Shown piece after piece: positions 1 through 64,000 of a stretch of 64,000 nucleotides of DNA; within the stretch, counting starts at the first letter, position 1, and each line of letters begins with the position of its first letter. The DNA is from an uncultured Candidatus Binatia bacterium (lineage in GTDB: Bacteria; Desulfobacterota; Binatia; Bin18). The notes beneath the pieces are model-generated. The model searched no databases, was not told the origin of the DNA, and saw nothing but the letters and a program-made list of their open reading frames with translations. Both the position numbers and the translations under genes were made by a program. The DNA lies in the NCBI GenBank assembly GCA_965214605.1, contig OZ243961.1, forward strand, positions 224,001 to 288,000. Reading direction: 5' to 3'.

Positions 1-1270
1 CTTTTGCACGAAAATAACGGCTGTCGGTAAAGCCGGTTAGCATGCTGGGCAGGACAAGCGCCTCGGGATGATTGCGCTTGGCTACAGCGCGGATGGCGCG
101 AAATAGCGGCGTATCGGCCGCAGACGAGACCGGTGGAAAGTTGAGCAGGACCGACAGCTCAACGTGGGGATCGTTCACCACTTCGGTCAGTGTCGCGATA
201 AAGTGTCGGGGGTCCTCACCGGGCAGCAACCGGCAGTCGAGTTCGGCGCTGGCCTGGGCGGGGACCGAGTTGGTCTTTTGGCTACCGCTGAGCACTGTTG
301 GAGAAATCGTATTCCGAACCAGGGCGTTGTTACGGGGGTGGGCGATGAAGGCTTGACGAAAATCTGGGTCGGCCAGGGCGCGTTCAAGATTACGGTACTG
401 ATCCGCTGTTTCGTCATTCTGACGCTCGGCCAGGGCTGAGAAATAGGCCTGCACCGCCGGTACAACCTTGATCGGGGTGGTATAGTGCCCAATGTTGGTC
501 AGAGCGCGCAGCAGACGGGTGACCGCACTATCGGGCCGGGGGACTGAGCCGTGGCCGGGGGGCCCCTCAGCTGTCAGCCGAATCCAGCAGGGCGACTTTT
601 CGGCCACGCTGACGGAGTACGAGACTGTTTCTCCCTCATAACGAATCCCGCCGCCCTCAGTCAGCAAAAATTCGGCGTCCTGAATACGGTCAAAGTGCGT
701 GTCAAGAAACCAACCCGCCCCATGTTGGCCGCCGGTTTCTTCGTCGCCGGTTCCCAGAAAGATAATATCGCGTTTGAGGTCAATGGCGTGGCGTTTGAGG
801 AGTGCCATGGCCAGAAACTGGACGACGGCCGTGCCCTTGCAATCAAGCGCTCCCCGGCCATAAATATGGCCGTCTTTGACCACGCCTGAAAACGGCTCGA
901 CATCCCAGTTGTCGGCATGGGCGGGCACGACGTCCATATGGTGGAGCAGAATGAGCGGCTTTTTTTCGCCGCTGCCGGTGAGCTGGGCGGACACAATCCC
1001 ACGGTCAGGCTGGGACTCGTACACCTGAGCCTCAAGGCCCTCTTTGGTCAGCTGGTCTTTCCAGAAACGGGCTGCGGCCATCTCGTTGCCCGGAGGATTG
1101 GTGGTGTCGATCTGGATATAACGGCGCAGCAGTTGAGCGGCTTCCCGCTCAACCTCGGCCCAATCGGGCTGAGCCGCTGTAATCGGGGGGTACAGCAGAA
1201 GGAGACAGACGAGCAGCCCGATACACCTAACGGGCTGCTGGCGGTGCAGAAACGACGCGGCTTTACGCAT
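1..1270 (-). CDS. M20/M25/M40 family metallopeptidase with N-terminal signal peptide (3' end runs off the window)
   Basis: Not in the ORF track. Manual minus-strand translation from ATG 1270 gives MRKAASF...YIQIDTTNPPGNE...LLHHMDVVPA...IYGRGALDCKG...GDEETGG...GHGSVP...LDCRLLPG...GFTDSRYFR, the M20 metal-binding motifs. Confidence 0.9.
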   Translation of the reverse strand, partial: MRKAASFLHRQQPVRCIGLLVCLLLLYPPITAAQPDWAEVEREAAQLLRRYIQIDTTNPPGNEMAAARFWKDQLTKEGLEAQVYESQPDRGIVSAQLTGSGEKKPLILLHHMDVVPAHADNWDVEPFSGVVKDGHIYGRGALDCKGTAVVQFLAMALLKRHAIDLKRDIIFLGTGDEETGGQHGAGWFLDTHFDRIQDAEFLLTEGGGIRYEGETVSYSVSVAEKSPCWIRLTAEGPPGHGSVPRPDSAVTRLLRALTNIGHYTTPIKVVPAVQAYFSALAERQNDETADQYRNLERALADPDFRQAFIAHPRNNALVRNTISPTVLSGSQKTNSVPAQASAELDCRLLPGEDPRHFIATLTEVVNDPHVELSVLLNFPPVSSAADTPLFRAIRAVAKRNHPEALVLPSMLTGFTDSRYFRAK

Positions 1271-1459
1271 ATTTCTTCCAAACTGAAAGCTGAGGTTCAA
1301 CCCCACCCTCCATAAGCTAATCCGCCAGAGGAAAAAAGGCAAGCGCGGAACACGCTAGATTTTTTCCCTATACACGATATAGTAACTCAACAAATCCTTG
1401 AACCCTTTCTCTTGGGATAAATTGGATGGGGGCTTGGGGAGGACTGGGGAGGCAGGGCA

Positions 1460-4400
1460 GTGAGGATCAAACAGATTGAACTCCTTGGATTCAAATCCTT
1501 CAAAGATAAAACTCTGCTGACATTCCCGGTTGGGGTGACAGCCATTGTCGGTCCAAACGGGTGTGGAAAATCCAATGTGGTGGACGCCTTACGCTGGGTC
1601 TTGGGTGAGCAGAGCTCCCGTCAGCTGCGCGGCTCCGAAATGGGTGACGTTGTCTTTGCTGGCACCCAAGGAAATCCCCCGCTAGGTATGGCCGAGGTCA
1701 AGCTTGTGCTCGAAAATACCGCCTCCCCAACCGCCCCGTTGCCTCAAGCAGTTGGCAGAGCTGATACCATGGGCCAGATCGCTGACGGCTGGACCGAGAT
1801 GATGGTCTCCCGCCGCTATTTCCGATCAGGTGATTCTGAGTATTTTTTAAACAATATTCCGTGCCGATTGCGGGATATTGTTGAGTTTTTCCTCGGCACC
1901 GGGGCGGGCAGCAAGGCCTATTCGATTATTGAACAGGGACGGGTTGAGCATCTGATCAACGCGAAAGCGGATGAAATTCGGGTGCTGATTGAAGAAGCCG
2001 CCGGCGTCAGTTTATACCGCAGCCGTCGTCTGGCCGCCGAGCGAAAGCTTGAGCGTACTCAGGACAATCTGGCCCGGGTGGCCGATCTCCTGTCCGAAAT
2101 GGAACGTCGGCTGGGCGTACTCAGGCGTCAGGCCAACAAGGCTGCCCAGTACCACGCCCTGCAAGGAGAGCTGAAAACCGTAGACCTGACGCTCCTGTGT
2201 AAAGCCTACCAAGCCCTGCTCGATGAATTGGTCGGTCTTGGCGCGCGCCGGACGGAGGTTGTTGCCGAGCAAACCGGCCTCGAACATCAGATTCAGCAGC
2301 TTCAGGCCGAGCACGCTCGAACGCGGGCAGCTTTAGAAGACCAAAAAGCCTCCCTACGCGCCAGCGAGGAGCGAGGTCACGCGATACACAGCGCCCTTGA
2401 GCAGAGCGAACAGCGCAGACAGTTTCTCCGGCAACAGGAACAGCGGGCTGCCGATAGAGCCGACGCGGCCCAAACCGAGTTGGCGGCTGTGGAGAAACGC
2501 CGGGGCGTAGTCGACAACGAGATGAAAAGCCTGGCCGAGCAGGCCAGCCAGGGCCAGATCCGGCTGGCTGAGGAAGAAGCAGTGCTCCAGCGCCATGAAC
2601 AGGACAGCATCCGGCTGCGGCGCACCCTTTTGGCGTCTGAGGCAGCGGCCGAAGAGTTAAAAACCGAGCTCGTTGACCTGCTGACTCAGCACGCTCAGGT
2701 CCAAAACGGGCTCGCCTATGCCCGTCGCCGGAGGGAAGAAGTGGCAGAACGCCTGCAAGTTTTAGCAGCTGAGGCTAACCAGGTCTCGGCCAGCTTGGCC
2801 AAGACTGGGCAGGATCTGGACACGACCCGCAGGCGGGCGACCGAACTGCACGAACGCCTGGAACTCGGCCAGCGGGAGCGGCGTGAGAAAACCGACGGCC
2901 TACGAACTGTGGTGAGCATTGGGGAAGAGCTGGAGCAAGAGTTGACCGGAGCCCGGGCCAAACAGGCCGAGCTACGCACCCGGCTCTCTACGCTCGAAGA
3001 GATGGAGCAGGGCTATGAGCGCTATGCGCCCGGGGTGCAGTCGATTATGGCCGGAGATGAATCGCTGAGCCAGGTGGTCGGGGTTGTTGCCCAGATGCTT
3101 GATGTACCGCATAGCTATGAACGGGCGGTGGCCGCTGTGCTGGGTGAAAAACTCGAGTATATCGTCGTTGCCGAGGTCGGTGACGGGCTCACGGCGGTCG
3201 AGTACTTGCGTCAGACCGAGGCGGGCCACGGCAGCTTTATTCCACTCCACCCCCGTTGCAGCGCACAGCCCCTGGGCGTGTCCCAACAAAACGGTCACGC
3301 TCTGACCGTCGGTCAGGGCGTGTCTGTGGTCATGGCTTCGGCCGAGCCGGATGAGGTGACTCCTCTGCTCAGCCTGCTGTCGGTTGAGCCGCAGTGTCGT
3401 GAGGTGGTCGAGACGTTGCTGGCCGATACCTTCTTGGTACCTAACCTGCAGACTGGCCTGCAGTACTGGCAGCGCGACCGCCAGCCACGAACCTTCGTGA
3501 CGCTGCGTGGCGAGGTTCTGACCGCCCAGGGTGTGGTCAGTGGCGGGAGTCAGACCTTTGCCCAAGAGGGTCTGTTGGAGCGACGCCGGGAAATTCGTGA
3601 TCTGCGCGACCAGGTCGAACAGCACGAGGACGTTGTCGCCAACCTGGTCCGGCGGCGTCAAGAGGCCAAGCAGAGCCGACAAGAGCTAGAAGGCGAGTTG
3701 GCCCGTTTAGAGGAGCAGAACCGTGTCCTAAGCGAAGAGAGACAAACGCTACAGCGCCGGGTCGCTCAACTCGAAGGCGAACAGCACCGCCTGCTGGATA
3801 AGCAAGAGAGCGTTGGCTATGAATACCAAACCCTGGAGGAGGAGAAGAGGGGGCTGACCACTGAGATTGCAAGTCTCGCTGCCCGGGAGTCCGAGCTGGA
3901 CAGTCAGCGCCAAGAGCGAGAAGATCGGCTGGCCGAACGCCAAGAGCAGGTTGCCCAGACAAAGGTTTCGCTCGAACACCAGCGAAAGGTGTGTGATGAA
4001 CTGCGGGTGCGGGTGGCCGAGCGCCGTGAGCGCCAGGAAGGTCTGCGCCTCCAGCGCTTGCGTCTTCAGGACCAGCAGACTGAGCTGTCCGAACGCGCCG
4101 ACCTCTGCCAAACCGAACACCGCACCGCCCAGGGAGAGGCCGAAAAGATGCGGGCCGACCTGTCTGTACAGGCAGCCAGCGTTGTCCAATACCAGGCCGA
4201 GCTGGCCGCGGTGAGCCAAGAACAGGAACGCCGGCAAGCGTCGTGTGCCCAGCTGGGGGCGGAGTGTCGTGTGTATGAGGAACACCTCGAGCAGTGTAGA
4301 GCCGCCCGGAGCCGGCTCCAAGAAGAGAAAACCCGGCTTGAGGTCAAGAGCGCTGAAAAACGGGTCAGCTGCGATCATATCAATACGGCTGGATATGATC

Positions 4401-5101
4401 GCTACGAGGTCGCTATTCCTGGAGTACTGGCCGTGTATGTGCCCAACCTGCTTGAGATTGAAGCAGGTGAAGAGCGCCGCCAAGAGTTGCGTAACAAAAT
4501 CGGTCGCCTCGGCGAGGTCAATCCCGGCGCGGCGGCTGAGCTGACCGAGGTCGAAGAGCGCTATACGTCTCTGAAGACACAGGAGGCGGATATACAAGCC
4601 TCAATTGCCGACCTGCAGAGTACGATTGCGAAGCTTAACCGAGAGTCACGCGACCGGTTCAAAGAGACCTTTGGCATGGTCGACGTGAAATTTCGTCAGG
4701 TCTATGAACGTCTGGTCCAAGGCGGAACCGCCCAGATTGGGCTGACCGATGACAATGATCTGGTCCACAGCGGGGTAGAAATCTCGGTCCAGCCGCCCGG
4801 CAAACGTTTACGCTCCCTGCAGCTTCTGTCCGGTGGCGAGAAGGCGCTGGCCGCGTTGAGTTTTACCTTCGCCCTGTTTCTGATTCGTCCCAGCCCGTTT
4901 TGTGTGTTAGATGAGGTCGACGCTCCGCTCGACGATGCCAACGTTGACCGCTTTAACCAACTGGTCAGAGAACTCAGCCAAACAACTCAGATGGTCTTAA
5001 TCACCCATAATAAACGGACAATGGAAGCCGCCTCGACCCTGTACGGCGTGACTATGCAGGAGCCGGGCGTATCAACCGTGGTCTCAGTGAGTCTCTCCTA
5101 A
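1460..5101 (+). CDS. smc: Chromosome segregation protein SMC
   Basis: Walker A GPNGCGKSN, long coiled coils with hinge, signature LSGGEK, Walker B LDEVDAPLD. Confidence 0.97.
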   Translation: MRIKQIELLGFKSFKDKTLLTFPVGVTAIVGPNGCGKSNVVDALRWVLGEQSSRQLRGSEMGDVVFAGTQGNPPLGMAEVKLVLENTASPTAPLPQAVGRADTMGQIADGWTEMMVSRRYFRSGDSEYFLNNIPCRLRDIVEFFLGTGAGSKAYSIIEQGRVEHLINAKADEIRVLIEEAAGVSLYRSRRLAAERKLERTQDNLARVADLLSEMERRLGVLRRQANKAAQYHALQGELKTVDLTLLCKAYQALLDELVGLGARRTEVVAEQTGLEHQIQQLQAEHARTRAALEDQKASLRASEERGHAIHSALEQSEQRRQFLRQQEQRAADRADAAQTELAAVEKRRGVVDNEMKSLAEQASQGQIRLAEEEAVLQRHEQDSIRLRRTLLASEAAAEELKTELVDLLTQHAQVQNGLAYARRRREEVAERLQVLAAEANQVSASLAKTGQDLDTTRRRATELHERLELGQRERREKTDGLRTVVSIGEELEQELTGARAKQAELRTRLSTLEEMEQGYERYAPGVQSIMAGDESLSQVVGVVAQMLDVPHSYERAVAAVLGEKLEYIVVAEVGDGLTAVEYLRQTEAGHGSFIPLHPRCSAQPLGVSQQNGHALTVGQGVSVVMASAEPDEVTPLLSLLSVEPQCREVVETLLADTFLVPNLQTGLQYWQRDRQPRTFVTLRGEVLTAQGVVSGGSQTFAQEGLLERRREIRDLRDQVEQHEDVVANLVRRRQEAKQSRQELEGELARLEEQNRVLSEERQTLQRRVAQLEGEQHRLLDKQESVGYEYQTLEEEKRGLTTEIASLAARESELDSQRQEREDRLAERQEQVAQTKVSLEHQRKVCDELRVRVAERRERQEGLRLQRLRLQDQQTELSERADLCQTEHRTAQGEAEKMRADLSVQAASVVQYQAELAAVSQEQERRQASCAQLGAECRVYEEHLEQCRAARSRLQEEKTRLEVKSAEKRVSCDHINTAGYDRYEVAIPGVLAVYVPNLLEIEAGEERRQELRNKIGRLGEVNPGAAAELTEVEERYTSLKTQEADIQASIADLQSTIAKLNRESRDRFKETFGMVDVKFRQVYERLVQGGTAQIGLTDDNDLVHSGVEISVQPPGKRLRSLQLLSGGEKALAALSFTFALFLIRPSPFCVLDEVDAPLDDANVDRFNQLVRELSQTTQMVLITHNKRTMEAASTLYGVTMQEPGVSTVVSVSLS

Positions 5102-6075
5102 TGGCCCTGTTGTGGCGAAAGAAAACTACGCCCGAGCAAAAACAGTCAATCTGGCGGCGTGGTTTGTCCCGCTTACGCCAGGTCTTTCGCGCGCCGCTGG
5201 ATCGAATCTTACGCGGCCGGCCTATTGATGACGCCCTGTTTAATGACCTAGAAGAAGTCCTGATCGGCGCGGATGTGGGCGTGCACGAGGCCCTGCTCCT
5301 CATCGACCGGCTGCGAGCTCGTTGCCAGCGCGATCGCCCGACTGACGGAGAGGAACTGAAAGCCTATCTGAAAGAGGAGATGATCGGGCTTTTGCCGACT
5401 TCCGGCCCACCGTTAGTCGGTCAAGCCCGGCCCTGGGTGATCCTGATGGTTGGTATTAACGGAGTGGGGAAGACAACCACCCTGGCCAAGCTGGCGGCTC
5501 GCTTTGGCCAGGAACAAAAAACAGTGTTATTCGTGGCAGGAGATACCTTCCGAGCCGCGGCTATCGAGCAGCTCGAGGTCTGGGCCGATAGGCTCGGCGT
5601 AGAGGTCATTAAACATCGGAGCGGAGCTTCTCCGGCAGCGGTGGCGTTTGACGGGGTTCGAGCCGGGATTGCCCGTCAGGTTGACGTCGTGCTGATCGAT
5701 ACCGCAGGACGGTTGCACACCAAAACGCCGCTCATGGAAGAACTCAAAAAAGTGCACCGGGTGGTCGCCAAGGAACTCCAGGGAGCCCCTCATGAGGTGC
5801 TGTTGGTGCTCGACGCGACAACCGGCCAAAACGCTCTGAGTCAGGCGCGGACCTTTCAGGCCGCGTTTCCGCTGACCGGAGTGATCCTGACAAAAATGGA
5901 CGGCTCTGGAAAAGGCGGAGTGGTGTTATCCATTGCTGAACAGCTCGGCGTCCCGATTCGGGGAGTTGGCCTAGGGGAGGGGACCGAAGACCTGCACGAC
6001 TTTGAGGCGACCGCATTTGTTGAGGCGCTTTTTTCTCCTGAGGACCCCGAAACTTCTCTTGACTCACAGGGCTAA
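5101..6075 (+). CDS. ftsY: Signal recognition particle receptor FtsY
   Basis: GINGVGKTTT, DTFRAAA, DTAGR, TKMDG motifs; follows smc. Confidence 0.97.
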   Translation: MALLWRKKTTPEQKQSIWRRGLSRLRQVFRAPLDRILRGRPIDDALFNDLEEVLIGADVGVHEALLLIDRLRARCQRDRPTDGEELKAYLKEEMIGLLPTSGPPLVGQARPWVILMVGINGVGKTTTLAKLAARFGQEQKTVLFVAGDTFRAAAIEQLEVWADRLGVEVIKHRSGASPAAVAFDGVRAGIARQVDVVLIDTAGRLHTKTPLMEELKKVHRVVAKELQGAPHEVLLVLDATTGQNALSQARTFQAAFPLTGVILTKMDGSGKGGVVLSIAEQLGVPIRGVGLGEGTEDLHDFEATAFVEALFSPEDPETSLDSQG

Positions 6076-6087
6076 GGACACTACACT
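6059..6087 (+). promoter_or_regulatory. Putative sigma70 promoter for zapB-zapA
   Basis: TTGACT-17 bp-TACACT, ending 32 bp upstream of ATG 6120. Confidence 0.55.
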
Positions 6088-6119
6088 CGGTTTGAACTTT
6101 TCCTTTGCTTTTAGATGAT

Positions 6120-6362
6120 ATGGCTGTACCAAGCCTGAAACTTCTTGAGGAAAAGCTCAATGAGATGCTGGAGCGCCACGAGCGACTTTGCCAGGAGAAA
6201 GCGGTATTGACGCAGCGCCTGAGTGAGCAACAGCAAGCAAACGGCCGTCTACGTGAACAGCTCCAGCAGTACGAACAGGAACGAGAGGAAATTCGGACAA
6301 AGCTGGAACGGATTCTGAGTCAGTTTGACGGGCTTGGAATAGAGTTGAGCGACGAGAGATGA
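6120..6362 (+). CDS. zapB: Cell division protein ZapB-like coiled-coil protein
   Basis: Short all-coiled-coil protein (LKLLEEKLNEML...IRTKLERIL) directly upstream of zapA. Confidence 0.7.
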   Translation: MAVPSLKLLEEKLNEMLERHERLCQEKAVLTQRLSEQQQANGRLREQLQQYEQEREEIRTKLERILSQFDGLGIELSDER

Positions 6363-6366
6363 GGCG

Positions 6367-6681
6367 ATGAAATCCTTGGTTGAGGTCGAAATCTTCGGCC
6401 AGACTTTCACGGTCAACAGCGAGGAGCAGACCCAGTACGTGAAAGAGTTGGCCAACTATGTTGACCAGCGTATGCGTCAGATAGCGAGCAGCACCAAAAC
6501 CGTCGTCCCCCTTCGGATTGCAATTATGGCGGCTCTGAGCATTGCAGAGGAGCGCCACAAAGCCAGTCAGCGAGAACAAGAGATCCAAGAAGAAACAGAA
6601 CGTCTTTCTGCGGTTTTGCTTGAACGGATTGAGCAGAGTGAAAAGAACCAAGGCGTAAGCAATGGCCGTGTCGTCTCATAA
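6367..6681 (+). CDS. zapA: Cell division protein ZapA
   Basis: VEVEIFGQTFTV...LANYVDQRM...IAIMAALSIA, a typical ZapA. Confidence 0.92.
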   Translation: MKSLVEVEIFGQTFTVNSEEQTQYVKELANYVDQRMRQIASSTKTVVPLRIAIMAALSIAEERHKASQREQEIQEETERLSAVLLERIEQSEKNQGVSNGRVVS

Positions 6682-6759
6682 GACGTTGTGTCTTCCTCAT
6701 CGCCAGTCTAAACGTCTTCTCCGCAGGATTTGCTAAACCGCCGATCCTAGGCTGAGACG

Positions 6760-6940
6760 CTCCCATCCAGTTCTGTCATCCGGTTTTCTCCGTGCCACAG
6801 CCGAGGGCCTGGTGGAAGGTTCTTCCACCAGGCAATTTGAGGGATGGAGGAAAAATCCCCCCGATACAACTGAAATGTCATTGGGAGGTGGTTTTACACG
6901 TGTAAAGGCCCTCCGACCCTGGGGATGGAAGGAGGTCAGT
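6760..6940 (+). ncRNA. Candidate structured RNA between zapA and rny (rny leader or divergent 6S RNA)
   Basis: 12-bp hairpin 6807-6833; long-range pairings 6803-6810 with 6906-6913 and 6761-6768 with ~6923-6930; lies where ssrS is commonly found. Confidence 0.35.
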
Positions 6941-6945
6941 GATAG

Positions 6946-8508
6946 ATGAGGTCATTGCTCTACTGGTTAATTGGAGTGGTGCTCGGCGGCGTGGGGGTGT
7001 GGGTGCTCATACTACTGCGCCAACGTTGGCAGCAGGAAACAATCGTCAACGCTGAGGAAGCAGCGAAGAGCATTCTGGAGGAGGCCCGAAAAGAATCGTC
7101 CGTCATCAAGAAGGAAGCCGAGGTACAGGCCAAAGAGGTTCTCTTACAGTCAAGGACGGAGTTTGAGAAAGAACGCCGTGAACAGAAGAAAGAGATTCAA
7201 CAGAGCGAGCGACGTTTACAGAGCCGTGAAGAAATCCTTGAGAAGCGGGCGGTAACCTTGGACAATCGGGAAACCGAGCTGTCGCATCGGGAGAGGGGTT
7301 TTAAAACCAAAGAAGAGGCGCTCGACGAGAAAACACAAAAGTATCAGGGCTTGATAGAAGAGACTCGTCAGAAGCTTGAGCAGATTGCGGAAATGAACCG
7401 CGAGGAAGCAAAAAATGTCTTGCTCGAACAGATGATGAGTGACGCCCGTAGTGAGGCGGCGCGTCAGATCATGGCCATCGAAGAAGAAGCCCGTGATGAG
7501 GCCGAACGTCGGGCTAGGAAGATCATCAGCGTTGCGGTCGAGCGTCTGGCCGGTGAGTTTGTGTCGGAACGCACTACCGCGGTAATTCCCCTGCCTAGCG
7601 ATGACATGAAGGGACGTATTATTGGTCGCGAAGGGCGCAACATTCGTGCTATTGAGGCGGCCACCGGCGTTGACCTGATCGTTGATGATACGCCGGAAGC
7701 CGTGCTGATTTCGAGCCATAGCCCCATCCGCCGAGAGATCGCCCGGGTGGGACTCGGACGGCTGATCTCTGACGGCCGGATTCACCCAAGCCGGATTGAA
7801 GAGGTGATCAAAAAAGCCGAACAAGAGGTTGAGGAGGCGGTCCGCGAGGCTGGCCAACGGGCTATCTTAGAATTGGGCGTTCATGGGGTGCATCCGGAGA
7901 TTGTTAAGCTCATCGGCATGCTGAAATATCGCTACTCCTACGGTCAGAACGTACTGATGCACTCGATTGAAACCGCCTATGTGTGCGGGATCATGGCCGC
8001 TGAGCTGGGCTTAAATGAAAAACAGGCCCGACGAGCCGCCCTGCTGCACGACATTGGTAAAGCAGTGTCTCACGAAATTGAGGGCTCGCACGCCATTATT
8101 GGCGGCGATGTGGCTCGCAAATACGGCGAATCGGCCAAGATCGTCAACGCCATTGCCGCCCATCATGAAGAGGTCAAAGCCGAGACCGTGCTGGCTCCCC
8201 TCGTGGACGCCGCCGATGCGCTGTCTGGGGCCCGACCTGGCGCGCGGCGGGAGGTGCTCGAAAGTTACGTCCGCCGTCTGGAGGATCTGGAGCAAATCGG
8301 CCGCTCTTTCAGTGGTGTCGAAAAGTCGTTCGCCGTACAGGCCGGCCGCGAGGTGCGGGTCATCGTTAGTCCCGGCTCGGTGACGGACGGCGAGGCCGCC
8401 CTCTTAGCCCGTGAGGTGGCCAAGAAGATCGAAGATGAGATGACCTATCCGGGTCAGATCAAGATTACCGTGATCCGGGAGATGCGGGCGACCGAGTTTG
8501 CCCGCTGA
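6946..8508 (+). CDS. rny: Ribonuclease Y
   Basis: N-terminal TM helix, coiled coil, KH domain (MKGRIIGREGRNIR), HD domain (LLHDIGK). Confidence 0.97.
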   Translation: MRSLLYWLIGVVLGGVGVWVLILLRQRWQQETIVNAEEAAKSILEEARKESSVIKKEAEVQAKEVLLQSRTEFEKERREQKKEIQQSERRLQSREEILEKRAVTLDNRETELSHRERGFKTKEEALDEKTQKYQGLIEETRQKLEQIAEMNREEAKNVLLEQMMSDARSEAARQIMAIEEEARDEAERRARKIISVAVERLAGEFVSERTTAVIPLPSDDMKGRIIGREGRNIRAIEAATGVDLIVDDTPEAVLISSHSPIRREIARVGLGRLISDGRIHPSRIEEVIKKAEQEVEEAVREAGQRAILELGVHGVHPEIVKLIGMLKYRYSYGQNVLMHSIETAYVCGIMAAELGLNEKQARRAALLHDIGKAVSHEIEGSHAIIGGDVARKYGESAKIVNAIAAHHEEVKAETVLAPLVDAADALSGARPGARREVLESYVRRLEDLEQIGRSFSGVEKSFAVQAGREVRVIVSPGSVTDGEAALLAREVAKKIEDEMTYPGQIKITVIREMRATEFAR

Positions 8509-8535
8509 GTAACAAGGAAGGAAAGTGAAGAAGAC

Positions 8536-9738
8536 ATGGCTCTGTCTGTGGCAGACCAGTTACGCGAAATTCAGCGCGGGACGGTTGACATTATTCCGCT
8601 TGAGGAACTGAAACGGAAGCTGGAAACGGGTCGTCGGCTCCGGATCAAGCTCGGGGTTGATCCCACTTCTCCCGATCTGCACCTCGGCCACACGGTGGTG
8701 GTCAATAAACTGCGCCAGTTTCAGGAGCTGGGGCATGTGGTGATTTTTTTGGTCGGCGATTTTACCGGCATGATCGGCGATCCAACAGGCCGCTCAGAGA
8801 CCCGTAAGGCGCTCACCCGCGAGCAGGTCCTGGAAAATGCCGAAACCTATACCAAGCAAGTGTTTAAGCTCCTGGATCGGAACAAGACCGAGGTCCGTTT
8901 TAACTCCGAGTGGATGGACACCTTCACCCCGTCCGACTTTATCCGTCTGTGCGGTCGGTACACGGTTGCCCGTCTTTTAGAACGGGACGACTTCTCGAAA
9001 CGCTATAAGGAGGGTATGCCTATTCACGTCCATGAGCTCCTGTATCCGCTTGTTCAGGGCTACGACTCGGTTGCCCTTGCGGCTGATGTTGAGGTTGGGG
9101 GGACGGATCAGCGCTTCAATCTGCTAGTCGGACGTGAACTCCAGCGCGGCCATGGCCAGGAACCGCAGGTCATTCTCACCTTACCCCTGCTCGAAGGCAC
9201 GGATGGGGTACAGAAGATGAGCAAATCGCTCGGCAACGCCATTGGTATCGCCGATCCGCCCAACGAGATGTACGGCAAAATCATGTCGATTTCCGACACT
9301 ATGATGGGGAAATACTACGAGCTGTTGAGCACGGTCGATAGTGACCAACTTGAGACCATTCAGCGCGGCGAGGTCCATCCGATGCAGGCCAAAAAGCAGC
9401 TGGCGGCCGAGCTGATTACCCGCTTTCATAATAGGACTGCCGCGGAAGAGGCTGCGGCTGACTTTGCCCGACGTTTTCAGCGCCGCGAATTGCCCAGCGA
9501 TCTGCAAGAGATCCCCTGGGCCGACAGTGGGGCCGAGGTCTGGATCTGTTATCTGCTGCGCGAGGCCGGTCTGACAAAATCGACGAGCGAAGCCCGACGT
9601 ATGATCCAACAGGGGGCGGTTCGTCTCAACCAGGAGCGGGTAGACAACCCGGATCTCAGGGTCCCGACCCAGGGCGAGACGATTGTCCAAGTCGGGCGGC
9701 GGCGGATTGCCAAGGTCGTCTTTGGCCCCCCGGTCTAG
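8536..9738 (+). CDS. tyrS: Tyrosine--tRNA ligase
   Basis: [13 protein letters not shown] (HIGH), KMSKS, C-terminal S4 domain. Confidence 0.97.
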
Positions 9739-9757
9739 CCTCGGCCGGGAGAGTCTC

Positions 9758-10717
9758 ATGCGCGAGTCTGCGAACCCAAGGTTGACGAGAGTCCCTTCTT
9801 GCTCAGGTGATCGTCCTCGTCCACCTCATCAGTACCAGTGCGGCTTTATTGCCATGATTGGGCGTCCCAACGTTGGCAAGTCGACTCTGTTGAATACCCT
9901 GGTTGGGGAAAAACTCGCCATTGTGACTCCCAAACCGCAAACGACCCGGACCCGGCTGATGGGGGTCAAAACGCTTTCCCGAGCCCAGCTGATCTTTATT
10001 GATACGCCGGGCATCCACGGCCACACCGGCTCTCTCCTCAATCGGCACATGGTCGAACTGGCCTTAGGATCCGTAAAAGAGACCGATATGGTGCTGTTCC
10101 TCGTCGATGCTCAGCGCGGCATTATGGATGGCGACGAAAAGATCGCCGCCCGTCTCAGCGTCCTTCCTACACCGGTCATCGGGGTGGTGAATAAGATTGA
10201 TCTGGTGCCACGACCGGCTCTGCTGCCGGTGCTAGAGCGTTTGGCCGGACTCTTACCTCATCGAGAGATCGTTCCGGTCAGCGCCTTGCGCGACACGAAT
10301 ACCGCCGAACTGCTGCCCACCCTGATCCAGTTCCTCCCGGTCGGTCCGGCCCTGTATCCGAGCGATGAACTGACCGATCAGAGCGAGCGAGTGTTAGCCC
10401 AAGAAATGATCCGTGAGCAGCTTTTTTTTAATACCCAACAAGAAATTCCGTATACGACAGCAGCGGTTGTCGAAGAGTTTACCGAGAGGGCTGACAAGTC
10501 GCTGTTGGTTATTCGGGCCGCGATCCACGTTGAACGCGCCTCGCAGAAAGGGATTGTGATCGGCAAAGGCGGCGCTCGGCTCAAGAAAATCGGTCAGGCT
10601 GCCCGGCGGCGGATGGAAGCCTTTTTTGGCTGCAAGGTCTTCTTAGAGCTGTTTGTCAAAGTTTCCAAAGACTGGACGAACCGGGCCAGCCTGCTCAAGG
10701 AACTTGGGATCTCGTGA
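9758..10717 (+). CDS. era: GTPase Era
   Basis: GRPNVGKSTL, KPQTTR, DTPG, NKID, KH motif VIGKGG; start chosen at ATG 9758. Confidence 0.95.
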   Translation: MRESANPRLTRVPSCSGDRPRPPHQYQCGFIAMIGRPNVGKSTLLNTLVGEKLAIVTPKPQTTRTRLMGVKTLSRAQLIFIDTPGIHGHTGSLLNRHMVELALGSVKETDMVLFLVDAQRGIMDGDEKIAARLSVLPTPVIGVVNKIDLVPRPALLPVLERLAGLLPHREIVPVSALRDTNTAELLPTLIQFLPVGPALYPSDELTDQSERVLAQEMIREQLFFNTQQEIPYTTAAVVEEFTERADKSLLVIRAAIHVERASQKGIVIGKGGARLKKIGQAARRRMEAFFGCKVFLELFVKVSKDWTNRASLLKELGIS

Positions 10718-12052
10718 GGTTCGCACCTGTCACCGCTGTCCGCTCAGACCGTTCAGCTGAGCCCCACAGCAAAGGGAAGATCGCATGCTGAGGGATGACC
10801 ATGGGGATGAATGGCGTGCGGGCTCTCCCTTCTTCTCTTGTCTCCTGCCATGGTCAGCCGCATACTTTGCGCAGTGCGGTTCGGATACCGAGGCTGTGAG
10901 AGCCGCCGCTCTCTTTGCTATCCTCCCGGCCTACGTTATTCACTTTGCCAGCCCGACCATTCACATCGACATGGCAGAATTAACGCCCTAGTGGGAGGGA
11001 TGGCTCGGTTCCCGTGGTTGCCGCTCATCGTTCTGGATGAACAAAGCGACCCCGACCTCCCCCACGCTGCTCCCGTTCTCTAAGGGCCCTTCACCTAGCC
11101 ACTCGAGAGGGACGCCGCCGATGGGGTGCAGGGCATGACACCACACAGGTCGGGGCGGAGTGGTATCCGTGGTGGATTTTCCGATCGCATCGTTCGGAGC
11201 CCACTTGGCCTCTAATGGTGTCCTCATCTCTACTAATCGCGAAGAAGGGCGGCCAAGACGCCCTCCGGCTCTTCCTTATCGCTGACCGTCGCCTTCTCCA
11301 CCATGCTCCCGTTCAAATCGTATCGTTTTGTTGAATACTCTCCGCTCGTTGCGGTCAGTTTACGAGGGTGGTTAAAGATAATCGCTGTTCGCTCTACGAC
11401 TCGGCCGGAGACGATAATTCGTCTCCGGGCCGGCTTGTTTTTTGTCGTCGCTCTGCGCGTCCGATTGACCCGGCATATGTGCCACGAGTTCCCCCGCGTC
11501 TTGAGGCCATGCGGGTGGGGTGGGATAGTGAGCCCACAACACGTCAAAAGGGGCACGCGTTTTTCACATCAACAGGGAGGATTTTCCGCGCCTGTGTTCT
11601 GGAATACGCGCCATCTCTGTATGGCCGAGCTTGACCCCGACCTGATACGGATCTCTGTCTGAACAGTGGACCGAGGACCGATGTGACCCAGGACAGAGTG
11701 AGCCTATCGGCAAAGGTGATTTTCGCAAGTTCGGCTCTGAATACGCATTTGCCGATGACGCCTGTCAGGAAGGCACCGCCATTTTCGATACAGACCCCCT
11801 TATGAAAAAAGTGTATTCCGCTCAGTATACAACGGTGTACAGAAGTGGTGGTGGAGCAAGCAGACGGAGCGCTCCCCGAAAACGACCGGGGAGCAGAGAG
11901 CGAGTACTTCCTCCCCCTGGGGATTTTTCCCAGAACGCATGCACTGTCTTCAAACAAGCGCTGCGTCGCACTCTCCAAACCCCAGCCCGGAGGTCACAGA
12001 AAGCACTGCGTGTCCCGGGATCTGAAGACAGGCGGATCGGAGAAGAGGACCT

Positions 12053-13423
12053 ATGGGAATACTGGCCCGCATTGGGTTGGCCTTGACCCACTGGACGGAA
12101 CGTTGGGTTCCTGATTCGTGGGTTATTGCGGTGATGCTGAGCCTGCTTGTTGCCTGCTTGGCGATGACAGTCGGAGGCGCATCGCCGGCGACCACACTGC
12201 AGGCCTGGGGTCAGGGTTTATGGACCCTGCTCAGTCTGGCCATGCAGTTCACCCTGATGATGGTCTTAGCCTATGCCTGCGCGGTGTCTCCGCCGCTCAG
12301 ACGGGCCTTTGTGTGGATGGCCGCCTGGCCTAACCCGGCTCGACCCCGTCAAGCGATTGTCCTGATGGCATGTTTCTCAACTCTCACCGCCTGGCTTAAC
12401 TGGGCGTTCAGCCTAGTGGTGACCGCCGCCTTTCTGCCGTTTGTGGTGAGAACCAATCCGCGGGTCGATTTCCGTTTGCTCGTCACCTGCGCCTATTTGG
12501 GAGTTGGCACCGTCTGGCATACTGGTCTATCCGGCTCGGCTCCGCTCATTATTGCGACGCCGGATAATTTTCTGATCCAGGCCGGCGTGCTGACCGAGAC
12601 CGTACCAACGACCCAGACCCTGTTTGCGTCGTTTAATCTTGGCTACGCGGTCCTGGCCGGCCTAGGAGGGATACTGATTGCCGCCGCTCTGGTGCCCTCA
12701 GCGGCCGAGGCGGTCACGGTATCCGAGACTCAGGTCGAGCGTCTCTCCTTGGGCCATGTGCTCCAAACCCGCCCGTCAAGCCTGATGCCGGCCGAACGTT
12801 TAGAGTGGTGGCCGGGCTGGTCGTTGATCGCGAGCGGGGCGTTGTTGCTGTATCTGGTCTCACAGCTCAGCAGCCTCGGATTTGGCCGGGCCTGGACGAT
12901 TGATAATTACAACCTCTTGTTCATGGCCCTCGGCCTGTTGCTGCACTGGCATCCCAAGTCATTTTTAGCCGCGTGTGAGGACGGAATCAAAAATACCTGG
13001 GGGATTGTGATCCAGTATCCCCTGTACGCTGGTATTTTTGGTCTGATGATGTATACAGAGTTGGGCCGAGCGCTGACCCGCTTGTTTGTGAGTGCTGGCT
13101 CGCCGCGAACCTTCCCGCTGATTGCATATCTGTACTCCGCGGTCCTAAACTATTTTATTCCTTCCGGCGGCTCAAAGTGGATTGTCGAAGCTTCCTACCT
13201 CCTGCCAGCCGGACAGTCTTTGGGCCTGTCGATCCCAACGGTGACGCTGAGCTACGCCTACGGCGATACGACGACCAATCTGATTCAGCCATTTTGGGCG
13301 ATTCCTATCCTGACTGTCGCCGGCCTCCGTTTTGGCGACATCATGGGCTACTGCGTTATCATTGCGGGCTTAATGCTGGTGTTTAATGTGCTGGCCCTGC
13401 TGCTGATTCCGCTGCAGTTGTAA
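12053..13423 (+). CDS. Short-chain fatty acid transporter (AtoE family)
   Basis: Polytopic membrane protein with WVPDSW, LAMQFTLMM, GLSGSAPL, QYPLYAGIFG, FIPSGGSKW, NLIQPFWAIP. Confidence 0.88.
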   Translation: MGILARIGLALTHWTERWVPDSWVIAVMLSLLVACLAMTVGGASPATTLQAWGQGLWTLLSLAMQFTLMMVLAYACAVSPPLRRAFVWMAAWPNPARPRQAIVLMACFSTLTAWLNWAFSLVVTAAFLPFVVRTNPRVDFRLLVTCAYLGVGTVWHTGLSGSAPLIIATPDNFLIQAGVLTETVPTTQTLFASFNLGYAVLAGLGGILIAAALVPSAAEAVTVSETQVERLSLGHVLQTRPSSLMPAERLEWWPGWSLIASGALLLYLVSQLSSLGFGRAWTIDNYNLLFMALGLLLHWHPKSFLAACEDGIKNTWGIVIQYPLYAGIFGLMMYTELGRALTRLFVSAGSPRTFPLIAYLYSAVLNYFIPSGGSKWIVEASYLLPAGQSLGLSIPTVTLSYAYGDTTTNLIQPFWAIPILTVAGLRFGDIMGYCVIIAGLMLVFNVLALLLIPLQL

Positions 13424-13424
13424 C

Positions 13425-14213
13425 TTATCGCCCCTGAAACACCGGCTTGCGTTTTTCGACAAACGCTCGGACAGCTTCTTTCGCATCTTCGCTGCCGGAC
13501 AGCTCATGGGTCATGTTCTGCTCAAACCGATAGCCATCACGCAGATCCATGAACTCGATACTATTCATGGCGTGTTTGGCCAGACGGATTGCCAGCGGGC
13601 TTTTGGCGGCAATTTCCTGAGCCAGAGCGTGGCTGGTGGCGAGGAGTTGATCGGGAGGGACAACGGTCTCCACAATGCCCCTGCGGTACAGTTCTTGGGC
13701 TCCGACCCGCTCGCCGGTGTACATCATTTTGCGCGCCTTATATACCCCAAACAAGCGCTGGGCGTGCCGCCCACCGCCAAGGAGACCCACATCGATCTCG
13801 GGCAGGCCGACCAGGGCTCTCTCGGACGCGATCAGTATGTCGCATGAGGCCAGCAGGGCTAGTCCACCGCCCAGCGCCGGACCGTTGATCGCTCCAATCA
13901 CCGGTACCGAACACTCGAGGATGGCGTGAAACGCCTCGCGGGCCGCCCGTGAGTGTGCCCACATCGCTCCGGGCTGAGGTTGTTGCTGGCCTTCAAGCGA
14001 AGACGAACGGGCCTTCATATCGGCCCCGGCGCAAAAGCATTTGCCGGCGCCGGTAAAAACCGCGGCCCGTACCTCGGAGCGGTTGTTCAGTGCGTCAAAC
14101 GCGGCCTGAATTTCGTTGAACATCTGACGGTTCATGGCGTTGACCGGCGGGCGGTCGATGGTGACCGTGGCAACGAAATCGCGCATTGTGGTCTTGATGA
14201 TCTCCATATCCAT
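13425..14213 (-). CDS. Enoyl-CoA hydratase/isomerase family protein
   Basis: DRPPVNAM, FCAGAD, AINGPALGGG, GLPEIDVG crotonase motifs. Confidence 0.92.
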   Translation of the reverse strand: MDMEIIKTTMRDFVATVTIDRPPVNAMNRQMFNEIQAAFDALNNRSEVRAAVFTGAGKCFCAGADMKARSSSLEGQQQPQPGAMWAHSRAAREAFHAILECSVPVIGAINGPALGGGLALLASCDILIASERALVGLPEIDVGLLGGGRHAQRLFGVYKARKMMYTGERVGAQELYRRGIVETVVPPDQLLATSHALAQEIAAKSPLAIRLAKHAMNSIEFMDLRDGYRFEQNMTHELSGSEDAKEAVRAFVEKRKPVFQGR

Positions 14214-14237
14214 AGTCCTGTGGTAAGCGATACGCTG

Positions 14238-15401
14238 TTATCTGAATAAGGACCGGGCAATCACCATCCGGTGCACCTCTGAGGGCCCTTCGCCAATCCG
14301 TCGTACACGGGCTTCGCGATACCAGCGCTCTAGAGGAAACTCCTTGGTCACCCCGTAGCCACCGTGAATCTGGACCGCGTTGTCAATTACCCGGCCCAAA
14401 ACCTCGCTCGAATACAGTTTGGCAATCGAGGCCTCAAGGCGGGCGTCCTCCCCCCGGTCGGCTTTCCAAGCCCCGTCCCAGATCAACCAGCGGCTCGCGC
14501 GCAGTTCGACTTCGGCATCGGCCAGCATCCATTGGATGGCCTGGCGTCGACTGAGCGGCTGGCCGAATGTTTCGCGTTGTTTGGCATGTTCGATAGCCAT
14601 CCGCTGGGCGGCGACAGCCACGCCGAGATTGGCGGCCGAGTACGGAAAGCGGGCCTTGGTCAGGAGATCAAAACACAGAAACAACCCCTGACCCTCTTCC
14701 CCAATCATCTTGTCGGCCGGCACCCGACAGTCCTCAAACGAGACCTCATTGGGAACCGATACTGTCCGGATGGTTTTGAACGGACGCGGGGTGAAGCCCG
14801 GCGTGTCTTTGTCAATAATGAAGCAGCTAATACCTTGGCGGCCTTTTTCCGGAGCGGTCCGCACAAAGACGACTCCCCACTCGGCGAGGTGGGCGTTGGA
14901 AATAAAAATCTTTGTGCCGTTGATGATCCACGAATCGCCGTCTTTAACGCCTCGACACTGAATAGCTCCGGCCGGGTCCGAGCCACCGCCGGGTTCGGTA
15001 ATAGCAAAAAAGGTTTTGAGGCCGTCCCGCAAGGTCGGTACGGCGTAGCGTTGGATCTGATCGAGCGTGCCGGCGTAAATCGGGGCTGGTGGATAGCGGC
15101 CGAAGGTTCCACAGCCCGGGTTGTACAGGCCCATCCGGTGCTGAGCCATTTCTTCCAACACCACCGACATGCCAAAGGTATTGACTCCCCCGCCCCCGAA
15201 TTGCTCAGGGGCAGCCAAGCACCACAGGTCGGCCTTCTTGTTCTGAGCCATCAGGCGTTGGTAGTCTGCCTCTGGGAGATCCGGGGCGTCGGGGTCGAGC
15301 TGCTGTTCGAGCGGAAGGATCTCTTCGCGGATAAAACGCCGAACTTGATCTCGGAGCAGGGTAAGCTCCGGAGGGAGGCGAAAGCCGTGGAATGCTTCCA
15401 T
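14238..15401 (-). CDS. Acyl-CoA dehydrogenase
   Basis: FAITEPGGGSD, INGTKIFISN, RETFG, AVQIHGGYG, RIGEGPSE. Confidence 0.95.
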   Translation of the reverse strand: MEAFHGFRLPPELTLLRDQVRRFIREEILPLEQQLDPDAPDLPEADYQRLMAQNKKADLWCLAAPEQFGGGGVNTFGMSVVLEEMAQHRMGLYNPGCGTFGRYPPAPIYAGTLDQIQRYAVPTLRDGLKTFFAITEPGGGSDPAGAIQCRGVKDGDSWIINGTKIFISNAHLAEWGVVFVRTAPEKGRQGISCFIIDKDTPGFTPRPFKTIRTVSVPNEVSFEDCRVPADKMIGEEGQGLFLCFDLLTKARFPYSAANLGVAVAAQRMAIEHAKQRETFGQPLSRRQAIQWMLADAEVELRASRWLIWDGAWKADRGEDARLEASIAKLYSSEVLGRVIDNAVQIHGGYGVTKEFPLERWYREARVRRIGEGPSEVHRMVIARSLFR

Positions 15402-15419
15402 AACGGTACCTCGGCGGTG

Positions 15420-15845
15420 CTAATCGACACGCCTGAACTTGGGGATGGTCACCGCTGCGGTGACATCGTCGAAAACGACCTCGACCGGTAAATCTAGCCT
15501 GAGTTCGTCGGGCTCGACGTCCGTTAACCAGCTGACTAGCCGCACGCCTTCTTCCATCTCTATCACAACTGGACTATAGGGCACCATGTCAGCAAACTGG
15601 GCGAGCATGGGCTGGACGGCGGTGGTCCACGAGAAGACCTTGCCTTTACCGCTCGACTGGGCCCACTCCCAGTTGAAAGACCCGCATTTGGCACACATAT
15701 CACGGGGTAAGTGGCGCCAAGTGCCACAGTCGGTGCAGCGCTGAAAACGGAGCTGGTGTTGTTTGCAGTAGTCGTAAAACTCGATGGCCATGCTGTTGCG
15801 CAGCTTCGGGAGGGGGCGTGGATAGGCGTTCGTTTCTTGTGCCAT
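15420..15845 (-). CDS. DUF35 Zn-ribbon/OB-fold protein (ChsH2 C-terminal-like)
   Basis: QRCTDCG...CAKCGS zinc ribbon then SGKGKVFSWT OB fold; start at MAQETN with GGAGG RBS. Confidence 0.88.
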   Translation of the reverse strand: MAQETNAYPRPLPKLRNSMAIEFYDYCKQHQLRFQRCTDCGTWRHLPRDMCAKCGSFNWEWAQSSGKGKVFSWTTAVQPMLAQFADMVPYSPVVIEMEEGVRLVSWLTDVEPDELRLDLPVEVVFDDVTAAVTIPKFRRVD

Positions 15846-15847
15846 GG

Positions 15848-17026
15848 TTACCTCCGTAAGATGGCCAGGCTGCCGTCTCCAAAGTCGCCCCAGCCAGTCA
15901 CTAAGCCCAGCTCGGCATCGTTGACCTGTCGTTCGCCAGCCTCGTGGCGCAGCTGGCGGGTGGCCTCGGTAATATGGTTCATGCCCCATACGTGGGCTTC
16001 CGAGTGCAGTCCGCCGTGGGTGTTGATGGGCAGTTCACCACCCAGCTCCAGGCGCCCGCCCTGGACAAAATCACCGACCTCGCCACGTTCGCAAAACCCT
16101 AAGGCTTCGAGCTGGAGCAGAACGACGTAGGAGAAACAGTCGTAGATCTCAATGAAGTCAATATCCTTGTGCTCAACGCCGGCCATCTGAAAAGCGTTCG
16201 GAGCGGCAAAACTCAGGCCGATGGTGAACGGATCGGGCCGTGAGGGAATATCGTCGGCCGGATAGGGGTGCCCCTCTGCCACTCCCGAGATGTAGACCGG
16301 ATCGTGCTTCAGATCTTTGGCTCGCTCTGGCGAGGTCAGCACGACTGCGCACGCTCCGTCGGTTTCCAAGCAGCAGTCGAACAGGCGGAACGGTTTTGCC
16401 ACCCAGCGGGCGTTCAAATAGTCTTCCATGGTAAGCGGACGGCCACACATATAGGCTTTGTCATTCAACTGGGCGTGCTTGCGTGAGGCAACCGCTATCG
16501 ATCCCATGGCTTCGTCCGGCGTGCTGTACAGCTCTTTGTGGCGGGTGGCCAGCCAGGCGTACCACTGGACGGGCACAGACGCCCCGTAGGGCAAATAATA
16601 TTCGCCAATGGTGGTCGCCATAACGCCCGGAGCCCCACTGCCGCTGCCTCCTTCAGGACGCCCCAGGTTACGAACCCGCATGGCCGAGTAGCCGTTCCAG
16701 CCGAGCGGAATCAAGACGTTTTTGGCCACGCCACAGGCCACGGCCATAGCCGCGCTTTGCAGAGAGGTCACCGGGCTGGCGCCACCCATGTGGACGGTGA
16801 CCGAGTACCGCAGATCCTCAATGCCCAGATTGGCCGCAAAATGTTCAGCCGTTGACGGGAGGGGAGGCGGAATAATGCCGTCAATATCGTGCGGGCTGAG
16901 ACCGGCATCGTTGATGGCCCGCATTGAGGCTTCTAGCATCAGAGACAGGTCGGTGCGATCCGAGCCTCGGGTAAAGTCCGTCTCGCCGATCCCGACAATG
17001 CAGGCTTGATTTTTCAGTGAGTACAT
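15848..17026 (-). CDS. Thiolase-like protein (Ltp2/SCP2-thiolase family, probable retro-aldolase)
   Basis: [32 protein letters not shown]; GGAS at the position of the thiolase catalytic Cys; start MYSLKNQ after AAAGGAGG. Confidence 0.88.
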
Positions 17027-17907
17027 AGTTCCTCCTTTGTAAGGACTCCCGCGCGGGATCGTACACTGGACGGAGGCGGATTGTAAAGTCAAAACGGGAG
17101 GCATTGCCTCTGCCGGGGTCCGCAGCAGACACACCGCATGGAGACCTTAAGTCGGGTCGCCCGCTCAGTACAACCAGCCGTGAGACCGGCGCGGAGTCGC
17201 TTCCTGTGCCGGACGATGGAGAACAGCCTTCGCCTCCGACGACACAGTGGAGGTTGCCCGGAGCAGGTTCACGGGCTGAGGACTGCCGGAGAGGAGTTTT
17301 TGCGGGGAGTAGGGGCCACTGTTGGGGTTCTCTAGTGTTCCCCTGAGGAGGGGAAGTGATTGTTGTGCATGGAACGAAAGCGCACGGCACTCGGAGTGTT
17401 GACGAGCACCTCTCCGTATGCGGGGCTCTGGGTGCTATTGCTCCTCACAGCCCGAACTCATCGCTAGGGCCGAGCCCCACGAACTGCGCAGGAAGCGTGG
17501 ACAGGATTCGGACTCTGATGTGTGCCGAGTGGAAGGACGGTTTGTCATGTTGAACCGCTGGGGCTGATGTGAATGGACCGCGCGGGACGGTCTCCCTTTG
17601 TCCCTGATTGTATTTTCAGAACTCGCCTACGCATGGCGCTGAGGTTGAGAGCCTGCCTGGTAGCCGGCGCGGATCCGAGCGCCCGATACTAATCTAGAGC
17701 ACCGGTTACTAATTCGCCTCCTTCCATCACCATGGCGATGGAAACCGACTGCGGTATAGAGCGGACCCGAGATTGGTTCGTCGATGGCACGCTTACAAGA
17801 CACTTGAATGTGTGGAGCAACGCTATCCGCCCCCCGATTTTCGTTGATGAACCGGCGTACTCCCCTCGCTTTCCGGATCGAGCGCTTTGGGCTATCTTGT
17901 AGGAGAC

Positions 17908-18819
17908 ATGAAAATTCGACACCTCTTTGAGACCCAAGCCCAAACGTTTTCCTTTGAGTTTTTCCCACCCAAAAATCCGGCCGATGTTGAGCAGTTGTTT
18001 GTCCGTGCCCGTGAGTTAAAGCCGTTTGGACCGAGCTTTATCTCGGTGACGTATGGGGCGGGGGGAACGACTCGGAAAAATACGATTGATCTGGTGTGCC
18101 GCTTTCAGGATGAGCTGGGGCTTGTTGGCATGACCCACCTGACCTGTGTGGGGCATACTCAGGTTGAGTTGCGGACGATCCTTCAAGAATTGCGGGTGCG
18201 GGGGATTGAGAATGTTATGTGCCTACGGGGCGACCCGCCGCGCGGGCAGGCCAGCTTTGAGCCGGTGTGGGGCGGTTTCGCTCACGCCAATGAACTGGTC
18301 TCGCTCGCCCGTGCCAGCGGCGACTTCTGTATTGGCGTGGCCGGCTACCCAGAGCCTCACCCTGAGAGCGAGAGCAGGGAGCTTGACCTGCTGCGGCTCC
18401 AGTACAAGGTTGACTGTGGGGCGGATTTTGTCATTACCCAGCTGTTCTACGACAATCGGGACTATTTCGACTTTGTGGACAGGGCCGGTCGGCTTGGCCT
18501 TCCGTGTCGAATTATCCCGGGGATTATGCCGATTGTGAACTATCACCAGATTGTCCGCATCACTCGGCTGTGCGGGGCAGTGATTCCGGCCGCACTCGTC
18601 GCCCGTCTGGAGCCGGTTGCCGATGACCCACAGGCGTCCCAAGAGGTTGGGATTGAGTGGGCGTGGCGGCAGTGTGAAGAACTGCTCGAACAAGGCGCAC
18701 CCGGTCTCCATTTCTATACGCTGAACCGCTCCGAGGCGACCAAGCGGATTTTTGAGCGTTTGCACCACGGCCCGGTACAGGCTCTCCTCCCCTCAGGGCC
18801 CTTCGACCTGAATCCCTAG
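17908..18819 (+). CDS. metF: 5,10-methylenetetrahydrofolate reductase
   Basis: FSFEFFPPK, SVTYGAGG, HLTCVG, LRGDPP, AGYPEPH, ITQLFYD, HFYTLN. Confidence 0.96.
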   Translation: MKIRHLFETQAQTFSFEFFPPKNPADVEQLFVRARELKPFGPSFISVTYGAGGTTRKNTIDLVCRFQDELGLVGMTHLTCVGHTQVELRTILQELRVRGIENVMCLRGDPPRGQASFEPVWGGFAHANELVSLARASGDFCIGVAGYPEPHPESESRELDLLRLQYKVDCGADFVITQLFYDNRDYFDFVDRAGRLGLPCRIIPGIMPIVNYHQIVRITRLCGAVIPAALVARLEPVADDPQASQEVGIEWAWRQCEELLEQGAPGLHFYTLNRSEATKRIFERLHHGPVQALLPSGPFDLNP

Positions 18820-18891
18820 CCATCCCCATTCCTCCACCATTGACGCTCCGTCTCCTGACGCGATATTGTCACTGGGTGAGGAGGCGCGCCT

Positions 18892-19929
18892 ATGCCGAGC
18901 CCAGATGAAGCCACCGCCTTTCTTGACGGCCTGTCACAGTTCAACGTCGGCCCCTTATGGAAGGTGCTGGGACAAATATTGACGCCTGAGCCCCGCACCC
19001 GGGCTCTTCCCCATCTGTGGTCCTGGCAAGAGCTGCGCCCACAGCTATTGCGGTCAGGCGAGGTCGTGACTGCCGCTGAGGCCGAGCGGCGGGTGTTGAT
19101 GCTCCTCAACCCAGGTTTGGAGGGCCGTGTGGCCACGACCACGACTTTATACGGCGGCTTGCAGCTCATCCTGCCCGGGGAGATCGCTCGGACTCACCGC
19201 CATACGCCCAATGCGCTGCGTTTCATTATAGAAGGCGAGGGCGCCTATACGGTCGTCGACGGCGATAAAATGACGATGGCCCCTGGTGACTTTGTTCTCA
19301 CTCCTAACTGGACCTGGCACGACCACGGCAGTGAAGGCGATCAACCCGTGGTGTGGCTCGACGGCTTGGACCTTCCGCTGGCATCCCTGCTGGAGAATAT
19401 TTTCACCCAACCCTTTCCCCAGGAAGTCCAGCCTGTCACCAAGCCGCTCAATGCGTCTGTGGCCGTCTACAGTAAGGGGGGGCTGTTGCCCAGCTGGCAG
19501 CGAGCGGTTGACAACGGCCGGTCCGGGCTTTTGAAATACGCCTGGACAGACGCCTATGCTATGTTGATGAGTCTGGGCAAAGACAAGGAAAGTCCGTTCG
19601 ACAGCGGCCTGCTCGAATATGTGAATCCAGTGAATGGCGGACCGTCGCTGCCGACCATGGCGAGCTTTCTGCAGCGCTTAAAACCCAACCAAACGACCCG
19701 GGCTCACCGCCACAGTGCCAGCGCGGTCTATTTGGCCGTGCAGGGTCACGGTCGTACGTATATAGACGGACGTGCCTATGATTGGGCCCCGGGCGATGTG
19801 TTTGCCCTGCCTCTGTGGGCGGCGCACAGCCACCAGAATCGCTCGGCCAATCAAGACGCCTTGCTGTTTTCGTTTACCGACGCGCCAGTGATGCGGGCGC
19901 TAGATTGGTATCGGGAGCAGGCGCTGTAG
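18892..19929 (+). CDS. Bicupin ring-cleaving dioxygenase (gentisate 1,2-dioxygenase family)
   Basis: AERRVLMLLNPG, HRHTPNALRF, PNWTWHDH, LDGLDLP and second cupin HRHSAS. Confidence 0.88.
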   Translation: MPSPDEATAFLDGLSQFNVGPLWKVLGQILTPEPRTRALPHLWSWQELRPQLLRSGEVVTAAEAERRVLMLLNPGLEGRVATTTTLYGGLQLILPGEIARTHRHTPNALRFIIEGEGAYTVVDGDKMTMAPGDFVLTPNWTWHDHGSEGDQPVVWLDGLDLPLASLLENIFTQPFPQEVQPVTKPLNASVAVYSKGGLLPSWQRAVDNGRSGLLKYAWTDAYAMLMSLGKDKESPFDSGLLEYVNPVNGGPSLPTMASFLQRLKPNQTTRAHRHSASAVYLAVQGHGRTYIDGRAYDWAPGDVFALPLWAAHSHQNRSANQDALLFSFTDAPVMRALDWYREQAL

Positions 19930-19941
19930 AGGAGTCCTCGT

Positions 19942-20967
19942 ATGCTCCAAACCATGATCGTCGGCAGCCTGCCGCGTCCGACCTGGCTCGTTCCACCCCA
20001 CCGGATGTATGTGTCCTGGCAGCTTGATGAGACCCAGCTGGCCGAAGGCTGCGACGATGCGGTCGTGCTGGCGATTGCCGACCAGGAACGGGCCGGGCTC
20101 AATATCCTGACCGATGGCGAGCAACGCCGCCGGCATTATATCTGGGGCTTTTGTGAAGGGCTGACCGGCCTTGATTTTGATCGCCTGGCGAAGATTGAGA
20201 CCCGTGGCAACCGTTACGGTATCCGGGTCGATGCAGCCCGGGTGGTGGGGCCTCTCCGGCGGCCCAAAGCCATTCTTGTTGATGCCTTGCGCTTTTTGAA
20301 ACAGCATACTAGCAAGCCTGTCAAGGTGACTTTGCCCGGCCCCATGACCACGGCCGACACCCTGGCCGACGAGCACTACGGGAGTCGCCAGACTCTGGCA
20401 ACCGAGATCGCCAACGTGCTCAACGAAGAGGCAGTCGAGTTAGCCGAAAACGGCTGCGATATCATCCAGTTCGATGAACCGTGTTTTAATATTTATCTAG
20501 ACATGGTCGAGGACTGGGGTATCCGTACCCTTGAGGGAGCGGCCAGAGGCGTGGGAGCTAAAATTGCGGTCCATATTTGCTATGGCTACGGTATTCCCCC
20601 AGTAGTCGAGTGGAAAAGCCGTAATACCGAATGGAGTCATTACGAACGAACGCTACCCCTACTGCGAACTAGCGCCATTGATATGATTTCGGTCGAGTGC
20701 GCTGCTTCGGGAGTCGATCCCTCGGTCTTGGCTCTGGCTCAGGGTAAAGACCTGATGGTCGGGGTGATTGATGTCGGCACCGAAGAGATCGAATCCCCGC
20801 AGACCGTGGCGTCCCGTATTCGTACCGCCCTGCAGTATGTTGAGCCACAGCACCTCTATCCGTGCACCGATTGTGGGATGATTCCGCGCTCGCGGACCGC
20901 AGCCCAGGGAAAGATGAAGGCCCTGGCAGACGGGGCTTGGCTGGTCCGCTCGGAGTTGATCGGCTAG
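19942..20967 (+). CDS. Cobalamin-independent methionine synthase catalytic-domain protein (MesD-like)
   Basis: VGSLPRP, TDGEQRR, LPGPMT, IQFDEP, Zn ligands HICYG...E...DCG; lacks the N-terminal half of MetE. Confidence 0.85.
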   Translation: MLQTMIVGSLPRPTWLVPPHRMYVSWQLDETQLAEGCDDAVVLAIADQERAGLNILTDGEQRRRHYIWGFCEGLTGLDFDRLAKIETRGNRYGIRVDAARVVGPLRRPKAILVDALRFLKQHTSKPVKVTLPGPMTTADTLADEHYGSRQTLATEIANVLNEEAVELAENGCDIIQFDEPCFNIYLDMVEDWGIRTLEGAARGVGAKIAVHICYGYGIPPVVEWKSRNTEWSHYERTLPLLRTSAIDMISVECAASGVDPSVLALAQGKDLMVGVIDVGTEEIESPQTVASRIRTALQYVEPQHLYPCTDCGMIPRSRTAAQGKMKALADGAWLVRSELIG

Positions 20968-20988
20968 GGGGGGCTGGCGAGGAAAAAG

Positions 20989-21099
20989 ATGGGGTATCTA
21001 CGTGAACTGTTTGGTGGTAACCCGTTATTGATGGGAGCGTTTCTCGGGATCGTCATTGCCGCAACGGTTATTTTCCTTGCCGAGCGGAGGCGATCCTAA
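20989..21099 (+). CDS. Small membrane peptide (36 aa)
   Basis: MGYLRELFGGNPLLMGAFLGIVIAATVIFLAERRRS; GAGGA RBS; one TM helix followed by basic residues. Confidence 0.55.
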   Translation: MGYLRELFGGNPLLMGAFLGIVIAATVIFLAERRRS

Positions 21100-21120
21100 A
21101 GCGGAGCGGCCATTGAAAGG

Positions 21121-21148
21121 GTTCCTCTTCCCGGCCGGGAAGAGGAAC
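21121..21148. terminator. Perfect 28-bp palindrome between convergent genes, probable bidirectional terminator
   Basis: GTTCCTCTTCCCGGCCGGGAAGAGGAAC is its own reverse complement. Confidence 0.6.
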
Positions 21149-21156
21149 TGAGCCGC

Positions 21157-21711
21157 TTAGCCCTCAATACCGAGTCGCTGCTTGCCCTCGGCCGAGATCA
21201 TCTCCGGTCCCCAGGGCGGATCCCAAACGACCTGCACGTCGGCCTCTTCGACTCCCGGCAGGCTCTCAATCCGGTGCTGGGCATCCATAGCAATGGCCGG
21301 ACCCATGCCGCAGCCCTGCGCGGTGAGCGTCATCTTGACCTCGACTTTGCTCTCGCCGTTGGGCAGCGACTGCAGCTGCATATCGTACACCAGCCCTAAG
21401 TCCACAATATTTACCGGAATCTCGGGGTCATAGACATTTTTGAGGGCCGCCCAGACCTGCTCTTCGCTGAGCGTTCCATCGTCTGCTTCCGAGGCTGTTT
21501 CTGCTTCCACTGTGGGCCGTTTGCCAATCGCGTCGGCATCGGCATTCGACACTCGATACAAGCCGCCCAAGGTTGGCAGCTGGAGGGTATAGGTGTCGCC
21601 AAGGGCCTGGGTAATCACGCCCGGCGTGCCCTTGGGGATGATCACAGTTGTTCCCTGAGGGATCTGCACGACTTCACAGTCTCTCTGAAACTCGATTTCT
21701 TCATAGCTCAT
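21157..21711 (-). CDS. sufT: Fe-S cluster assembly protein SufT (DUF59/PaaD-like)
   Basis: VITQALGDTYT N-domain; VYDPEIPVNIVDLGLVY, MTLTAQGCGMG, VWDPPW. Confidence 0.88.
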   Translation of the reverse strand: MSYEEIEFQRDCEVVQIPQGTTVIIPKGTPGVITQALGDTYTLQLPTLGGLYRVSNADADAIGKRPTVEAETASEADDGTLSEEQVWAALKNVYDPEIPVNIVDLGLVYDMQLQSLPNGESKVEVKMTLTAQGCGMGPAIAMDAQHRIESLPGVEEADVQVVWDPPWGPEMISAEGKQRLGIEG

Positions 21712-21788
21712 CAGGCTCTTCCTTTCGTCTACGGAGTAATATAATTTAGACGAATAAGGTCCATGATGTCAATTCGAAAAGCGCGGCT

Positions 21789-22712
21789 TCAGCCCTTATC
21801 TCGAAAATCCTTGAAGGCTGCCCGGACCAAATCCGGGCGGTCTTCCTGCACATAGTGGCCGCTTCGTAAAATGACCGAGATGTCCGAGGTGGGGATCTCT
21901 TTGTTGAGCTGGCGGCCGACCTCCAGCGGTACAAAGGCGTCGTGCGGTCCCCAAACCAGCAGGGTCGGGATATCCATTTGGGACAACGTGGGCGTGATTT
22001 CTTGTTCGAGCACCAAACCGGCATCAAACTCTCGGATCAACTTCCGTAGGCTCGTCCATGCTCCAGGGTCGTCCTGATAGGGCGCTAGATAGGGCCTGAG
22101 AGCGATATCGCTCATCTTGTCCTGGTCTTCCACCCCGGCTCGGAAGACGCGTTTGAGAAACCAGTCGCCGGTCAACAGCCGACCGAGCCCAGGCAGGCCG
22201 AGTAAACGGACGTTGAGGGGCGGGCTGTTGTCATACAGTGGGGCGCCGACCAGAATGAGCTTGCGGACTGCTTCAGGGTTTCGAACCGCGTGCAGAGCGA
22301 CGATCAGGGCTCCGACCCCGTGACCGCCAAGGATTGGATTTTCCAGATTGAGCTCTTGCAGAAAGGTGCTGAGCTGGGAAGTGTAGGTTTCAATATCGTA
22401 GCGCCGATCCTGAGGTTTTTCCGAATAGCCGAAGCCCATCAGGTCAAGGGTATAGACGGTTGTGCCGTAGGTCAGACCTGGGATGATGTTGCGCCAGATG
22501 TAGGACGAGGTACCAAGTCCGTGTAATAAAACCATTGGTCGGCCCAGACCTTGTTGGTCATAGTGCAGAGCTACTCCGTCGATGTTGATGTATTTTTTAT
22601 CGGGATATTTCTCTTGCAGGGCCGCGCCGGAGAGGCTGGATTGCGAGCCGCAGGCGGCCACTAGTAGAGCCACGGCGAATAGTCCCGTCCTCATCCACAT
22701 CCGATTTTTCAT
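21789..22712 (-). CDS. Alpha/beta-hydrolase fold lipoprotein
   Basis: Lipobox LLVAAC, LLHGLG, DLMGFGYS, WGPHD, GHYVQED; nucleophile elbow reads GHGVG. Confidence 0.85.
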   Translation of the reverse strand: MKNRMWMRTGLFAVALLVAACGSQSSLSGAALQEKYPDKKYINIDGVALHYDQQGLGRPMVLLHGLGTSSYIWRNIIPGLTYGTTVYTLDLMGFGYSEKPQDRRYDIETYTSQLSTFLQELNLENPILGGHGVGALIVALHAVRNPEAVRKLILVGAPLYDNSPPLNVRLLGLPGLGRLLTGDWFLKRVFRAGVEDQDKMSDIALRPYLAPYQDDPGAWTSLRKLIREFDAGLVLEQEITPTLSQMDIPTLLVWGPHDAFVPLEVGRQLNKEIPTSDISVILRSGHYVQEDRPDLVRAAFKDFRDKG

Positions 22713-22869
22713 ATGTCTCCCCGCTTTCTTGGTCGCTTCCTCGGAACGCGAAGTTTGACACGCCTGAGGCGGACACGCACAATGGCGGCGACTCTTCTGT
22801 GAGGCTCCCGGTACTGTAGCGTTACGCTGGGCTTCCGACAAGGGGGTGCTGCGGATTAAGGAGGAGAAA

Positions 22870-23523
22870 ATGGCACAACACGAGTTGTTTGAAATCATGG
22901 CATCAACCCGGAGTATGCGCCGTCTGAAACCCGATCCGGTTCCAGACGAGCTTATTTACCAAGTCCTGGATGCCGGGATTCGAGCGCCGAGCGGGACCAA
23001 TACTCAAAACTGGCGTTTTGTGGTGGTCAAAGACCCGGATATCAAAAAACAGGTGGCTGCGGTCTACCAAAAGGGCTGGGCCCAGGTGGAACAGATGTAC
23101 GGGAGCCGCCCCGGACCCGAACATATGGAAGAGGGCAAGTTTCGCCGTCTGATCGACGCTGCTTCGTATCTGGCCCAAAACATGGCCGAGGTCCCGGTCC
23201 TCCTGTTCGCCTGTCTCAAAGAACGGGCTATGCCGCCTGAGCTCGCGGCGAGACTCGCGCGTTTGTCCGGCTCAAGTATTTATCCCGCGGTCCAGAATAT
23301 GCTGCTGGCATGTCGCGCCCTAGGACTCGGTGCCACCCTGACAACGGTTGCCTCGCTCCACGAAGAAGCAATTCGGACCGTTTTACAGCTGCCCGCAGAC
23401 GTTTCGACCTATGCCTTGCTGCCAATCGGCTACCCTATGGGCAGGTTTGGACCAGTAACACGCGTCCCAGTTGAAGAGGTGAGCTGTGTCGATCAGTGGG
23501 GAACGCCGTTCAAAAAAGGCTGA
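22870..23523 (+). CDS. Nitroreductase family protein
   Basis: TRSMRRLKPDPVP, APSGTNTQNWRF, VQNMLLACRALGLG, IGYP. Confidence 0.9.
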   Translation: MAQHELFEIMASTRSMRRLKPDPVPDELIYQVLDAGIRAPSGTNTQNWRFVVVKDPDIKKQVAAVYQKGWAQVEQMYGSRPGPEHMEEGKFRRLIDAASYLAQNMAEVPVLLFACLKERAMPPELAARLARLSGSSIYPAVQNMLLACRALGLGATLTTVASLHEEAIRTVLQLPADVSTYALLPIGYPMGRFGPVTRVPVEEVSCVDQWGTPFKKG

Positions 23524-23550
23524 CACTGGGCTGGAGAGGACCGGATGGGC

Positions 23551-24054
23551 TCATCCCTTCCGGTTTTTCTCGTTCAACAGGGTGGTAATCGCCCACTCAT
23601 AGCCGTCAACCAGCGCCATCCAGGCCGAAGCCAGCAGGTCGCGCGATTTTCGCATGGTGCTCCACTGCTGCTGACCGTCGCTAAATTTCATAATCGACAC
23701 CACCTCGGCGGCGGTCCCACTTCCGCCCCGGTGGGTGTACAACTCGACGAGCCGTACATCTCTGATGATAAGCGGAAAATGGTGGAGTAAGACCCGGCGC
23801 AAAGCCGAATCTAGGGCCTGGACGCCGCCCACCCCCTGGGCAGTCTCACTGTCTTCCTGGCCGTTTATCTTGACAACCACCACGGCGTCTATAGCACGAT
23901 GTCCTTCCCACTCTTCATCAACCACCCGCCAGCGGACGATTTCGAATGGTGGACAGTAGCTCTGGTCTTGCCGCCAGCGGGCCACATCTTGCGATGCCTG
24001 GGGCGTTGCGACGGCGTCGAAGAATTCCTTGGACGGTTGCTGGTGTCGTGTCAT
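23551..24054 (-). CDS. Stand-alone alpha-isopropylmalate/citramalate synthase regulatory domain protein
   Basis: AVVVVKING...AQGVGGVQALDSALRRVL...WSTM...ASAWMALVDGYEW resembles the LeuA/CimA allosteric domain. Confidence 0.7.
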   Translation of the reverse strand: MTRHQQPSKEFFDAVATPQASQDVARWRQDQSYCPPFEIVRWRVVDEEWEGHRAIDAVVVVKINGQEDSETAQGVGGVQALDSALRRVLLHHFPLIIRDVRLVELYTHRGGSGTAAEVVSIMKFSDGQQQWSTMRKSRDLLASAWMALVDGYEWAITTLLNEKNRKG

Positions 24055-24102
24055 GGAGACTTCCTGTGAGTGCTGAGTGAGACGCTTGATGGACTGGGCA
24101 TT

Positions 24103-24342
24103 TTACTCATCCCCTAAGGTGTCCCAGTGAATTTCCCAAAATTGGGGCAGGGGTGGGGCAAACTCGAAATGCCCGCCAAAGCACGCAAAGCTGGGTTGAT
24201 GGGATAAACGCTCACGCAGCAGATGGAGATACTCCTCAAGCTCACGCTCACTTGGGCCACCCGACGCGCTGCTAGCGGTCGGGGCGCCTATATCCATGCG
24301 CCGGCGGTGGCCACATTTTTGACAACTGATATCGACGTGCAT
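24103..24342 (-). CDS. Hypothetical small protein (CxxC)
   Basis: ORF with GGGGA RBS, ISCQKCGH motif, co-oriented with the neighbouring gene. Confidence 0.55.
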   Translation of the reverse strand: MHVDISCQKCGHRRRMDIGAPTASSASGGPSERELEEYLHLLRERLSHQPSFACFGGHFEFAPPLPQFWEIHWDTLGDE

Positions 24343-24417
24343 AGGTTCCCCTGGATTTGTTGCCCTGAACCAGATACATAATACTGCCTACATGACTCCA
24401 AAGGAGGCTGCAAGCGC

Positions 24418-24771
24418 ATGCCGTTGGTCACATTTGTTAAGCAAGAGCTGAGTGTTGAGGTGCCCCAAGGGGCGAACCTGCGAGAAGTAGCGCTGGAGCA
24501 TAAAATTAACCTGTACACGTTTCCTGATAGCTTACTCAACTGTCGGGGTCGCGGCCTGTGCGGCACCTGTCGGGTGCAGGTGGACGATCATCGGGCGCTC
24601 TCCGAACGCACGATAGCGGATGAAAAAAAGAACGGCTGGGAGGGCAAAACCTACCGTTTAGCCTGCCAAGCGCAGGTGCTTGACGATGTGTCGGTTGTCA
24701 CGAGTCCGCGCCGGCTCCTGGGCTGGATGAACCATCCGACTTACGCCAGTATGAAAAAAGAAGGCGCCTAA
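24418..24771 (+). CDS. 2Fe-2S ferredoxin
   Basis: NCRGRGLCGTC...RLACQ; AAAGGAGG RBS. Confidence 0.9.
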   Translation: MPLVTFVKQELSVEVPQGANLREVALEHKINLYTFPDSLLNCRGRGLCGTCRVQVDDHRALSERTIADEKKNGWEGKTYRLACQAQVLDDVSVVTSPRRLLGWMNHPTYASMKKEGA

Positions 24772-24881
24772 TTGTCTAAGCCCAGACCACGACATCTTGT
24801 AGATCAGTGGGTGTTCTTGTCAAAGGGATAGCGCTTTGATAGGAAAAACTATGCTCATAGTGGCAAGCATAGTCAGAACTG

Positions 24882-26413
<1,532 letters not shown>

Positions 26414-26444
26414 CACGAAACACTTTTCGCGCTAACACAGCCCT

Positions 26445-27971
26445 ATGATTCTTATCCTTGACTTTGGCAGTCAGTACACCCAGCTGATCGCTCGACGCGT
26501 GCGGGAGGCCCAGGTGTATTGCGAAATTCATTCCTACTCACTGGCAGCCAAGGCCATCCGCGAGCTGCAACCGGAGGGTATCATTCTGTCGGGTGGACCG
26601 GCCAGTGTGTACGAGGCCGATGCACCCATGCTGGAGGCGGCGGTGATTGATACGCCGGTGCCTTTTCTGGGCATCTGCTACGGTATGGGAGTCTTGCACC
26701 AGCTTGCCGGGGCCAAGATCGCCAGGGCTGAGCGACGCGAGTTTGGGGCGGCCCGGCTGTTTGTTGACGACAGGCGTGATCTGTTTGCCGGATTTTCAGA
26801 TGCCGATTCCAGCCAGGTGTGGATGAGTCACGGTGATAAATCAGAGCGTCTGCCGGACGGCTGGTCTGTGCTGGCCCATTCGCCCAACTCTCCAATCGCT
26901 GCCTGCCGCGACGCCTCAGGACGCCTGTTTGGCGTGCAGTTTCATCCCGAGGTGGTCCATACCGAGCGCGGGCGCGAAGTGTTGCATAATTTCCTGTTTC
27001 AGGTCTGTGGCTGCCAGCCCAACTGGACGATGGAAGGCTTTGTCGAGTACGAGATCGGCCGCATCCGTGAACAGGTAGGCGACGGTCGGGTGGTGTGCGG
27101 GTTGAGCGGTGGTGTGGATTCCGCGGTGGTGGCCGCCCTACTCAGCCGGGCGATCGGTGAGCGCCTGACGTGCATTTTCGTGGATAACGGTCTGCTGCGC
27201 CAGGGCGAAGCCGAACAGGTCGAGCAGACCTTCTCCGACCTGGAGATTCGACTGCGGTGTGTGAATGCAGCCGAACGCTTTCTCAAAAATCTGAGCGGCG
27301 TTGAAGACCCGGAGCGCAAGCGCCGTATTATCGGCCACACCTTTATCGACGTCTTTGAAGAAGTTGCCCGACCGTTGGAGGCCGACTTTCTGGCCCAGGG
27401 GACTCTGTATCCGGACGTAATTGAATCGGTGTCGTTCAAGGGCCCGTCGGCTACCATCAAAAGCCACCACAACGTCGGTGGCCTGCCTGAGCGCATGCGG
27501 CTGGCCCTGATTGAACCCTTGCGTGAGTTGTTCAAAGACGAGGTCCGGGGGCTGGGGCGGGTCTTGGGGCTGTCTGAGGAGATTGTTGGACGCCAGCCTT
27601 TCCCCGGTCCAGGGCTGGCTATTCGTCTGCTGGGCGCGGTCGAGGAGTCACAGCTGGCGCTCCTACGCCAGGCCGACGCCATCGTTGATGAGGAGATCCG
27701 AGCGACGGATTTCTACCATAAAATGTGGCAAACCTTTGCCGTCCTGCTCCCGGTCAAAAGCGTTGGGGTGATGGGAGACGCCCGGACCTACGAGAACGTG
27801 GTCGCTATTCGGGCGGTTGAGAGCGTAGACGGTATGACCGCGGACTGGGCCCGGTTGCCGCACGAGGTGCTGAGCACCATATCGAATCGCATCATCAATG
27901 AAGTCCGAGGGATCAACCGGGTCGTGCTGGATATTTCTTCTAAGCCGCCGGCAACGATTGAGTGGGAATGA
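26445..27971 (+). CDS. guaA: GMP synthase (glutamine-hydrolysing)
   Basis: [40 protein letters not shown]. Confidence 0.98.
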
Positions 27972-27977
27972 TTCCAC

Positions 27978-28061
27978 GTCTGGCAGTATCAGGCAGGTAA
28001 ATTCACTATAACCCATTGTATTAAATGGGTTTTTTCTTATATTGTCTGGCAGTATCAGGCA
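27978..28061 (+). repeat. 18-bp exact direct repeat GTCTGGCAGTATCAGGCA (27978-27995, 28044-28061), probable integrase arm-type sites
   Basis: Two identical copies immediately inside the left island junction. Confidence 0.7.
28010..28036 (+). terminator. Putative guaBA terminator
   Basis: AACCCATT-6 nt-AATGGGTT followed by a T-run, ~40 bp after the guaA stop. Confidence 0.55.
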
Positions 28062-28105
28062 TTCTCTAGCACCGTCAAGCAAGCTTTTTTAATGGTATAT
28101 TTGCA

Positions 28106-28811
28106 GGTAATCTGGAGTACGACAAAAGTGAAAAGAGGTACTTCGCATCTAGCAAGTTTAATCCACGTTTTTTTAAGCCCGATTCAGATCAGTATTTATC
28201 GCAACTACGCATGGTCACTGACGGAAGCAGCGCGCCGCAGGAGACCTGGCTGTCAAAACTACCCGACGTCGCATGGATGCTGATACCGTATCGTCGGATC
28301 GAACTGCCGTCCTTCGTTCACTGCTAGCAGCTATACGAGAAGAAAAGCTGTTGAAGTTCGGTACCAGTCAATGAGCCCGAACCGACCAGAGGCAATCTGG
28401 CGTGTCATAAACCCACATGCATTTGGAAGCGACGGGCTCCGGTGGTATGTGCGGGCTTATTGCCACATCTCACACATGTTCAAAGACTTTGTGCTTTCGC
28501 GTTGCCTTAAGTGCCACGAGGCCGGCGCGGCCGAAGCGAAAGCATCAGAAGATAAGCAATGGCACGACATGATAGAAGTAAAGCTCATTCCCAATCCGAA
28601 GCTTTCAGAGTTACAACAAAGAATAATTACCTCAGATTACGATATGAAAAACAATTATTTATCTCTTAAACTCAGAAAGTCTCTCATCTGTGATTTCAAC
28701 AAGCGATTCCGCTTAGATGTCGCCAACGCCTTGGACGACCCCCAGGAAGTGCCGGTTGTGGTTGCTGATAAAGAAGCCTTCGATAACGCACTCAACGAGG
28801 CCATGGGGTGA
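28106..28811 (+). pseudogene. WYL-domain regulator (CapW/BrxR-like), 5' truncated and frameshifted
   Basis: GNLEYDKSEKRYFASSKFNPRFFKPDSDQYL...IPYRRIE / TAVLRSLLAAIRE / KAVEVRYQSMS...PHAFGSDGLRWYVRAYC...FKDFVLSR, interrupted by two frameshifts; N-terminal wHTH missing. Confidence 0.8.
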
Positions 28812-28889
28812 GTGTCGGAGACAAATTGTTCACAGGCAAGCGAGGTGCTCGGTTTGCATGTTGAACAGGCGGACACTCGGAGGCCGAGA

Positions 28890-31800
28890 ATGACGGATAC
28901 AAAATCAGCGACATTGGAAGACCTGAAAGCTGGTGCTTCAGTTCAGGGTTTGACGCCCTCAGGAACAGCCAAGGTCGTCAATATAGAGTGGTTTGGCGAC
29001 CAGGCCGTAAAAGTGATATTTGAGGATTCTAACGGTAGTGTTCAGGATCGCCTCATCTCCCGGGATGAGGAACATACGCTCAAAATCGCATCTGCCGGAA
29101 GAACATGGTCTTTTGATGCAGACAGCGAACTGCTGCGCCTAGTAACTGAGGCGAACAGAATCAAACTCGCACATCATTTCGATCCCTATCTCGCCATTCA
29201 CACGAGCCTTGTTCAGCCACTCCCGCACCAGATAACCGCCGTATATGGAGAAATGCTGCCAAGACAGCCGCTTCGTTTCTTGCTCGCCGATGATCCAGGC
29301 GCAGGCAAGACGATAATGGCCGGGTTGCTGATCAAGGAGCTGATTGCCAGAGGCGATCTTGAGAGGTGCCTCGTTGTGGCACCAGGCAGCCTAGTCGAGC
29401 AATGGCAAGATGAGCTTGGAGAAAAGTTCAATCTGGAGTTCGACATTCTGAGCCGGGACATGATCGAAAACTCCCGATCAGGCAATCCGTTCAATGATCG
29501 GAATCACCTGATTGCCCAGCTGGACGTGCTATCTCGTAATGAAGAGCTACAGGAGAAGCTCATTCGCTCGAACGAATGGGATGTCGTAATCTCGGACGAA
29601 GCGCACCGGATGTCTGCGAGCTATTTTGGCGGAGAGGTGAAATACACCAAGCGCTATCAACTCGGACAAAAGCTTGGCCGAATATGCCGCCACTTGCTAT
29701 TGATGTCGGCGACACCTCACAACGGCAAGGAAGAAGATTTTCAGCTCTTCATGGCGCTCCTCGACGGGGACCGCTTTGAAGGTCGCTTCCGAGATGGCGT
29801 GCATTACGCCGACACGGAAGACATGATGCGCCGCCTCACCAAAGAAGAGCTGCTGAAGTTCGACGGCACGCCGCTATTCCCAGAGAGACGCGCCTACACG
29901 GTCAAATACGATCTGTCTGATGAGGAAGCCTCGCTTTACGCGGCGGTCACGGAGTATGTCCGAACCGAGATGAACCGGGTCCAGCGCTTCGCAGAGGAAG
30001 ACGGCAAGAAGCGGAACAACGTAGGGTTTGCTCTGCAAATCCTACAGCGCCGCCTGGCCTCTTCACCGGCAGCCATCTACCAGTCTCTGAAACGTCGTCG
30101 TGAAAGGCTGGAGAACGAGCTTGCCGAAGCCCGGCTTATCGCAAGAGGCAAAAAATTTGACCTTTCGTCGAGCGCTGAAATGCTCAGCGACGAAGTGCTG
30201 AAAAACATCGACGAGTATGGCGAGGACGAAGTCGAGGAATTTGAAGAGACGATTTCGACAACAGCAACCACGGCCGAGAGTGTTGAGCAGCTGGAGATCG
30301 AAGTCGATACGTTGAAGCGTTTGGAGCAGCAGGCACTGGTTATCTTACGCTCCGGCAAAGACACCAAGTGGCTTCAGCTGAACAAGATACTTGATGATGA
30401 GTTGATGATCGACAGTGAAGGTATACGTCGAAAGCTGATTATCTTCACAGAAGCAAAGGACACATTGAATTATCTTGCAGGAAAAATTCGAACGCGACTG
30501 GGTAAACCAGAGAACGTCGAAGTTATACACGGCGGGGTAGCACGAGAAGAGCGTCGAAAGGTCATCCACAGATTCATGCAGGATCGGGATTTGATGATTC
30601 TGGTGGCTAACGACGCCGCTGGCGAAGGTGTAAACCTTCAGCGCGGGCATATGATGGTCAATTACGACCTTCCCTGGAATCCCAACAAAATCGAACAGCG
30701 GTTCGGTCGAATCCACCGCATTGGGCAGACAGAGGTGTGCCACCTTTGGAATCTCGTCGCGGCAGAGACGAGAGAGGGAGAAGTATATGCGCGATTACTT
30801 GAAAAACTCGAAACAGCCCGGAGCGCACTCAAGGGGCGTGTCTACGATGTTCTGGGAGAATTATTCGAAGGCACATCGTTAAAGGACTTGCTCTGGGATG
30901 CAATCCAATACGGAGAGCGAGACGATGTAAAAGCAAACCTCTTCAAGCAGATCGACGGAGCGGTTGATTACCACCACATCGAACATCTTTTGAAGAAACG
31001 AAAACTAACAAACGACATGATGCCCGAGTCTGCGGTTGAGAGAGCCCGCCTCGAAATGGAACGGGCAGAGGCGCAGCGATTGCAGCCGCATCACATTCAA
31101 AGTTTTTTCATTGAAGCATTCAAGCATTTGGGTGGCCGCATCAAGGATCGGGAAGAAGGCCGGTTCGAGATCACGCATGTTCCAGTACGAGTACGGGAGC
31201 GGGACAGGCTAATCGGAACCGGTGCGCCTATTCAAAAGCGTTTTGAGCGTGTTTGTTTCGACAAGCAGTTCATTAACCGGCAGCCCGTCGCCGAGTTCGT
31301 GTGCCCGGGTCACCCGCTGCTAGAGTCAGTAATAAGCTTGATTCGCGAGCAATATGGCGATCTCATGAAGCTCGGCGCGATCATGGTAGACGAGACCGAT
31401 CCAGGCGAGGATATTCGAGCTGTCTTCTTGCTGGAACACAGCATAGAAGACGGACGGAAAACAAGTTCAGGCGCAGCACAGATTGTATCTCAACGACTGC
31501 AATTCGCGAGCATTCAGGAAGACGGAACAGTTACCAATGCGGGGATAGCACCACATTTGAATTTGCGAGCGGTAACTCCCGACGAGACAGATACAGTCAG
31601 GCAAAACCTTACTGCCAACTGGCTTTCAGATGATCTGGAATCGAAGGTCAAACAGTTCGCCATCATGGAGTTGGCTCAAGGACACCTCAAGGAGGTAAAG
31701 GAAAGACGACTACCTGAAGTAGAGAAGACCGAGAGAGAGGTTCAAGCACGCCTCAAGAAAGAGATAAATTTCTGGGATTCACGGGCCTTTGAGCTTAAAG

Positions 31801-32420
31801 AGCAAGCAAAGTCCGGCAAGAAGACCCGGCTGAATTGGGAGAATGCACAGCGCAGGGCTGAAGACCTAGCTGACCGATTAAAGCGCAGGATGGAACAACT
31901 CGCCCAAGAGAGAAGCATTACTGCTTCCGCACCTGTAGTCCGTGGAGGATTAATAGTAATCCCACAAGGTCTCCTCAGCAGAGCAAACGCAGAAGGGGAA
32001 AGCACAATACCAAAGGGATTTGCAGAAAGCGCTGCCAGCCGTCGTGAAATCGAAATCAAAGCGATGGATGCGGTTATGGAGACGGAGCGCGCACTCGGCA
32101 ACGAGCCATGTGACGTATCCGAGCAAAAAGTCGGTTACGACATTCTATCCTTCGATCCTGAGAAGAAGGTTCAACGATTTATAGAAGTGAAAGGCCGGAT
32201 TGAGGGAGCTGACAACGTGATGCTAACGCGCAATGAAATTATCACTTCGCTTAACAAACCAGACGATTACATTTTAGCCATAGTCCAAGTAAACGAAGAG
32301 TACGTGCATGAACCAAAGTATGTACGCGGCGCTCTTTCTGAACATGAGCCATCGTTCGAGCATACGGCGATCCAGTTTAACTTAAACAGCCTGCTAGAGC
32401 GGGCAGGGGCCCCTCAATGA
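28890..32420 (+). CDS. SNF2-family helicase with C-terminal DUF3883 PD-(D/E)xK nuclease domain
   Basis: LLADDPGAGKT, DEAH, SATPH, QRFGRIHRIGQ; C-terminal GYDILS...IEVKG. Confidence 0.92.
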   Translation: MTDTKSATLEDLKAGASVQGLTPSGTAKVVNIEWFGDQAVKVIFEDSNGSVQDRLISRDEEHTLKIASAGRTWSFDADSELLRLVTEANRIKLAHHFDPYLAIHTSLVQPLPHQITAVYGEMLPRQPLRFLLADDPGAGKTIMAGLLIKELIARGDLERCLVVAPGSLVEQWQDELGEKFNLEFDILSRDMIENSRSGNPFNDRNHLIAQLDVLSRNEELQEKLIRSNEWDVVISDEAHRMSASYFGGEVKYTKRYQLGQKLGRICRHLLLMSATPHNGKEEDFQLFMALLDGDRFEGRFRDGVHYADTEDMMRRLTKEELLKFDGTPLFPERRAYTVKYDLSDEEASLYAAVTEYVRTEMNRVQRFAEEDGKKRNNVGFALQILQRRLASSPAAIYQSLKRRRERLENELAEARLIARGKKFDLSSSAEMLSDEVLKNIDEYGEDEVEEFEETISTTATTAESVEQLEIEVDTLKRLEQQALVILRSGKDTKWLQLNKILDDELMIDSEGIRRKLIIFTEAKDTLNYLAGKIRTRLGKPENVEVIHGGVAREERRKVIHRFMQDRDLMILVANDAAGEGVNLQRGHMMVNYDLPWNPNKIEQRFGRIHRIGQTEVCHLWNLVAAETREGEVYARLLEKLETARSALKGRVYDVLGELFEGTSLKDLLWDAIQYGERDDVKANLFKQIDGAVDYHHIEHLLKKRKLTNDMMPESAVERARLEMERAEAQRLQPHHIQSFFIEAFKHLGGRIKDREEGRFEITHVPVRVRERDRLIGTGAPIQKRFERVCFDKQFINRQPVAEFVCPGHPLLESVISLIREQYGDLMKLGAIMVDETDPGEDIRAVFLLEHSIEDGRKTSSGAAQIVSQRLQFASIQEDGTVTNAGIAPHLNLRAVTPDETDTVRQNLTANWLSDDLESKVKQFAIMELAQGHLKEVKERRLPEVEKTEREVQARLKKEINFWDSRAFELKEQAKSGKKTRLNWENAQRRAEDLADRLKRRMEQLAQERSITASAPVVRGGLIVIPQGLLSRANAEGESTIPKGFAESAASRREIEIKAMDAVMETERALGNEPCDVSEQKVGYDILSFDPEKKVQRFIEVKGRIEGADNVMLTRNEIITSLNKPDDYILAIVQVNEEYVHEPKYVRGALSEHEPSFEHTAIQFNLNSLLERAGAPQ

Positions 32421-35143
32421 CGGAAGAGAATTACAAGAAAAAGCTGATTGAAGTTGCAATACCTTTGGAGGCTATAAACAAAGCATCGGCGCGAGAAAAA
32501 TCTATACGACACAGTCATCCAAGCACTCTGCATTTATGGTGGGCACGTCGTCCGCTTGCAGCTTGTCGAGCTATCCTGTTCTCCCAACTTGTGGATGATC
32601 CATCGGCCCATCCGGATAAATTTCCGACAGAGGAAGCGCAAGAGAAAGAGCGACAACGGCTCTTTAAAATCATAGAAGATCTCGTTGTCTGGGAAAATAG
32701 TACAAACGAAGGTGTACTGGAGCGCGCAAGAGAGGAAATTCGGAAAAGTTGCGACGGCGAACTGCCTCCGGTTCATGATCCATTTTCTGGAGGAGGTTCA
32801 ATCCCACTCGAAGCGCAGCGTTTAGGGTTGCCAGCATATGGTAGCGATCTTAATCCCGTCGCAGTAATCATCGGCAAGGCGATGATAGAAATCCCACCCA
32901 AATACAAAGATATGAAACCAGTCCACCCTAGATCAGCGGAGCAACTGAACTATCAGGGAGCGGAGGGATTGGCCGAAGACATCCTGTGGTACGCAGGAGA
33001 GCTCCGGGAACGAGCCTGGAAAAAAATTGGGCACCTTTACCCAAAGGTAACTCTCTCAAAAGAAGATGGGGGCGGAGAAGCCACCGTTCTCGCTTGGCTA
33101 TGGGCACGAACAGTTGCGAGCCCAAACCCCGCAATGGGTGGCGCATATATACCTCTAATTTCAAACTACTGGCTCTGTAAAAAGCCAAAGAAAAAGGTAT
33201 GGATTCAGCCGGTCATTAATGGCAAATCCATCTCTTTCGAAGTACATCGTGGGACACCCAAAGATGAAGAAACAATCTCAGCGGGCACAAAGTCAGGTCG
33301 AGGGGCAAATTTTAGATGCATATTGAGTGGGGACGCTGTTACAGCCGAATACGTCAAAGCTGAAGGCATGACCGGGCGAATGGGCTGGCGCCTAGTAGCG
33401 ATAGTTGCTGAGGGCAAAGGCGGTAGGCGTTATGCCTCTCCGACTGAGGAGCATGAGCAACTTGCATTTTCAGAGAAGCCAGATTGGAGACCTGAGTTTC
33501 CGTTATCCCAACATCCGCAATATATGAGTGTAACAAACTATGGTCCGACAAATGTGTCCGATCTTTTTATGGACCGCCAAACTGTAGCATTGAATACATT
33601 CATTGACCTGATACCGGAGCTCGTGGGAGAGATAAATGGCCCTCAAGGTTACCGTCAAGCAATTGAAGTCTATTTGTCGCTAGGTGTCAGTCGGTTGGCC
33701 AACCGACAATCCACGAATACGTTCTGGCATACCAGCGGTGAAAAGGTTGAACAGGTTTTTGCAATGCAAGCATTGCCAATGCGATGGGATACTGCTGAAG
33801 GAAATCCTTTTTCCTCATCGTCAGGAAATTTTATCGGCCAGGTTGAGTATCTTGAGAAGAGTGTCAGAGCACTTCCACGTAGAAATGCGAGCGGTCAATT
33901 AATACAGAATGATGCCCAAAACGTGGACTTCGACAATCGCGTAGTTTCGACCGATCCACCCTATTACGATAACGTTCCCTACGCCGACCTTTCCGATTTC
34001 TTTTACGTCTGGCTACGCCGGGCGTTAAAGGATCAATACAGCGACCTGTTTGGTACAGTACTGGCTCCTAAAGCAGAAGAGTTAGTAGCGGATTATAAAA
34101 GGCATCACGGTCGAGACGAAGCAGACAAATTCTTCCTTGATGGAATGACGGAAGTGTTGCGGCACATGGCTACGCAAGGCCGCCAGGACGTACCAGCATC
34201 GATCTATTACGCATTTCGACAGGGAGAGGTCGATGAAGGAGGAATATCGTCAAAGGGTTGGGCAACCTTCCTACAATCGATAATTGCGGCCGGCTATCAA
34301 ATCGGAGCCACATGGCCAGTTCGAACAGAATTGGTTGGTAATTTGAAGAAGAACCGGAATGCTCTGGCAACATCCGTTGTTATGTCCTGCCGTCCACGCC
34401 GGAAAAACGCGGAAATCGTGTCCAGGGTTGAATTTATTCGTGCGCTAAAAAAAGAGCTGCCCATTGCATTAAAGGAAATGCATCACGCAAACATTGCTCC
34501 TGTCGATGTCTCGCAAGCATCCATTGGCCCCGGTATCGGAATATTAAGCCGATACAAATCAGTTTTGGAGAGCGATGACACCTCAATGTCGGTGAAATCG
34601 GCATTGCAAATAATCAATGAAGAGCTGGATTCATTTTTGACAGAACAGGAGGGCGAATTTGATGCAGAAACCCGATTCGCTGTGACCTGGTTTGAGCAGA
34701 ACGGATTGAACGCTGGAGAATTCGGCGATGCCGACAATCTAGCGCGGGCTCGCGGTGTGTCGGTAGATAGTGTTAAGCACGCTGGCATTGTCGAATCTTC
34801 TGCTGGCAAAGTCCGGCTACTTTCCCGTGCCGAATTGGAAGACGGATGGATGCCTGCAAACGATACTCATCTTACTATATGGGAGTGCACCCAGTATTTA
34901 CTTCGCGCCTTACAGGATGAAGGTGAATATGCGGCGGCTACTCTCTTAAAGCGGATGAGTCCGGGAACGGCGGACTCGGCTCGTGATCTCGCATACCGCC
35001 TGTTCGATATCTGCGATAAACAGGGAGAGTCGAAGGAAGCTAGCTCTTATAATTCTCTGATTGCTGTATGGCCGGACCTCACAGCACAGGCCGCAACGAT
35101 CTCAGACGTAGAGCTGGGACAAGAACAGCTCAGCATGATCTAA
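32417..35143 (+). CDS. DUF1156 adenine-specific DNA methyltransferase
   Basis: LIEVAIPL...HLWWARRPL N-terminus, motif I DPFSGGGSIPLE, motif IV TDPPYYD; ATGA overlap with the helicase. Confidence 0.92.
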   Translation: MTEENYKKKLIEVAIPLEAINKASAREKSIRHSHPSTLHLWWARRPLAACRAILFSQLVDDPSAHPDKFPTEEAQEKERQRLFKIIEDLVVWENSTNEGVLERAREEIRKSCDGELPPVHDPFSGGGSIPLEAQRLGLPAYGSDLNPVAVIIGKAMIEIPPKYKDMKPVHPRSAEQLNYQGAEGLAEDILWYAGELRERAWKKIGHLYPKVTLSKEDGGGEATVLAWLWARTVASPNPAMGGAYIPLISNYWLCKKPKKKVWIQPVINGKSISFEVHRGTPKDEETISAGTKSGRGANFRCILSGDAVTAEYVKAEGMTGRMGWRLVAIVAEGKGGRRYASPTEEHEQLAFSEKPDWRPEFPLSQHPQYMSVTNYGPTNVSDLFMDRQTVALNTFIDLIPELVGEINGPQGYRQAIEVYLSLGVSRLANRQSTNTFWHTSGEKVEQVFAMQALPMRWDTAEGNPFSSSSGNFIGQVEYLEKSVRALPRRNASGQLIQNDAQNVDFDNRVVSTDPPYYDNVPYADLSDFFYVWLRRALKDQYSDLFGTVLAPKAEELVADYKRHHGRDEADKFFLDGMTEVLRHMATQGRQDVPASIYYAFRQGEVDEGGISSKGWATFLQSIIAAGYQIGATWPVRTELVGNLKKNRNALATSVVMSCRPRRKNAEIVSRVEFIRALKKELPIALKEMHHANIAPVDVSQASIGPGIGILSRYKSVLESDDTSMSVKSALQIINEELDSFLTEQEGEFDAETRFAVTWFEQNGLNAGEFGDADNLARARGVSVDSVKHAGIVESSAGKVRLLSRAELEDGWMPANDTHLTIWECTQYLLRALQDEGEYAAATLLKRMSPGTADSARDLAYRLFDICDKQGESKEASSYNSLIAVWPDLTAQAATISDVELGQEQLSMI

Positions 35144-35154
35144 GGGGATCACCA

Positions 35155-38100
35155 ATGGCAAAATCAACTCGACAGTATGTATTCGAAGGCATGGAGCTTC
35201 TCCCAGAGGGCCTTGCGAGCTTCGTGGAGAAACGCCTCGAATCTTCAATTAAAGGTCATTGGCAAGTAGAAGTGCTGGAACGATATCACGGTCTGCGTCC
35301 AAACAAAGACGGTGAAGTTAATTGGGACCAGCAGGCGCTTCTGAAAGTAATGGAAATATTCTGGAATGAAGCTTTTCGAGATGTTTTAGGTCGAACAGAG
35401 CGATCTCTGGTGTCTGAGTTGATGGAGGTTCGTAACAAGGTTTCACACAACGAAAAGTTCTCATATGACGACGCAGAGCGGGCCTTGGACAGTATCCGGC
35501 GACTCCTAACAGGAGTCAGCGCTTCGGAAGCGGCGGACAAAGTCGGTGTAATGCGAGACGAAGTGCTGCGCGTCAAATTCCGCGAACTTGCTCGAAATGA
35601 GGAACGTAAAAAGACCCAGAAATTCGATATTGCTGTAGAAGCCGTCGCTGGATTATTGCCCTGGAAAGAAGTTGTTACCCCGCACGATGACGTTGCTACC
35701 GGAGAGTTTCAGCAGGCGGAGTTTGCCGCAGATTTGGCAAAAGTCTATAACGGAAGCGCACCATCCGAATATCTGAATCCTCAAGAGTTTTTCGCACGCA
35801 CCTACCTAACGGATGGTCTCAGCGTAATGCTCGCTCATGCTGCCAAGAGATTGTCCGGCAAAGGGGGCGATCCAGTCGTCGAGCTACAGACGAATTTTGG
35901 CGGCGGTAAAACACACTCCCTGCTGGCACTCTATCATATGGTCGGCGAACACAGCGCTAAAGACCTTGCTGGACTAGACCAGTTACTTGAGAAAGAAGGT
36001 TTGAGTATTCCGGAAAATGTTTGCCGTGCCGTTTTGGTGGGAACATCGCGTGGACCACAAGATGTGATCAAAACGGTAGACGGACTCACCATACGCACTA
36101 CTTGGGGAGAGATGGCATGGCAATTGGGAGGAAAGGAAGGATATTCACTCGTCAAGGACTGTGACGAGAAAGGCGTTTCACCTGGTTCAGAGCTACTTGA
36201 GAAGCTTTTCAAAGCTTACAGCCCATGCCTAATACTTGTAGATGAATGGGTTGCTTACCTCAGACAGGTATACAAGGTAGAAGGCTTACCATCAGGAACG
36301 TTTGATGCGAACCTGACTTTCGTTCAATCCTTGACAGAAGCCGTTAAAGCATGTCCGGAAACATTGCTAGTTGCGTCTTTGCCAGCGTCCCAGATGGAGG
36401 TTGGCGGCGAAGGTGGACAAGAAGCACTCGCTCGACTCAAACAGACGTTTAGCCGCGTTGAATCCTCATGGATGCCTGCAACACAGGAAGAAAGCTATGA
36501 GATCGTCCGTCGGCGTCTCTTCCAGGAAATATCCGGTGAAAAAGCCCGCCATCGGGACAATGCGATAAAGCAATTCATAAAACTATATCGTGAAGACACG
36601 GATTCTTTCCCACAGGGATGCGAATCCGAAGACTATCGTCGCAAGCTGGAAAAGGCATATCCGATTCATCCCGAGCTGTTTGACCAGCTCTACGTTACCT
36701 GGGGATCGATAGAGAAGTTTCAACGAACACGAGGTGTTCTTCGCCTAATGGCCCAAGTGGTCCATCAGCTTTGGATGGCAAACGACCCTTCGATCACGAT
36801 CATGCCGGGAAGTGTTCCAGCTAGTTCGCCTCGCGTCGAGCCGGAGCTCAGCAAATATCTAGCCCAAGGTTGGGGTTCCATCATTGCTGGAGATATAGAT
36901 GGAACTCAATCGACGCCATACCTAATAGATCAGGGGGCGCCTAACCTGAACCGCTATTCAGCAACCAGGCGAGTTGCTCGCGCCTTATTCCTGGGTTCAG
37001 CGCCCACTTCAGAAGGACAAAATAAAGGGCTTGATGATAAGCACATAAATCTTGGTGTTGTACAGCCGGGAGAAAAGACGAATATTTTTGGAGACGCCCT
37101 ACGCCGTTTGGCAAATCAGGCGAAATTCCTTCACCGCGATCTCGGACGATATTGGTATTCAACCGCACCGAGCCTAAGCCGGATGGCGGCGGATGATGCG
37201 AGACAACTCGAAGAAGAGCTGATACTCGTAACCATCGACCAACTGCTTGCAAAGTATGTAAACAAACTTGCAGATCGTGGTGGGTTCGATTCTGTCCATT
37301 GTGCGCCCAGTTCATCGGCCGACGTAACCGATGAGCCTGGAGGCGTCCGCGCAGCAGTTTTGGGCGTGAAACATGTGCATTCAAGTGGTTGCACTGAGTC
37401 GGAAGCTATGACCGAAGCAAAGGACATTCTGCTGCAACGCGGATCAAGTCCTCGCGTATATCGGAACACTCTAGCCTTTATTGCAGCCGATTCGCGTGCA
37501 TTGGACAATTTGAAAGAAGCGGTCCGTTACTCAATCGCTTGGCAAGGTATTGTATCGAAAACTGTCAGGTTGAATTTGACTCAAAGCGACGCAGCTAGAG
37601 CAAAAGAGCAGCTAGAAGAAGCGAACTCGACTTTGGACACGCGCCTCAAAGAAGCATGGAGCTGGATGATTTATCCAAGCCAATCGGATGCCCATGAAGA
37701 TGTTGAGTTGATTGCCAAGAAGCTATCAACTCAAGATAACGTGCTGGTCCGCGCGACAAAAAAGATGGTCAGCGGGGAGGCCATGTTCACCGAGCTGGGA
37801 CCTGTTCGGCTGAACAGAGACCTCGAAAAGTATATCTGGGCAGATAAACCACACTTAGGGTTAGCCGACTTGTGGGAGTTTCATAATCGGTATGTCTATA
37901 TGCCTCGCCTCAGAGACAAGCAGGTTCTAGCAAAATCAGTTTTGGGGGCAATATCGCAGACTGTTCCTGGGCCTTTCGCATATGCGGAGCATTTTGATGA
38001 CGCAAACGGGAAATACCAAGGGCTGGTAATCGACCAAGGTGTTAATACACTGGTTGTGATAGACGCCGACAGCGTCATCGTGCGACCAAACATTGCCAAT

Positions 38101-38451
38101 GAAAACATGCCCGTGCCCGATATGGAAAGTGGTGGGGACGAAGCACCGTCAGTAGAGGATGTCGCTGAACCTGGTACCGGCGGAGACAAAGCAGAAGATG
38201 ATGGAGCGACAACTGAGCAGCTACCTACACGGTTTCAGGGTACAGTATTGATTTCTTCTGACCGACCCGCCAGAGATATGCACCAATTGGTCGAAGCAAT
38301 TATCGAGCAGCTGACGACAATTCCCGGAGCGTCAGTTGAGTTAAAGCTTGAAATTGATGCTGAGGTTCCAAGCGGGATCGATAAAGCCAAATCAAGAACT
38401 CTACTGGAAAACGCCAATACTTTAGGGTTCATAGACAAAGAGCTGACGTAA
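35155..38451 (+). CDS. Swt1-like HEPN domain fused to DUF499 AAA+ ATPase
   Basis: HEPN RNKVSH; PWKEVVTPHDDV, QTNFGGGKTH, LVDEW, YPIHPE, FQRTRGVLR. Confidence 0.9.
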   Translation: MAKSTRQYVFEGMELLPEGLASFVEKRLESSIKGHWQVEVLERYHGLRPNKDGEVNWDQQALLKVMEIFWNEAFRDVLGRTERSLVSELMEVRNKVSHNEKFSYDDAERALDSIRRLLTGVSASEAADKVGVMRDEVLRVKFRELARNEERKKTQKFDIAVEAVAGLLPWKEVVTPHDDVATGEFQQAEFAADLAKVYNGSAPSEYLNPQEFFARTYLTDGLSVMLAHAAKRLSGKGGDPVVELQTNFGGGKTHSLLALYHMVGEHSAKDLAGLDQLLEKEGLSIPENVCRAVLVGTSRGPQDVIKTVDGLTIRTTWGEMAWQLGGKEGYSLVKDCDEKGVSPGSELLEKLFKAYSPCLILVDEWVAYLRQVYKVEGLPSGTFDANLTFVQSLTEAVKACPETLLVASLPASQMEVGGEGGQEALARLKQTFSRVESSWMPATQEESYEIVRRRLFQEISGEKARHRDNAIKQFIKLYREDTDSFPQGCESEDYRRKLEKAYPIHPELFDQLYVTWGSIEKFQRTRGVLRLMAQVVHQLWMANDPSITIMPGSVPASSPRVEPELSKYLAQGWGSIIAGDIDGTQSTPYLIDQGAPNLNRYSATRRVARALFLGSAPTSEGQNKGLDDKHINLGVVQPGEKTNIFGDALRRLANQAKFLHRDLGRYWYSTAPSLSRMAADDARQLEEELILVTIDQLLAKYVNKLADRGGFDSVHCAPSSSADVTDEPGGVRAAVLGVKHVHSSGCTESEAMTEAKDILLQRGSSPRVYRNTLAFIAADSRALDNLKEAVRYSIAWQGIVSKTVRLNLTQSDAARAKEQLEEANSTLDTRLKEAWSWMIYPSQSDAHEDVELIAKKLSTQDNVLVRATKKMVSGEAMFTELGPVRLNRDLEKYIWADKPHLGLADLWEFHNRYVYMPRLRDKQVLAKSVLGAISQTVPGPFAYAEHFDDANGKYQGLVIDQGVNTLVVIDADSVIVRPNIANENMPVPDMESGGDEAPSVEDVAEPGTGGDKAEDDGATTEQLPTRFQGTVLISSDRPARDMHQLVEAIIEQLTTIPGASVELKLEIDAEVPSGIDKAKSRTLLENANTLGFIDKELT

Positions 38452-39130
38452 TTTCTATTGAGCGGTTACTTTGAATAGCCCCTCACCTCATCGCCCAGCG
38501 TGCCGGCTCGGACGGCATCTGAAGGTGCCTTCGCTGCCTGGCTGAAGAACGGCACGCCGCAATCGTCGGGTTCCGTACTCTGATAGCGGTGGCCCTGATC
38601 CCGTATGGGTCCTTTGATGCTCAGCGAGCGGACCTGACGGCGCGGCGGGTCCCCTTGAGCCTACGGGTAAAGTGAGTTTTAGCTATTAGTAGGGAGCAGA
38701 CTTTTGGATTTCCGTAGCAAGCGATTTCAGCTTGGAAGTCATATCCGTGAAGCGTCCTTGTTTCTTGAGCCAAGCACCGGCGGACTCCATTCTTCGAAGA
38801 CTAACCGCATCCAAAGCCCTCTTCTTAGATGGTTTGCTGTCATGAGCAGCAAAATTTGGATTTTCTTGCGATGATCATACTACGGGTGAAGGAACTGGCT
38901 ACGGCCGAGATGCTCACCAACCCAGCTGCCCAGGGTCGAGGTGTTCACGCGGATGAGTGTGTCGGGTGTCAACGATTCCTCGGATCCGGGTTCCGGGATC
39001 GACTTCAGCTCCCGCGACGAGGATCGCATCAGTATTTCAGATTTTAGAGTTGTTGAACGTCGAATAATTAATATAACGTCCATAATAATATATGCTATGA
39101 GGTATAATGACCATAAAGATGGACGAAAAA

Positions 39131-39475
39131 ATGAGCAAAACTCAGCTGGACTTGATGCTGCCGATTCCGGTCAGGCGGGCTCTGCGCAAGCTTGGCCAGG
39201 ATATCCGTGATGCCAGGCTCAGGCGGCGCATCTCCATGGCTGTTATGGCAGAACGGGCCTCTATTAGTCGAACAACGCTGAACAAGATAGAAAAGGGTGA
39301 TCCCAGCGTTTCGCTCGGCAACTACGCCAATGTGCTCTTTGTTTTGGGTATGGCGGAACGATTGGGCGACCTGGCGGATGTCAGGACGGATGTGGTGGGT
39401 CTGGAGCTGGAAGAGGAACGCTTGCCGCAACGTATCCGCAAGCCGCGCCGGTCTGGACAGAAGAGCAAAACCTGA
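39131..39475 (+). CDS. XRE-family HTH antitoxin (HipB-like)
   Basis: LGQDIRDARLRRRIS...AERASISRTTLNKIEKGDPSVS; translationally coupled to hipA. Confidence 0.85.
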   Translation: MSKTQLDLMLPIPVRRALRKLGQDIRDARLRRRISMAVMAERASISRTTLNKIEKGDPSVSLGNYANVLFVLGMAERLGDLADVRTDVVGLELEEERLPQRIRKPRRSGQKSKT

Positions 39476-40731
39476 TGGAAACAGCAGTGCTTGTCTATGT
39501 GGAGATTGACGGCACGCCGCATCTGGCGGGACGCTTGTGGGCGCGCGTGCGTAAGGGCAGAGAAAGCGCCACCTTCGAATATGATGCGAGCTGGCTCGCA
39601 TATGCAAACCGTTTCGCTCTGGAACCGGCCCTCACGCTTGGCCCGGGCCCCTTTCATACCACGTCAGGTAGGCTCCTGTTTGGCACCATTGGCGACTCCG
39701 CCCCAGACCGCTGGGGTCGGGTTCTAATGCGTCGGGCTGAACGACGACGGGCTGAGCGTGTGGGTGAAACGCTACGCACTTTGATGGAAATCGACTATCT
39801 GCTTGGGGTTGATGATGAAGCCCGTCAGGGCGCCTTGCGCTTTGCCAGTCAGGAGGGAGGCCTGTTTCTTGCCGAACATGAAGCAGCACGCATACCGCCC
39901 CTGATTGATTTGCCACAACTGCTATCGGCAGCGGAACATGTCGTTGGTGATACGGATAGCGACGAGGATTTGCGCCTGCTGTTGGCCCCTGGCTCGTCAT
40001 TGGGTGGCGCGCGTCCCAAGGCTTCTGTTTGGGACCGGGACGGGCATCTTACCATTGCCAAGTTTCCACACAAGGATGACGAGATCAATGTGGTTCTCTG
40101 GGAAGGGGTTGCGCTGCGTCTTGCGGCAAAGTCCGGTATCCCCGTGCCCGACTGGCGAATTGAGTATGTGTTGAACAAGCCGGTACTGCTGTTGCGTCGT
40201 TTCGACCGAGTGCAGGGCGAGCGTATTCCAGTTCTTTCAGCCATGAGTATGCTCGGGGCCAGCGACAACGAGTCACGCAGTTATCTCGAGTTTGTTGATG
40301 CACTGCGCCGGTATGGTGCTGGCCCGGTCCGGGATATGCATGAGCTTTGGCGACGTATCGTTTTCAATATTCTGATTTCCAACACCGATGATCATTTACG
40401 TAATCACGCTTTCCTCTATACCGGTCCGGACGGCTGGCAATTGACCCCAGCCTATGATCTTAATCCGGTACCCACGGATATCAAACCACGCGTTCTGACA
40501 ACAGCCATTGATTTTGATGACGGCTCAGCCTCGCTGGACCTGGCGATGAGCGTGGTGGGATATTTTGAACTGAATGAAAACAAGGCACGCGCGATTGCCG
40601 CCGAAGTCGGGATGGCCGTGAGAACCTGGCGCGAAGAGGCCGCGCGACTGGGGTTGACGCAAGCCGAGATCAATCGCATGGCCTCGGCCTTTGAACATGA
40701 GGATTTGAAGGCGGCGCTTTCTCTTTCTTAA
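39475..40731 (+). CDS. hipA: HipA-family Ser/Thr kinase toxin
   Basis: DSAPDRWG, SSLGGARPKA, IAKFP, RRFDR, NTDDHLRN, PAYDLNP. Confidence 0.93.
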   Translation: METAVLVYVEIDGTPHLAGRLWARVRKGRESATFEYDASWLAYANRFALEPALTLGPGPFHTTSGRLLFGTIGDSAPDRWGRVLMRRAERRRAERVGETLRTLMEIDYLLGVDDEARQGALRFASQEGGLFLAEHEAARIPPLIDLPQLLSAAEHVVGDTDSDEDLRLLLAPGSSLGGARPKASVWDRDGHLTIAKFPHKDDEINVVLWEGVALRLAAKSGIPVPDWRIEYVLNKPVLLLRRFDRVQGERIPVLSAMSMLGASDNESRSYLEFVDALRRYGAGPVRDMHELWRRIVFNILISNTDDHLRNHAFLYTGPDGWQLTPAYDLNPVPTDIKPRVLTTAIDFDDGSASLDLAMSVVGYFELNENKARAIAAEVGMAVRTWREEAARLGLTQAEINRMASAFEHEDLKAALSLS

Positions 40732-40964
40732 TGTTGGCGAAGGAATGGCGATGACAAAATCTCATGCGAATTAAGGAGGTGATGGTTAACGATAAGCTGC
40801 GTACACTTCCCGTCAACGCGCGGGACGGGCCATTGTAGAAGCTGGTCTATCAGTTGATCGAGAGCGTCTGATACGGCTCGAACGACTGGGTTTGTTTGCC
40901 CCAGTTTTCCGGGTAAGAACATAGAGGCCATATAATTGAATAATCGCGCGGAGAGGACTGGTGA

Positions 40965-43598
40965 ATGAGTCGATATTGTGGTGAGAAACGGCAGGTCGAA
41001 CCCATCCTGAAAGCAGCTGAGCACTGGAAAAATGTCGGGCTGTTATCGGAGGGGTCGGTATTCAATAAGGGGTCAATTTGGACATCTGAATATTTGGAAT
41101 CGCTGGATCACCATTTCGTTAATCAGTCTGACGCAGGAGAAGGGAATTTCTACGAAAAACTGGGGGCTCAGCTGGAGCCGACTGAGTCAGGAGTGAAGCA
41201 ACTCGCAGCAGAGATGCTGTGGTTAATGTTTCTTTGCCCTCTCAACATCAGCGAATCGAAGAAGCGCGAAGGCATAAAGAGTATCTGGGAATGGTCAGGA
41301 GAGGCGTTTCCAGAGGATTCCGAGTGGATAAGGGATGATGTTCTGGGTGGCGTAGGCAGCGGAGGAATAAATTTTAACACCAGTCGCCGGCAGGAGTTGG
41401 TGTTTTTTATTCGTGCCATGATTGCCTTCAAAATCCTGACAGACCAGGAACGAAATAAGCTCCTTGCCGATGGCTGGGCATTCGCGCAGTGGCTTGAACA
41501 AATCCCCGAATGCGACGCTCGTCAATTGCGTCATATGTTCCTGTTTTTGCTGTTCCCTGACGATTTTGAGCATATTTTCGGAGGGAGAGAGCGACGAAGA
41601 ATTGTCCGGGCCTTCTCAGGAAAGTCTGCGGCACAGGTCAGGAATCTCTCGGCATTAGAGATCGACCGAAACTTCCTTGAGATACGTAAGCAAAAGGAAG
41701 AGGAGTACGGTACTAAGAAGTTGGACTTTTATTATACCCCGCTTCGCGATCTCTGGGGTGACTCTAGGGTAAGGACGTGGCTGTTCAGTTGGAATTCGAG
41801 CAACTGGGAGTGGGAGTCTATGGCTGATGACCGGGCAGCGACACATGAAGGGAAAACGGTAACCCACCGATGGGGATGTGCCAGTCAAGATGCCAGTACC
41901 GGCGACAAAGCGTTTCTGGTGAGGACGGGCGAGCCTCCGAAAGGAATTATAGCTATTGGAAATATTGTTTCCGGTCCTTATGAGGCGCCTCATTGGGACG
42001 AGGCAAAGGCCGAGCAGGGCAAAGTATACCGGTACGTGGATGTGGGATTCTCACGGATTCAGGATCCACTGCAGAATGACCCTTATGTAACGGAAGCCGA
42101 TTTGGAGAGGATTGCTGTCGATAAGCAGGAATGGTCACCACAAGCTTCCGGTATCGAGATAAAGCAGCGATCGGCCGGGACTCTGGAGAAGGTCTGGGAG
42201 AAGGTCGTTGAGGCGGCAAAGCAGCCAGATGATAAAAAGCAGAATGGAAGTGTCAAGGCGGCCATAAACCAGATTCTGTATGGTCCTCCAGGAACAGGAA
42301 AGACCTATCAACTTAATCGTCTGGTGGAAAAGTATTCAAGCAGAAAGCAAACCCTAAGCCGTGAGGCATGGCTGATTCAGGAGTTGCCGGATGCCAGGTG
42401 GTTTGATGTGATCTTTGGCGCATTGTACGACCTGGGCGGTGAGGGCAGGGCCAATGCAATTTTAAATCATGAGTACGTACAGATGAAGGCGAAGGCCTTG
42501 GGGCGTGATCGAAACATCGCGCAAATAATATCGGCAACCCTTCGGGCACATACCCGTGAAAATTCCAGGACCGTCCCAGACAAGAACCGTAGTGCACCCC
42601 TTGTATTCGACAAGAAGTCAAATAGCGCTTGGTCACTGGTCGATGACTGGGAGGAAGAATGTGCAGAGCAGGTGGAACAAGCCAAGAAATGGAAGGCCGG
42701 TCCCAAGCAAGAGGCGTCCCATCAACGGTATGAATACGTGGCGTTTCATCAGGCCTATAGCTACGAAGATTTCGTCGAGGGTATGAGACCTGTTCAGGAT
42801 GAGGAAACCGGAGAGATCGCTTATCAGGTAGTGCCTGGTGTTTTTAAGCGGATATGCCAGAGGGCAAAAGCAGACCCCGATCAGCGGTACGCGATTTTTA
42901 TTGATGAGATCAACAGGGGGAACATTGCCAAAATATTTGGCGAGCTGATCACCTTGATGGAAGAAGATAAAAGGGCGGTATACAACGACGCCGGAGACCT
43001 GAAGTCTGGGATGGAATTGACTCTTCCTTATTCAGGCGCGCGATTTAGTGTCCCTGGAAATTTGGACGTCTACGGGACCATGAACACAGCGGACCGCTCC
43101 ATAGCCCTACTGGATACTGCGTTACGACGTCGTTTCCAATTCAAAGAGTTGATGCCGGATGCCGGCGTAATCAGCGGCTCCCGTGGTGACGGTTATATCG
43201 AGGATGGGGATGGCGGCGTTATCAACCTGCGTGCCTTACTGGAGGCCATGAATCGTCGTATTCGCTTCCTGTTGAACAGAGATATGACGATTGGGCATGC
43301 CTATTTCATCAACGTGCGTGATTTTGATGGTCTCAAGGTGGTTTTGTTCAACAAGATTATTCCCCTTCTGCAGGAATATTTCTATGAGGACTGGCACAGG
43401 ATCCAGTTGGTATTCCGAGATGTAGATCCGGCGGGAGAAAAACTGGAACCACAGATTGTATGTCATGACACGCTGAACAAAAAAGAGGTGCTTGGGGTCG
43501 ATCATGACGACTTCGACGACCTTACAGAGTACCGGATTGTAGACCCGGATGAGATCACGCCGGATGCAGTCAGGAAAGTATACGAAGAGAGTGCCTGA
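40965..43598 (+). CDS. mcrB: McrB-family GTPase with N-terminal and EVE-like recognition domains
   Basis: GPPGTGKT, FHQAYSYEDF, IDEINRGN, MNTADRS, LRRRF, IGHAYF, IIPLLQEYF. Confidence 0.9.
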   Translation: MSRYCGEKRQVEPILKAAEHWKNVGLLSEGSVFNKGSIWTSEYLESLDHHFVNQSDAGEGNFYEKLGAQLEPTESGVKQLAAEMLWLMFLCPLNISESKKREGIKSIWEWSGEAFPEDSEWIRDDVLGGVGSGGINFNTSRRQELVFFIRAMIAFKILTDQERNKLLADGWAFAQWLEQIPECDARQLRHMFLFLLFPDDFEHIFGGRERRRIVRAFSGKSAAQVRNLSALEIDRNFLEIRKQKEEEYGTKKLDFYYTPLRDLWGDSRVRTWLFSWNSSNWEWESMADDRAATHEGKTVTHRWGCASQDASTGDKAFLVRTGEPPKGIIAIGNIVSGPYEAPHWDEAKAEQGKVYRYVDVGFSRIQDPLQNDPYVTEADLERIAVDKQEWSPQASGIEIKQRSAGTLEKVWEKVVEAAKQPDDKKQNGSVKAAINQILYGPPGTGKTYQLNRLVEKYSSRKQTLSREAWLIQELPDARWFDVIFGALYDLGGEGRANAILNHEYVQMKAKALGRDRNIAQIISATLRAHTRENSRTVPDKNRSAPLVFDKKSNSAWSLVDDWEEECAEQVEQAKKWKAGPKQEASHQRYEYVAFHQAYSYEDFVEGMRPVQDEETGEIAYQVVPGVFKRICQRAKADPDQRYAIFIDEINRGNIAKIFGELITLMEEDKRAVYNDAGDLKSGMELTLPYSGARFSVPGNLDVYGTMNTADRSIALLDTALRRRFQFKELMPDAGVISGSRGDGYIEDGDGGVINLRALLEAMNRRIRFLLNRDMTIGHAYFINVRDFDGLKVVLFNKIIPLLQEYFYEDWHRIQLVFRDVDPAGEKLEPQIVCHDTLNKKEVLGVDHDDFDDLTEYRIVDPDEITPDAVRKVYEESA

Positions 43599-43600
43599 TT

Positions 43601-44854
43601 GTGGAGGTGCTGTCGGTAATCGAGCATGAATCTCTCCCAATTCTCCGATCTCGTGGACGAGGTCGGAGGGCGCTTGATCATGCGCATGCCGACGCACTCG
43701 ACGGACTTGAGAAAGAGCTGCCGGCAAAAGCGTGGTCTTGGGGGAATCGGCGAATCAAATTTGGGCACTATTGCGGCGTCATCTCATTGGGAAATTTATC
43801 TATAGAGATTCTTCCCAAGATTTACGGTGTTGAGGTTGACCTGGGGTCCAGCCGTCGTGCGCTGGTACGCATGCTTTCCAAGGCACGCCGCCTGAAGCTC
43901 CGTCGAGCGGGCACGGCTGGCATTGCGCTCCAGAAGCATAGTCTTCTGGATGTGTTCATACTGAATTTTTGCGACCAGCTGCATGCCGAGATGATGCAGG
44001 GGATGATTCGAACATACATAGAGCGCAACGAGAATCTCAACGTCTTACGTGGAAGATTACGAATTGAGCAGCAATTCAAGCAAAACCTGGCCCACCGTGA
44101 ACGGCTTTATTGTCAGTATGATGAGCTGAGCGAGGACAACATCCACAATCAGATATTGAAATATGTACTGAAATTATTGCTGAAAACGGCAATAGGAAAT
44201 CGTGCGCGTCTTCAGGTGTCTGAACTCCTCATGCGTTTTGACCCGATAAGCGATGTAGCCGTAGACACCGCTTTGCTGGATTCGCTGAGCTTTGATCGTT
44301 CAACTGCCAGATATGAGCCGATATTCGACCAATGCAGGCGCTTCCTGGAGGGCGTGCATCCGGATGTTCTGGCGGGAAAGGAAACCTGTGTTTCGCTCCT
44401 GTTTGATATGAACCAGCTGTTCGAGGCATACGTTGGTGCCGAATTAAGGAGGAAGGCATGGAGTGAGGGGCTGCGGGTAAGAGAGCAGGGCCCACAGAAG
44501 TATTTAGCCCGGCGTAAGGATACCGATCGGAATGTCTTCAGGATGAAGCCCGACATTTCCTTTTTGAACGAGAATAATCAGGTTGTAGCAATCGCGGATG
44601 CCAAGTGGAAACTGCTGGATGAAGAAGAAAGGAAGCTGAGAATATCTCAGGCCGATCTGTATCAACTGGAAAGTTACGCGATAAGGTATCGTGTTGAAGA
44701 ATTGTTTCTGATTTACCCCATGCAGCAGAAGATGACGATGCCGGTTCAGCTACATTTTAAGGGATCGGGAGCGACGGTGAATATTGTGCCTTTCGATATC
44801 ACGGCAGTCAGCAGTACCGAACTACCAAAGCTGTCCATAGGAGGAGGACATTGA
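43601..44854 (+). CDS. mcrB-associated mcrC: McrC-family restriction endonuclease subunit
   Basis: IEILPKI, LFDMNQLFEAYV, MKPDI...ADAKWK, ADLYQL; directly follows mcrB. Confidence 0.9.
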   Translation: MEVLSVIEHESLPILRSRGRGRRALDHAHADALDGLEKELPAKAWSWGNRRIKFGHYCGVISLGNLSIEILPKIYGVEVDLGSSRRALVRMLSKARRLKLRRAGTAGIALQKHSLLDVFILNFCDQLHAEMMQGMIRTYIERNENLNVLRGRLRIEQQFKQNLAHRERLYCQYDELSEDNIHNQILKYVLKLLLKTAIGNRARLQVSELLMRFDPISDVAVDTALLDSLSFDRSTARYEPIFDQCRRFLEGVHPDVLAGKETCVSLLFDMNQLFEAYVGAELRRKAWSEGLRVREQGPQKYLARRKDTDRNVFRMKPDISFLNENNQVVAIADAKWKLLDEEERKLRISQADLYQLESYAIRYRVEELFLIYPMQQKMTMPVQLHFKGSGATVNIVPFDITAVSSTELPKLSIGGGH

Positions 44855-45014
44855 ATAATGTCTCTTTCCGGCAAACATTTTCTGGACATCCAGGGATTTC
44901 TTGCGGAGGAAGATAAGCAACTCGACGCCGAAAGTAGTTTACGCCGGCGCGCAGTTGCCATGGAAAAGAAACCGTGTGGGACATTCGAATACCGCAGATG
45001 TCGAAGGATGATAT

Positions 45015-45290
45015 TTGTTGAAGGATGGGGCTCCGTCAGGCGAGGAGCTATTCGCTCCAATTTGGGAACGGCCAGCCACAGAGGCGGCACGCGAGTTGGG
45101 GATTTCCGATGCGGCCCTAGGCAAGTTGTGCCGGCAACTTCAGGTGCCCATGCCACCGAGAGGATATTGGGCCGGGGTGGCGTTGGGTAAAACGCCGAAG
45201 CGGCCGCCGCTGCCGGCATACCGCGCGGAAATCGAGAATCGCCTGCGGAAACAGGCGAAGTCAAAAAGCCGGGTCCCACCATCCAAGCTG
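45015..45290 (+). pseudogene. Truncated HTH protein typical of mobile elements
   Basis: EELFAPIWERPATEAARELGISDAALGKLCRQLQVPMPPRGYW; the frame then runs into unrelated sequence. Confidence 0.55.
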
Positions 45291-45470
45291 CAATGGATTG
45301 CCGGACCGGGAAGATTCGGCCCTGTTCCTTCAGGCGGCTGACCACATCGTCATCCGGCGCCGGGAAGGTCAGGCGGTTCTGCTTCCGCCGGGGTTGGTCG
45401 CCACGGTTACGCAGAATCTCTTCCGCAGCGGCGAATGCCTGGTTGGTCCCGCTGCGGCTGTAGGTGCCAT
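45290..45470 (-). pseudogene. Fragment of a second DUF499 ATPase
   Basis: AAAEEILRNRGDQPRRKQNRLTFPAPDDDVVSRLKEQGRIF aligns by eye with EAKDILLQRGSSPRVYRNTLAFIAADSRALDNLKEAVRY of 35155-38451. Confidence 0.6.
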
Positions 45471-45496
45471 TGGTCGGCGGCACGACAAGTCGTGGT

Positions 45497-46589
45497 CCGG
45501 CAGCATAGTCATCCGGTACATCGACAGACGGTTACCCTGAACCCCAATACTGATGTCACTCTGCCGCCGTTTGCCGATGCCTTGCGTGTGTTGCAAAAGG
45601 AACGTCAGCAATTGCGGGATGATCTGGACGCACTGGAAGAAGACGACGAGCTGGATGATGAGGGCACCGGCCGTGATGTGCTCGGCGAAATGGAGATTGC
45701 GGCCTGTATCATGATCACCGGGGACGACGAACGCGAGGATGCACTCATGACCCGGGCTGACCGACTGTTAATCCGGAATGCGATTTTCCTGGCGGCCAAA
45801 ACCGTCAAGGAGACAGGCCGCGATCAGGTGCCCACCCAGGATGTCGCCGCCACACTCCAGAGTATCGGGCACGATGAAAGCCTGCCGACCACCGGCGCAA
45901 CCGGGTCATCGAGATGGGGGACGGTCTGCGCTGTTCTATTCAGGTCTCGCCGGACACTTTTTTAACCGGCCGGGCACCCCCTGGCCCGAGGCGGACATCA
46001 CGATTCTGGAGATGGCGATACTGGCTCAGGAAGGCTACGAAGATCAGCTTACAGCTCCATGAGGAGCCATATCAACGATCTGGTAGAACGCCACCAGCAC
46101 GACGCAAGGCCGACGTTGGTGGCGACCGATGAAGGGCACATCATTACCACCAATCCGTTGCTGGCGCGTTATGTGGTCAAGATCACCAAGATGTGGCGCA
46201 AGCTCGGCGCCTGGTTCTGGATTGCCACCCAGAATCTGGAAGACTTCCCCGATGCCAGTCGCAAGATGCTCAACATGATGGAGTGGTGGCTTTGCCTGGT
46301 GATGCCCAAGGAGGAGGCTGAACAAATCGCCCGCTTCAAGGATTTGACCGAGGTGCAGCGCAGCCTGTTGTAGTCGGCCCGCAAAGAGCCGGGGAAGTAT
46401 GTCGAAGGTCTCATGCTCTCTGACAATATGGACGCGCTATTTCGTAATGTCCCGCCGCCGCTATTACTGGTGCTTGCCATGACTGGGAAACACGAAAAGG
46501 CCGAGCGTGGCGCGATTATGCAGGAGCGCAATTGTAGTGAACTCGAGGCGGTGCGTGTCATCGCAGAGCGGATTGCAGAAAGTCGCTGA
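45497..46589 (+). pseudogene. ICE conjugative transfer ATPase (VirB4-like, PFL_4706 type), C-terminal fragment with frameshifts and stops
   Basis: LPPFADA, RDVLGEMEI, HFFNRPGTPWPEAD, TDEGHIITTNPLL, KITKMWRKLGAWFWIATQN, *SARKEPGKYVEG, LAMTGKHEKAER split over several frames. Confidence 0.85.
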
Positions 46590-46694
46590 GGCCGATGATT
46601 GTGACCTACTCACCAATCGACATTGGCGGCATGTTGGTCTAAGACCCGTTCAGCCGCGGTTCCGAACGTTGACCAGGGAGAGTACCCAAAGGCA

Positions 46695-47426
46695 TTAGTT
46701 CTTGAACCTGTTCAGGAGCCGGATCAGTTGCAGCTGGAGCGGTTGCGGAAAGGAGATCTGTCCATTCTGAAACTTCGTATAGCACCTCTCGAAGATCGCG
46801 ATGAAGTCGCTCCGCAGGGTCTGCGGCGTATGGTGCTCATAAAGGGCGCGCAACGTGGGGCCGTGACACGCACTGACTCTCAGGCCGCTCCCGCACGGGC
46901 ATTCATGATGGCCGCGATAGCCATGCTCGAAGAGAAAGCATATGGCACCGAGGGCCGCGAGGTCATCGTGCAGGCCGAGCGTATCGACGTAATGACGCAG
47001 AATGCCTTCATATCCGTGCGCCGCTTCGTCGAATGGGTGACGCCCGTGCTTTTTCCAGAAGCAGTACCCGTAGAGATAAGGAATCACCAGCCGATTGACG
47101 AATCCGAGCAGCGTAGGCTGGTCGAAGAACACTCGGCGCTGCTCGACCGGAACGGCAAGGCACAGCGTGCCGTCGGGATTGCGATGCTTATAGTTGGCCA
47201 CGATCCGGCCGCCTATTTCTTTGATCCGCGGCAGCGGCTCCGGAAAGCCGCGAGGGATTATCAATTCGATTTCGAACGATTCCGTGATCGTTTCCAGCCC
47301 GTTGGCGGACGCCTCGAAAGGCAGCGTGCCGGAAACGATTGTTTCGGCATCGCGTTCGACAATGTTTGTGAGTCCTTTGTGAACGCCCGACAGTTCGATG
47401 ATCTGCTGCCGCAAGTCTTCCTTCAC
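46695..47426 (-). CDS. Stand-alone prokaryotic E2 (UBC-fold) protein with C-terminal SEC-C zinc motif, CBASS accessory
   Basis: IELIIPRGFPEPLP...HRNPDGTLCL (E2 active site) and HECPCGSGLRVSACHG; GTG start overlaps the CD-NTase stop. Confidence 0.8.
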   Translation of the reverse strand: MKEDLRQQIIELSGVHKGLTNIVERDAETIVSGTLPFEASANGLETITESFEIELIIPRGFPEPLPRIKEIGGRIVANYKHRNPDGTLCLAVPVEQRRVFFDQPTLLGFVNRLVIPYLYGYCFWKKHGRHPFDEAAHGYEGILRHYVDTLGLHDDLAALGAICFLFEHGYRGHHECPCGSGLRVSACHGPTLRALYEHHTPQTLRSDFIAIFERCYTKFQNGQISFPQPLQLQLIRLLNRFKN

Positions 47427-48610
47427 ACCTGCCTCCACGGTTTCGCGGGGCTGGTGATATGAATGCGCGGCGGCGTGTCGATTACTGGAGCGGGCGGAAC
47501 AAGAACCTCAAGATGTTTCGATACGGCTGCGGCGCCCAAGACCCGGCCCAGGTGCTCTTTGAGCAGGCGCGGGTTTGCCTCGCCCAGGATGTTCAGCAGA
47601 TCCTTCTGTAGGGCATCCACCCACGCGAAGAAGGCCCGTGGGCGGGCATGGTTGTCTTCATGCCAGCGGTCCGCAAAGTTCTCGGCCGGATTGACGGGGT
47701 TGCCGATATACCACGTGCCGTCCGGGCGTCTCTGGATCAGCCTCATCGCTGCCAGGGAACGGTCGATAGTCTTGCCTTCGACGAGCGCTGCGTGCGCCTG
47801 GAGTTTTCCGATGATCCCGGAAAGAGCGGAATACACATCCGCCTCATTTCCGTAAAGATGCGCAGCCAGCGTGGTAATGATGATCGAGATCGGAGCGTAG
47901 TCGATACGGTCGGGGTGGTTGAAGCGCAGGTCCCGGTGTCGCTTCATGAGCTGGATCGAACGTTGAAGTGGTGTGCGGACCAACTGGTCGGGCACTTTGT
48001 CTATGCTCGAGTAGATCAGCGGTGCGCGGCGTTGGATATTCTGCTTCTGTTCGACGACCGCACGAGCGAAAGCCGCGTCATTCTTTCCGTCGAACCATGC
48101 CCCGTAGCCGCGCGGATCGCTTGCCGACCAGGAATAGGCGGAGCCGTTCTTGTTGGTGATCGCCAGCCCGCGCCCGTCCGGCACAGCGGGCAGAACGTCG
48201 AGATGAAAACCCACGCCGTCCTGCTCGGCGTATTCGAGCGTCCAGCAGCGCCGTCCTTCGAGGTCGAGCAGCTTCCGATAGGTTCCATGCTCCCAGAGCC
48301 GGTTGCCAACCATGGATTTGATCGCCTGGGGCAAGCTCTGATCCTTCCGCAACGGCATCTCGCACACGAGGTCGATGTCGTAGGATGCCTCGATCCCGTC
48401 GCGGATGGGCCTGACGACCGTTCCGAGCCGGAACGATCCTTGCGGATAGATGCTGAGTTCGCCGGAGCATCCCGGATATTCCCCCTGCTCAAGCCAGCGG
48501 CCGACCGCCTGATAGCGGTCCACCGCGTCCTGATACTTGCCGGGCGGGATGTCGATCTCGCTGGCGACCTGCTCCAGAAACTTCGAATACTTCGTGATAT
48601 CGACGGTCAT
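47423..48610 (-). CDS. CD-NTase (cGAS/DncV-like nucleotidyltransferase)
   Basis: YPQGSFRLGT, YDIDLV, FHLDVLPA, SDPRGYGAWF, TPLQRSIQLMKRHRD, PISIIITTL, NPVNPAENFADRW. Confidence 0.92.
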   Translation of the reverse strand: MTVDITKYSKFLEQVASEIDIPPGKYQDAVDRYQAVGRWLEQGEYPGCSGELSIYPQGSFRLGTVVRPIRDGIEASYDIDLVCEMPLRKDQSLPQAIKSMVGNRLWEHGTYRKLLDLEGRRCWTLEYAEQDGVGFHLDVLPAVPDGRGLAITNKNGSAYSWSASDPRGYGAWFDGKNDAAFARAVVEQKQNIQRRAPLIYSSIDKVPDQLVRTPLQRSIQLMKRHRDLRFNHPDRIDYAPISIIITTLAAHLYGNEADVYSALSGIIGKLQAHAALVEGKTIDRSLAAMRLIQRRPDGTWYIGNPVNPAENFADRWHEDNHARPRAFFAWVDALQKDLLNILGEANPRLLKEHLGRVLGAAAVSKHLEVLVPPAPVIDTPPRIHITSPAKPWRQV

Positions 48611-48645
48611 GCTGACAACCTCTCTCTCAATGCCACATCCGGCTC

Positions 48646-49647
48646 TTAGTTCAGCACATGGACCGGCGCGAACGCTTCCGCTGGCTGACTGAAAAACACG
48701 TGACCGAGAACCGGTTGCCGATCACGTGCCAAGGAAAAGCCCAGCCCCATTAGATCCTGGATGGCCCGTATGTCATCCATCTTGTAGGTGTTGTAAGGGA
48801 CGGTGGGATTGATTCGATGAATGGCCGTCCGCTCGTGTTCATGGCCGGTAAGCAGCTTGGCGATGCCCATTGCGCCGTGCGACTGCCCGTCCATGAAGAG
48901 CTTGATGATCTTGGAGCCAAGCGTCCCGATCCCTGCCCATTTTCGGATGGTGTAGGTCTCCTCCAGGCAACCGAGGCTGAGCACATGGAGTGATTCGCGC
49001 GGCCAGTCCAGCATCGTGATCGCTTCAACGACAGCCAGCGCCGTTGGGTTGTTCGCCCATGTCCCGCCATCGGTCAGGCCGACCGCATGTTGCGTAACAT
49101 GGTGGCGGAAGTACGTCGGCGCCGCGGCGGTCGCCAGCGCGGCATCGACCGCCAGGGACTTGTAGTCGTTGTGAAGACGCGTGTGGTGTGCGGTCTTGTA
49201 AATGTATACGGAGTGCGCGACCGGATTCCATGCGGGGATGAGCAAACGCGTTTTCGCATCGCCGATCCGTTTGCTGCCGAGCACGTCCTCTAGGACGGAC
49301 CGCAGCGGCGCGGTATCGTGTTTGTTCATGAACAGCCAACGCCCGAGTCGCAGCTTGCTGAAGACAAAATCTGAAACCGGCCCGTGTCCGTGCCCGAAGA
49401 TTTTCGGGCCGTGCCGTTCATAGAGATCAAGAAGCTTCGAGGCGCGCAGCCCCATCGCTAGGCCAAGGGCGCTGATCCCGCCGGTGGACGTGCCTGCGAT
49501 CAGGTCGAAATACGACCCGATCGGGTCTTGAAGATGCTTTTCAAGACTGGCCAGAAAGGCTGCTGGAAAAGTTCCCAGAATCCCGCCTCCGTCGATGCAC
49601 AGGATGCGGCGCTTGGGTTGCTGCGTTACTTTTTTGTTTTCCATCAT
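48646..49647 (-). CDS. CBASS patatin-like phospholipase effector (CapV/CapE-like)
   Basis: IDGGGILG, GTSTG, DGGTWANNP; first gene of the CD-NTase operon. Confidence 0.92.
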   Translation of the reverse strand: MMENKKVTQQPKRRILCIDGGGILGTFPAAFLASLEKHLQDPIGSYFDLIAGTSTGGISALGLAMGLRASKLLDLYERHGPKIFGHGHGPVSDFVFSKLRLGRWLFMNKHDTAPLRSVLEDVLGSKRIGDAKTRLLIPAWNPVAHSVYIYKTAHHTRLHNDYKSLAVDAALATAAAPTYFRHHVTQHAVGLTDGGTWANNPTALAVVEAITMLDWPRESLHVLSLGCLEETYTIRKWAGIGTLGSKIIKLFMDGQSHGAMGIAKLLTGHEHERTAIHRINPTVPYNTYKMDDIRAIQDLMGLGFSLARDRQPVLGHVFFSQPAEAFAPVHVLN

Positions 49648-49830
49648 TTTTTACTGTTCTTCATTCTCGATAGCGGGATTTCCGCTCCTCGCCTCGCCTA
49701 TGGGCCTCCAGTTCATAGGCGCCTTGTCAGCAAGCAGGGTTCCGGTTATGCTGTATGTCTGGGCAGACGACGGCGTGAGAACCATAAAATCGACCTGGGA
49801 GACCGGAATTAATGGGGTCGGACAATAGGC

Positions 49831-49878
49831 GTTGTCTGTACAGACAACATATTTACAGATACATTTATCATCTGTCAA
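49831..49878. promoter_or_regulatory. Divergent promoter/operator region between CBASS and capH-capP
   Basis: Perfect 18-bp palindrome GTTGTCTGTACAGACAAC (49831-49848), ACAGAT-N9-ATCTGT (49855-49875), minus-strand TTGACA-17-TAAATA. Confidence 0.65.
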
Positions 49879-49888
49879 GAGGGCACTG

Positions 49889-50272
49889 ATGTCGTTCGGC
49901 TACGTTTTGAGAAAGTTCCGGGAAGACTGCAATCTCAGCCTCCGTGAGTTTGGTAAGCTCTGCAAAATCGACCATGCCTATATCCACCGGCTGGAAAAGA
50001 ATGAAAAGACCGCACCTTCCGAACAGGTCATTGAGTCGTTTATCCGTGCATTAGAACTGACGTCCAGGCAGGCGCACCTACTGCGGTTGCTGGTCGGCAA
50101 GACAGTGAACGAGCAGCTCGTGGACGTCTTTATCGAGGACGAAGCCCGCCCCCTGGAGCTGCTTGAACCTGCCTATCAAATGAGCTTCCGGGGTAAACGA
50201 CCGGAAACGAAGGATGAGTGGCGCCGGCATATTGACCGTTTGGCCGCGCTGTTTGATGAAGACGAGGAGTGA
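49889..50272 (+). CDS. XRE HTH repressor (CapH-like)
   Basis: MSFGYVLRKFRE...LSLREFGKLCKIDHAYIHRLEK; divergent from CBASS. Confidence 0.85.
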   Translation: MSFGYVLRKFREDCNLSLREFGKLCKIDHAYIHRLEKNEKTAPSEQVIESFIRALELTSRQAHLLRLLVGKTVNEQLVDVFIEDEARPLELLEPAYQMSFRGKRPETKDEWRRHIDRLAALFDEDEE

Positions 50273-51154
50273 ATGGACGAGTTCCAGACTATCCTCAAAG
50301 CCCGCCACTTCGTCCAAAATGCTGGCGTTACGGCGGTTCCGATCGAACTTGAGTGCCTGGCTGCCGCTGCGAACGCGAAGATCAAGCTCGTGTACGATTT
50401 GAGCGATAATGAGTCCGGCCAGACGACCCACCACAAAGGCAAGCACATCATTATCGTAAATGGGAATCACCGGGAAGAGCGGCAGCGCTTTACCGTCCTC
50501 CACGAGATTGCCCATATCGTTCTCGAACTCCCCTCACAGCATCATGACCCGAAGCTGATAACGGGAGCCCTCTTGTGTTGCGGGCGCCGCCCACAGGAAG
50601 AAATACTTTGCGATGTGTTTGCGGCGGAATGCTTACTGCCCTATGAGCTATTCAGCAAGGATGTCGGCGACGTTGATATCTCATTAGAAGCGGTGAAGGC
50701 ACTGGCGGACCGATACAAGGCGTCGCTCACCGCGACAGGTTCGCGCTATGCAATTAACGCACCTGAACCCTGTGCTTTTGTTCTGAGCGAAGACGGGCAT
50801 ATTCGCTATGTCTCGCGTTCGAAATTCCTGAACGAACTCAAGGGATGGATCGACTTCAACATCCCCGTTCCCAAGGGCAGCGTGGCGCACCGGCTTATTC
50901 AGGAAACATCGAAAAGTGAGGATTATGACGAACTGCCAACGTATATATGGTTTAACGGTGGCATCAAGAATCACCCGTTGCTGGCAGAAGAGGCCATTCT
51001 CCTGCCGAAGTGGAACCAGTGTCTCTCGCTCATCTGGTTTGACGAAAGCGCGAGAGCAGCGCTTGAGCGGAGAAACGAGGACGATGAGGACGAGCCGCTT
51101 CTCAAAGAGCTTGATGGCACACTCCCGTGGCCGTCCAAGAGCCGCCGAAGATAG
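50273..51154 (+). CDS. ImmA/IrrE-family metallopeptidase (CapP-like)
   Basis: RQRFTVLHEIAH, EILCDVFAAECLLP, YKASLTA; abuts the HTH gene. Confidence 0.88.
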   Translation: MDEFQTILKARHFVQNAGVTAVPIELECLAAAANAKIKLVYDLSDNESGQTTHHKGKHIIIVNGNHREERQRFTVLHEIAHIVLELPSQHHDPKLITGALLCCGRRPQEEILCDVFAAECLLPYELFSKDVGDVDISLEAVKALADRYKASLTATGSRYAINAPEPCAFVLSEDGHIRYVSRSKFLNELKGWIDFNIPVPKGSVAHRLIQETSKSEDYDELPTYIWFNGGIKNHPLLAEEAILLPKWNQCLSLIWFDESARAALERRNEDDEDEPLLKELDGTLPWPSKSRRR

Positions 51155-51239
51155 GGGACAGATGACAGACTTTCCGGTCGTTGACACTCATCACATTCGC
51201 CACCTCTATCATTGGCAGCCTTTTGTTCCCGATCGTCTC

Positions 51240-51960
51240 GTTACACTTCTGCGCTGTTCGGCTGGACCTTCTACGGCATCCTCTGGGATGTGCTGGTTGG
51301 CACCGGTATCGTCTTCCTGCCGTTTCCCAGTATCCTGATCGACAACTGGCGGGGATCGGCTGAGGGCGGGGAGTTTGGTACCGTCACCGGGCTCTCTCTG
51401 CGGCCTATGGAGCTGGAATTCTTCATGGCACTACTGATGGTGGTACTGGCCGGACAACCAGCCGCATTAACTCCACTCAATGCCGCTTCGCTCAACTACA
51501 CGCCACCACCGACACTGATCGATCCGACGTCCGCCACGACGCCCGTGGCCGCGCCCCAGAGCACCTACGGTTCAACCGGCTTCACCGGCTCGCCGGCGAC
51601 GGTGAACATCTCGGTGTGGTGGTATGCGGCGCTTTCGATGACCTCTGGATTCAACCATGCAGTGGTCGAAGGTCTCCCAAGTGCTGCGGACATACGTACC
51701 CATGAACAACAGGTGCGGCTGGTCACCATTGCCGACCCACGCCTGCGCCAGGACAGGACCGCTCTGGCGCAGGCGCCACCAACGTGGTCGAATGACGATC
51801 TCGTGGCACACAACTCCGGCAGCACCGGGCTAATGAGCACGGTGGAGAATGTCGCCAAAGGCGGTTTGGCATCGGGCGGCGTAGTGGCTGCGTCGGCGCT
51901 GTCCTCGGTCGCCATCTCTATGATGGTGACAGGCGCCATGGCCATACTTCGGGTGCCGAC
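51240..51960 (+). pseudogene. ICE TraG N-terminal-domain mating-pair protein, internally deleted remnant
   Basis: LFGWTFYGILWDVLVGTGIVFLPF...VWWYAALSMTSGFNHAVV...IADPRLRQ; no proper start. Confidence 0.65.
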
Positions 51961-51963
51961 TTT

Positions 51964-52975
51964 TCAGAATTTCCCATCCCGGACCACATTACCTTTCCTG
52001 ATTATCTTGACAGTTTTAGGATGAACTGGTCCGTTGTCCGGCAGCAGTCCTTTGCCTTTCTCAATCTCCTTTGCTGCGGGACTGGCCAGCTTGCCTGATG
52101 CGTCAGAACCGGCAAGCGCCTTGCCGTCACTGTAGTAGTCAAACCAGGGTAGCCTGGTACTCGTGTAATCATCGGCAGTTGGCGGCTTATGTGGCGGTTA
52201 GTGCTCTGTGATTGCCATATATTGCGCGCTATTGGCCAGGTGTATGAAGCACCGGAAACCGTTGTCTGGATCCCATGCATCAATGCCGTACTCGTCCTCG
52301 TAAATCTCCTGCCGCATCAAACCATCTGGAGCAAGCCCCATATCCAGGACAGCCGATTCGCAGACCGTGCGACTGAACATCGGCATCTCAAGGTAGTCCA
52401 GATCTGCTTCCACGGCTCGCTCAAAATGTTCGACGTACACGTCATGCTTCATCGGGTAGACGATAATCTGAAGACCTTCGTGTTCTGCCTTCCTGGTGAT
52501 CTGCTCTTCGGCTGTGAAGCCTTCACCCGGCGGCATGGCGACAAATTGCCGAATAAAGTCCTCCGAGATGTTGAAACCATCCAGCCAGGGCTGTTCCGGT
52601 ATCACCGCGCAGTCCTGCGGCGGATCACCGGAAAGAACATTGCTCCAGGATTCCCAGGAAACCGCATTGATCTTGCCAGCGGTAGTCTTGACGGCGCAGG
52701 GGTAGTCGCTAGAGAAATTGATCCATAGTGCCTCTGACTGATACATGGGTATGGAGACTCCACCATGTGTCCGCTAGGTATCAGGCAACTTGTTTGCAAA
52801 GTCATCCACGTGCTCCATCGGGAACCGACCCAGGCCGGGGGGGGGGGGGGGGAAGGGGATACTCCCGGTTGTCATCCGGGATCCGCAGGGTGCGCTGGAA
52901 GTCGATGCTACACACCGCTTTTTGGTGGACCTCTGGAAACCGGAAGGTCAGTTGGTTGTTCGGTAGTTCGATCAT
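51964..52975 (-). pseudogene. Conserved hypothetical protein, disrupted by a homopolymer frameshift and two in-frame stops
   Basis: MIELPNNQLTFRFPEVH...FQRTLRIPDD...YPLPP/GLGRFP...DT*RTHGG...MYQSEALW...EQPWLDGF...RQFVAMP...MRQEIYED...EH*PPHKPP...LPWFDYY...VVRDGKF. Confidence 0.75.
52837..52852. repeat. G16 homopolymer tract
   Basis: Sixteen consecutive G inside the pseudogene above. Confidence 0.9.
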
Positions 52976-52992
52976 TGTCTTACCTTCACAGA

Positions 52993-53388
52993 TTACCAGT
53001 CGCCATCACGGGCATCCTGGGCAATACGCAAAATGGCGTGATCCGGTGCGGATTTGAGCTGACGGATCAGGTCAGCGAACAGTTGCGGCCGTTTTCGGAT
53101 GATCTCCTGCAAATCCGACGATACCTTCCCAGCCATTGCCAGCAGCACATCCGGGTCTTCGCTGAATTCATCGGCCAATGCCCGGATTTTTGCCTCGGAC
53201 GGCGGCGCCACATCCCCTCGTTCTATCTTGCTGAGGTAGGCGGGTTCCACACCAATTCGCTGAGCGACCTGCCGGACGGAAAATCGCCGATCCTGTGATT
53301 TCAGGGCCTCGCGATGTTCACGGATGTATTCTCCGAATGTAATGTGTACTACATAGTATACATTACATCTAGATTCAAGACCCGCCAT
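52993..53388 (-). CDS. XRE-family HTH regulator (start uncertain: ATG 53388 or ATT 53343)
   Basis: TFGEYIREHRE...FSVRQVAQRIGVEPAYLSKIERGDVAPPSE...LLAMAGKVSSDL. Confidence 0.8.
   Translation of the reverse strand: MAGLESRCNVYYVVHITFGEYIREHREALKSQDRRFSVRQVAQRIGVEPAYLSKIERGDVAPPSEAKIRALADEFSEDPDVLLAMAGKVSSDLQEIIRKRPQLFADLIRQLKSAPDHAILRIAQDARDGDW
53337..53368. promoter_or_regulatory. 14-bp inverted repeat (one mismatch), probable operator of the XRE regulator
   Basis: ATGTAATGTGTACT-ACAT-AGTATACATTACAT overlaps the 5' end of the HTH gene. Confidence 0.6.
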
Positions 53389-53447
53389 CTCAACGCATTT
53401 TGGTGGCTCGGGGTTCGGTAAAGCCTGGGTGACAAGTGGTTTGTTGT

Positions 53448-53519
53448 GTTGTTCCACGTTGTACCGCTTCTCTTGACAAAGGGATGATGTCCATCTAAAT
53501 TGGTATAACGTGGAACAAC
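53448..53519 (+). promoter_or_regulatory. Sigma70 promoter bracketed by an 18-bp inverted repeat
   Basis: GTTGTTCCACGTTGTACC (53448-53465) and GGTATAACGTGGAACAAC (53502-53519) enclose TTGACA-17-TAAATT (53473-53501). Confidence 0.7.
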
Positions 53520-53549
53520 GATTGGCAAGTGTATCCAAAGGAGACGGCG

Positions 53550-55850
53550 ATGGTGAAACAACGATATTCAGCTTCAAAAACACGTTCCCAGGGTAGGAAT
53601 GCTTGGGCGGTGACCTTCCGCCACCCTGTTGTAAAGAAAGACCCACGCAGCAACAGCGGGATCAAGGTGAGAAGGGGGCTTGGAACCACGGACGCAGCGG
53701 AAGCAGACAAACTCGTCGACGAAATGAATGTTCTTCTCGGAGATGAATCGTATTGGAGCCTTAACCAGAAAGGACGGGCGGAACGTCAGTTTGCCAAAGT
53801 AATCGTCAATGGGTTCTATGATCCCATGGTAGCTGATGCACACTTCGATCCATGGAAGGCCAGGGATGAAGTAATCCCGATTCCATCTGCAGAAGACGGC
53901 TTCACCAAGGTGCTGTTCCTTGGGACCACCGGAGCGGGCAAGACATCACTGCTGAGGCTCATGATCGGCTCCCACCCGGAAAAGGATCGCTTCCCTTCGA
54001 CCTCCACTGGCAAGACCACTGTTTCGGATATCGAGGTTATTATTAGGGATCGTGGGGATTTCCAGGCTGTCGTGACCTTCCTTCCTGAAGGAACAGTGCG
54101 GACTTATACCCAGGAATCAATCGACGAGGCCTGCAAGGCCGTCTGGCGGGGTGAATCAGATGAGAAGGTCGTCAAGGAGTTGCTCAACCATAGAGATCAG
54201 CGCTTTCGGTTGGGCTATATCCTGGGGTCTTGGTCCGAGCAGGAGATTCAGGGAGACGATGACGACTGGGGTTTCGATAACGTAGAGGAGCATTCCGAAC
54301 CAGCATCTGAACAGGTCTCTGAAGAGGGTGCGTACCCATCGGCTGAAGAGCGCCGAGAAATACAGGAGAAACTTTCGGAGTATGCCAAGTGTATCAGAGA
54401 GATCGCAGAAGTCGCCAGAGCCAAGGTCTCGGAGGAATGGGGTAAAGATGTATCGCGCCTCAAGGACCTCAAGGGAGAGGAGCTCGACCTGGTATTGGGT
54501 TACTTTGAGGAAATCCTCGAAAAAATGCCCGGCTACGATGCGCTCATCGAAGACATCATCAATCAGGTTTTGAAACGGCCCGACTACCTGACAGCCGGTG
54601 AACTCAAGCGAAAGGGCAAATGGCCCGAGAGATGGACGTTCGAATCTGCCGATAGGGACGAGTTTATCAATCAAGTTCGCTGGTTTTCGAGCAACTATGC
54701 TCCAGCATTCGGGCGATTACTGACACCCTTGGTGCAAGGGGTGCGGGTTCGCGGTCCGTTTTTTGCCGAGGCGCTTGGCGAGACACAGGGTCTGGTGCTC
54801 ATGGACGGAGAAGGCTTGGGACATGTGTCCGAAACGGTTGCGAATGTATCCACGCACTTCACCAGTCGATACCAGATGGCCGATGTGATTCTCCTCGTGG
54901 ATAACGCCGAGCAACCCATGCAACCTTGGTCTCTTTCTGTAGTGCGTTCAGTTGCAACCAGTGGCCACCAGGACAAATTAGCCGTAGCGTTCACCCATTT
55001 CGATCAGGTAAAAGGCGTCAATTTCTCCGGCTTCGCAGATAGACGCGATCATGTTTTAACTTCGGTGAAGAACGCGCTTAGCAACATGCGCACAACGGTG
55101 GGCGATTCCGTGATCAATAGCATGGAAGGACATCTCTACAACCGGTGCTTCATGCTCGGTGCGCTGGACAAGCCTGCTTCAAAGATCCCGAAAAGGGTAT
55201 TTGGGCAACTCAGCGAGCTGGCGGATTTTTTCCGCAGTGCTATCGAGCCCTTCGAGCCGCCAGCAGCTGCTCCGATATACGATCCCGCGAGTCTGTCGCT
55301 TGCAGTCCAAGCGGCAACGCAGGAATTTCAATCGCTATGGAACGCCCGACTTGGTTACCAGTCTCAAGAGAGCGTCTCGAAGGAACACTGGACCCGTATC
55401 AAGGCGTTGACGAGGCGGGTTGCGAGGATGGGTGGTGTGGAGTACGACTACCTGAGACCGGTTGCAGAATTGATCGCCCGCCTTAGTGAAAGGATTTCCT
55501 GCTTTCTCGATAAACCCGTGCAGGGGGATCCCCATGGGCATAATGAAGAGGAAGAGTCCAAGGCGATCGGTGTCGTTCGCCGTGAGGTGTTCCAGTCCCT
55601 CCATTCGCTGGCGATGGAGCGATTGATCCAGGAGCGCTTAAGCGATTGGTCACGTGCATTCGAGCATGCTGGCAGAGAATCTTCTTATAGTCGTGCGCGT
55701 GATGTTCGCAATATCTACCAAACCGCTGCTCCGATATCTGGTATCGAGTCGACGCCGCAGTCTTCGGAGTTCTTGAGTAATGTTCGGGACTTGGTTTTTG
55801 ACGCGATCGAAAATGCTGGTGGGAAGATTATTACGGGGCGTGGTAGTTAA
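53550..55850 (+). CDS. Dynamin-like/TRAFAC P-loop GTPase with small basic N-terminal domain
   Basis: G1 GTTGAGKT, G2 STGKTT, G3 DGEG, G4 THFD, helical C-terminal half; AAGGAG RBS. Confidence 0.75.
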   Translation: MVKQRYSASKTRSQGRNAWAVTFRHPVVKKDPRSNSGIKVRRGLGTTDAAEADKLVDEMNVLLGDESYWSLNQKGRAERQFAKVIVNGFYDPMVADAHFDPWKARDEVIPIPSAEDGFTKVLFLGTTGAGKTSLLRLMIGSHPEKDRFPSTSTGKTTVSDIEVIIRDRGDFQAVVTFLPEGTVRTYTQESIDEACKAVWRGESDEKVVKELLNHRDQRFRLGYILGSWSEQEIQGDDDDWGFDNVEEHSEPASEQVSEEGAYPSAEERREIQEKLSEYAKCIREIAEVARAKVSEEWGKDVSRLKDLKGEELDLVLGYFEEILEKMPGYDALIEDIINQVLKRPDYLTAGELKRKGKWPERWTFESADRDEFINQVRWFSSNYAPAFGRLLTPLVQGVRVRGPFFAEALGETQGLVLMDGEGLGHVSETVANVSTHFTSRYQMADVILLVDNAEQPMQPWSLSVVRSVATSGHQDKLAVAFTHFDQVKGVNFSGFADRRDHVLTSVKNALSNMRTTVGDSVINSMEGHLYNRCFMLGALDKPASKIPKRVFGQLSELADFFRSAIEPFEPPAAAPIYDPASLSLAVQAATQEFQSLWNARLGYQSQESVSKEHWTRIKALTRRVARMGGVEYDYLRPVAELIARLSERISCFLDKPVQGDPHGHNEEEESKAIGVVRREVFQSLHSLAMERLIQERLSDWSRAFEHAGRESSYSRARDVRNIYQTAAPISGIESTPQSSEFLSNVRDLVFDAIENAGGKIITGRGS

Positions 55851-56080
55851 GGAAGTGAATTGTAGAGAGTAGAGTACGGTGACGTTCCAGCCCAGCTGAT
55901 GCGCTGGGTATGGGCGGGTGGTCGGAAGCTCAAAGGATTGCAAAAAAGAAGGCACTTTTTATCAGGTTTTTCAAATATGCTTATTAGATTCATATCCATC
56001 TCCTTTGTTCATTTTAAATGAACAAAGGAGATGGACAGATTGTCAAGCCCATAATCTTATTGTTGTGAAAGGTAATATAT

Positions 56081-56443
56081 ATGCTGCTATACGGGCCAGA
56101 GGTTAGAGAATATCTCAATACTGAGGGAAACAGTCCTTATACCAAATGGTTCGATCGTCTGAATGAAGCCGCTGCGGCCAAGGTGACGACGGCAGTCCAT
56201 CGAATGGAGCAGGGCAACCTCTCCAACGTGAGAGGTGTTGGTGACGGCGTCTGTGAGTACCGAATTGATTTTGGTCCCGGCTATCGGATATACTTTGGCA
56301 AGGATGGGGATCGGTTGGTGATATTGCTCGCGGGTGGTACCAAGAAGCGCCAGGACGCAGACATTGCCGCCGCAAAAGGGCATTGGCGCGACTATAAGCG
56401 CCAGAAACCCACCTCGGCGGTGCCGTGCGCCAACGGCGGCTGA
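56081..56443 (+). CDS. RelE/ParE-family toxin (addiction module killer protein)
   Basis: SPYTKWFDRL...GNLSNVRGVGDGVCEYRIDFGPGYRIYFGKDG...LLAGGTKKRQ. Confidence 0.88.
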   Translation: MLLYGPEVREYLNTEGNSPYTKWFDRLNEAAAAKVTTAVHRMEQGNLSNVRGVGDGVCEYRIDFGPGYRIYFGKDGDRLVILLAGGTKKRQDADIAAAKGHWRDYKRQKPTSAVPCANGG

Positions 56444-56464
56444 GCGGCCATTGGCGCGACTATA
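56381..56464 (+). repeat. 16-bp direct repeat CATTGGCGCGACTATA (56381-56396, 56449-56464)
   Basis: Exact duplication at the toxin 3' end, with similarity continuing for ~12 bp. Confidence 0.8.
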
Positions 56465-56488
56465 GCGCCGGAAACGGCAAGAGGTGAC

Positions 56489-56815
56489 ATGATGGCGTTG
56501 ACGAAGGATTTTAAGGATACCATTCAGGCGCGTGCCCAACGGGATCCGGCGTTTCGCAGGGCCCTGCTGCAAGAAGGGGTCGAATGCCTGCTCGCCGATG
56601 ATATCAATACCGGCAAGGCCGTGCTGCGTGACCATATCAACGCGACGGTGGGGTTTGAGGAACTCTCCCGGGTCTTCGACAAGTCGAGCAAGAGCCTCAG
56701 GGGCATGTTCGGGCCGAAAGGGAATCCCCAGGCGGGCAGCCTGTTTGCGGTGATCCATTACCTGCAGGAGCAGGAGGGCATCCACCTGGAAGTCAAGGCC
56801 CGGGAGGTGGCCTAG
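56489..56815 (+). CDS. HTH antitoxin/transcriptional regulator
   Basis: MALTKDFKDTIQARAQRDPAFR...LRDHINATVGFEEL...KSLRGMFGPKGNP, downstream of the toxin. Confidence 0.82.
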   Translation: MMALTKDFKDTIQARAQRDPAFRRALLQEGVECLLADDINTGKAVLRDHINATVGFEELSRVFDKSSKSLRGMFGPKGNPQAGSLFAVIHYLQEQEGIHLEVKAREVA

Positions 56816-57001
56816 GGTGCTGCGTGGCGGCGTTCAATCGGCAATTTTTTCGAGTATTTGGGAAGGATTTTCTGAGCATGGTATTACCGCTCAGCTGGCA
56901 AGTAAGCCATTGATGTTCCGCTGTAAAAACGGCCCGTTTCCAATCGAGTGGGGAATGAGGGGGGACGGCGTCATACCCGGACGCTGACCGAGGGGGCTGG
57001 A

Positions 57002-60000
57002 ATGGGATTCGTGCATTTACATTTACATACTCAATACAGCCTGCTCGACGGTGCGAACAAGGTCTCCAACCTGATGCCCCAGGTGGCGGCCTACAACATG
57101 CCGGCGGTGGCCATGACCGACCACGGCAATATGTTTGGGGCGGTCGATTTTTATCGAACCGCAGAGCAGAACGGGGTCAAGCCGATTATTGGCTGTGAGG
57201 TCTATGTCGCTCCCCAGAGCCGGTTTGACAAAAACCTGTCCGGGGCCGACAACCATGAGCACGGCGGCAATTTTCACCTAGTCCTGCTGGCCATGAATCT
57301 GGAAGGCTACCGCAACCTCTGTCGCCTGGTCACGGCCGGTTATGTCGAAGGCTTCTACCGTAAGCCCCGGATCGATAAAGCGCTTCTGCGAGAACTCAAC
57401 GCCGGCCTGATCGCCCTGTCCGGGTGCTTGAGCGGTGAGCTGGCGCGGACCGTGCTGGGCAATCGAGAAAAATCGGCCCGGGAGGTGGCCGAGGAGTACG
57501 CAGCCATTTTTGACGAGCGGTTCTACCTCGAGCTGCAGGCCAACCATCTCCCCGAGCAGGAGCAGTTAAACCCGGCCTTGATTGAACTGGCTGACCAGCT
57601 GTCGCTGCCGCTGGTGGCCACCAACGATTGCCACTACCTGCATGCTGAGGACGCTGAGGCCCACGAGGTGTTGCTGTGCGTGCAGAGCGGCAAAGTCATG
57701 TCCGACGAAAAACGCTGGCGTTTGGGCACGGATCAGCTGTACGTCAAGTCGCCCGAAGTGATGCGCGCCGAGTTTGCCGACCATCCCCAGGCCATTGACA
57801 ATACGCTTGATATTGCGAACCGGTGCAATCTCAACCTGTCGTTTGGCGATTTTAAGTTCCCGGTCTTCGCCATTCCCAAGCAAGCATCTCTGGAGCAGCA
57901 CCTAGAGCGCACCGCCCAACAGGGGCTGGAGGAGCGCCTGAGCCTGATCAGAGCCGCCAATCCCGAGTTCAGTCCGGATGCCGAGCAGGAGTACCGCGAG
58001 CGGCTGGCGTTTGAACTCACAGTGATTGAGGACATGGGCTTTGCCGGATACTTCCTGATTGTGTCTGATTTCATTCTCTACGCCAAGTCTCAGAACATCC
58101 CGGTCGGTCCTGGACGGGGGTCTGCGGCCGGCAGCCTGGTTGCCTACTGTCTCCAGATCACCGACGTTGATCCGATTCGCTATCAGCTCCTGTTTGAGCG
58201 CTTTCTCAACCCCGGTCGCAAGAGTATGCCCGACATTGACGTCGATTTTTGCTTTGAACGCCGGGACGAGGTGATCCAGTACATCAAGGACAAATACGGC
58301 TCCGACAAGGTAGCCCAGATCATTACCTTTGGAACCCTCAAGGGCAAACAGGCGATTAAAGACGTGGGCCGTGCCCTGGAGTTCTCATATGGTGAAACCG
58401 ACCGCATGGCGAAACTCTATCCGGCTCCCAAACAGGGCAAAGATTTTCCGCTTGAGGCGGCGCTTGAAATGGAACCCCGGTTGCGCGAGATCCGCACCGC
58501 CAGCCAGCGTGAACAGAAGCTGTTTGCCTACTCGCTGAAGCTTGAAGGGCTCCTCCGCCACGCCTCCAAACACGCGGCCGGGATTGTCATCTCACCGACC
58601 GCCCTCGTCGATCACCTGCCCCTGTTTGTGGACAAAGAGGGCAGCGTGCTGACCCAGTTTGCTGGGCCCGATGTTGACGCCATTGGACTGATTAAGTTTG
58701 ATTTTTTGGGTTTAAAAACCCTCACCCTGCTGGCCAACACCGTCTACCGGATTAAAAAGACTCGTGGTCTAGACGTGAATCTGAGTACCTTGCCGCTGGA
58801 TGATACCGCTACCTATCATAATCTGACGCGTGGGGACACGGTCGGAGTCTTCCAGATGGAAGGCAGTGGCATCCGCAAATTGATTACTCAGTTAAAACCC
58901 AGCTGTTTTGAAGACATTATTGCTGTCATCGCCCTGTTCCGCCCCGGGCCCTTGGACAGCGGAGCGGCCGAACAGTTTATCCGTCGCAAACACGGCAAAG
59001 AGGCGATTGTCTACCCTCACAAGCTGCTCGCACCGGTGCTGAAAGAAACCTACGGTGTGACCATCTACCAAGAACAGGTGATGCAGATCGCTCAGATTTT
59101 GGCCGGCTACTCCCTGGCCGACGCCGACTCTCTACGCCGGGCAATGGGCAAGAAGAAAAAAGAGGTCATGCAGGAGGAGCGCAGCAAGTTTCTCAGTGGG
59201 GCCAGACAACACCGCATCCCGGAAAAAACGGCCAGCGAAATTTTTGACGCCATGGAGACCTTTGCCGCCTACGGCTTCAACAAGTCCCACGCCGCCGCCT
59301 ATGCCTTTCTCTCGTATCAAACCGCCTATCTAAAAACACATTTTCCTCACGAGTTTATGGCCGCGCTGATGAGTATCGAGATGGGCGATACCAGCAAGAC
59401 GTATAAAAATATCGCCGACTGTCGGCTCCAGAACATTCCGGTCTTACCGCCCGACGTCAATGTCAGCGATGAGGGCTTTACAGTGGGGGGGGACAGTATT
59501 CGTTTTGGGCTGGGGGCGGTCAAAGGTGTGGGCTCAAAAGCGATTGAGGCCATCTGCGAAGCCCGCCAAAACGGACGATTTGAGGACTGGTACGACTTCA
59601 GCCTGCGCGTGCAGGGCCAGCAGGTCAATAAACGGGTGATGGAAAGCCTGATTAAATGCGGTGCGCTCGACTCTTTTGGGCTTCCGCGGTCCCGGCTGCT
59701 GGCGGGCTGTGAGATGACTATGAAGTGGGCCGAGTACGAAGCGCGAGGGGCGAATAGTTCCCAGATGGGGTTATTTGCGGCCGGTGGCAGTAAAGATCCA
59801 ACCCGACCCGAGTTGCCACAGGTGGCCGAGTGGTCGGAACGGGAAAAGCTGAACAATGAGCGCGAAATCCTGGGCTTTTTTATTACCGGCCATCCCCTCG
59901 ATCGCTACGAGAGCCGCCTGCACGGGGTGGTGTCGCTGACCACCGAGATGATAAAAGGCCGGACTCACCACGAGAAAGTGCGCTTAGCCGGCGTGGTCCA

Positions 60001-60469
60001 TGCACTCAAACTCAAGAACAACAAAAAGGGCGATCGCTACGCGACCTTCACGCTCGAAGACAAAGACGGAGTGACAGAGGTGATCGTGTGGCCCGAAGCA
60101 TATCGCCGCTCCGAGCAAAGCCTACACGCCGCTGAGCCGATCTGTCTCAGCGGCGCACTCGATGTGGACGAAGATCGCTGTCAGATTATTGCCGATGAGA
60201 TCGTCCCGCTGGAATCGATCGCCAAGGACGAGGTCAGCCAAGTCCATATTCAGGTGCCGTCGGAGGCCACGACCAAAGAAGATCTGCTGGCCCTGCGGTC
60301 GGTGTTGACCCAACACCAAGGAGAGTGTCGGACCTTTCTCCATCTCCTGCACCCCGATCACCGCGAGACGGTCATCGCTCTGCCCCGGGACCTCGGCGTT
60401 GTCCCGACCCGGGCTATGCTGTCGGCGGTGGAGGATGTCTTTGGCAGTGGGGTGGCGTCTTTTCGCTAA
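57002..60469 (+). CDS. dnaE: DNA polymerase III subunit alpha
   Basis: [48 protein letters not shown]. Confidence 0.98.
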
Positions 60470-60543
60470 GCCGGTGCTACAATCCGAGGTATGCCGAGTA
60501 TACGCAAGGTTGGCCGTCGGCAACGGGCCGGGGCGCTGTGGCC

Positions 60544-61884
60544 GTGAATGAGCCCGAGCGAGCCGTGTTGGTCGGAGTTGAAGTGCCCCCAAACGGGGGC
60601 ACACACGACCGGTCCCCCGTCGGCGATTTCCAGCTCGAAGAGTCTTTGGACGAACTGGCCCGGCTGAGTGAAGCTGCCGGCTTAGAGGTCTCCGGCCAGA
60701 TACACCAGGTCCTGCGCAATGGCGTGCAGGCAGCTTCCTACATTGGGACGGGCAAGCTGGCTGAAGTCCGGGAGTTGAGCACAGCGACCGGTGCCAATGT
60801 GGTGGTTTTTGATGAGGATTTATCCCCGGCCCAGCAGCGCAATCTGGAAAAAGCTCTGTGCCTCAAGGTTATTGATCGCAGTCAGCTGATTCTTGATATC
60901 TTTGCCCAGCGCGCCCAGAGCCAGGCCGGTAAGCTCCAGGTCGAGCTCGCCCAGCTCGAGTATCTCCGGCCGCGCCTCACCCGCCAGTGGACCCATCTCT
61001 CTCGGCTTGGCGGCGGGGTCGGTACCCGGGGGCCCGGAGAAGCGCAGCTTGAGCATGATCGACGCCGTATTCGAGAACGTATTGCCACGGTCCGGCGCCG
61101 TTTACGGCAGGTCGAACGGACGCGCGGCCTCCACCGTCAAGAGCGTACCCGGGTCCCCTTTCCGTCTATCGCTCTCGTTGGCTATACCAATGCAGGAAAA
61201 TCCACCCTGATGAACGCCCTGACCCGTGCTCAGGTCGTGGTCGAAGACAAACTCTTCGCCACCCTTGACCCGACCAGCCGTCGCCTCGATCTCCCCGGTG
61301 GACAGACTGTCTTGTTGACCGATACCGTCGGATTTATCAATAAACTGCCCCACCAGCTGATTGACGCGTTTAGGGGCACCCTCGAAGAAGTTCGGACGGC
61401 CGACATCCTTGTGCATGTGATTGATGCCAGCCATCCGCGTTGGGTGGAACAGAAAGCGGTTGTTGGGCAAGTTTTGCAAGATATTGGCGTGGCGCACATC
61501 CCGACCTTTACCGTCTATAACAAGCTTGACCAACTGCCTGCCGAGCCCCCCGAAGACGGGTGGTGGCCGAGACCCGGAGCGGAGCAGGGCGCGGCCCACG
61601 CAGGTGACGAGTTTGGTATCTCGGCTCTGAGGGGAGTCGGCATTGCCGCTCTGCTTCGCACTCTCGAGTGCCATCTGGAGCAAGAGCGCGAAGTGCTGCG
61701 GCTGGAGTTGCCCCTCGGTGCTGGACAGATCCTGGATTTTCTGCACAGAAGTGGGAGGGTGATGGAACAAACGTACACGGAGACAAACATCCGGGTCACC
61801 GCCCGGGTATCGGCCAAGGTGGCTGGACAACTCCGCAAGAGGCTGACCGCAGCTGGCCTGGCCGGATACAAGCTGAGCGCATGA
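60544..61884 (+). CDS. hflX: GTPase HflX
   Basis: [43 protein letters not shown]; GTG start assumed. Confidence 0.95.
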
Positions 61885-62474
61885 ATACAAGCTTCTCCTA
61901 CTCCCTCGAGCTTCGACATCCGCGGATCTTGCCAAATCTGATCACTGCTGTCCGTGTTCTGGCCATTCCCATCCTGCTGTTTTTTCTGGTCCGGGAGCGC
62001 TATGTGGCGGCGTTGAGCACCTTTGTCTTTGCCGCTATGACGGATTGGCTGGACGGGCAGGTCGCGCGCTACGTGGGCAGTGACTCCGATGAATTTGGCA
62101 AGCGATTTGACGCCCTCGCTGATAAAGCCCTCGTCTGCAGCACCCTGATTACGCTTACGGTCATGGGCGGTGTGCCGGCGTGGCTGACGAGCTTAGTGGT
62201 GGTCCGGGACGTCGTGTTGGTGGGCGGTTTTGGCCTCCTTTTCTTGTTGACAGGTCGCACAATTCGCACCAAGCCAAGCCAAGTTGGCAAGTGGGGCACT
62301 TTTTTACTGTTGGTCTCGGTGAGCATGGCGCTGATTGAGCTGCTCTCACCGAACTGGCTACCAGTCCCGCTGGCTCAGACGGTATGGGTACTGGCTGGGG
62401 GAGCGATTGTCTTCTCCGGTGTCCAATACGTGTGGCGGGCAGTTGACTGGCTGCAGGGTCGGGAGGAAGACTGA
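61881..62474 (+). CDS. CDP-alcohol phosphatidyltransferase (PgsA-like)
   Basis: [19 protein letters not shown]...[11 protein letters not shown]; ATGA overlap with hflX. Confidence 0.9.
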
Positions 62475-62606
62475 AGTGGTCGGCCAGCGCCAGCGGGCGA
62501 TGGGGGTATGCTTGTACGTCAGCCTTAGGATTGCTATATGGGGGCTGCCCTACGATCTGTTATGAATCAGGATTGAGCAGATTCGGAGGAGGGATAGGGG
62601 GAGAGC

Positions 62607-63365
62607 GTGATTCGGGTGTTTCCGTGTGTTGAGAATACTAAACTCATGGAACTGTTCCGCAAGGGGGTGGAGGGGCAGTGGTCGGCGTCGGTGATCGACT
62701 GGGAACAACCTGTGGGGCTGAGTCGGGCTGAGCAACACGCGTTGGCCCACGTGCTGACCCCGGTCTACCTTGGTGAACAGACCGCCATGGTCGGGGCGAG
62801 TTCGGTGATCCCCCAGTTTTTCGCCACGCATCAGGTTGAGGCCCAGCTGTACCTCTCGACCTTCATGCTTGACGAGGCGCGCCACTTTGAGATGATCACC
62901 CGTTTTTACAACAAAATGGGTCTCCGTCCCATTGAGATCCGTGAGTTGAAAGTCATGTTTCGCTATCAGGTCCGGCTGTTTAAGTCGCGCGACAAGGTCG
63001 AGTGGCTGTGGGGCATCCTGTTGAGTGACATCCTGGCCCGCCATTTTTACGGGTTGCTCGTCAAAGCCCATCCAGACTCGCTCTTTGCCCAGTTTGCGAG
63101 TCGAATCATCACCGACGAGGCGCGTCATTTGGCGTTTGCCGAGCTCTACCTCGTGCAAGAGCTGAAGCGTCGGCCTGAGCTCAAGCCAGGCTTCCTCAGG
63201 ATGCAGGACGAACTGATCGGGATGATGCGGGCTATGCACGCCGGCTTAAAAGACGAAGCCTGTTTTATCGGTCTTGACGAAAAGCTTCTGTTTGATGCGG
63301 TGGTCCACGATGTCGAAAAGAAAGTCCGCCGTATGCAGCTCCACGAACCGTCACAGGACAAATAG
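62607..63365 (+). CDS. Ferritin-like diiron-carboxylate protein
   Basis: GEQTA, then two DEARH motifs spaced as in four-helix diiron proteins. Confidence 0.8.
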   Translation: MIRVFPCVENTKLMELFRKGVEGQWSASVIDWEQPVGLSRAEQHALAHVLTPVYLGEQTAMVGASSVIPQFFATHQVEAQLYLSTFMLDEARHFEMITRFYNKMGLRPIEIRELKVMFRYQVRLFKSRDKVEWLWGILLSDILARHFYGLLVKAHPDSLFAQFASRIITDEARHLAFAELYLVQELKRRPELKPGFLRMQDELIGMMRAMHAGLKDEACFIGLDEKLLFDAVVHDVEKKVRRMQLHEPSQDK

Positions 63366-64000
63366 GTGAGGCACGGTCCAGTTCGTCAGTCCGCCGCTCG
63401 TCTGCCGCGCTGGCCACGGGTGAACCGTCCCGACACGGTGCAGTACCGACAAGACCACCTTCGGGCTCTCGCCCACTGGGACACGAGCCACCAGCACGTC
63501 CTGAACTGGCCGGTCCCAGAATCGGTATTGGCCCGTTTTCAAGAGTGTCTGACCGGGCATGTGGTGCTGCCCGTCGGGGTCGTTGGCCCGCTGGCTGTGA
63601 ATCTGGGCCACTACAGACTTGACGACACGGGCTTTGTCCGGGAAGAAGAGCGCAGCAACGAACAGGTGTTTGTTCCGCTGGCCCACACCGAAGGTGGCCT
63701 GTCCGCCTCGGTCCAACGGGGCGCAATCGCCGTGGCGCTAGCCGGAGGCATTCGCACCCATGTCCTGGCCGATAGCATGACCCGAGACTCGTGTTTTGTC
63801 TTCGGTTCGACCCAGGCAGCGCTGCGCCTTGCCGACTGGTTGGCCGATCAACAAACGGCGATGGCCGCCTGGCTGCGTCAGGCTGCGCAGGCTCCGCCCG
63901 CCAAAGCCCAGCTTGATCTCCCGCCGATCAGCCGGCACGCCGTCTTGCGTGGACTTGAGACGCATGTGATCGGCCCCATGTGTCACGTGTTGTATCGGTT
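63366..64000 (+). CDS. HMG-CoA reductase, class I-like (runs off the window)
   Basis: Not in the ORF track. Manual translation gives ECLTGHVVLPVGVVGPL...VPLAHTEGGLSASVQRGA...DSMTRDSCF, matching the ENxxG/P(V/L)GVAGP, PMATTEG.L.AS..RG and DGMTR motifs. Confidence 0.8.
   Translation, partial: MRHGPVRQSAARLPRWPRVNRPDTVQYRQDHLRALAHWDTSHQHVLNWPVPESVLARFQECLTGHVVLPVGVVGPLAVNLGHYRLDDTGFVREEERSNEQVFVPLAHTEGGLSASVQRGAIAVALAGGIRTHVLADSMTRDSCFVFGSTQAALRLADWLADQQTAMAAWLRQAAQAPPAKAQLDLPPISRHAVLRGLETHVIGPMCHVLYR

Follow-up and report, generated by a model that had tools for sequence, protein, structure and literature searches.

GTPases of the dynamin superfamily are known to remodel membranes, and some of them (Mx, IRG, Eleos and DynA) have antiviral activity as well. 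The described proteins closest to the one analysed here, namely BDLP, SynDLP, IniA, Campylobacter DLP1/2, MFN1/2 and Fzo1, share with it a large G domain with helical bundles that interrupt and follow it. MxA and IRG/IIGP1 offer a further likeness in that they are immune effectors under tight expression control, but they are eukaryotic, are induced by signalling instead of being self-repressed as we propose for the present family, and have no DNA-binding domain. The anti-phage system Eleos ('Dynamins'; LeoA/LeoBC) also consists of dynamin-like GTPases found beside defence systems; its operon has two dynamin-like genes in a row, in some cases three, and its P-loop mutants lose defence (Millman et al. 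2022 preprint).

The gene considered here comes from an uncultured Candidatus Binatia bacterium and lies in the 64,000-nucleotide stretch of contig OZ243961.1 that we analysed (the window). In contrast to Eleos, it is one gene, present as a single copy in its genome and with no conserved neighbour in 80 loci. Its product has no match to the PADLOC Eleos models at E<=0.1 and carries a putative DNA-binding head, which Eleos proteins lack. From the comparison of homologous loci, we consider it rather probable that the locus is a self-repressing one-gene cassette, in which four 8-bp sites surround a sigma-70 promoter and the gene encodes a GTPase with a small, sequence-specific DNA-binding head of the integrase-arm kind. 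A full-text literature search including PMC7159879, with bioRxiv supplements and subscription journals outside its scope, returned nothing that describes the family, the sites or DUF6538, nor any dynamin for which a dedicated operator or a domain for sequence-specific DNA binding is reported.

A stand-alone GTPase with a predicted dynamin-like fold

The coding sequence (53550..55850, forward strand, as for all features of the cassette) encodes a stand-alone protein of 766 aa, and the ORF given in the initial annotation was confirmed from the ATG at 53550 to 55850. A longer frame, 53529..55850 (+), would give 773 aa counted from a GTG; we chose the ATG at 53550 because the homologues in the alignment begin at the same position. 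A ribosome-binding site, GGAG (53540..53543), can be read from the sequence 6 nt 5' of the ATG, and GGAG is also found 3' of the last site in the consensus of the loci with 11-bp spacing.

The protein had been credited with all four GTPase motifs. The P-loop (G1, GTTGAGKT, residues 125-132; 53922..53945) is invariant in 30/30 aligned sequences, as are the switch threonines T156/T157 and G3 (D419-G-x-G422), while G4 is present in the non-canonical form T482-H-F-D485 instead of [NT]KxD. In the second half of the split G domain, which runs from G3 (DGEG, 419-422) to G4 (THFD, 482-485) at 54804..55004, D419, G420, G422, H483, F484 and D485 are all invariant in the family alignment. In the AlphaFold model, the G domain is split by a helical insert (helices 265-346), and residues 232-257 form a disordered acidic insert. 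A C-terminal helical region, predicted from secondary structure to be a stalk or bundle, covers residues ~548-755 (55191..55814).

The AlphaFold model of the 766-aa protein (pLDDT 79.4, pTM 0.76) gave SynDLP, IniA, Campylobacter DLP1/2, BDLP and mitofusin as its best Foldseek matches, with E from 1.1e-6 to 1e-3. Mitofusin-2 superposed on this predicted model with a VIA Z of 18.7 (rmsd 3.6 over 235 residues), followed by SynDLP (16.4), IniA (16.1, residues 116-758) and BDLP (15.7, 369 residues, 116-755), and plain GTPases such as EF-Tu and Era scored ~14 in the same comparison. The BDLP and IniA alignments extend to residues 755-759, and those of MxA (Z 15.7) and IIGP1 (Z 14.8-15.3), which are structural neighbours of the GTPase, are limited to the G domain. 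Structural comparison thus puts the protein in a fold class: it is predicted to fold like mitofusin and the bacterial dynamin-like proteins, a likeness seen in the Z range of 15.7-18.7 for BDLP and mitofusin and in the conservation of G1, the switch threonines and G3.

At the level of sequence, the distance from bacterial dynamins and mitofusins is large, with identities of 10-18%. The Pfam Dynamin_N model (PF00350) has no match to the window protein at E<=0.1, and it matches 5/30 family members, at best with E 2.8e-4 and always under the 27-bit cut-off. PDB sequence searches with full-length and N-terminal profiles returned P-loop similarity only, or nothing. The protein also differs from the described bacterial dynamins and mitofusins in its THFD motif as G4, in the acidic disordered loop and helical insert that split its G domain, and in having a putative sequence-specific DNA-binding head together with a dedicated candidate operator. 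Searching the ESM Atlas with the whole protein gave unnamed clusters and SrfC/Virul_Fac clusters at 0.93.

Four conserved sites bracket the promoter

Upstream of the gene, the initial annotation had placed a TTGACA-17-TAAATT promoter inside an 18-bp inverted repeat with one mismatch, and both were recovered. The repeat search gave arms of 18 nt at 53448-53465 and 53502-53519, 94% complementary and separated by 36 nt. Comparison with homologous loci resolves this repeat into four 8-bp sites, in the order GTTGTWCC twice, the promoter, and GGWACAAC twice. Site 1 (GTTGTTCC, 53448..53455; 2.0 bits in 49 anchored loci) is the distal upstream site and is followed at 10 bp by site 2 (GTTGTACC, 53458..53465). 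The promoter scan placed the −35 hexamer TTGACA at 53473..53478 and, after a 17-nt spacer, the −10 hexamer TAAATT at 53496..53501. Site 3 (GGTATAAC, 53502..53509) is a degenerate inverted site that abuts the −10 hexamer and holds the sole mismatch of the 18-bp repeat, its consensus being GGTACAAC or GGAACAAC. Site 4 (GGAACAAC, 53512..53519) is an inverted site within the transcribed leader.

With 10/12 matches, this promoter is the sole sigma-70-like match in 53250-56150, a single match that is by itself not above chance (shuffles average 2.4). The sites exceed chance. The paired pattern GTTGTWCC-N2-3-GTTGTWCC occurs once in the 4,374,632-base genome, at the GTPase locus, and the reversed control pattern does not occur. 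In the 200 bp upstream of the gene in 66 loci, the strict 7-mer GTTGTWC was found 202 times, where shuffles gave a mean of 2.9. One or more strict sites are present in 59/66 loci, with forward sites 5' of reverse sites in 54/66, while the controls gave 0/66 loci within the gene and 2/61 far upstream.

Conservation of the repeat upstream of homologues had been set beforehand as a test, and all four sites, a forward pair and then a reverse pair with at most one mismatch per 8-mer, are found in 49/66 loci. The spacing within pairs in these 49 loci is 10 bp in 26 and 11 bp in 23. In 48/49, site 2 is followed at a distance of 6-10 bp by TTGAC, which places this motif between the pairs, and the best −10 match reaches 3-5 of 6 positions in 47/48 loci. 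The layout recurs across many phyla upstream of homologues that are 35-50% identical, and comparison shows its conservation to be selective: the sites reach 2 bits, with an invariant G as the fourth base of the 8-mers, while the spacers and the upstream flank are at ~0 bits. Since conservation is at ~0 bits directly upstream of site 1, the conserved cassette starts at site 1. Two features set the window copy apart. Its −10 hexamer abuts site 3 with a gap of 0 bp, as in 3/48 loci with a scored −10 (mode 7 bp), and the distance between its inner sites is 44 bp, where 50-52 bp is the mode. Together with the degenerate site 3, the shorter inner spacing implies that control in the window copy may be looser.

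A possible likeness of the N-terminal head to integrase arm domains

Residues 1-100 (53550..53849) form an N-terminal head, which we propose, from the predicted structure and the comparison of loci, as the reader of the four sites. The model places strands at 8-12, 19-24 and 39-43, a helix at 49-64 and then two helices, and the three-strand-plus-helix fold was predicted both in the model of the whole protein and in that of the N-terminus. The N-terminus had been likened to the DNA-binding domains of tyrosine recombinases. Their arm domains, such as the lambda Int N-domain and DUF6538, have a three-stranded sheet packed against a helix, as predicted for the head. Integrase arm sites are short, tandemly repeated and set at helical-turn spacing, and the targets proposed here are likewise short tandem sites at such a spacing.

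Measured similarity of the head to these domains was weak. Lambda Int (1z1b) matched the head with Z 3.8 and rmsd 2.2 over 51 residues, at rank 29; generic three-strand-plus-helix folds outscored it, up to Z 5.7, and AP2 domains reached Z 3.6-3.7. Foldseek returned no match to the N-terminal model at E<=1e-3, and the ESM Atlas no usable match to residues 1-100. DUF6538 (PF20172) matched 15/44 family N-termini weakly (best E 0.0052, under the cut-off), and the Pfam scan gave no such match for the N-terminus of the window protein. When the head was aligned by hhalign with 14 integrase DUF6538 regions, the P value was 0.0017 and the probability only 15%, with the motifs in register: FRHP and VRRGLGT of the head align with FRxRxP and EIRxSLRT of DUF6538. 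Among ORFs from a sample of 401 genomes of the phylum, 10/11 of those bearing DUF6538 also carried a tyrosine-recombinase domain, which showed DUF6538 to be an integrase N-terminal domain. Unlike the tyrosine recombinases, the GTPase has no recombinase catalytic domain (Pfam gave no Phage_integrase match), and its sites bracket a promoter where arm sites flank a core recombination site. In summary, the likeness of the head to an integrase arm domain is only moderately supported, and their kinship is weak. We also considered the Actinomycetota N-termini (L071 and L079) as ASCH-like and dropped this for want of a Pfam match at E<=0.001.

The same likeness raises the alternative that the repeats are recombination sites, of arm type or terminal, that move the cassette and are read in trans by a DUF6538-type integrase, with their position at the promoter being coincidental. 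Such a reading would fit the sharp onset of conservation at site 1, the weak resemblance of the head to an integrase N-terminal domain and the insertion of the cassette in many unrelated contexts. We nevertheless give it a very slight chance. The sites bracket ~70 bp of promoter rather than the gene, and no matching repeat was seen 3' of the stop codon. No integrase is conserved nearby, one being the immediate neighbour in 1/77 loci, and PF20172 was not found in the genome of the window or in 60 relatives, a scan in which control genomes were equally silent. That the sites keep a fixed position relative to the −35 and −10 hexamers fits an operator.

The sites co-occur with the head

If the head reads the sites, the two should occur together, and comparison of homologues shows that they do. 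A site pair within 1.5 kb was found for 0/8 homologues whose N-terminus is missing, cut or different and for 4/4 positive controls, which further supports self-regulation. In one homologue, a Swt1-like HEPN domain replaces the head. Headless copies also occur on Rhodococcus plasmids, where the adjoining genes were uninformative in Pfam. Some loci carry variant forms of the site (GTGTTCC and ATTGTTCC), and residue 38 is R in 5/6 variant-site loci compared with 2/49 standard-site loci, a covariation that comprises about five lineages which are not mutually independent.

We also weighed whether a host factor or the divergent XRE/CapH-like regulator (52993-53388; HTH_31 E 5.9e-11, PADLOC capH 5.9e-10), instead of the GTPase, binds the four sites, the head then serving another task, for instance the binding of invader nucleic acid. 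The XRE-family gene is close, 60 bp upstream of site 1, and a few other loci also have an HTH gene directly beside the GTPase gene. These few are 5/77, however, against 49/66 loci with four sites, and the XRE gene has a separate palindrome of its own at 53337-53368; on these two grounds we rejected it as regulator of the sites. The sites travel with the GTPase gene across phyla with no other gene shared and are absent where the head is missing, and we judge binding by any other protein to be quite improbable. The capH match also recalls CapH/CapP-regulated operons, but no peptidase adjoins the XRE gene, and with an HTH gene so seldom next to the homologues, this type of control is not conserved.

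Taken together, site conservation and the co-occurrence of the sites with the head strongly support self-repression of the GTPase gene, as far as comparative data reach, and agree with the autoregulation through the repeat that the initial annotation had suggested. The most likely reading of the compared loci is that the head shuts off its own promoter, and we infer that the protein binds the sites directly to do so.

A large family with no conserved partner gene

The protein has no family match in Pfam, NCBIfam or PADLOC, and members of its family are annotated 'hypothetical'. The family comprises more than 3,686 homologues in 1,138 clusters at 50% identity, from Pseudomonadota, Cyanobacteriota, Chloroflexota, Bacillota, Actinomycetota, Acidobacteriota, Planctomycetota and other phyla, and no effector domain can be recognised in its majority form. 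The gene was found in 2/60 related genomes, at identities of 45% and 34%, with one of the two copies broken. Among 72,556 plasmids, 11 carry a member, and the 50,697 phage records contained none; the copies are mostly on chromosomes, in contexts unrelated to one another. By these comparisons, the unnamed family is large and its horizontal spread patchy.

No neighbour gene is conserved. In an all-against-all BLAST of 1,038 ORFs from 80 loci and the window, the largest neighbour cluster was present in 8/80 loci, and a multi-gene system with a lost partner was ruled out on this basis. The description of the gene as an orphan therefore holds for the missing partner gene and not for the family, given its size. 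In PADLOC v2.0.0 at E<=0.1, the window protein matched only mad8 (1.9e-4) and mad3 (2.4e-3); both matches are weak and restricted to the P-loop region, and no mad genes were present among the window ORFs scanned. The protein matches no component of MADS or of another named multi-gene system; this test had also been set beforehand, and like the one on the repeat it favoured the initial annotation.

The window carries HEPN-DUF499, HipA, McrBC, HigB-like and CBASS genes, toxin-antitoxin genes among them, and the CBASS genes are adjoined by a CapH/CapP-like pair (49832-51154). Many neighbours had been taken for pseudogenes, and the one case checked was a TraG_N fragment (51212-52024). McrBC, CBASS and HipA each gave clear Pfam matches from single ORFs, which may or may not be intact. 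This location in a defence island makes the GTPase a good candidate for a one-gene antiviral system, as its gene neighbourhoods suggest. Across the family, a PADLOC-model match lies within three genes in 31/71 loci (47/239 neighbour ORFs at E<=1e-15), a raw count of HMM matches rather than called systems, taken without a matched background and from 239 of 240 ORFs (L080:5709-7292 left out). Several copies sit between housekeeping genes (LeuRS, PurL, CoaBC and GroEL).

These distributions bear on a further alternative, in which the same self-repressed, DNA-binding GTPase has a job other than phage defence, either in the repair of membrane or envelope stress in the manner of DynA and IniA, or in the service of a mobile element, for example in partition with the sites as centromere. 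Its structural neighbours IniA, the DynA-type BDLPs and the mitofusins are membrane remodellers, and 40/71 loci have no PADLOC match. Plasmid partition systems as a rule have centromere sites that adjoin the NTPase gene and autoregulate it, and among the loci of this family there are the 11 plasmid copies and some with integrase, IstB or TraG neighbours. With so few plasmid copies and a chromosomal majority in unrelated contexts, a partition role nevertheless fits poorly. The patchy horizontal distribution, with the gene in so few relatives, speaks against housekeeping repair, and the defence-model neighbours in 44% of loci and the HEPN-fused variant, which points to conflict systems, speak against a non-defence job in general. 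We therefore rate such a job as unlikely, although it is the strongest of the alternatives weighed here.

Discussion

In the mechanism that we propose, the head would read GTTGTWCC at the tandem pair, whose sites are set a helical turn from each other and directly precede the −35 hexamer, and at the inverted pair, which lies at or soon after the −10 hexamer and would cover the transcript start. An oligomer joined through its stalks and G domains, in the way of other dynamins, would then fill all four sites, and the promoter would be clamped or looped. A promoter clamped by its own product would keep the level of the GTPase low. The bridging of the sites by an oligomer is the part of this scheme that is presumed from the behaviour of dynamins and the arrangement of the sites.

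As for the biological role, anti-phage defence by a single-gene system appears the most likely, with a roughly even chance of being correct. On this reading, the GTPase body would act as both sensor and mechanochemical effector, and release of the promoter would raise expression. A more daring version, which we put forward tentatively and hold to be somewhat doubtful, gives one polypeptide the work of a transcription factor and of an immune machine. As long as the cell is at rest, molecules of the dynamin-like GTPase would occupy all four operator sites and so clamp the promoter of their own gene. Upon a phage cue, GTP-dependent assembly of the bodies would pull the heads off the DNA; the freed gene would fire in a self-amplifying burst, and the polymer would act on the invader or on a membrane. 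If this is true, a family whose N-terminus can be exchanged (it may be a DNA-binding head, a HEPN RNase or lacking) would consist of modular, GTPase-centred immune sensors in more than 10 phyla.

The locus offers a clean, testable regulatory unit, in which an 8-bp site was kept across phyla while the protein drifted to 35-50% identity, and the headless variants provide natural controls for the coupling of site and head. If the family is anti-phage, it would add a one-gene system to which present annotation pipelines are blind; otherwise it would still represent a new wiring of a mechanochemical GTPase to DNA.

The GTPase gene and its promoter

The open frame of the GTPase runs from 53529 to 55850 on the plus strand, and translation from the ATG at 53550, which is preceded by GGAG at 53540-53543 and whose position is common to the aligned homologues, gives 766 residues. 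A repeat search returned an inverted repeat with 18-nt arms (53448-53465 and 53502-53519; 94% complementary, 36 nt apart) that encloses a promoter at 53473-53501 (TTGACA, a 17-nt spacer and TAAATT; 10 of 12 positions match). This promoter is the sole sigma-70-like match in 53250-56150, and one such match per 2.9 kb is not in itself above chance. The frame, the repeat and the enclosed promoter had been described correctly, coordinates included, in the initial annotation, with which the ORF, repeat and promoter searches agree. The repeat splits into four 8-bp sites: site 1 (GTTGTTCC, 53448-53455), site 2 (GTTGTACC, 53458-53465), site 3 (GGTATAAC, 53502-53509) and site 4 (GGAACAAC, 53512-53519). 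The GTPase locus with its four-site promoter is thus a real feature. The window copy has a degenerate site 3 and a distance of 44 bp between its inner sites, a value found in 3 of 49 four-site loci, and its promoter may for these reasons be less tightly controlled.

A single copy of the paired site is present in the window's genome, at the GTPase promoter, and a reversed control pattern does not occur. Since the paired site is unique, the four sites are predicted to be a private operator and not part of a regulon.

The promoter region of the divergent XRE/CapH-like HTH gene (52993-53388, minus strand; HTH_31, 5.9e-11; capH model, 5.9e-10) abuts site 1. This gene was rejected as the reader of the four sites because HTH genes are immediate neighbours at only 5 of 77 loci and because it has a palindrome of its own at 53337-53368 (15-bp arms, 53337-53351 and 53354-53368), inside its first 17 codons. 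The two ORFs after it, of 57 and 182 aa (52198-53388 with the XRE gene, minus strand), had no family match, and the three genes may form a separate small system.

The four-site layout upstream of homologues

Across 66 homologues (65 loci and the window), the 200-bp stretches upstream of the gene contain 202 copies of the strict 7-mer GTTGTWC, counting both strands, against a mean of 2.9 in 50 shuffles. At least one strict site was present at 59 of the 66 loci, forward sites lay upstream of reverse sites at 54, and exactly two forward and then two reverse sites were found at 34. In control stretches, a strict site was found at 0/66 loci inside the gene (200 bp) and at 2/61 loci 1 kb upstream. 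With up to one mismatch per 8-mer, a forward pair and, after it, a reverse pair were present at 49 of the 66 loci, in many phyla, so the repeat, through which the initial annotation had proposed autoregulation, is conserved upstream of homologues.

Within a pair, the spacing is 10 bp in 26 of these 49 loci and 11 bp in the other 23, a split that holds for the upstream and the downstream pairs alike, and 36-63 bp (mode 50-52) separate the inner sites. TTGAC follows the second site by 6-10 bp in 48 of the 49 loci, a −10-like hexamer lies 16-18 nt after TTGAC, and site 3 most often starts 7 bp beyond the −10. Information content reaches 2 bits at core site positions and drops to about 0 in the spacers and in the flank directly before site 1; the site-anchored alignment inflates the sites' own score and leaves the flat flanks unaffected. 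As the proteins are only 35-50% identical and neutral DNA would lose all similarity, the comparison argues that the four sites are under selection.

The layout extends to further copies. At L010, four sites are present farther upstream, beyond the 200-bp scan, and the Bradyrhizobium plasmid copy has all four. The strict motif is absent from six loci that carry a variant in the same layout, GTGTTCC at L008, L028, L054 and L059 and ATTGTTCC or GATGTTCC at L043 and L049. Where the third strand of the N-terminal head starts, residue 38 is R in 5 of the 6 variant-site loci versus 2 of the 49 standard-site loci, an association that is suggestive only, because the lineages are few and not independent. 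Other arrangements were also observed: GGAACAAC four times in tandem at 11-bp intervals, downstream of the promoter (L026:6777-6880), three tandem GTTGTTCC sites with no inverted sites (L061:7889-7916), and a downstream pair that is direct instead of inverted (L028 and L054).

The head and the sites occur together

Some homologues lack the head (residues ~1-100): representatives of about 650 aa begin at query residue 100 or so, and in P0256, a homologue of 934 aa, a Swt1-like HEPN domain replaces it (E 8.3e-28). At eight loci where the head is absent, cut or different (L032, L033, L037, L045, L071, L079 and two Rhodococcus plasmids), no site pair was found within 1.5 kb upstream, and the same scan recovered both pairs in 4/4 positive controls. 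Across the compared loci, head and sites thus co-occur. The headless Rhodococcus plasmid homologues (L112:1500-4983 and L113:1385-4986; 672-684 aa) have no operator sites. Each is the last gene of what looks like an operon of three or four genes, the others encoding small proteins with no assignment, and headless copies may represent a multi-gene version of the system.

Is the head integrase-like?

The N-terminus is very well conserved in a 30-member alignment (F23-R-H-P26, R41, R42 and G43-L-G-T46). In the AlphaFold model of the GTPase (pLDDT 79.4, pTM 0.76), the head has strands at 8-12, 19-24 and 39-43 and a helix at 49-64, and a separate model of residues 1-105 (44 sequences, pLDDT 79.9) again gave three strands and a helix. 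In an all-against-all structural search the best scores (Z 5.7) went to three-strand-plus-helix capping domains of enolase-superfamily enzymes, with the lambda integrase arm domain at rank 29 (Z 3.8, rmsd 2.2 over 51 residues) and AP2 DNA-binding domains at Z 3.6-3.7. Foldseek with the head model found nothing.

Of 44 heads, 15 weakly matched Pfam DUF6538, with E 0.0052 at best, and the Pfam matches of the heads included no further DNA-binding family. Of 401 genomes from the phylum, 24 contain DUF6538; Phage_integrase is also present in 10 of 11 DUF6538 ORFs, the eleventh being cut by the locus end, and DUF6538 is therefore a domain found at the N-terminus of tyrosine recombinases. When the heads were compared, profile to profile, with 14 of these integrase N-termini, the result was P 0.0017 and a probability of 15%, with FRHP aligned to FRxRxP and VRRGLGT-D-EA to EIRxSLRT-A. 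The resemblance to an integrase DNA-binding domain proposed initially is moderately supported, and kinship, with a weak DUF6538 match and a lambda Z of 3.8, is no more than plausible.

The GTPase is dynamin-like by fold

The window GTPase matched no Pfam, NCBIfam or PADLOC model significantly; sub-threshold matches were to P-loop models only (ABC_tran, MMR_HSR1, small_GTP, mad8 at 1.9e-4, and mad3). Invariant in the 30-member alignment are G1 GTTGAGKT (125-132), T156/T157, D419-G-x-G422 and H483-F-D485, the last within a THFD motif that stands where [NT]KxD is usual. In the model, two elements interrupt the G domain, an acidic disordered loop at 232-257 and an insert of helices at 265-346, and a C-terminal helical region spans residues about 548-755. 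Foldseek ranked bacterial dynamin-like proteins and mitofusins highest (SynDLP at 1.1e-6, then IniA, Campylobacter DLP1/2, BDLP and MFN1). Structure comparison with VIA gave Z 18.7 for MFN2 (rmsd 3.6 over 235 residues), 16.4 for SynDLP, 16.1 for IniA (alignment spanning residues 116-758), and 15.7 for both BDLP (369 residues aligned) and MxA, with plain GTPases (EF-Tu, Era) at about 14. The ranking and the scores therefore support a dynamin-like fold in the model. The GTPase resembles bacterial dynamin-like proteins in fold but fails the sequence-model test, as only 5 of 30 members match Pfam Dynamin_N, each below the cut-off.

Identity with Eleos, the multi-gene dynamin anti-phage system, was rejected; the GTPase differs in being a single gene, with no partner and no Eleos model match. 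Among the ESM Atlas feature neighbours of the whole GTPase were 'putative virulence effector SrfC' clusters (Pfam Virul_Fac; score 0.93, 15 hits). Virul_Fac was not among the Pfam matches of the window GTPase, and SrfC/Virul_Fac is a possible distant relative.

Family, distribution and neighbourhoods

A word-indexed search with the window GTPase found 3,686 proteins at E ≤ 0.001 among 7,998 candidates, and when the representatives of 50%-identity clusters were searched exhaustively, 1,138 clusters passed E ≤ 0.001 and 379 passed E ≤ 1e-30. Almost all of the 120 matches listed are full-length; they measure 636-797 aa, with identities of 45-99%, and are named, where a name is given, 'hypothetical', 'GTPase domain-containing' or 'ATP-binding'. 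The openly accessible full texts searched contain no account of the family, of the four sites or of DUF6538. The GTPase had been called an orphan; it clearly has a family, and the term stands as to a partner gene, none being conserved across 80 loci (contigs from one genome per species, in many phyla and one archaeal MAG). Flanking genes vary between loci, and when the 1,038 ORFs called there were clustered, the largest non-GTPase cluster, type I restriction subunits, reached only 8/80 loci, so no partner from a named multi-gene system emerged. In betaproteobacterial L038, L039 and L040, a 490-aa protein with a SEC-C motif at its end overlaps the GTPase stop codon (L038:10235-11704, L039:10235-11701, L040:3435-4904), and the two genes may form an operon particular to this lineage.

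The gene is single-copy in the genome of the window. Among 60 related genomes only two, both of the same genus, carry a homologue (45% and 34% identity, one stop-broken), and homologues were found in 11 of 72,556 plasmid records and in none of 50,697 phage records.

Pfam families of defence or toxin-antitoxin genes lie immediately beside the GTPase at 17 of 77 loci (146 neighbours), including TIR, HEPN, Gp49, MqsR, HsdM (three loci), AbiEii, Z1, NOV_C (three loci), Schlafen/AlbA_2, CAP12-TIR, Fic and MrcB_N. At L007, a Gp49 toxin gene lies directly 3' of the GTPase gene. PADLOC models (E ≤ 1e-15) match 47 of 239 ORFs at 31 of 71 loci (the scan covered 239 of the 240 ORFs that lie no more than three genes away and encode 150 aa or more), counts that are raw HMM matches with no matched background, not called systems. 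For the two-gene dynamin system, Millman et al. report a co-localisation of 60%. Mobile-element genes are immediate neighbours at 4 of 77 loci, and other copies adjoin housekeeping genes (LeuRS, PurL, CoaBC, GroEL, cytochrome c1). The main rival to a defence role, in which the same autoregulated machine serves another purpose such as membrane repair or mobile-element service, seems to us rather improbable.

The window itself is a defence island. It encodes a 1,127-aa HEPN_Swt1 and DUF499 fusion (35068-38451; N-terminal Swt1-like HEPN, 5.7e-29), with the HEPN type of P0256, a HipA kinase toxin (39475-40731), an McrB-like AAA_5 GTPase with an EVE domain (40965-43598) and McrC (43601-44854). The minus strand carries a CBASS-like pair, which consists of a SMODS/DncV-like CD-NTase (47423-48610) and a phospholipase of the patatin type (48646-49647), and divergent from it lie the adjoining HTH_31 (49832-50272) and Peptidase_M78 (50273-51154) genes, a CapH/CapP regulator arrangement. 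The one clear remnant of a gene that was checked in the island is a TraG_N fragment (51212-52024), which starts with TTG and matches profile positions 6-160 of 462. Between the GTPase gene and dnaE (56948 onward) lie a HigB-like toxin gene of the RelE/ParE family (TIGR02683, 4.7e-29; Gp49) and a presumed antitoxin ORF (56081-56815), whose 108-aa product had no family match.

Proposed mechanism and role

Sites 1 and 2 lie just upstream of the −35, and sites 3 and 4 over the −10 edge and the first transcript bases. The spacing within a pair equals one helical turn and the modal inner distance about five turns, which would place all four sites on the same DNA face. Dynamin-family proteins self-associate through their G domains and stalks, and an oligomer could therefore keep all four heads on the promoter, where it would block RNA polymerase. 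Comparison shows how the sites are laid out, that this layout is under selection and that it co-occurs with the head; we infer that the heads bind the sites, that the promoter is repressed and that an oligomer bridges the sites. As for the role, we favour single-gene anti-phage defence, at about even odds in our judgement, because of the gene neighbourhoods, the patchy spread by horizontal transfer and the variant fused to HEPN.
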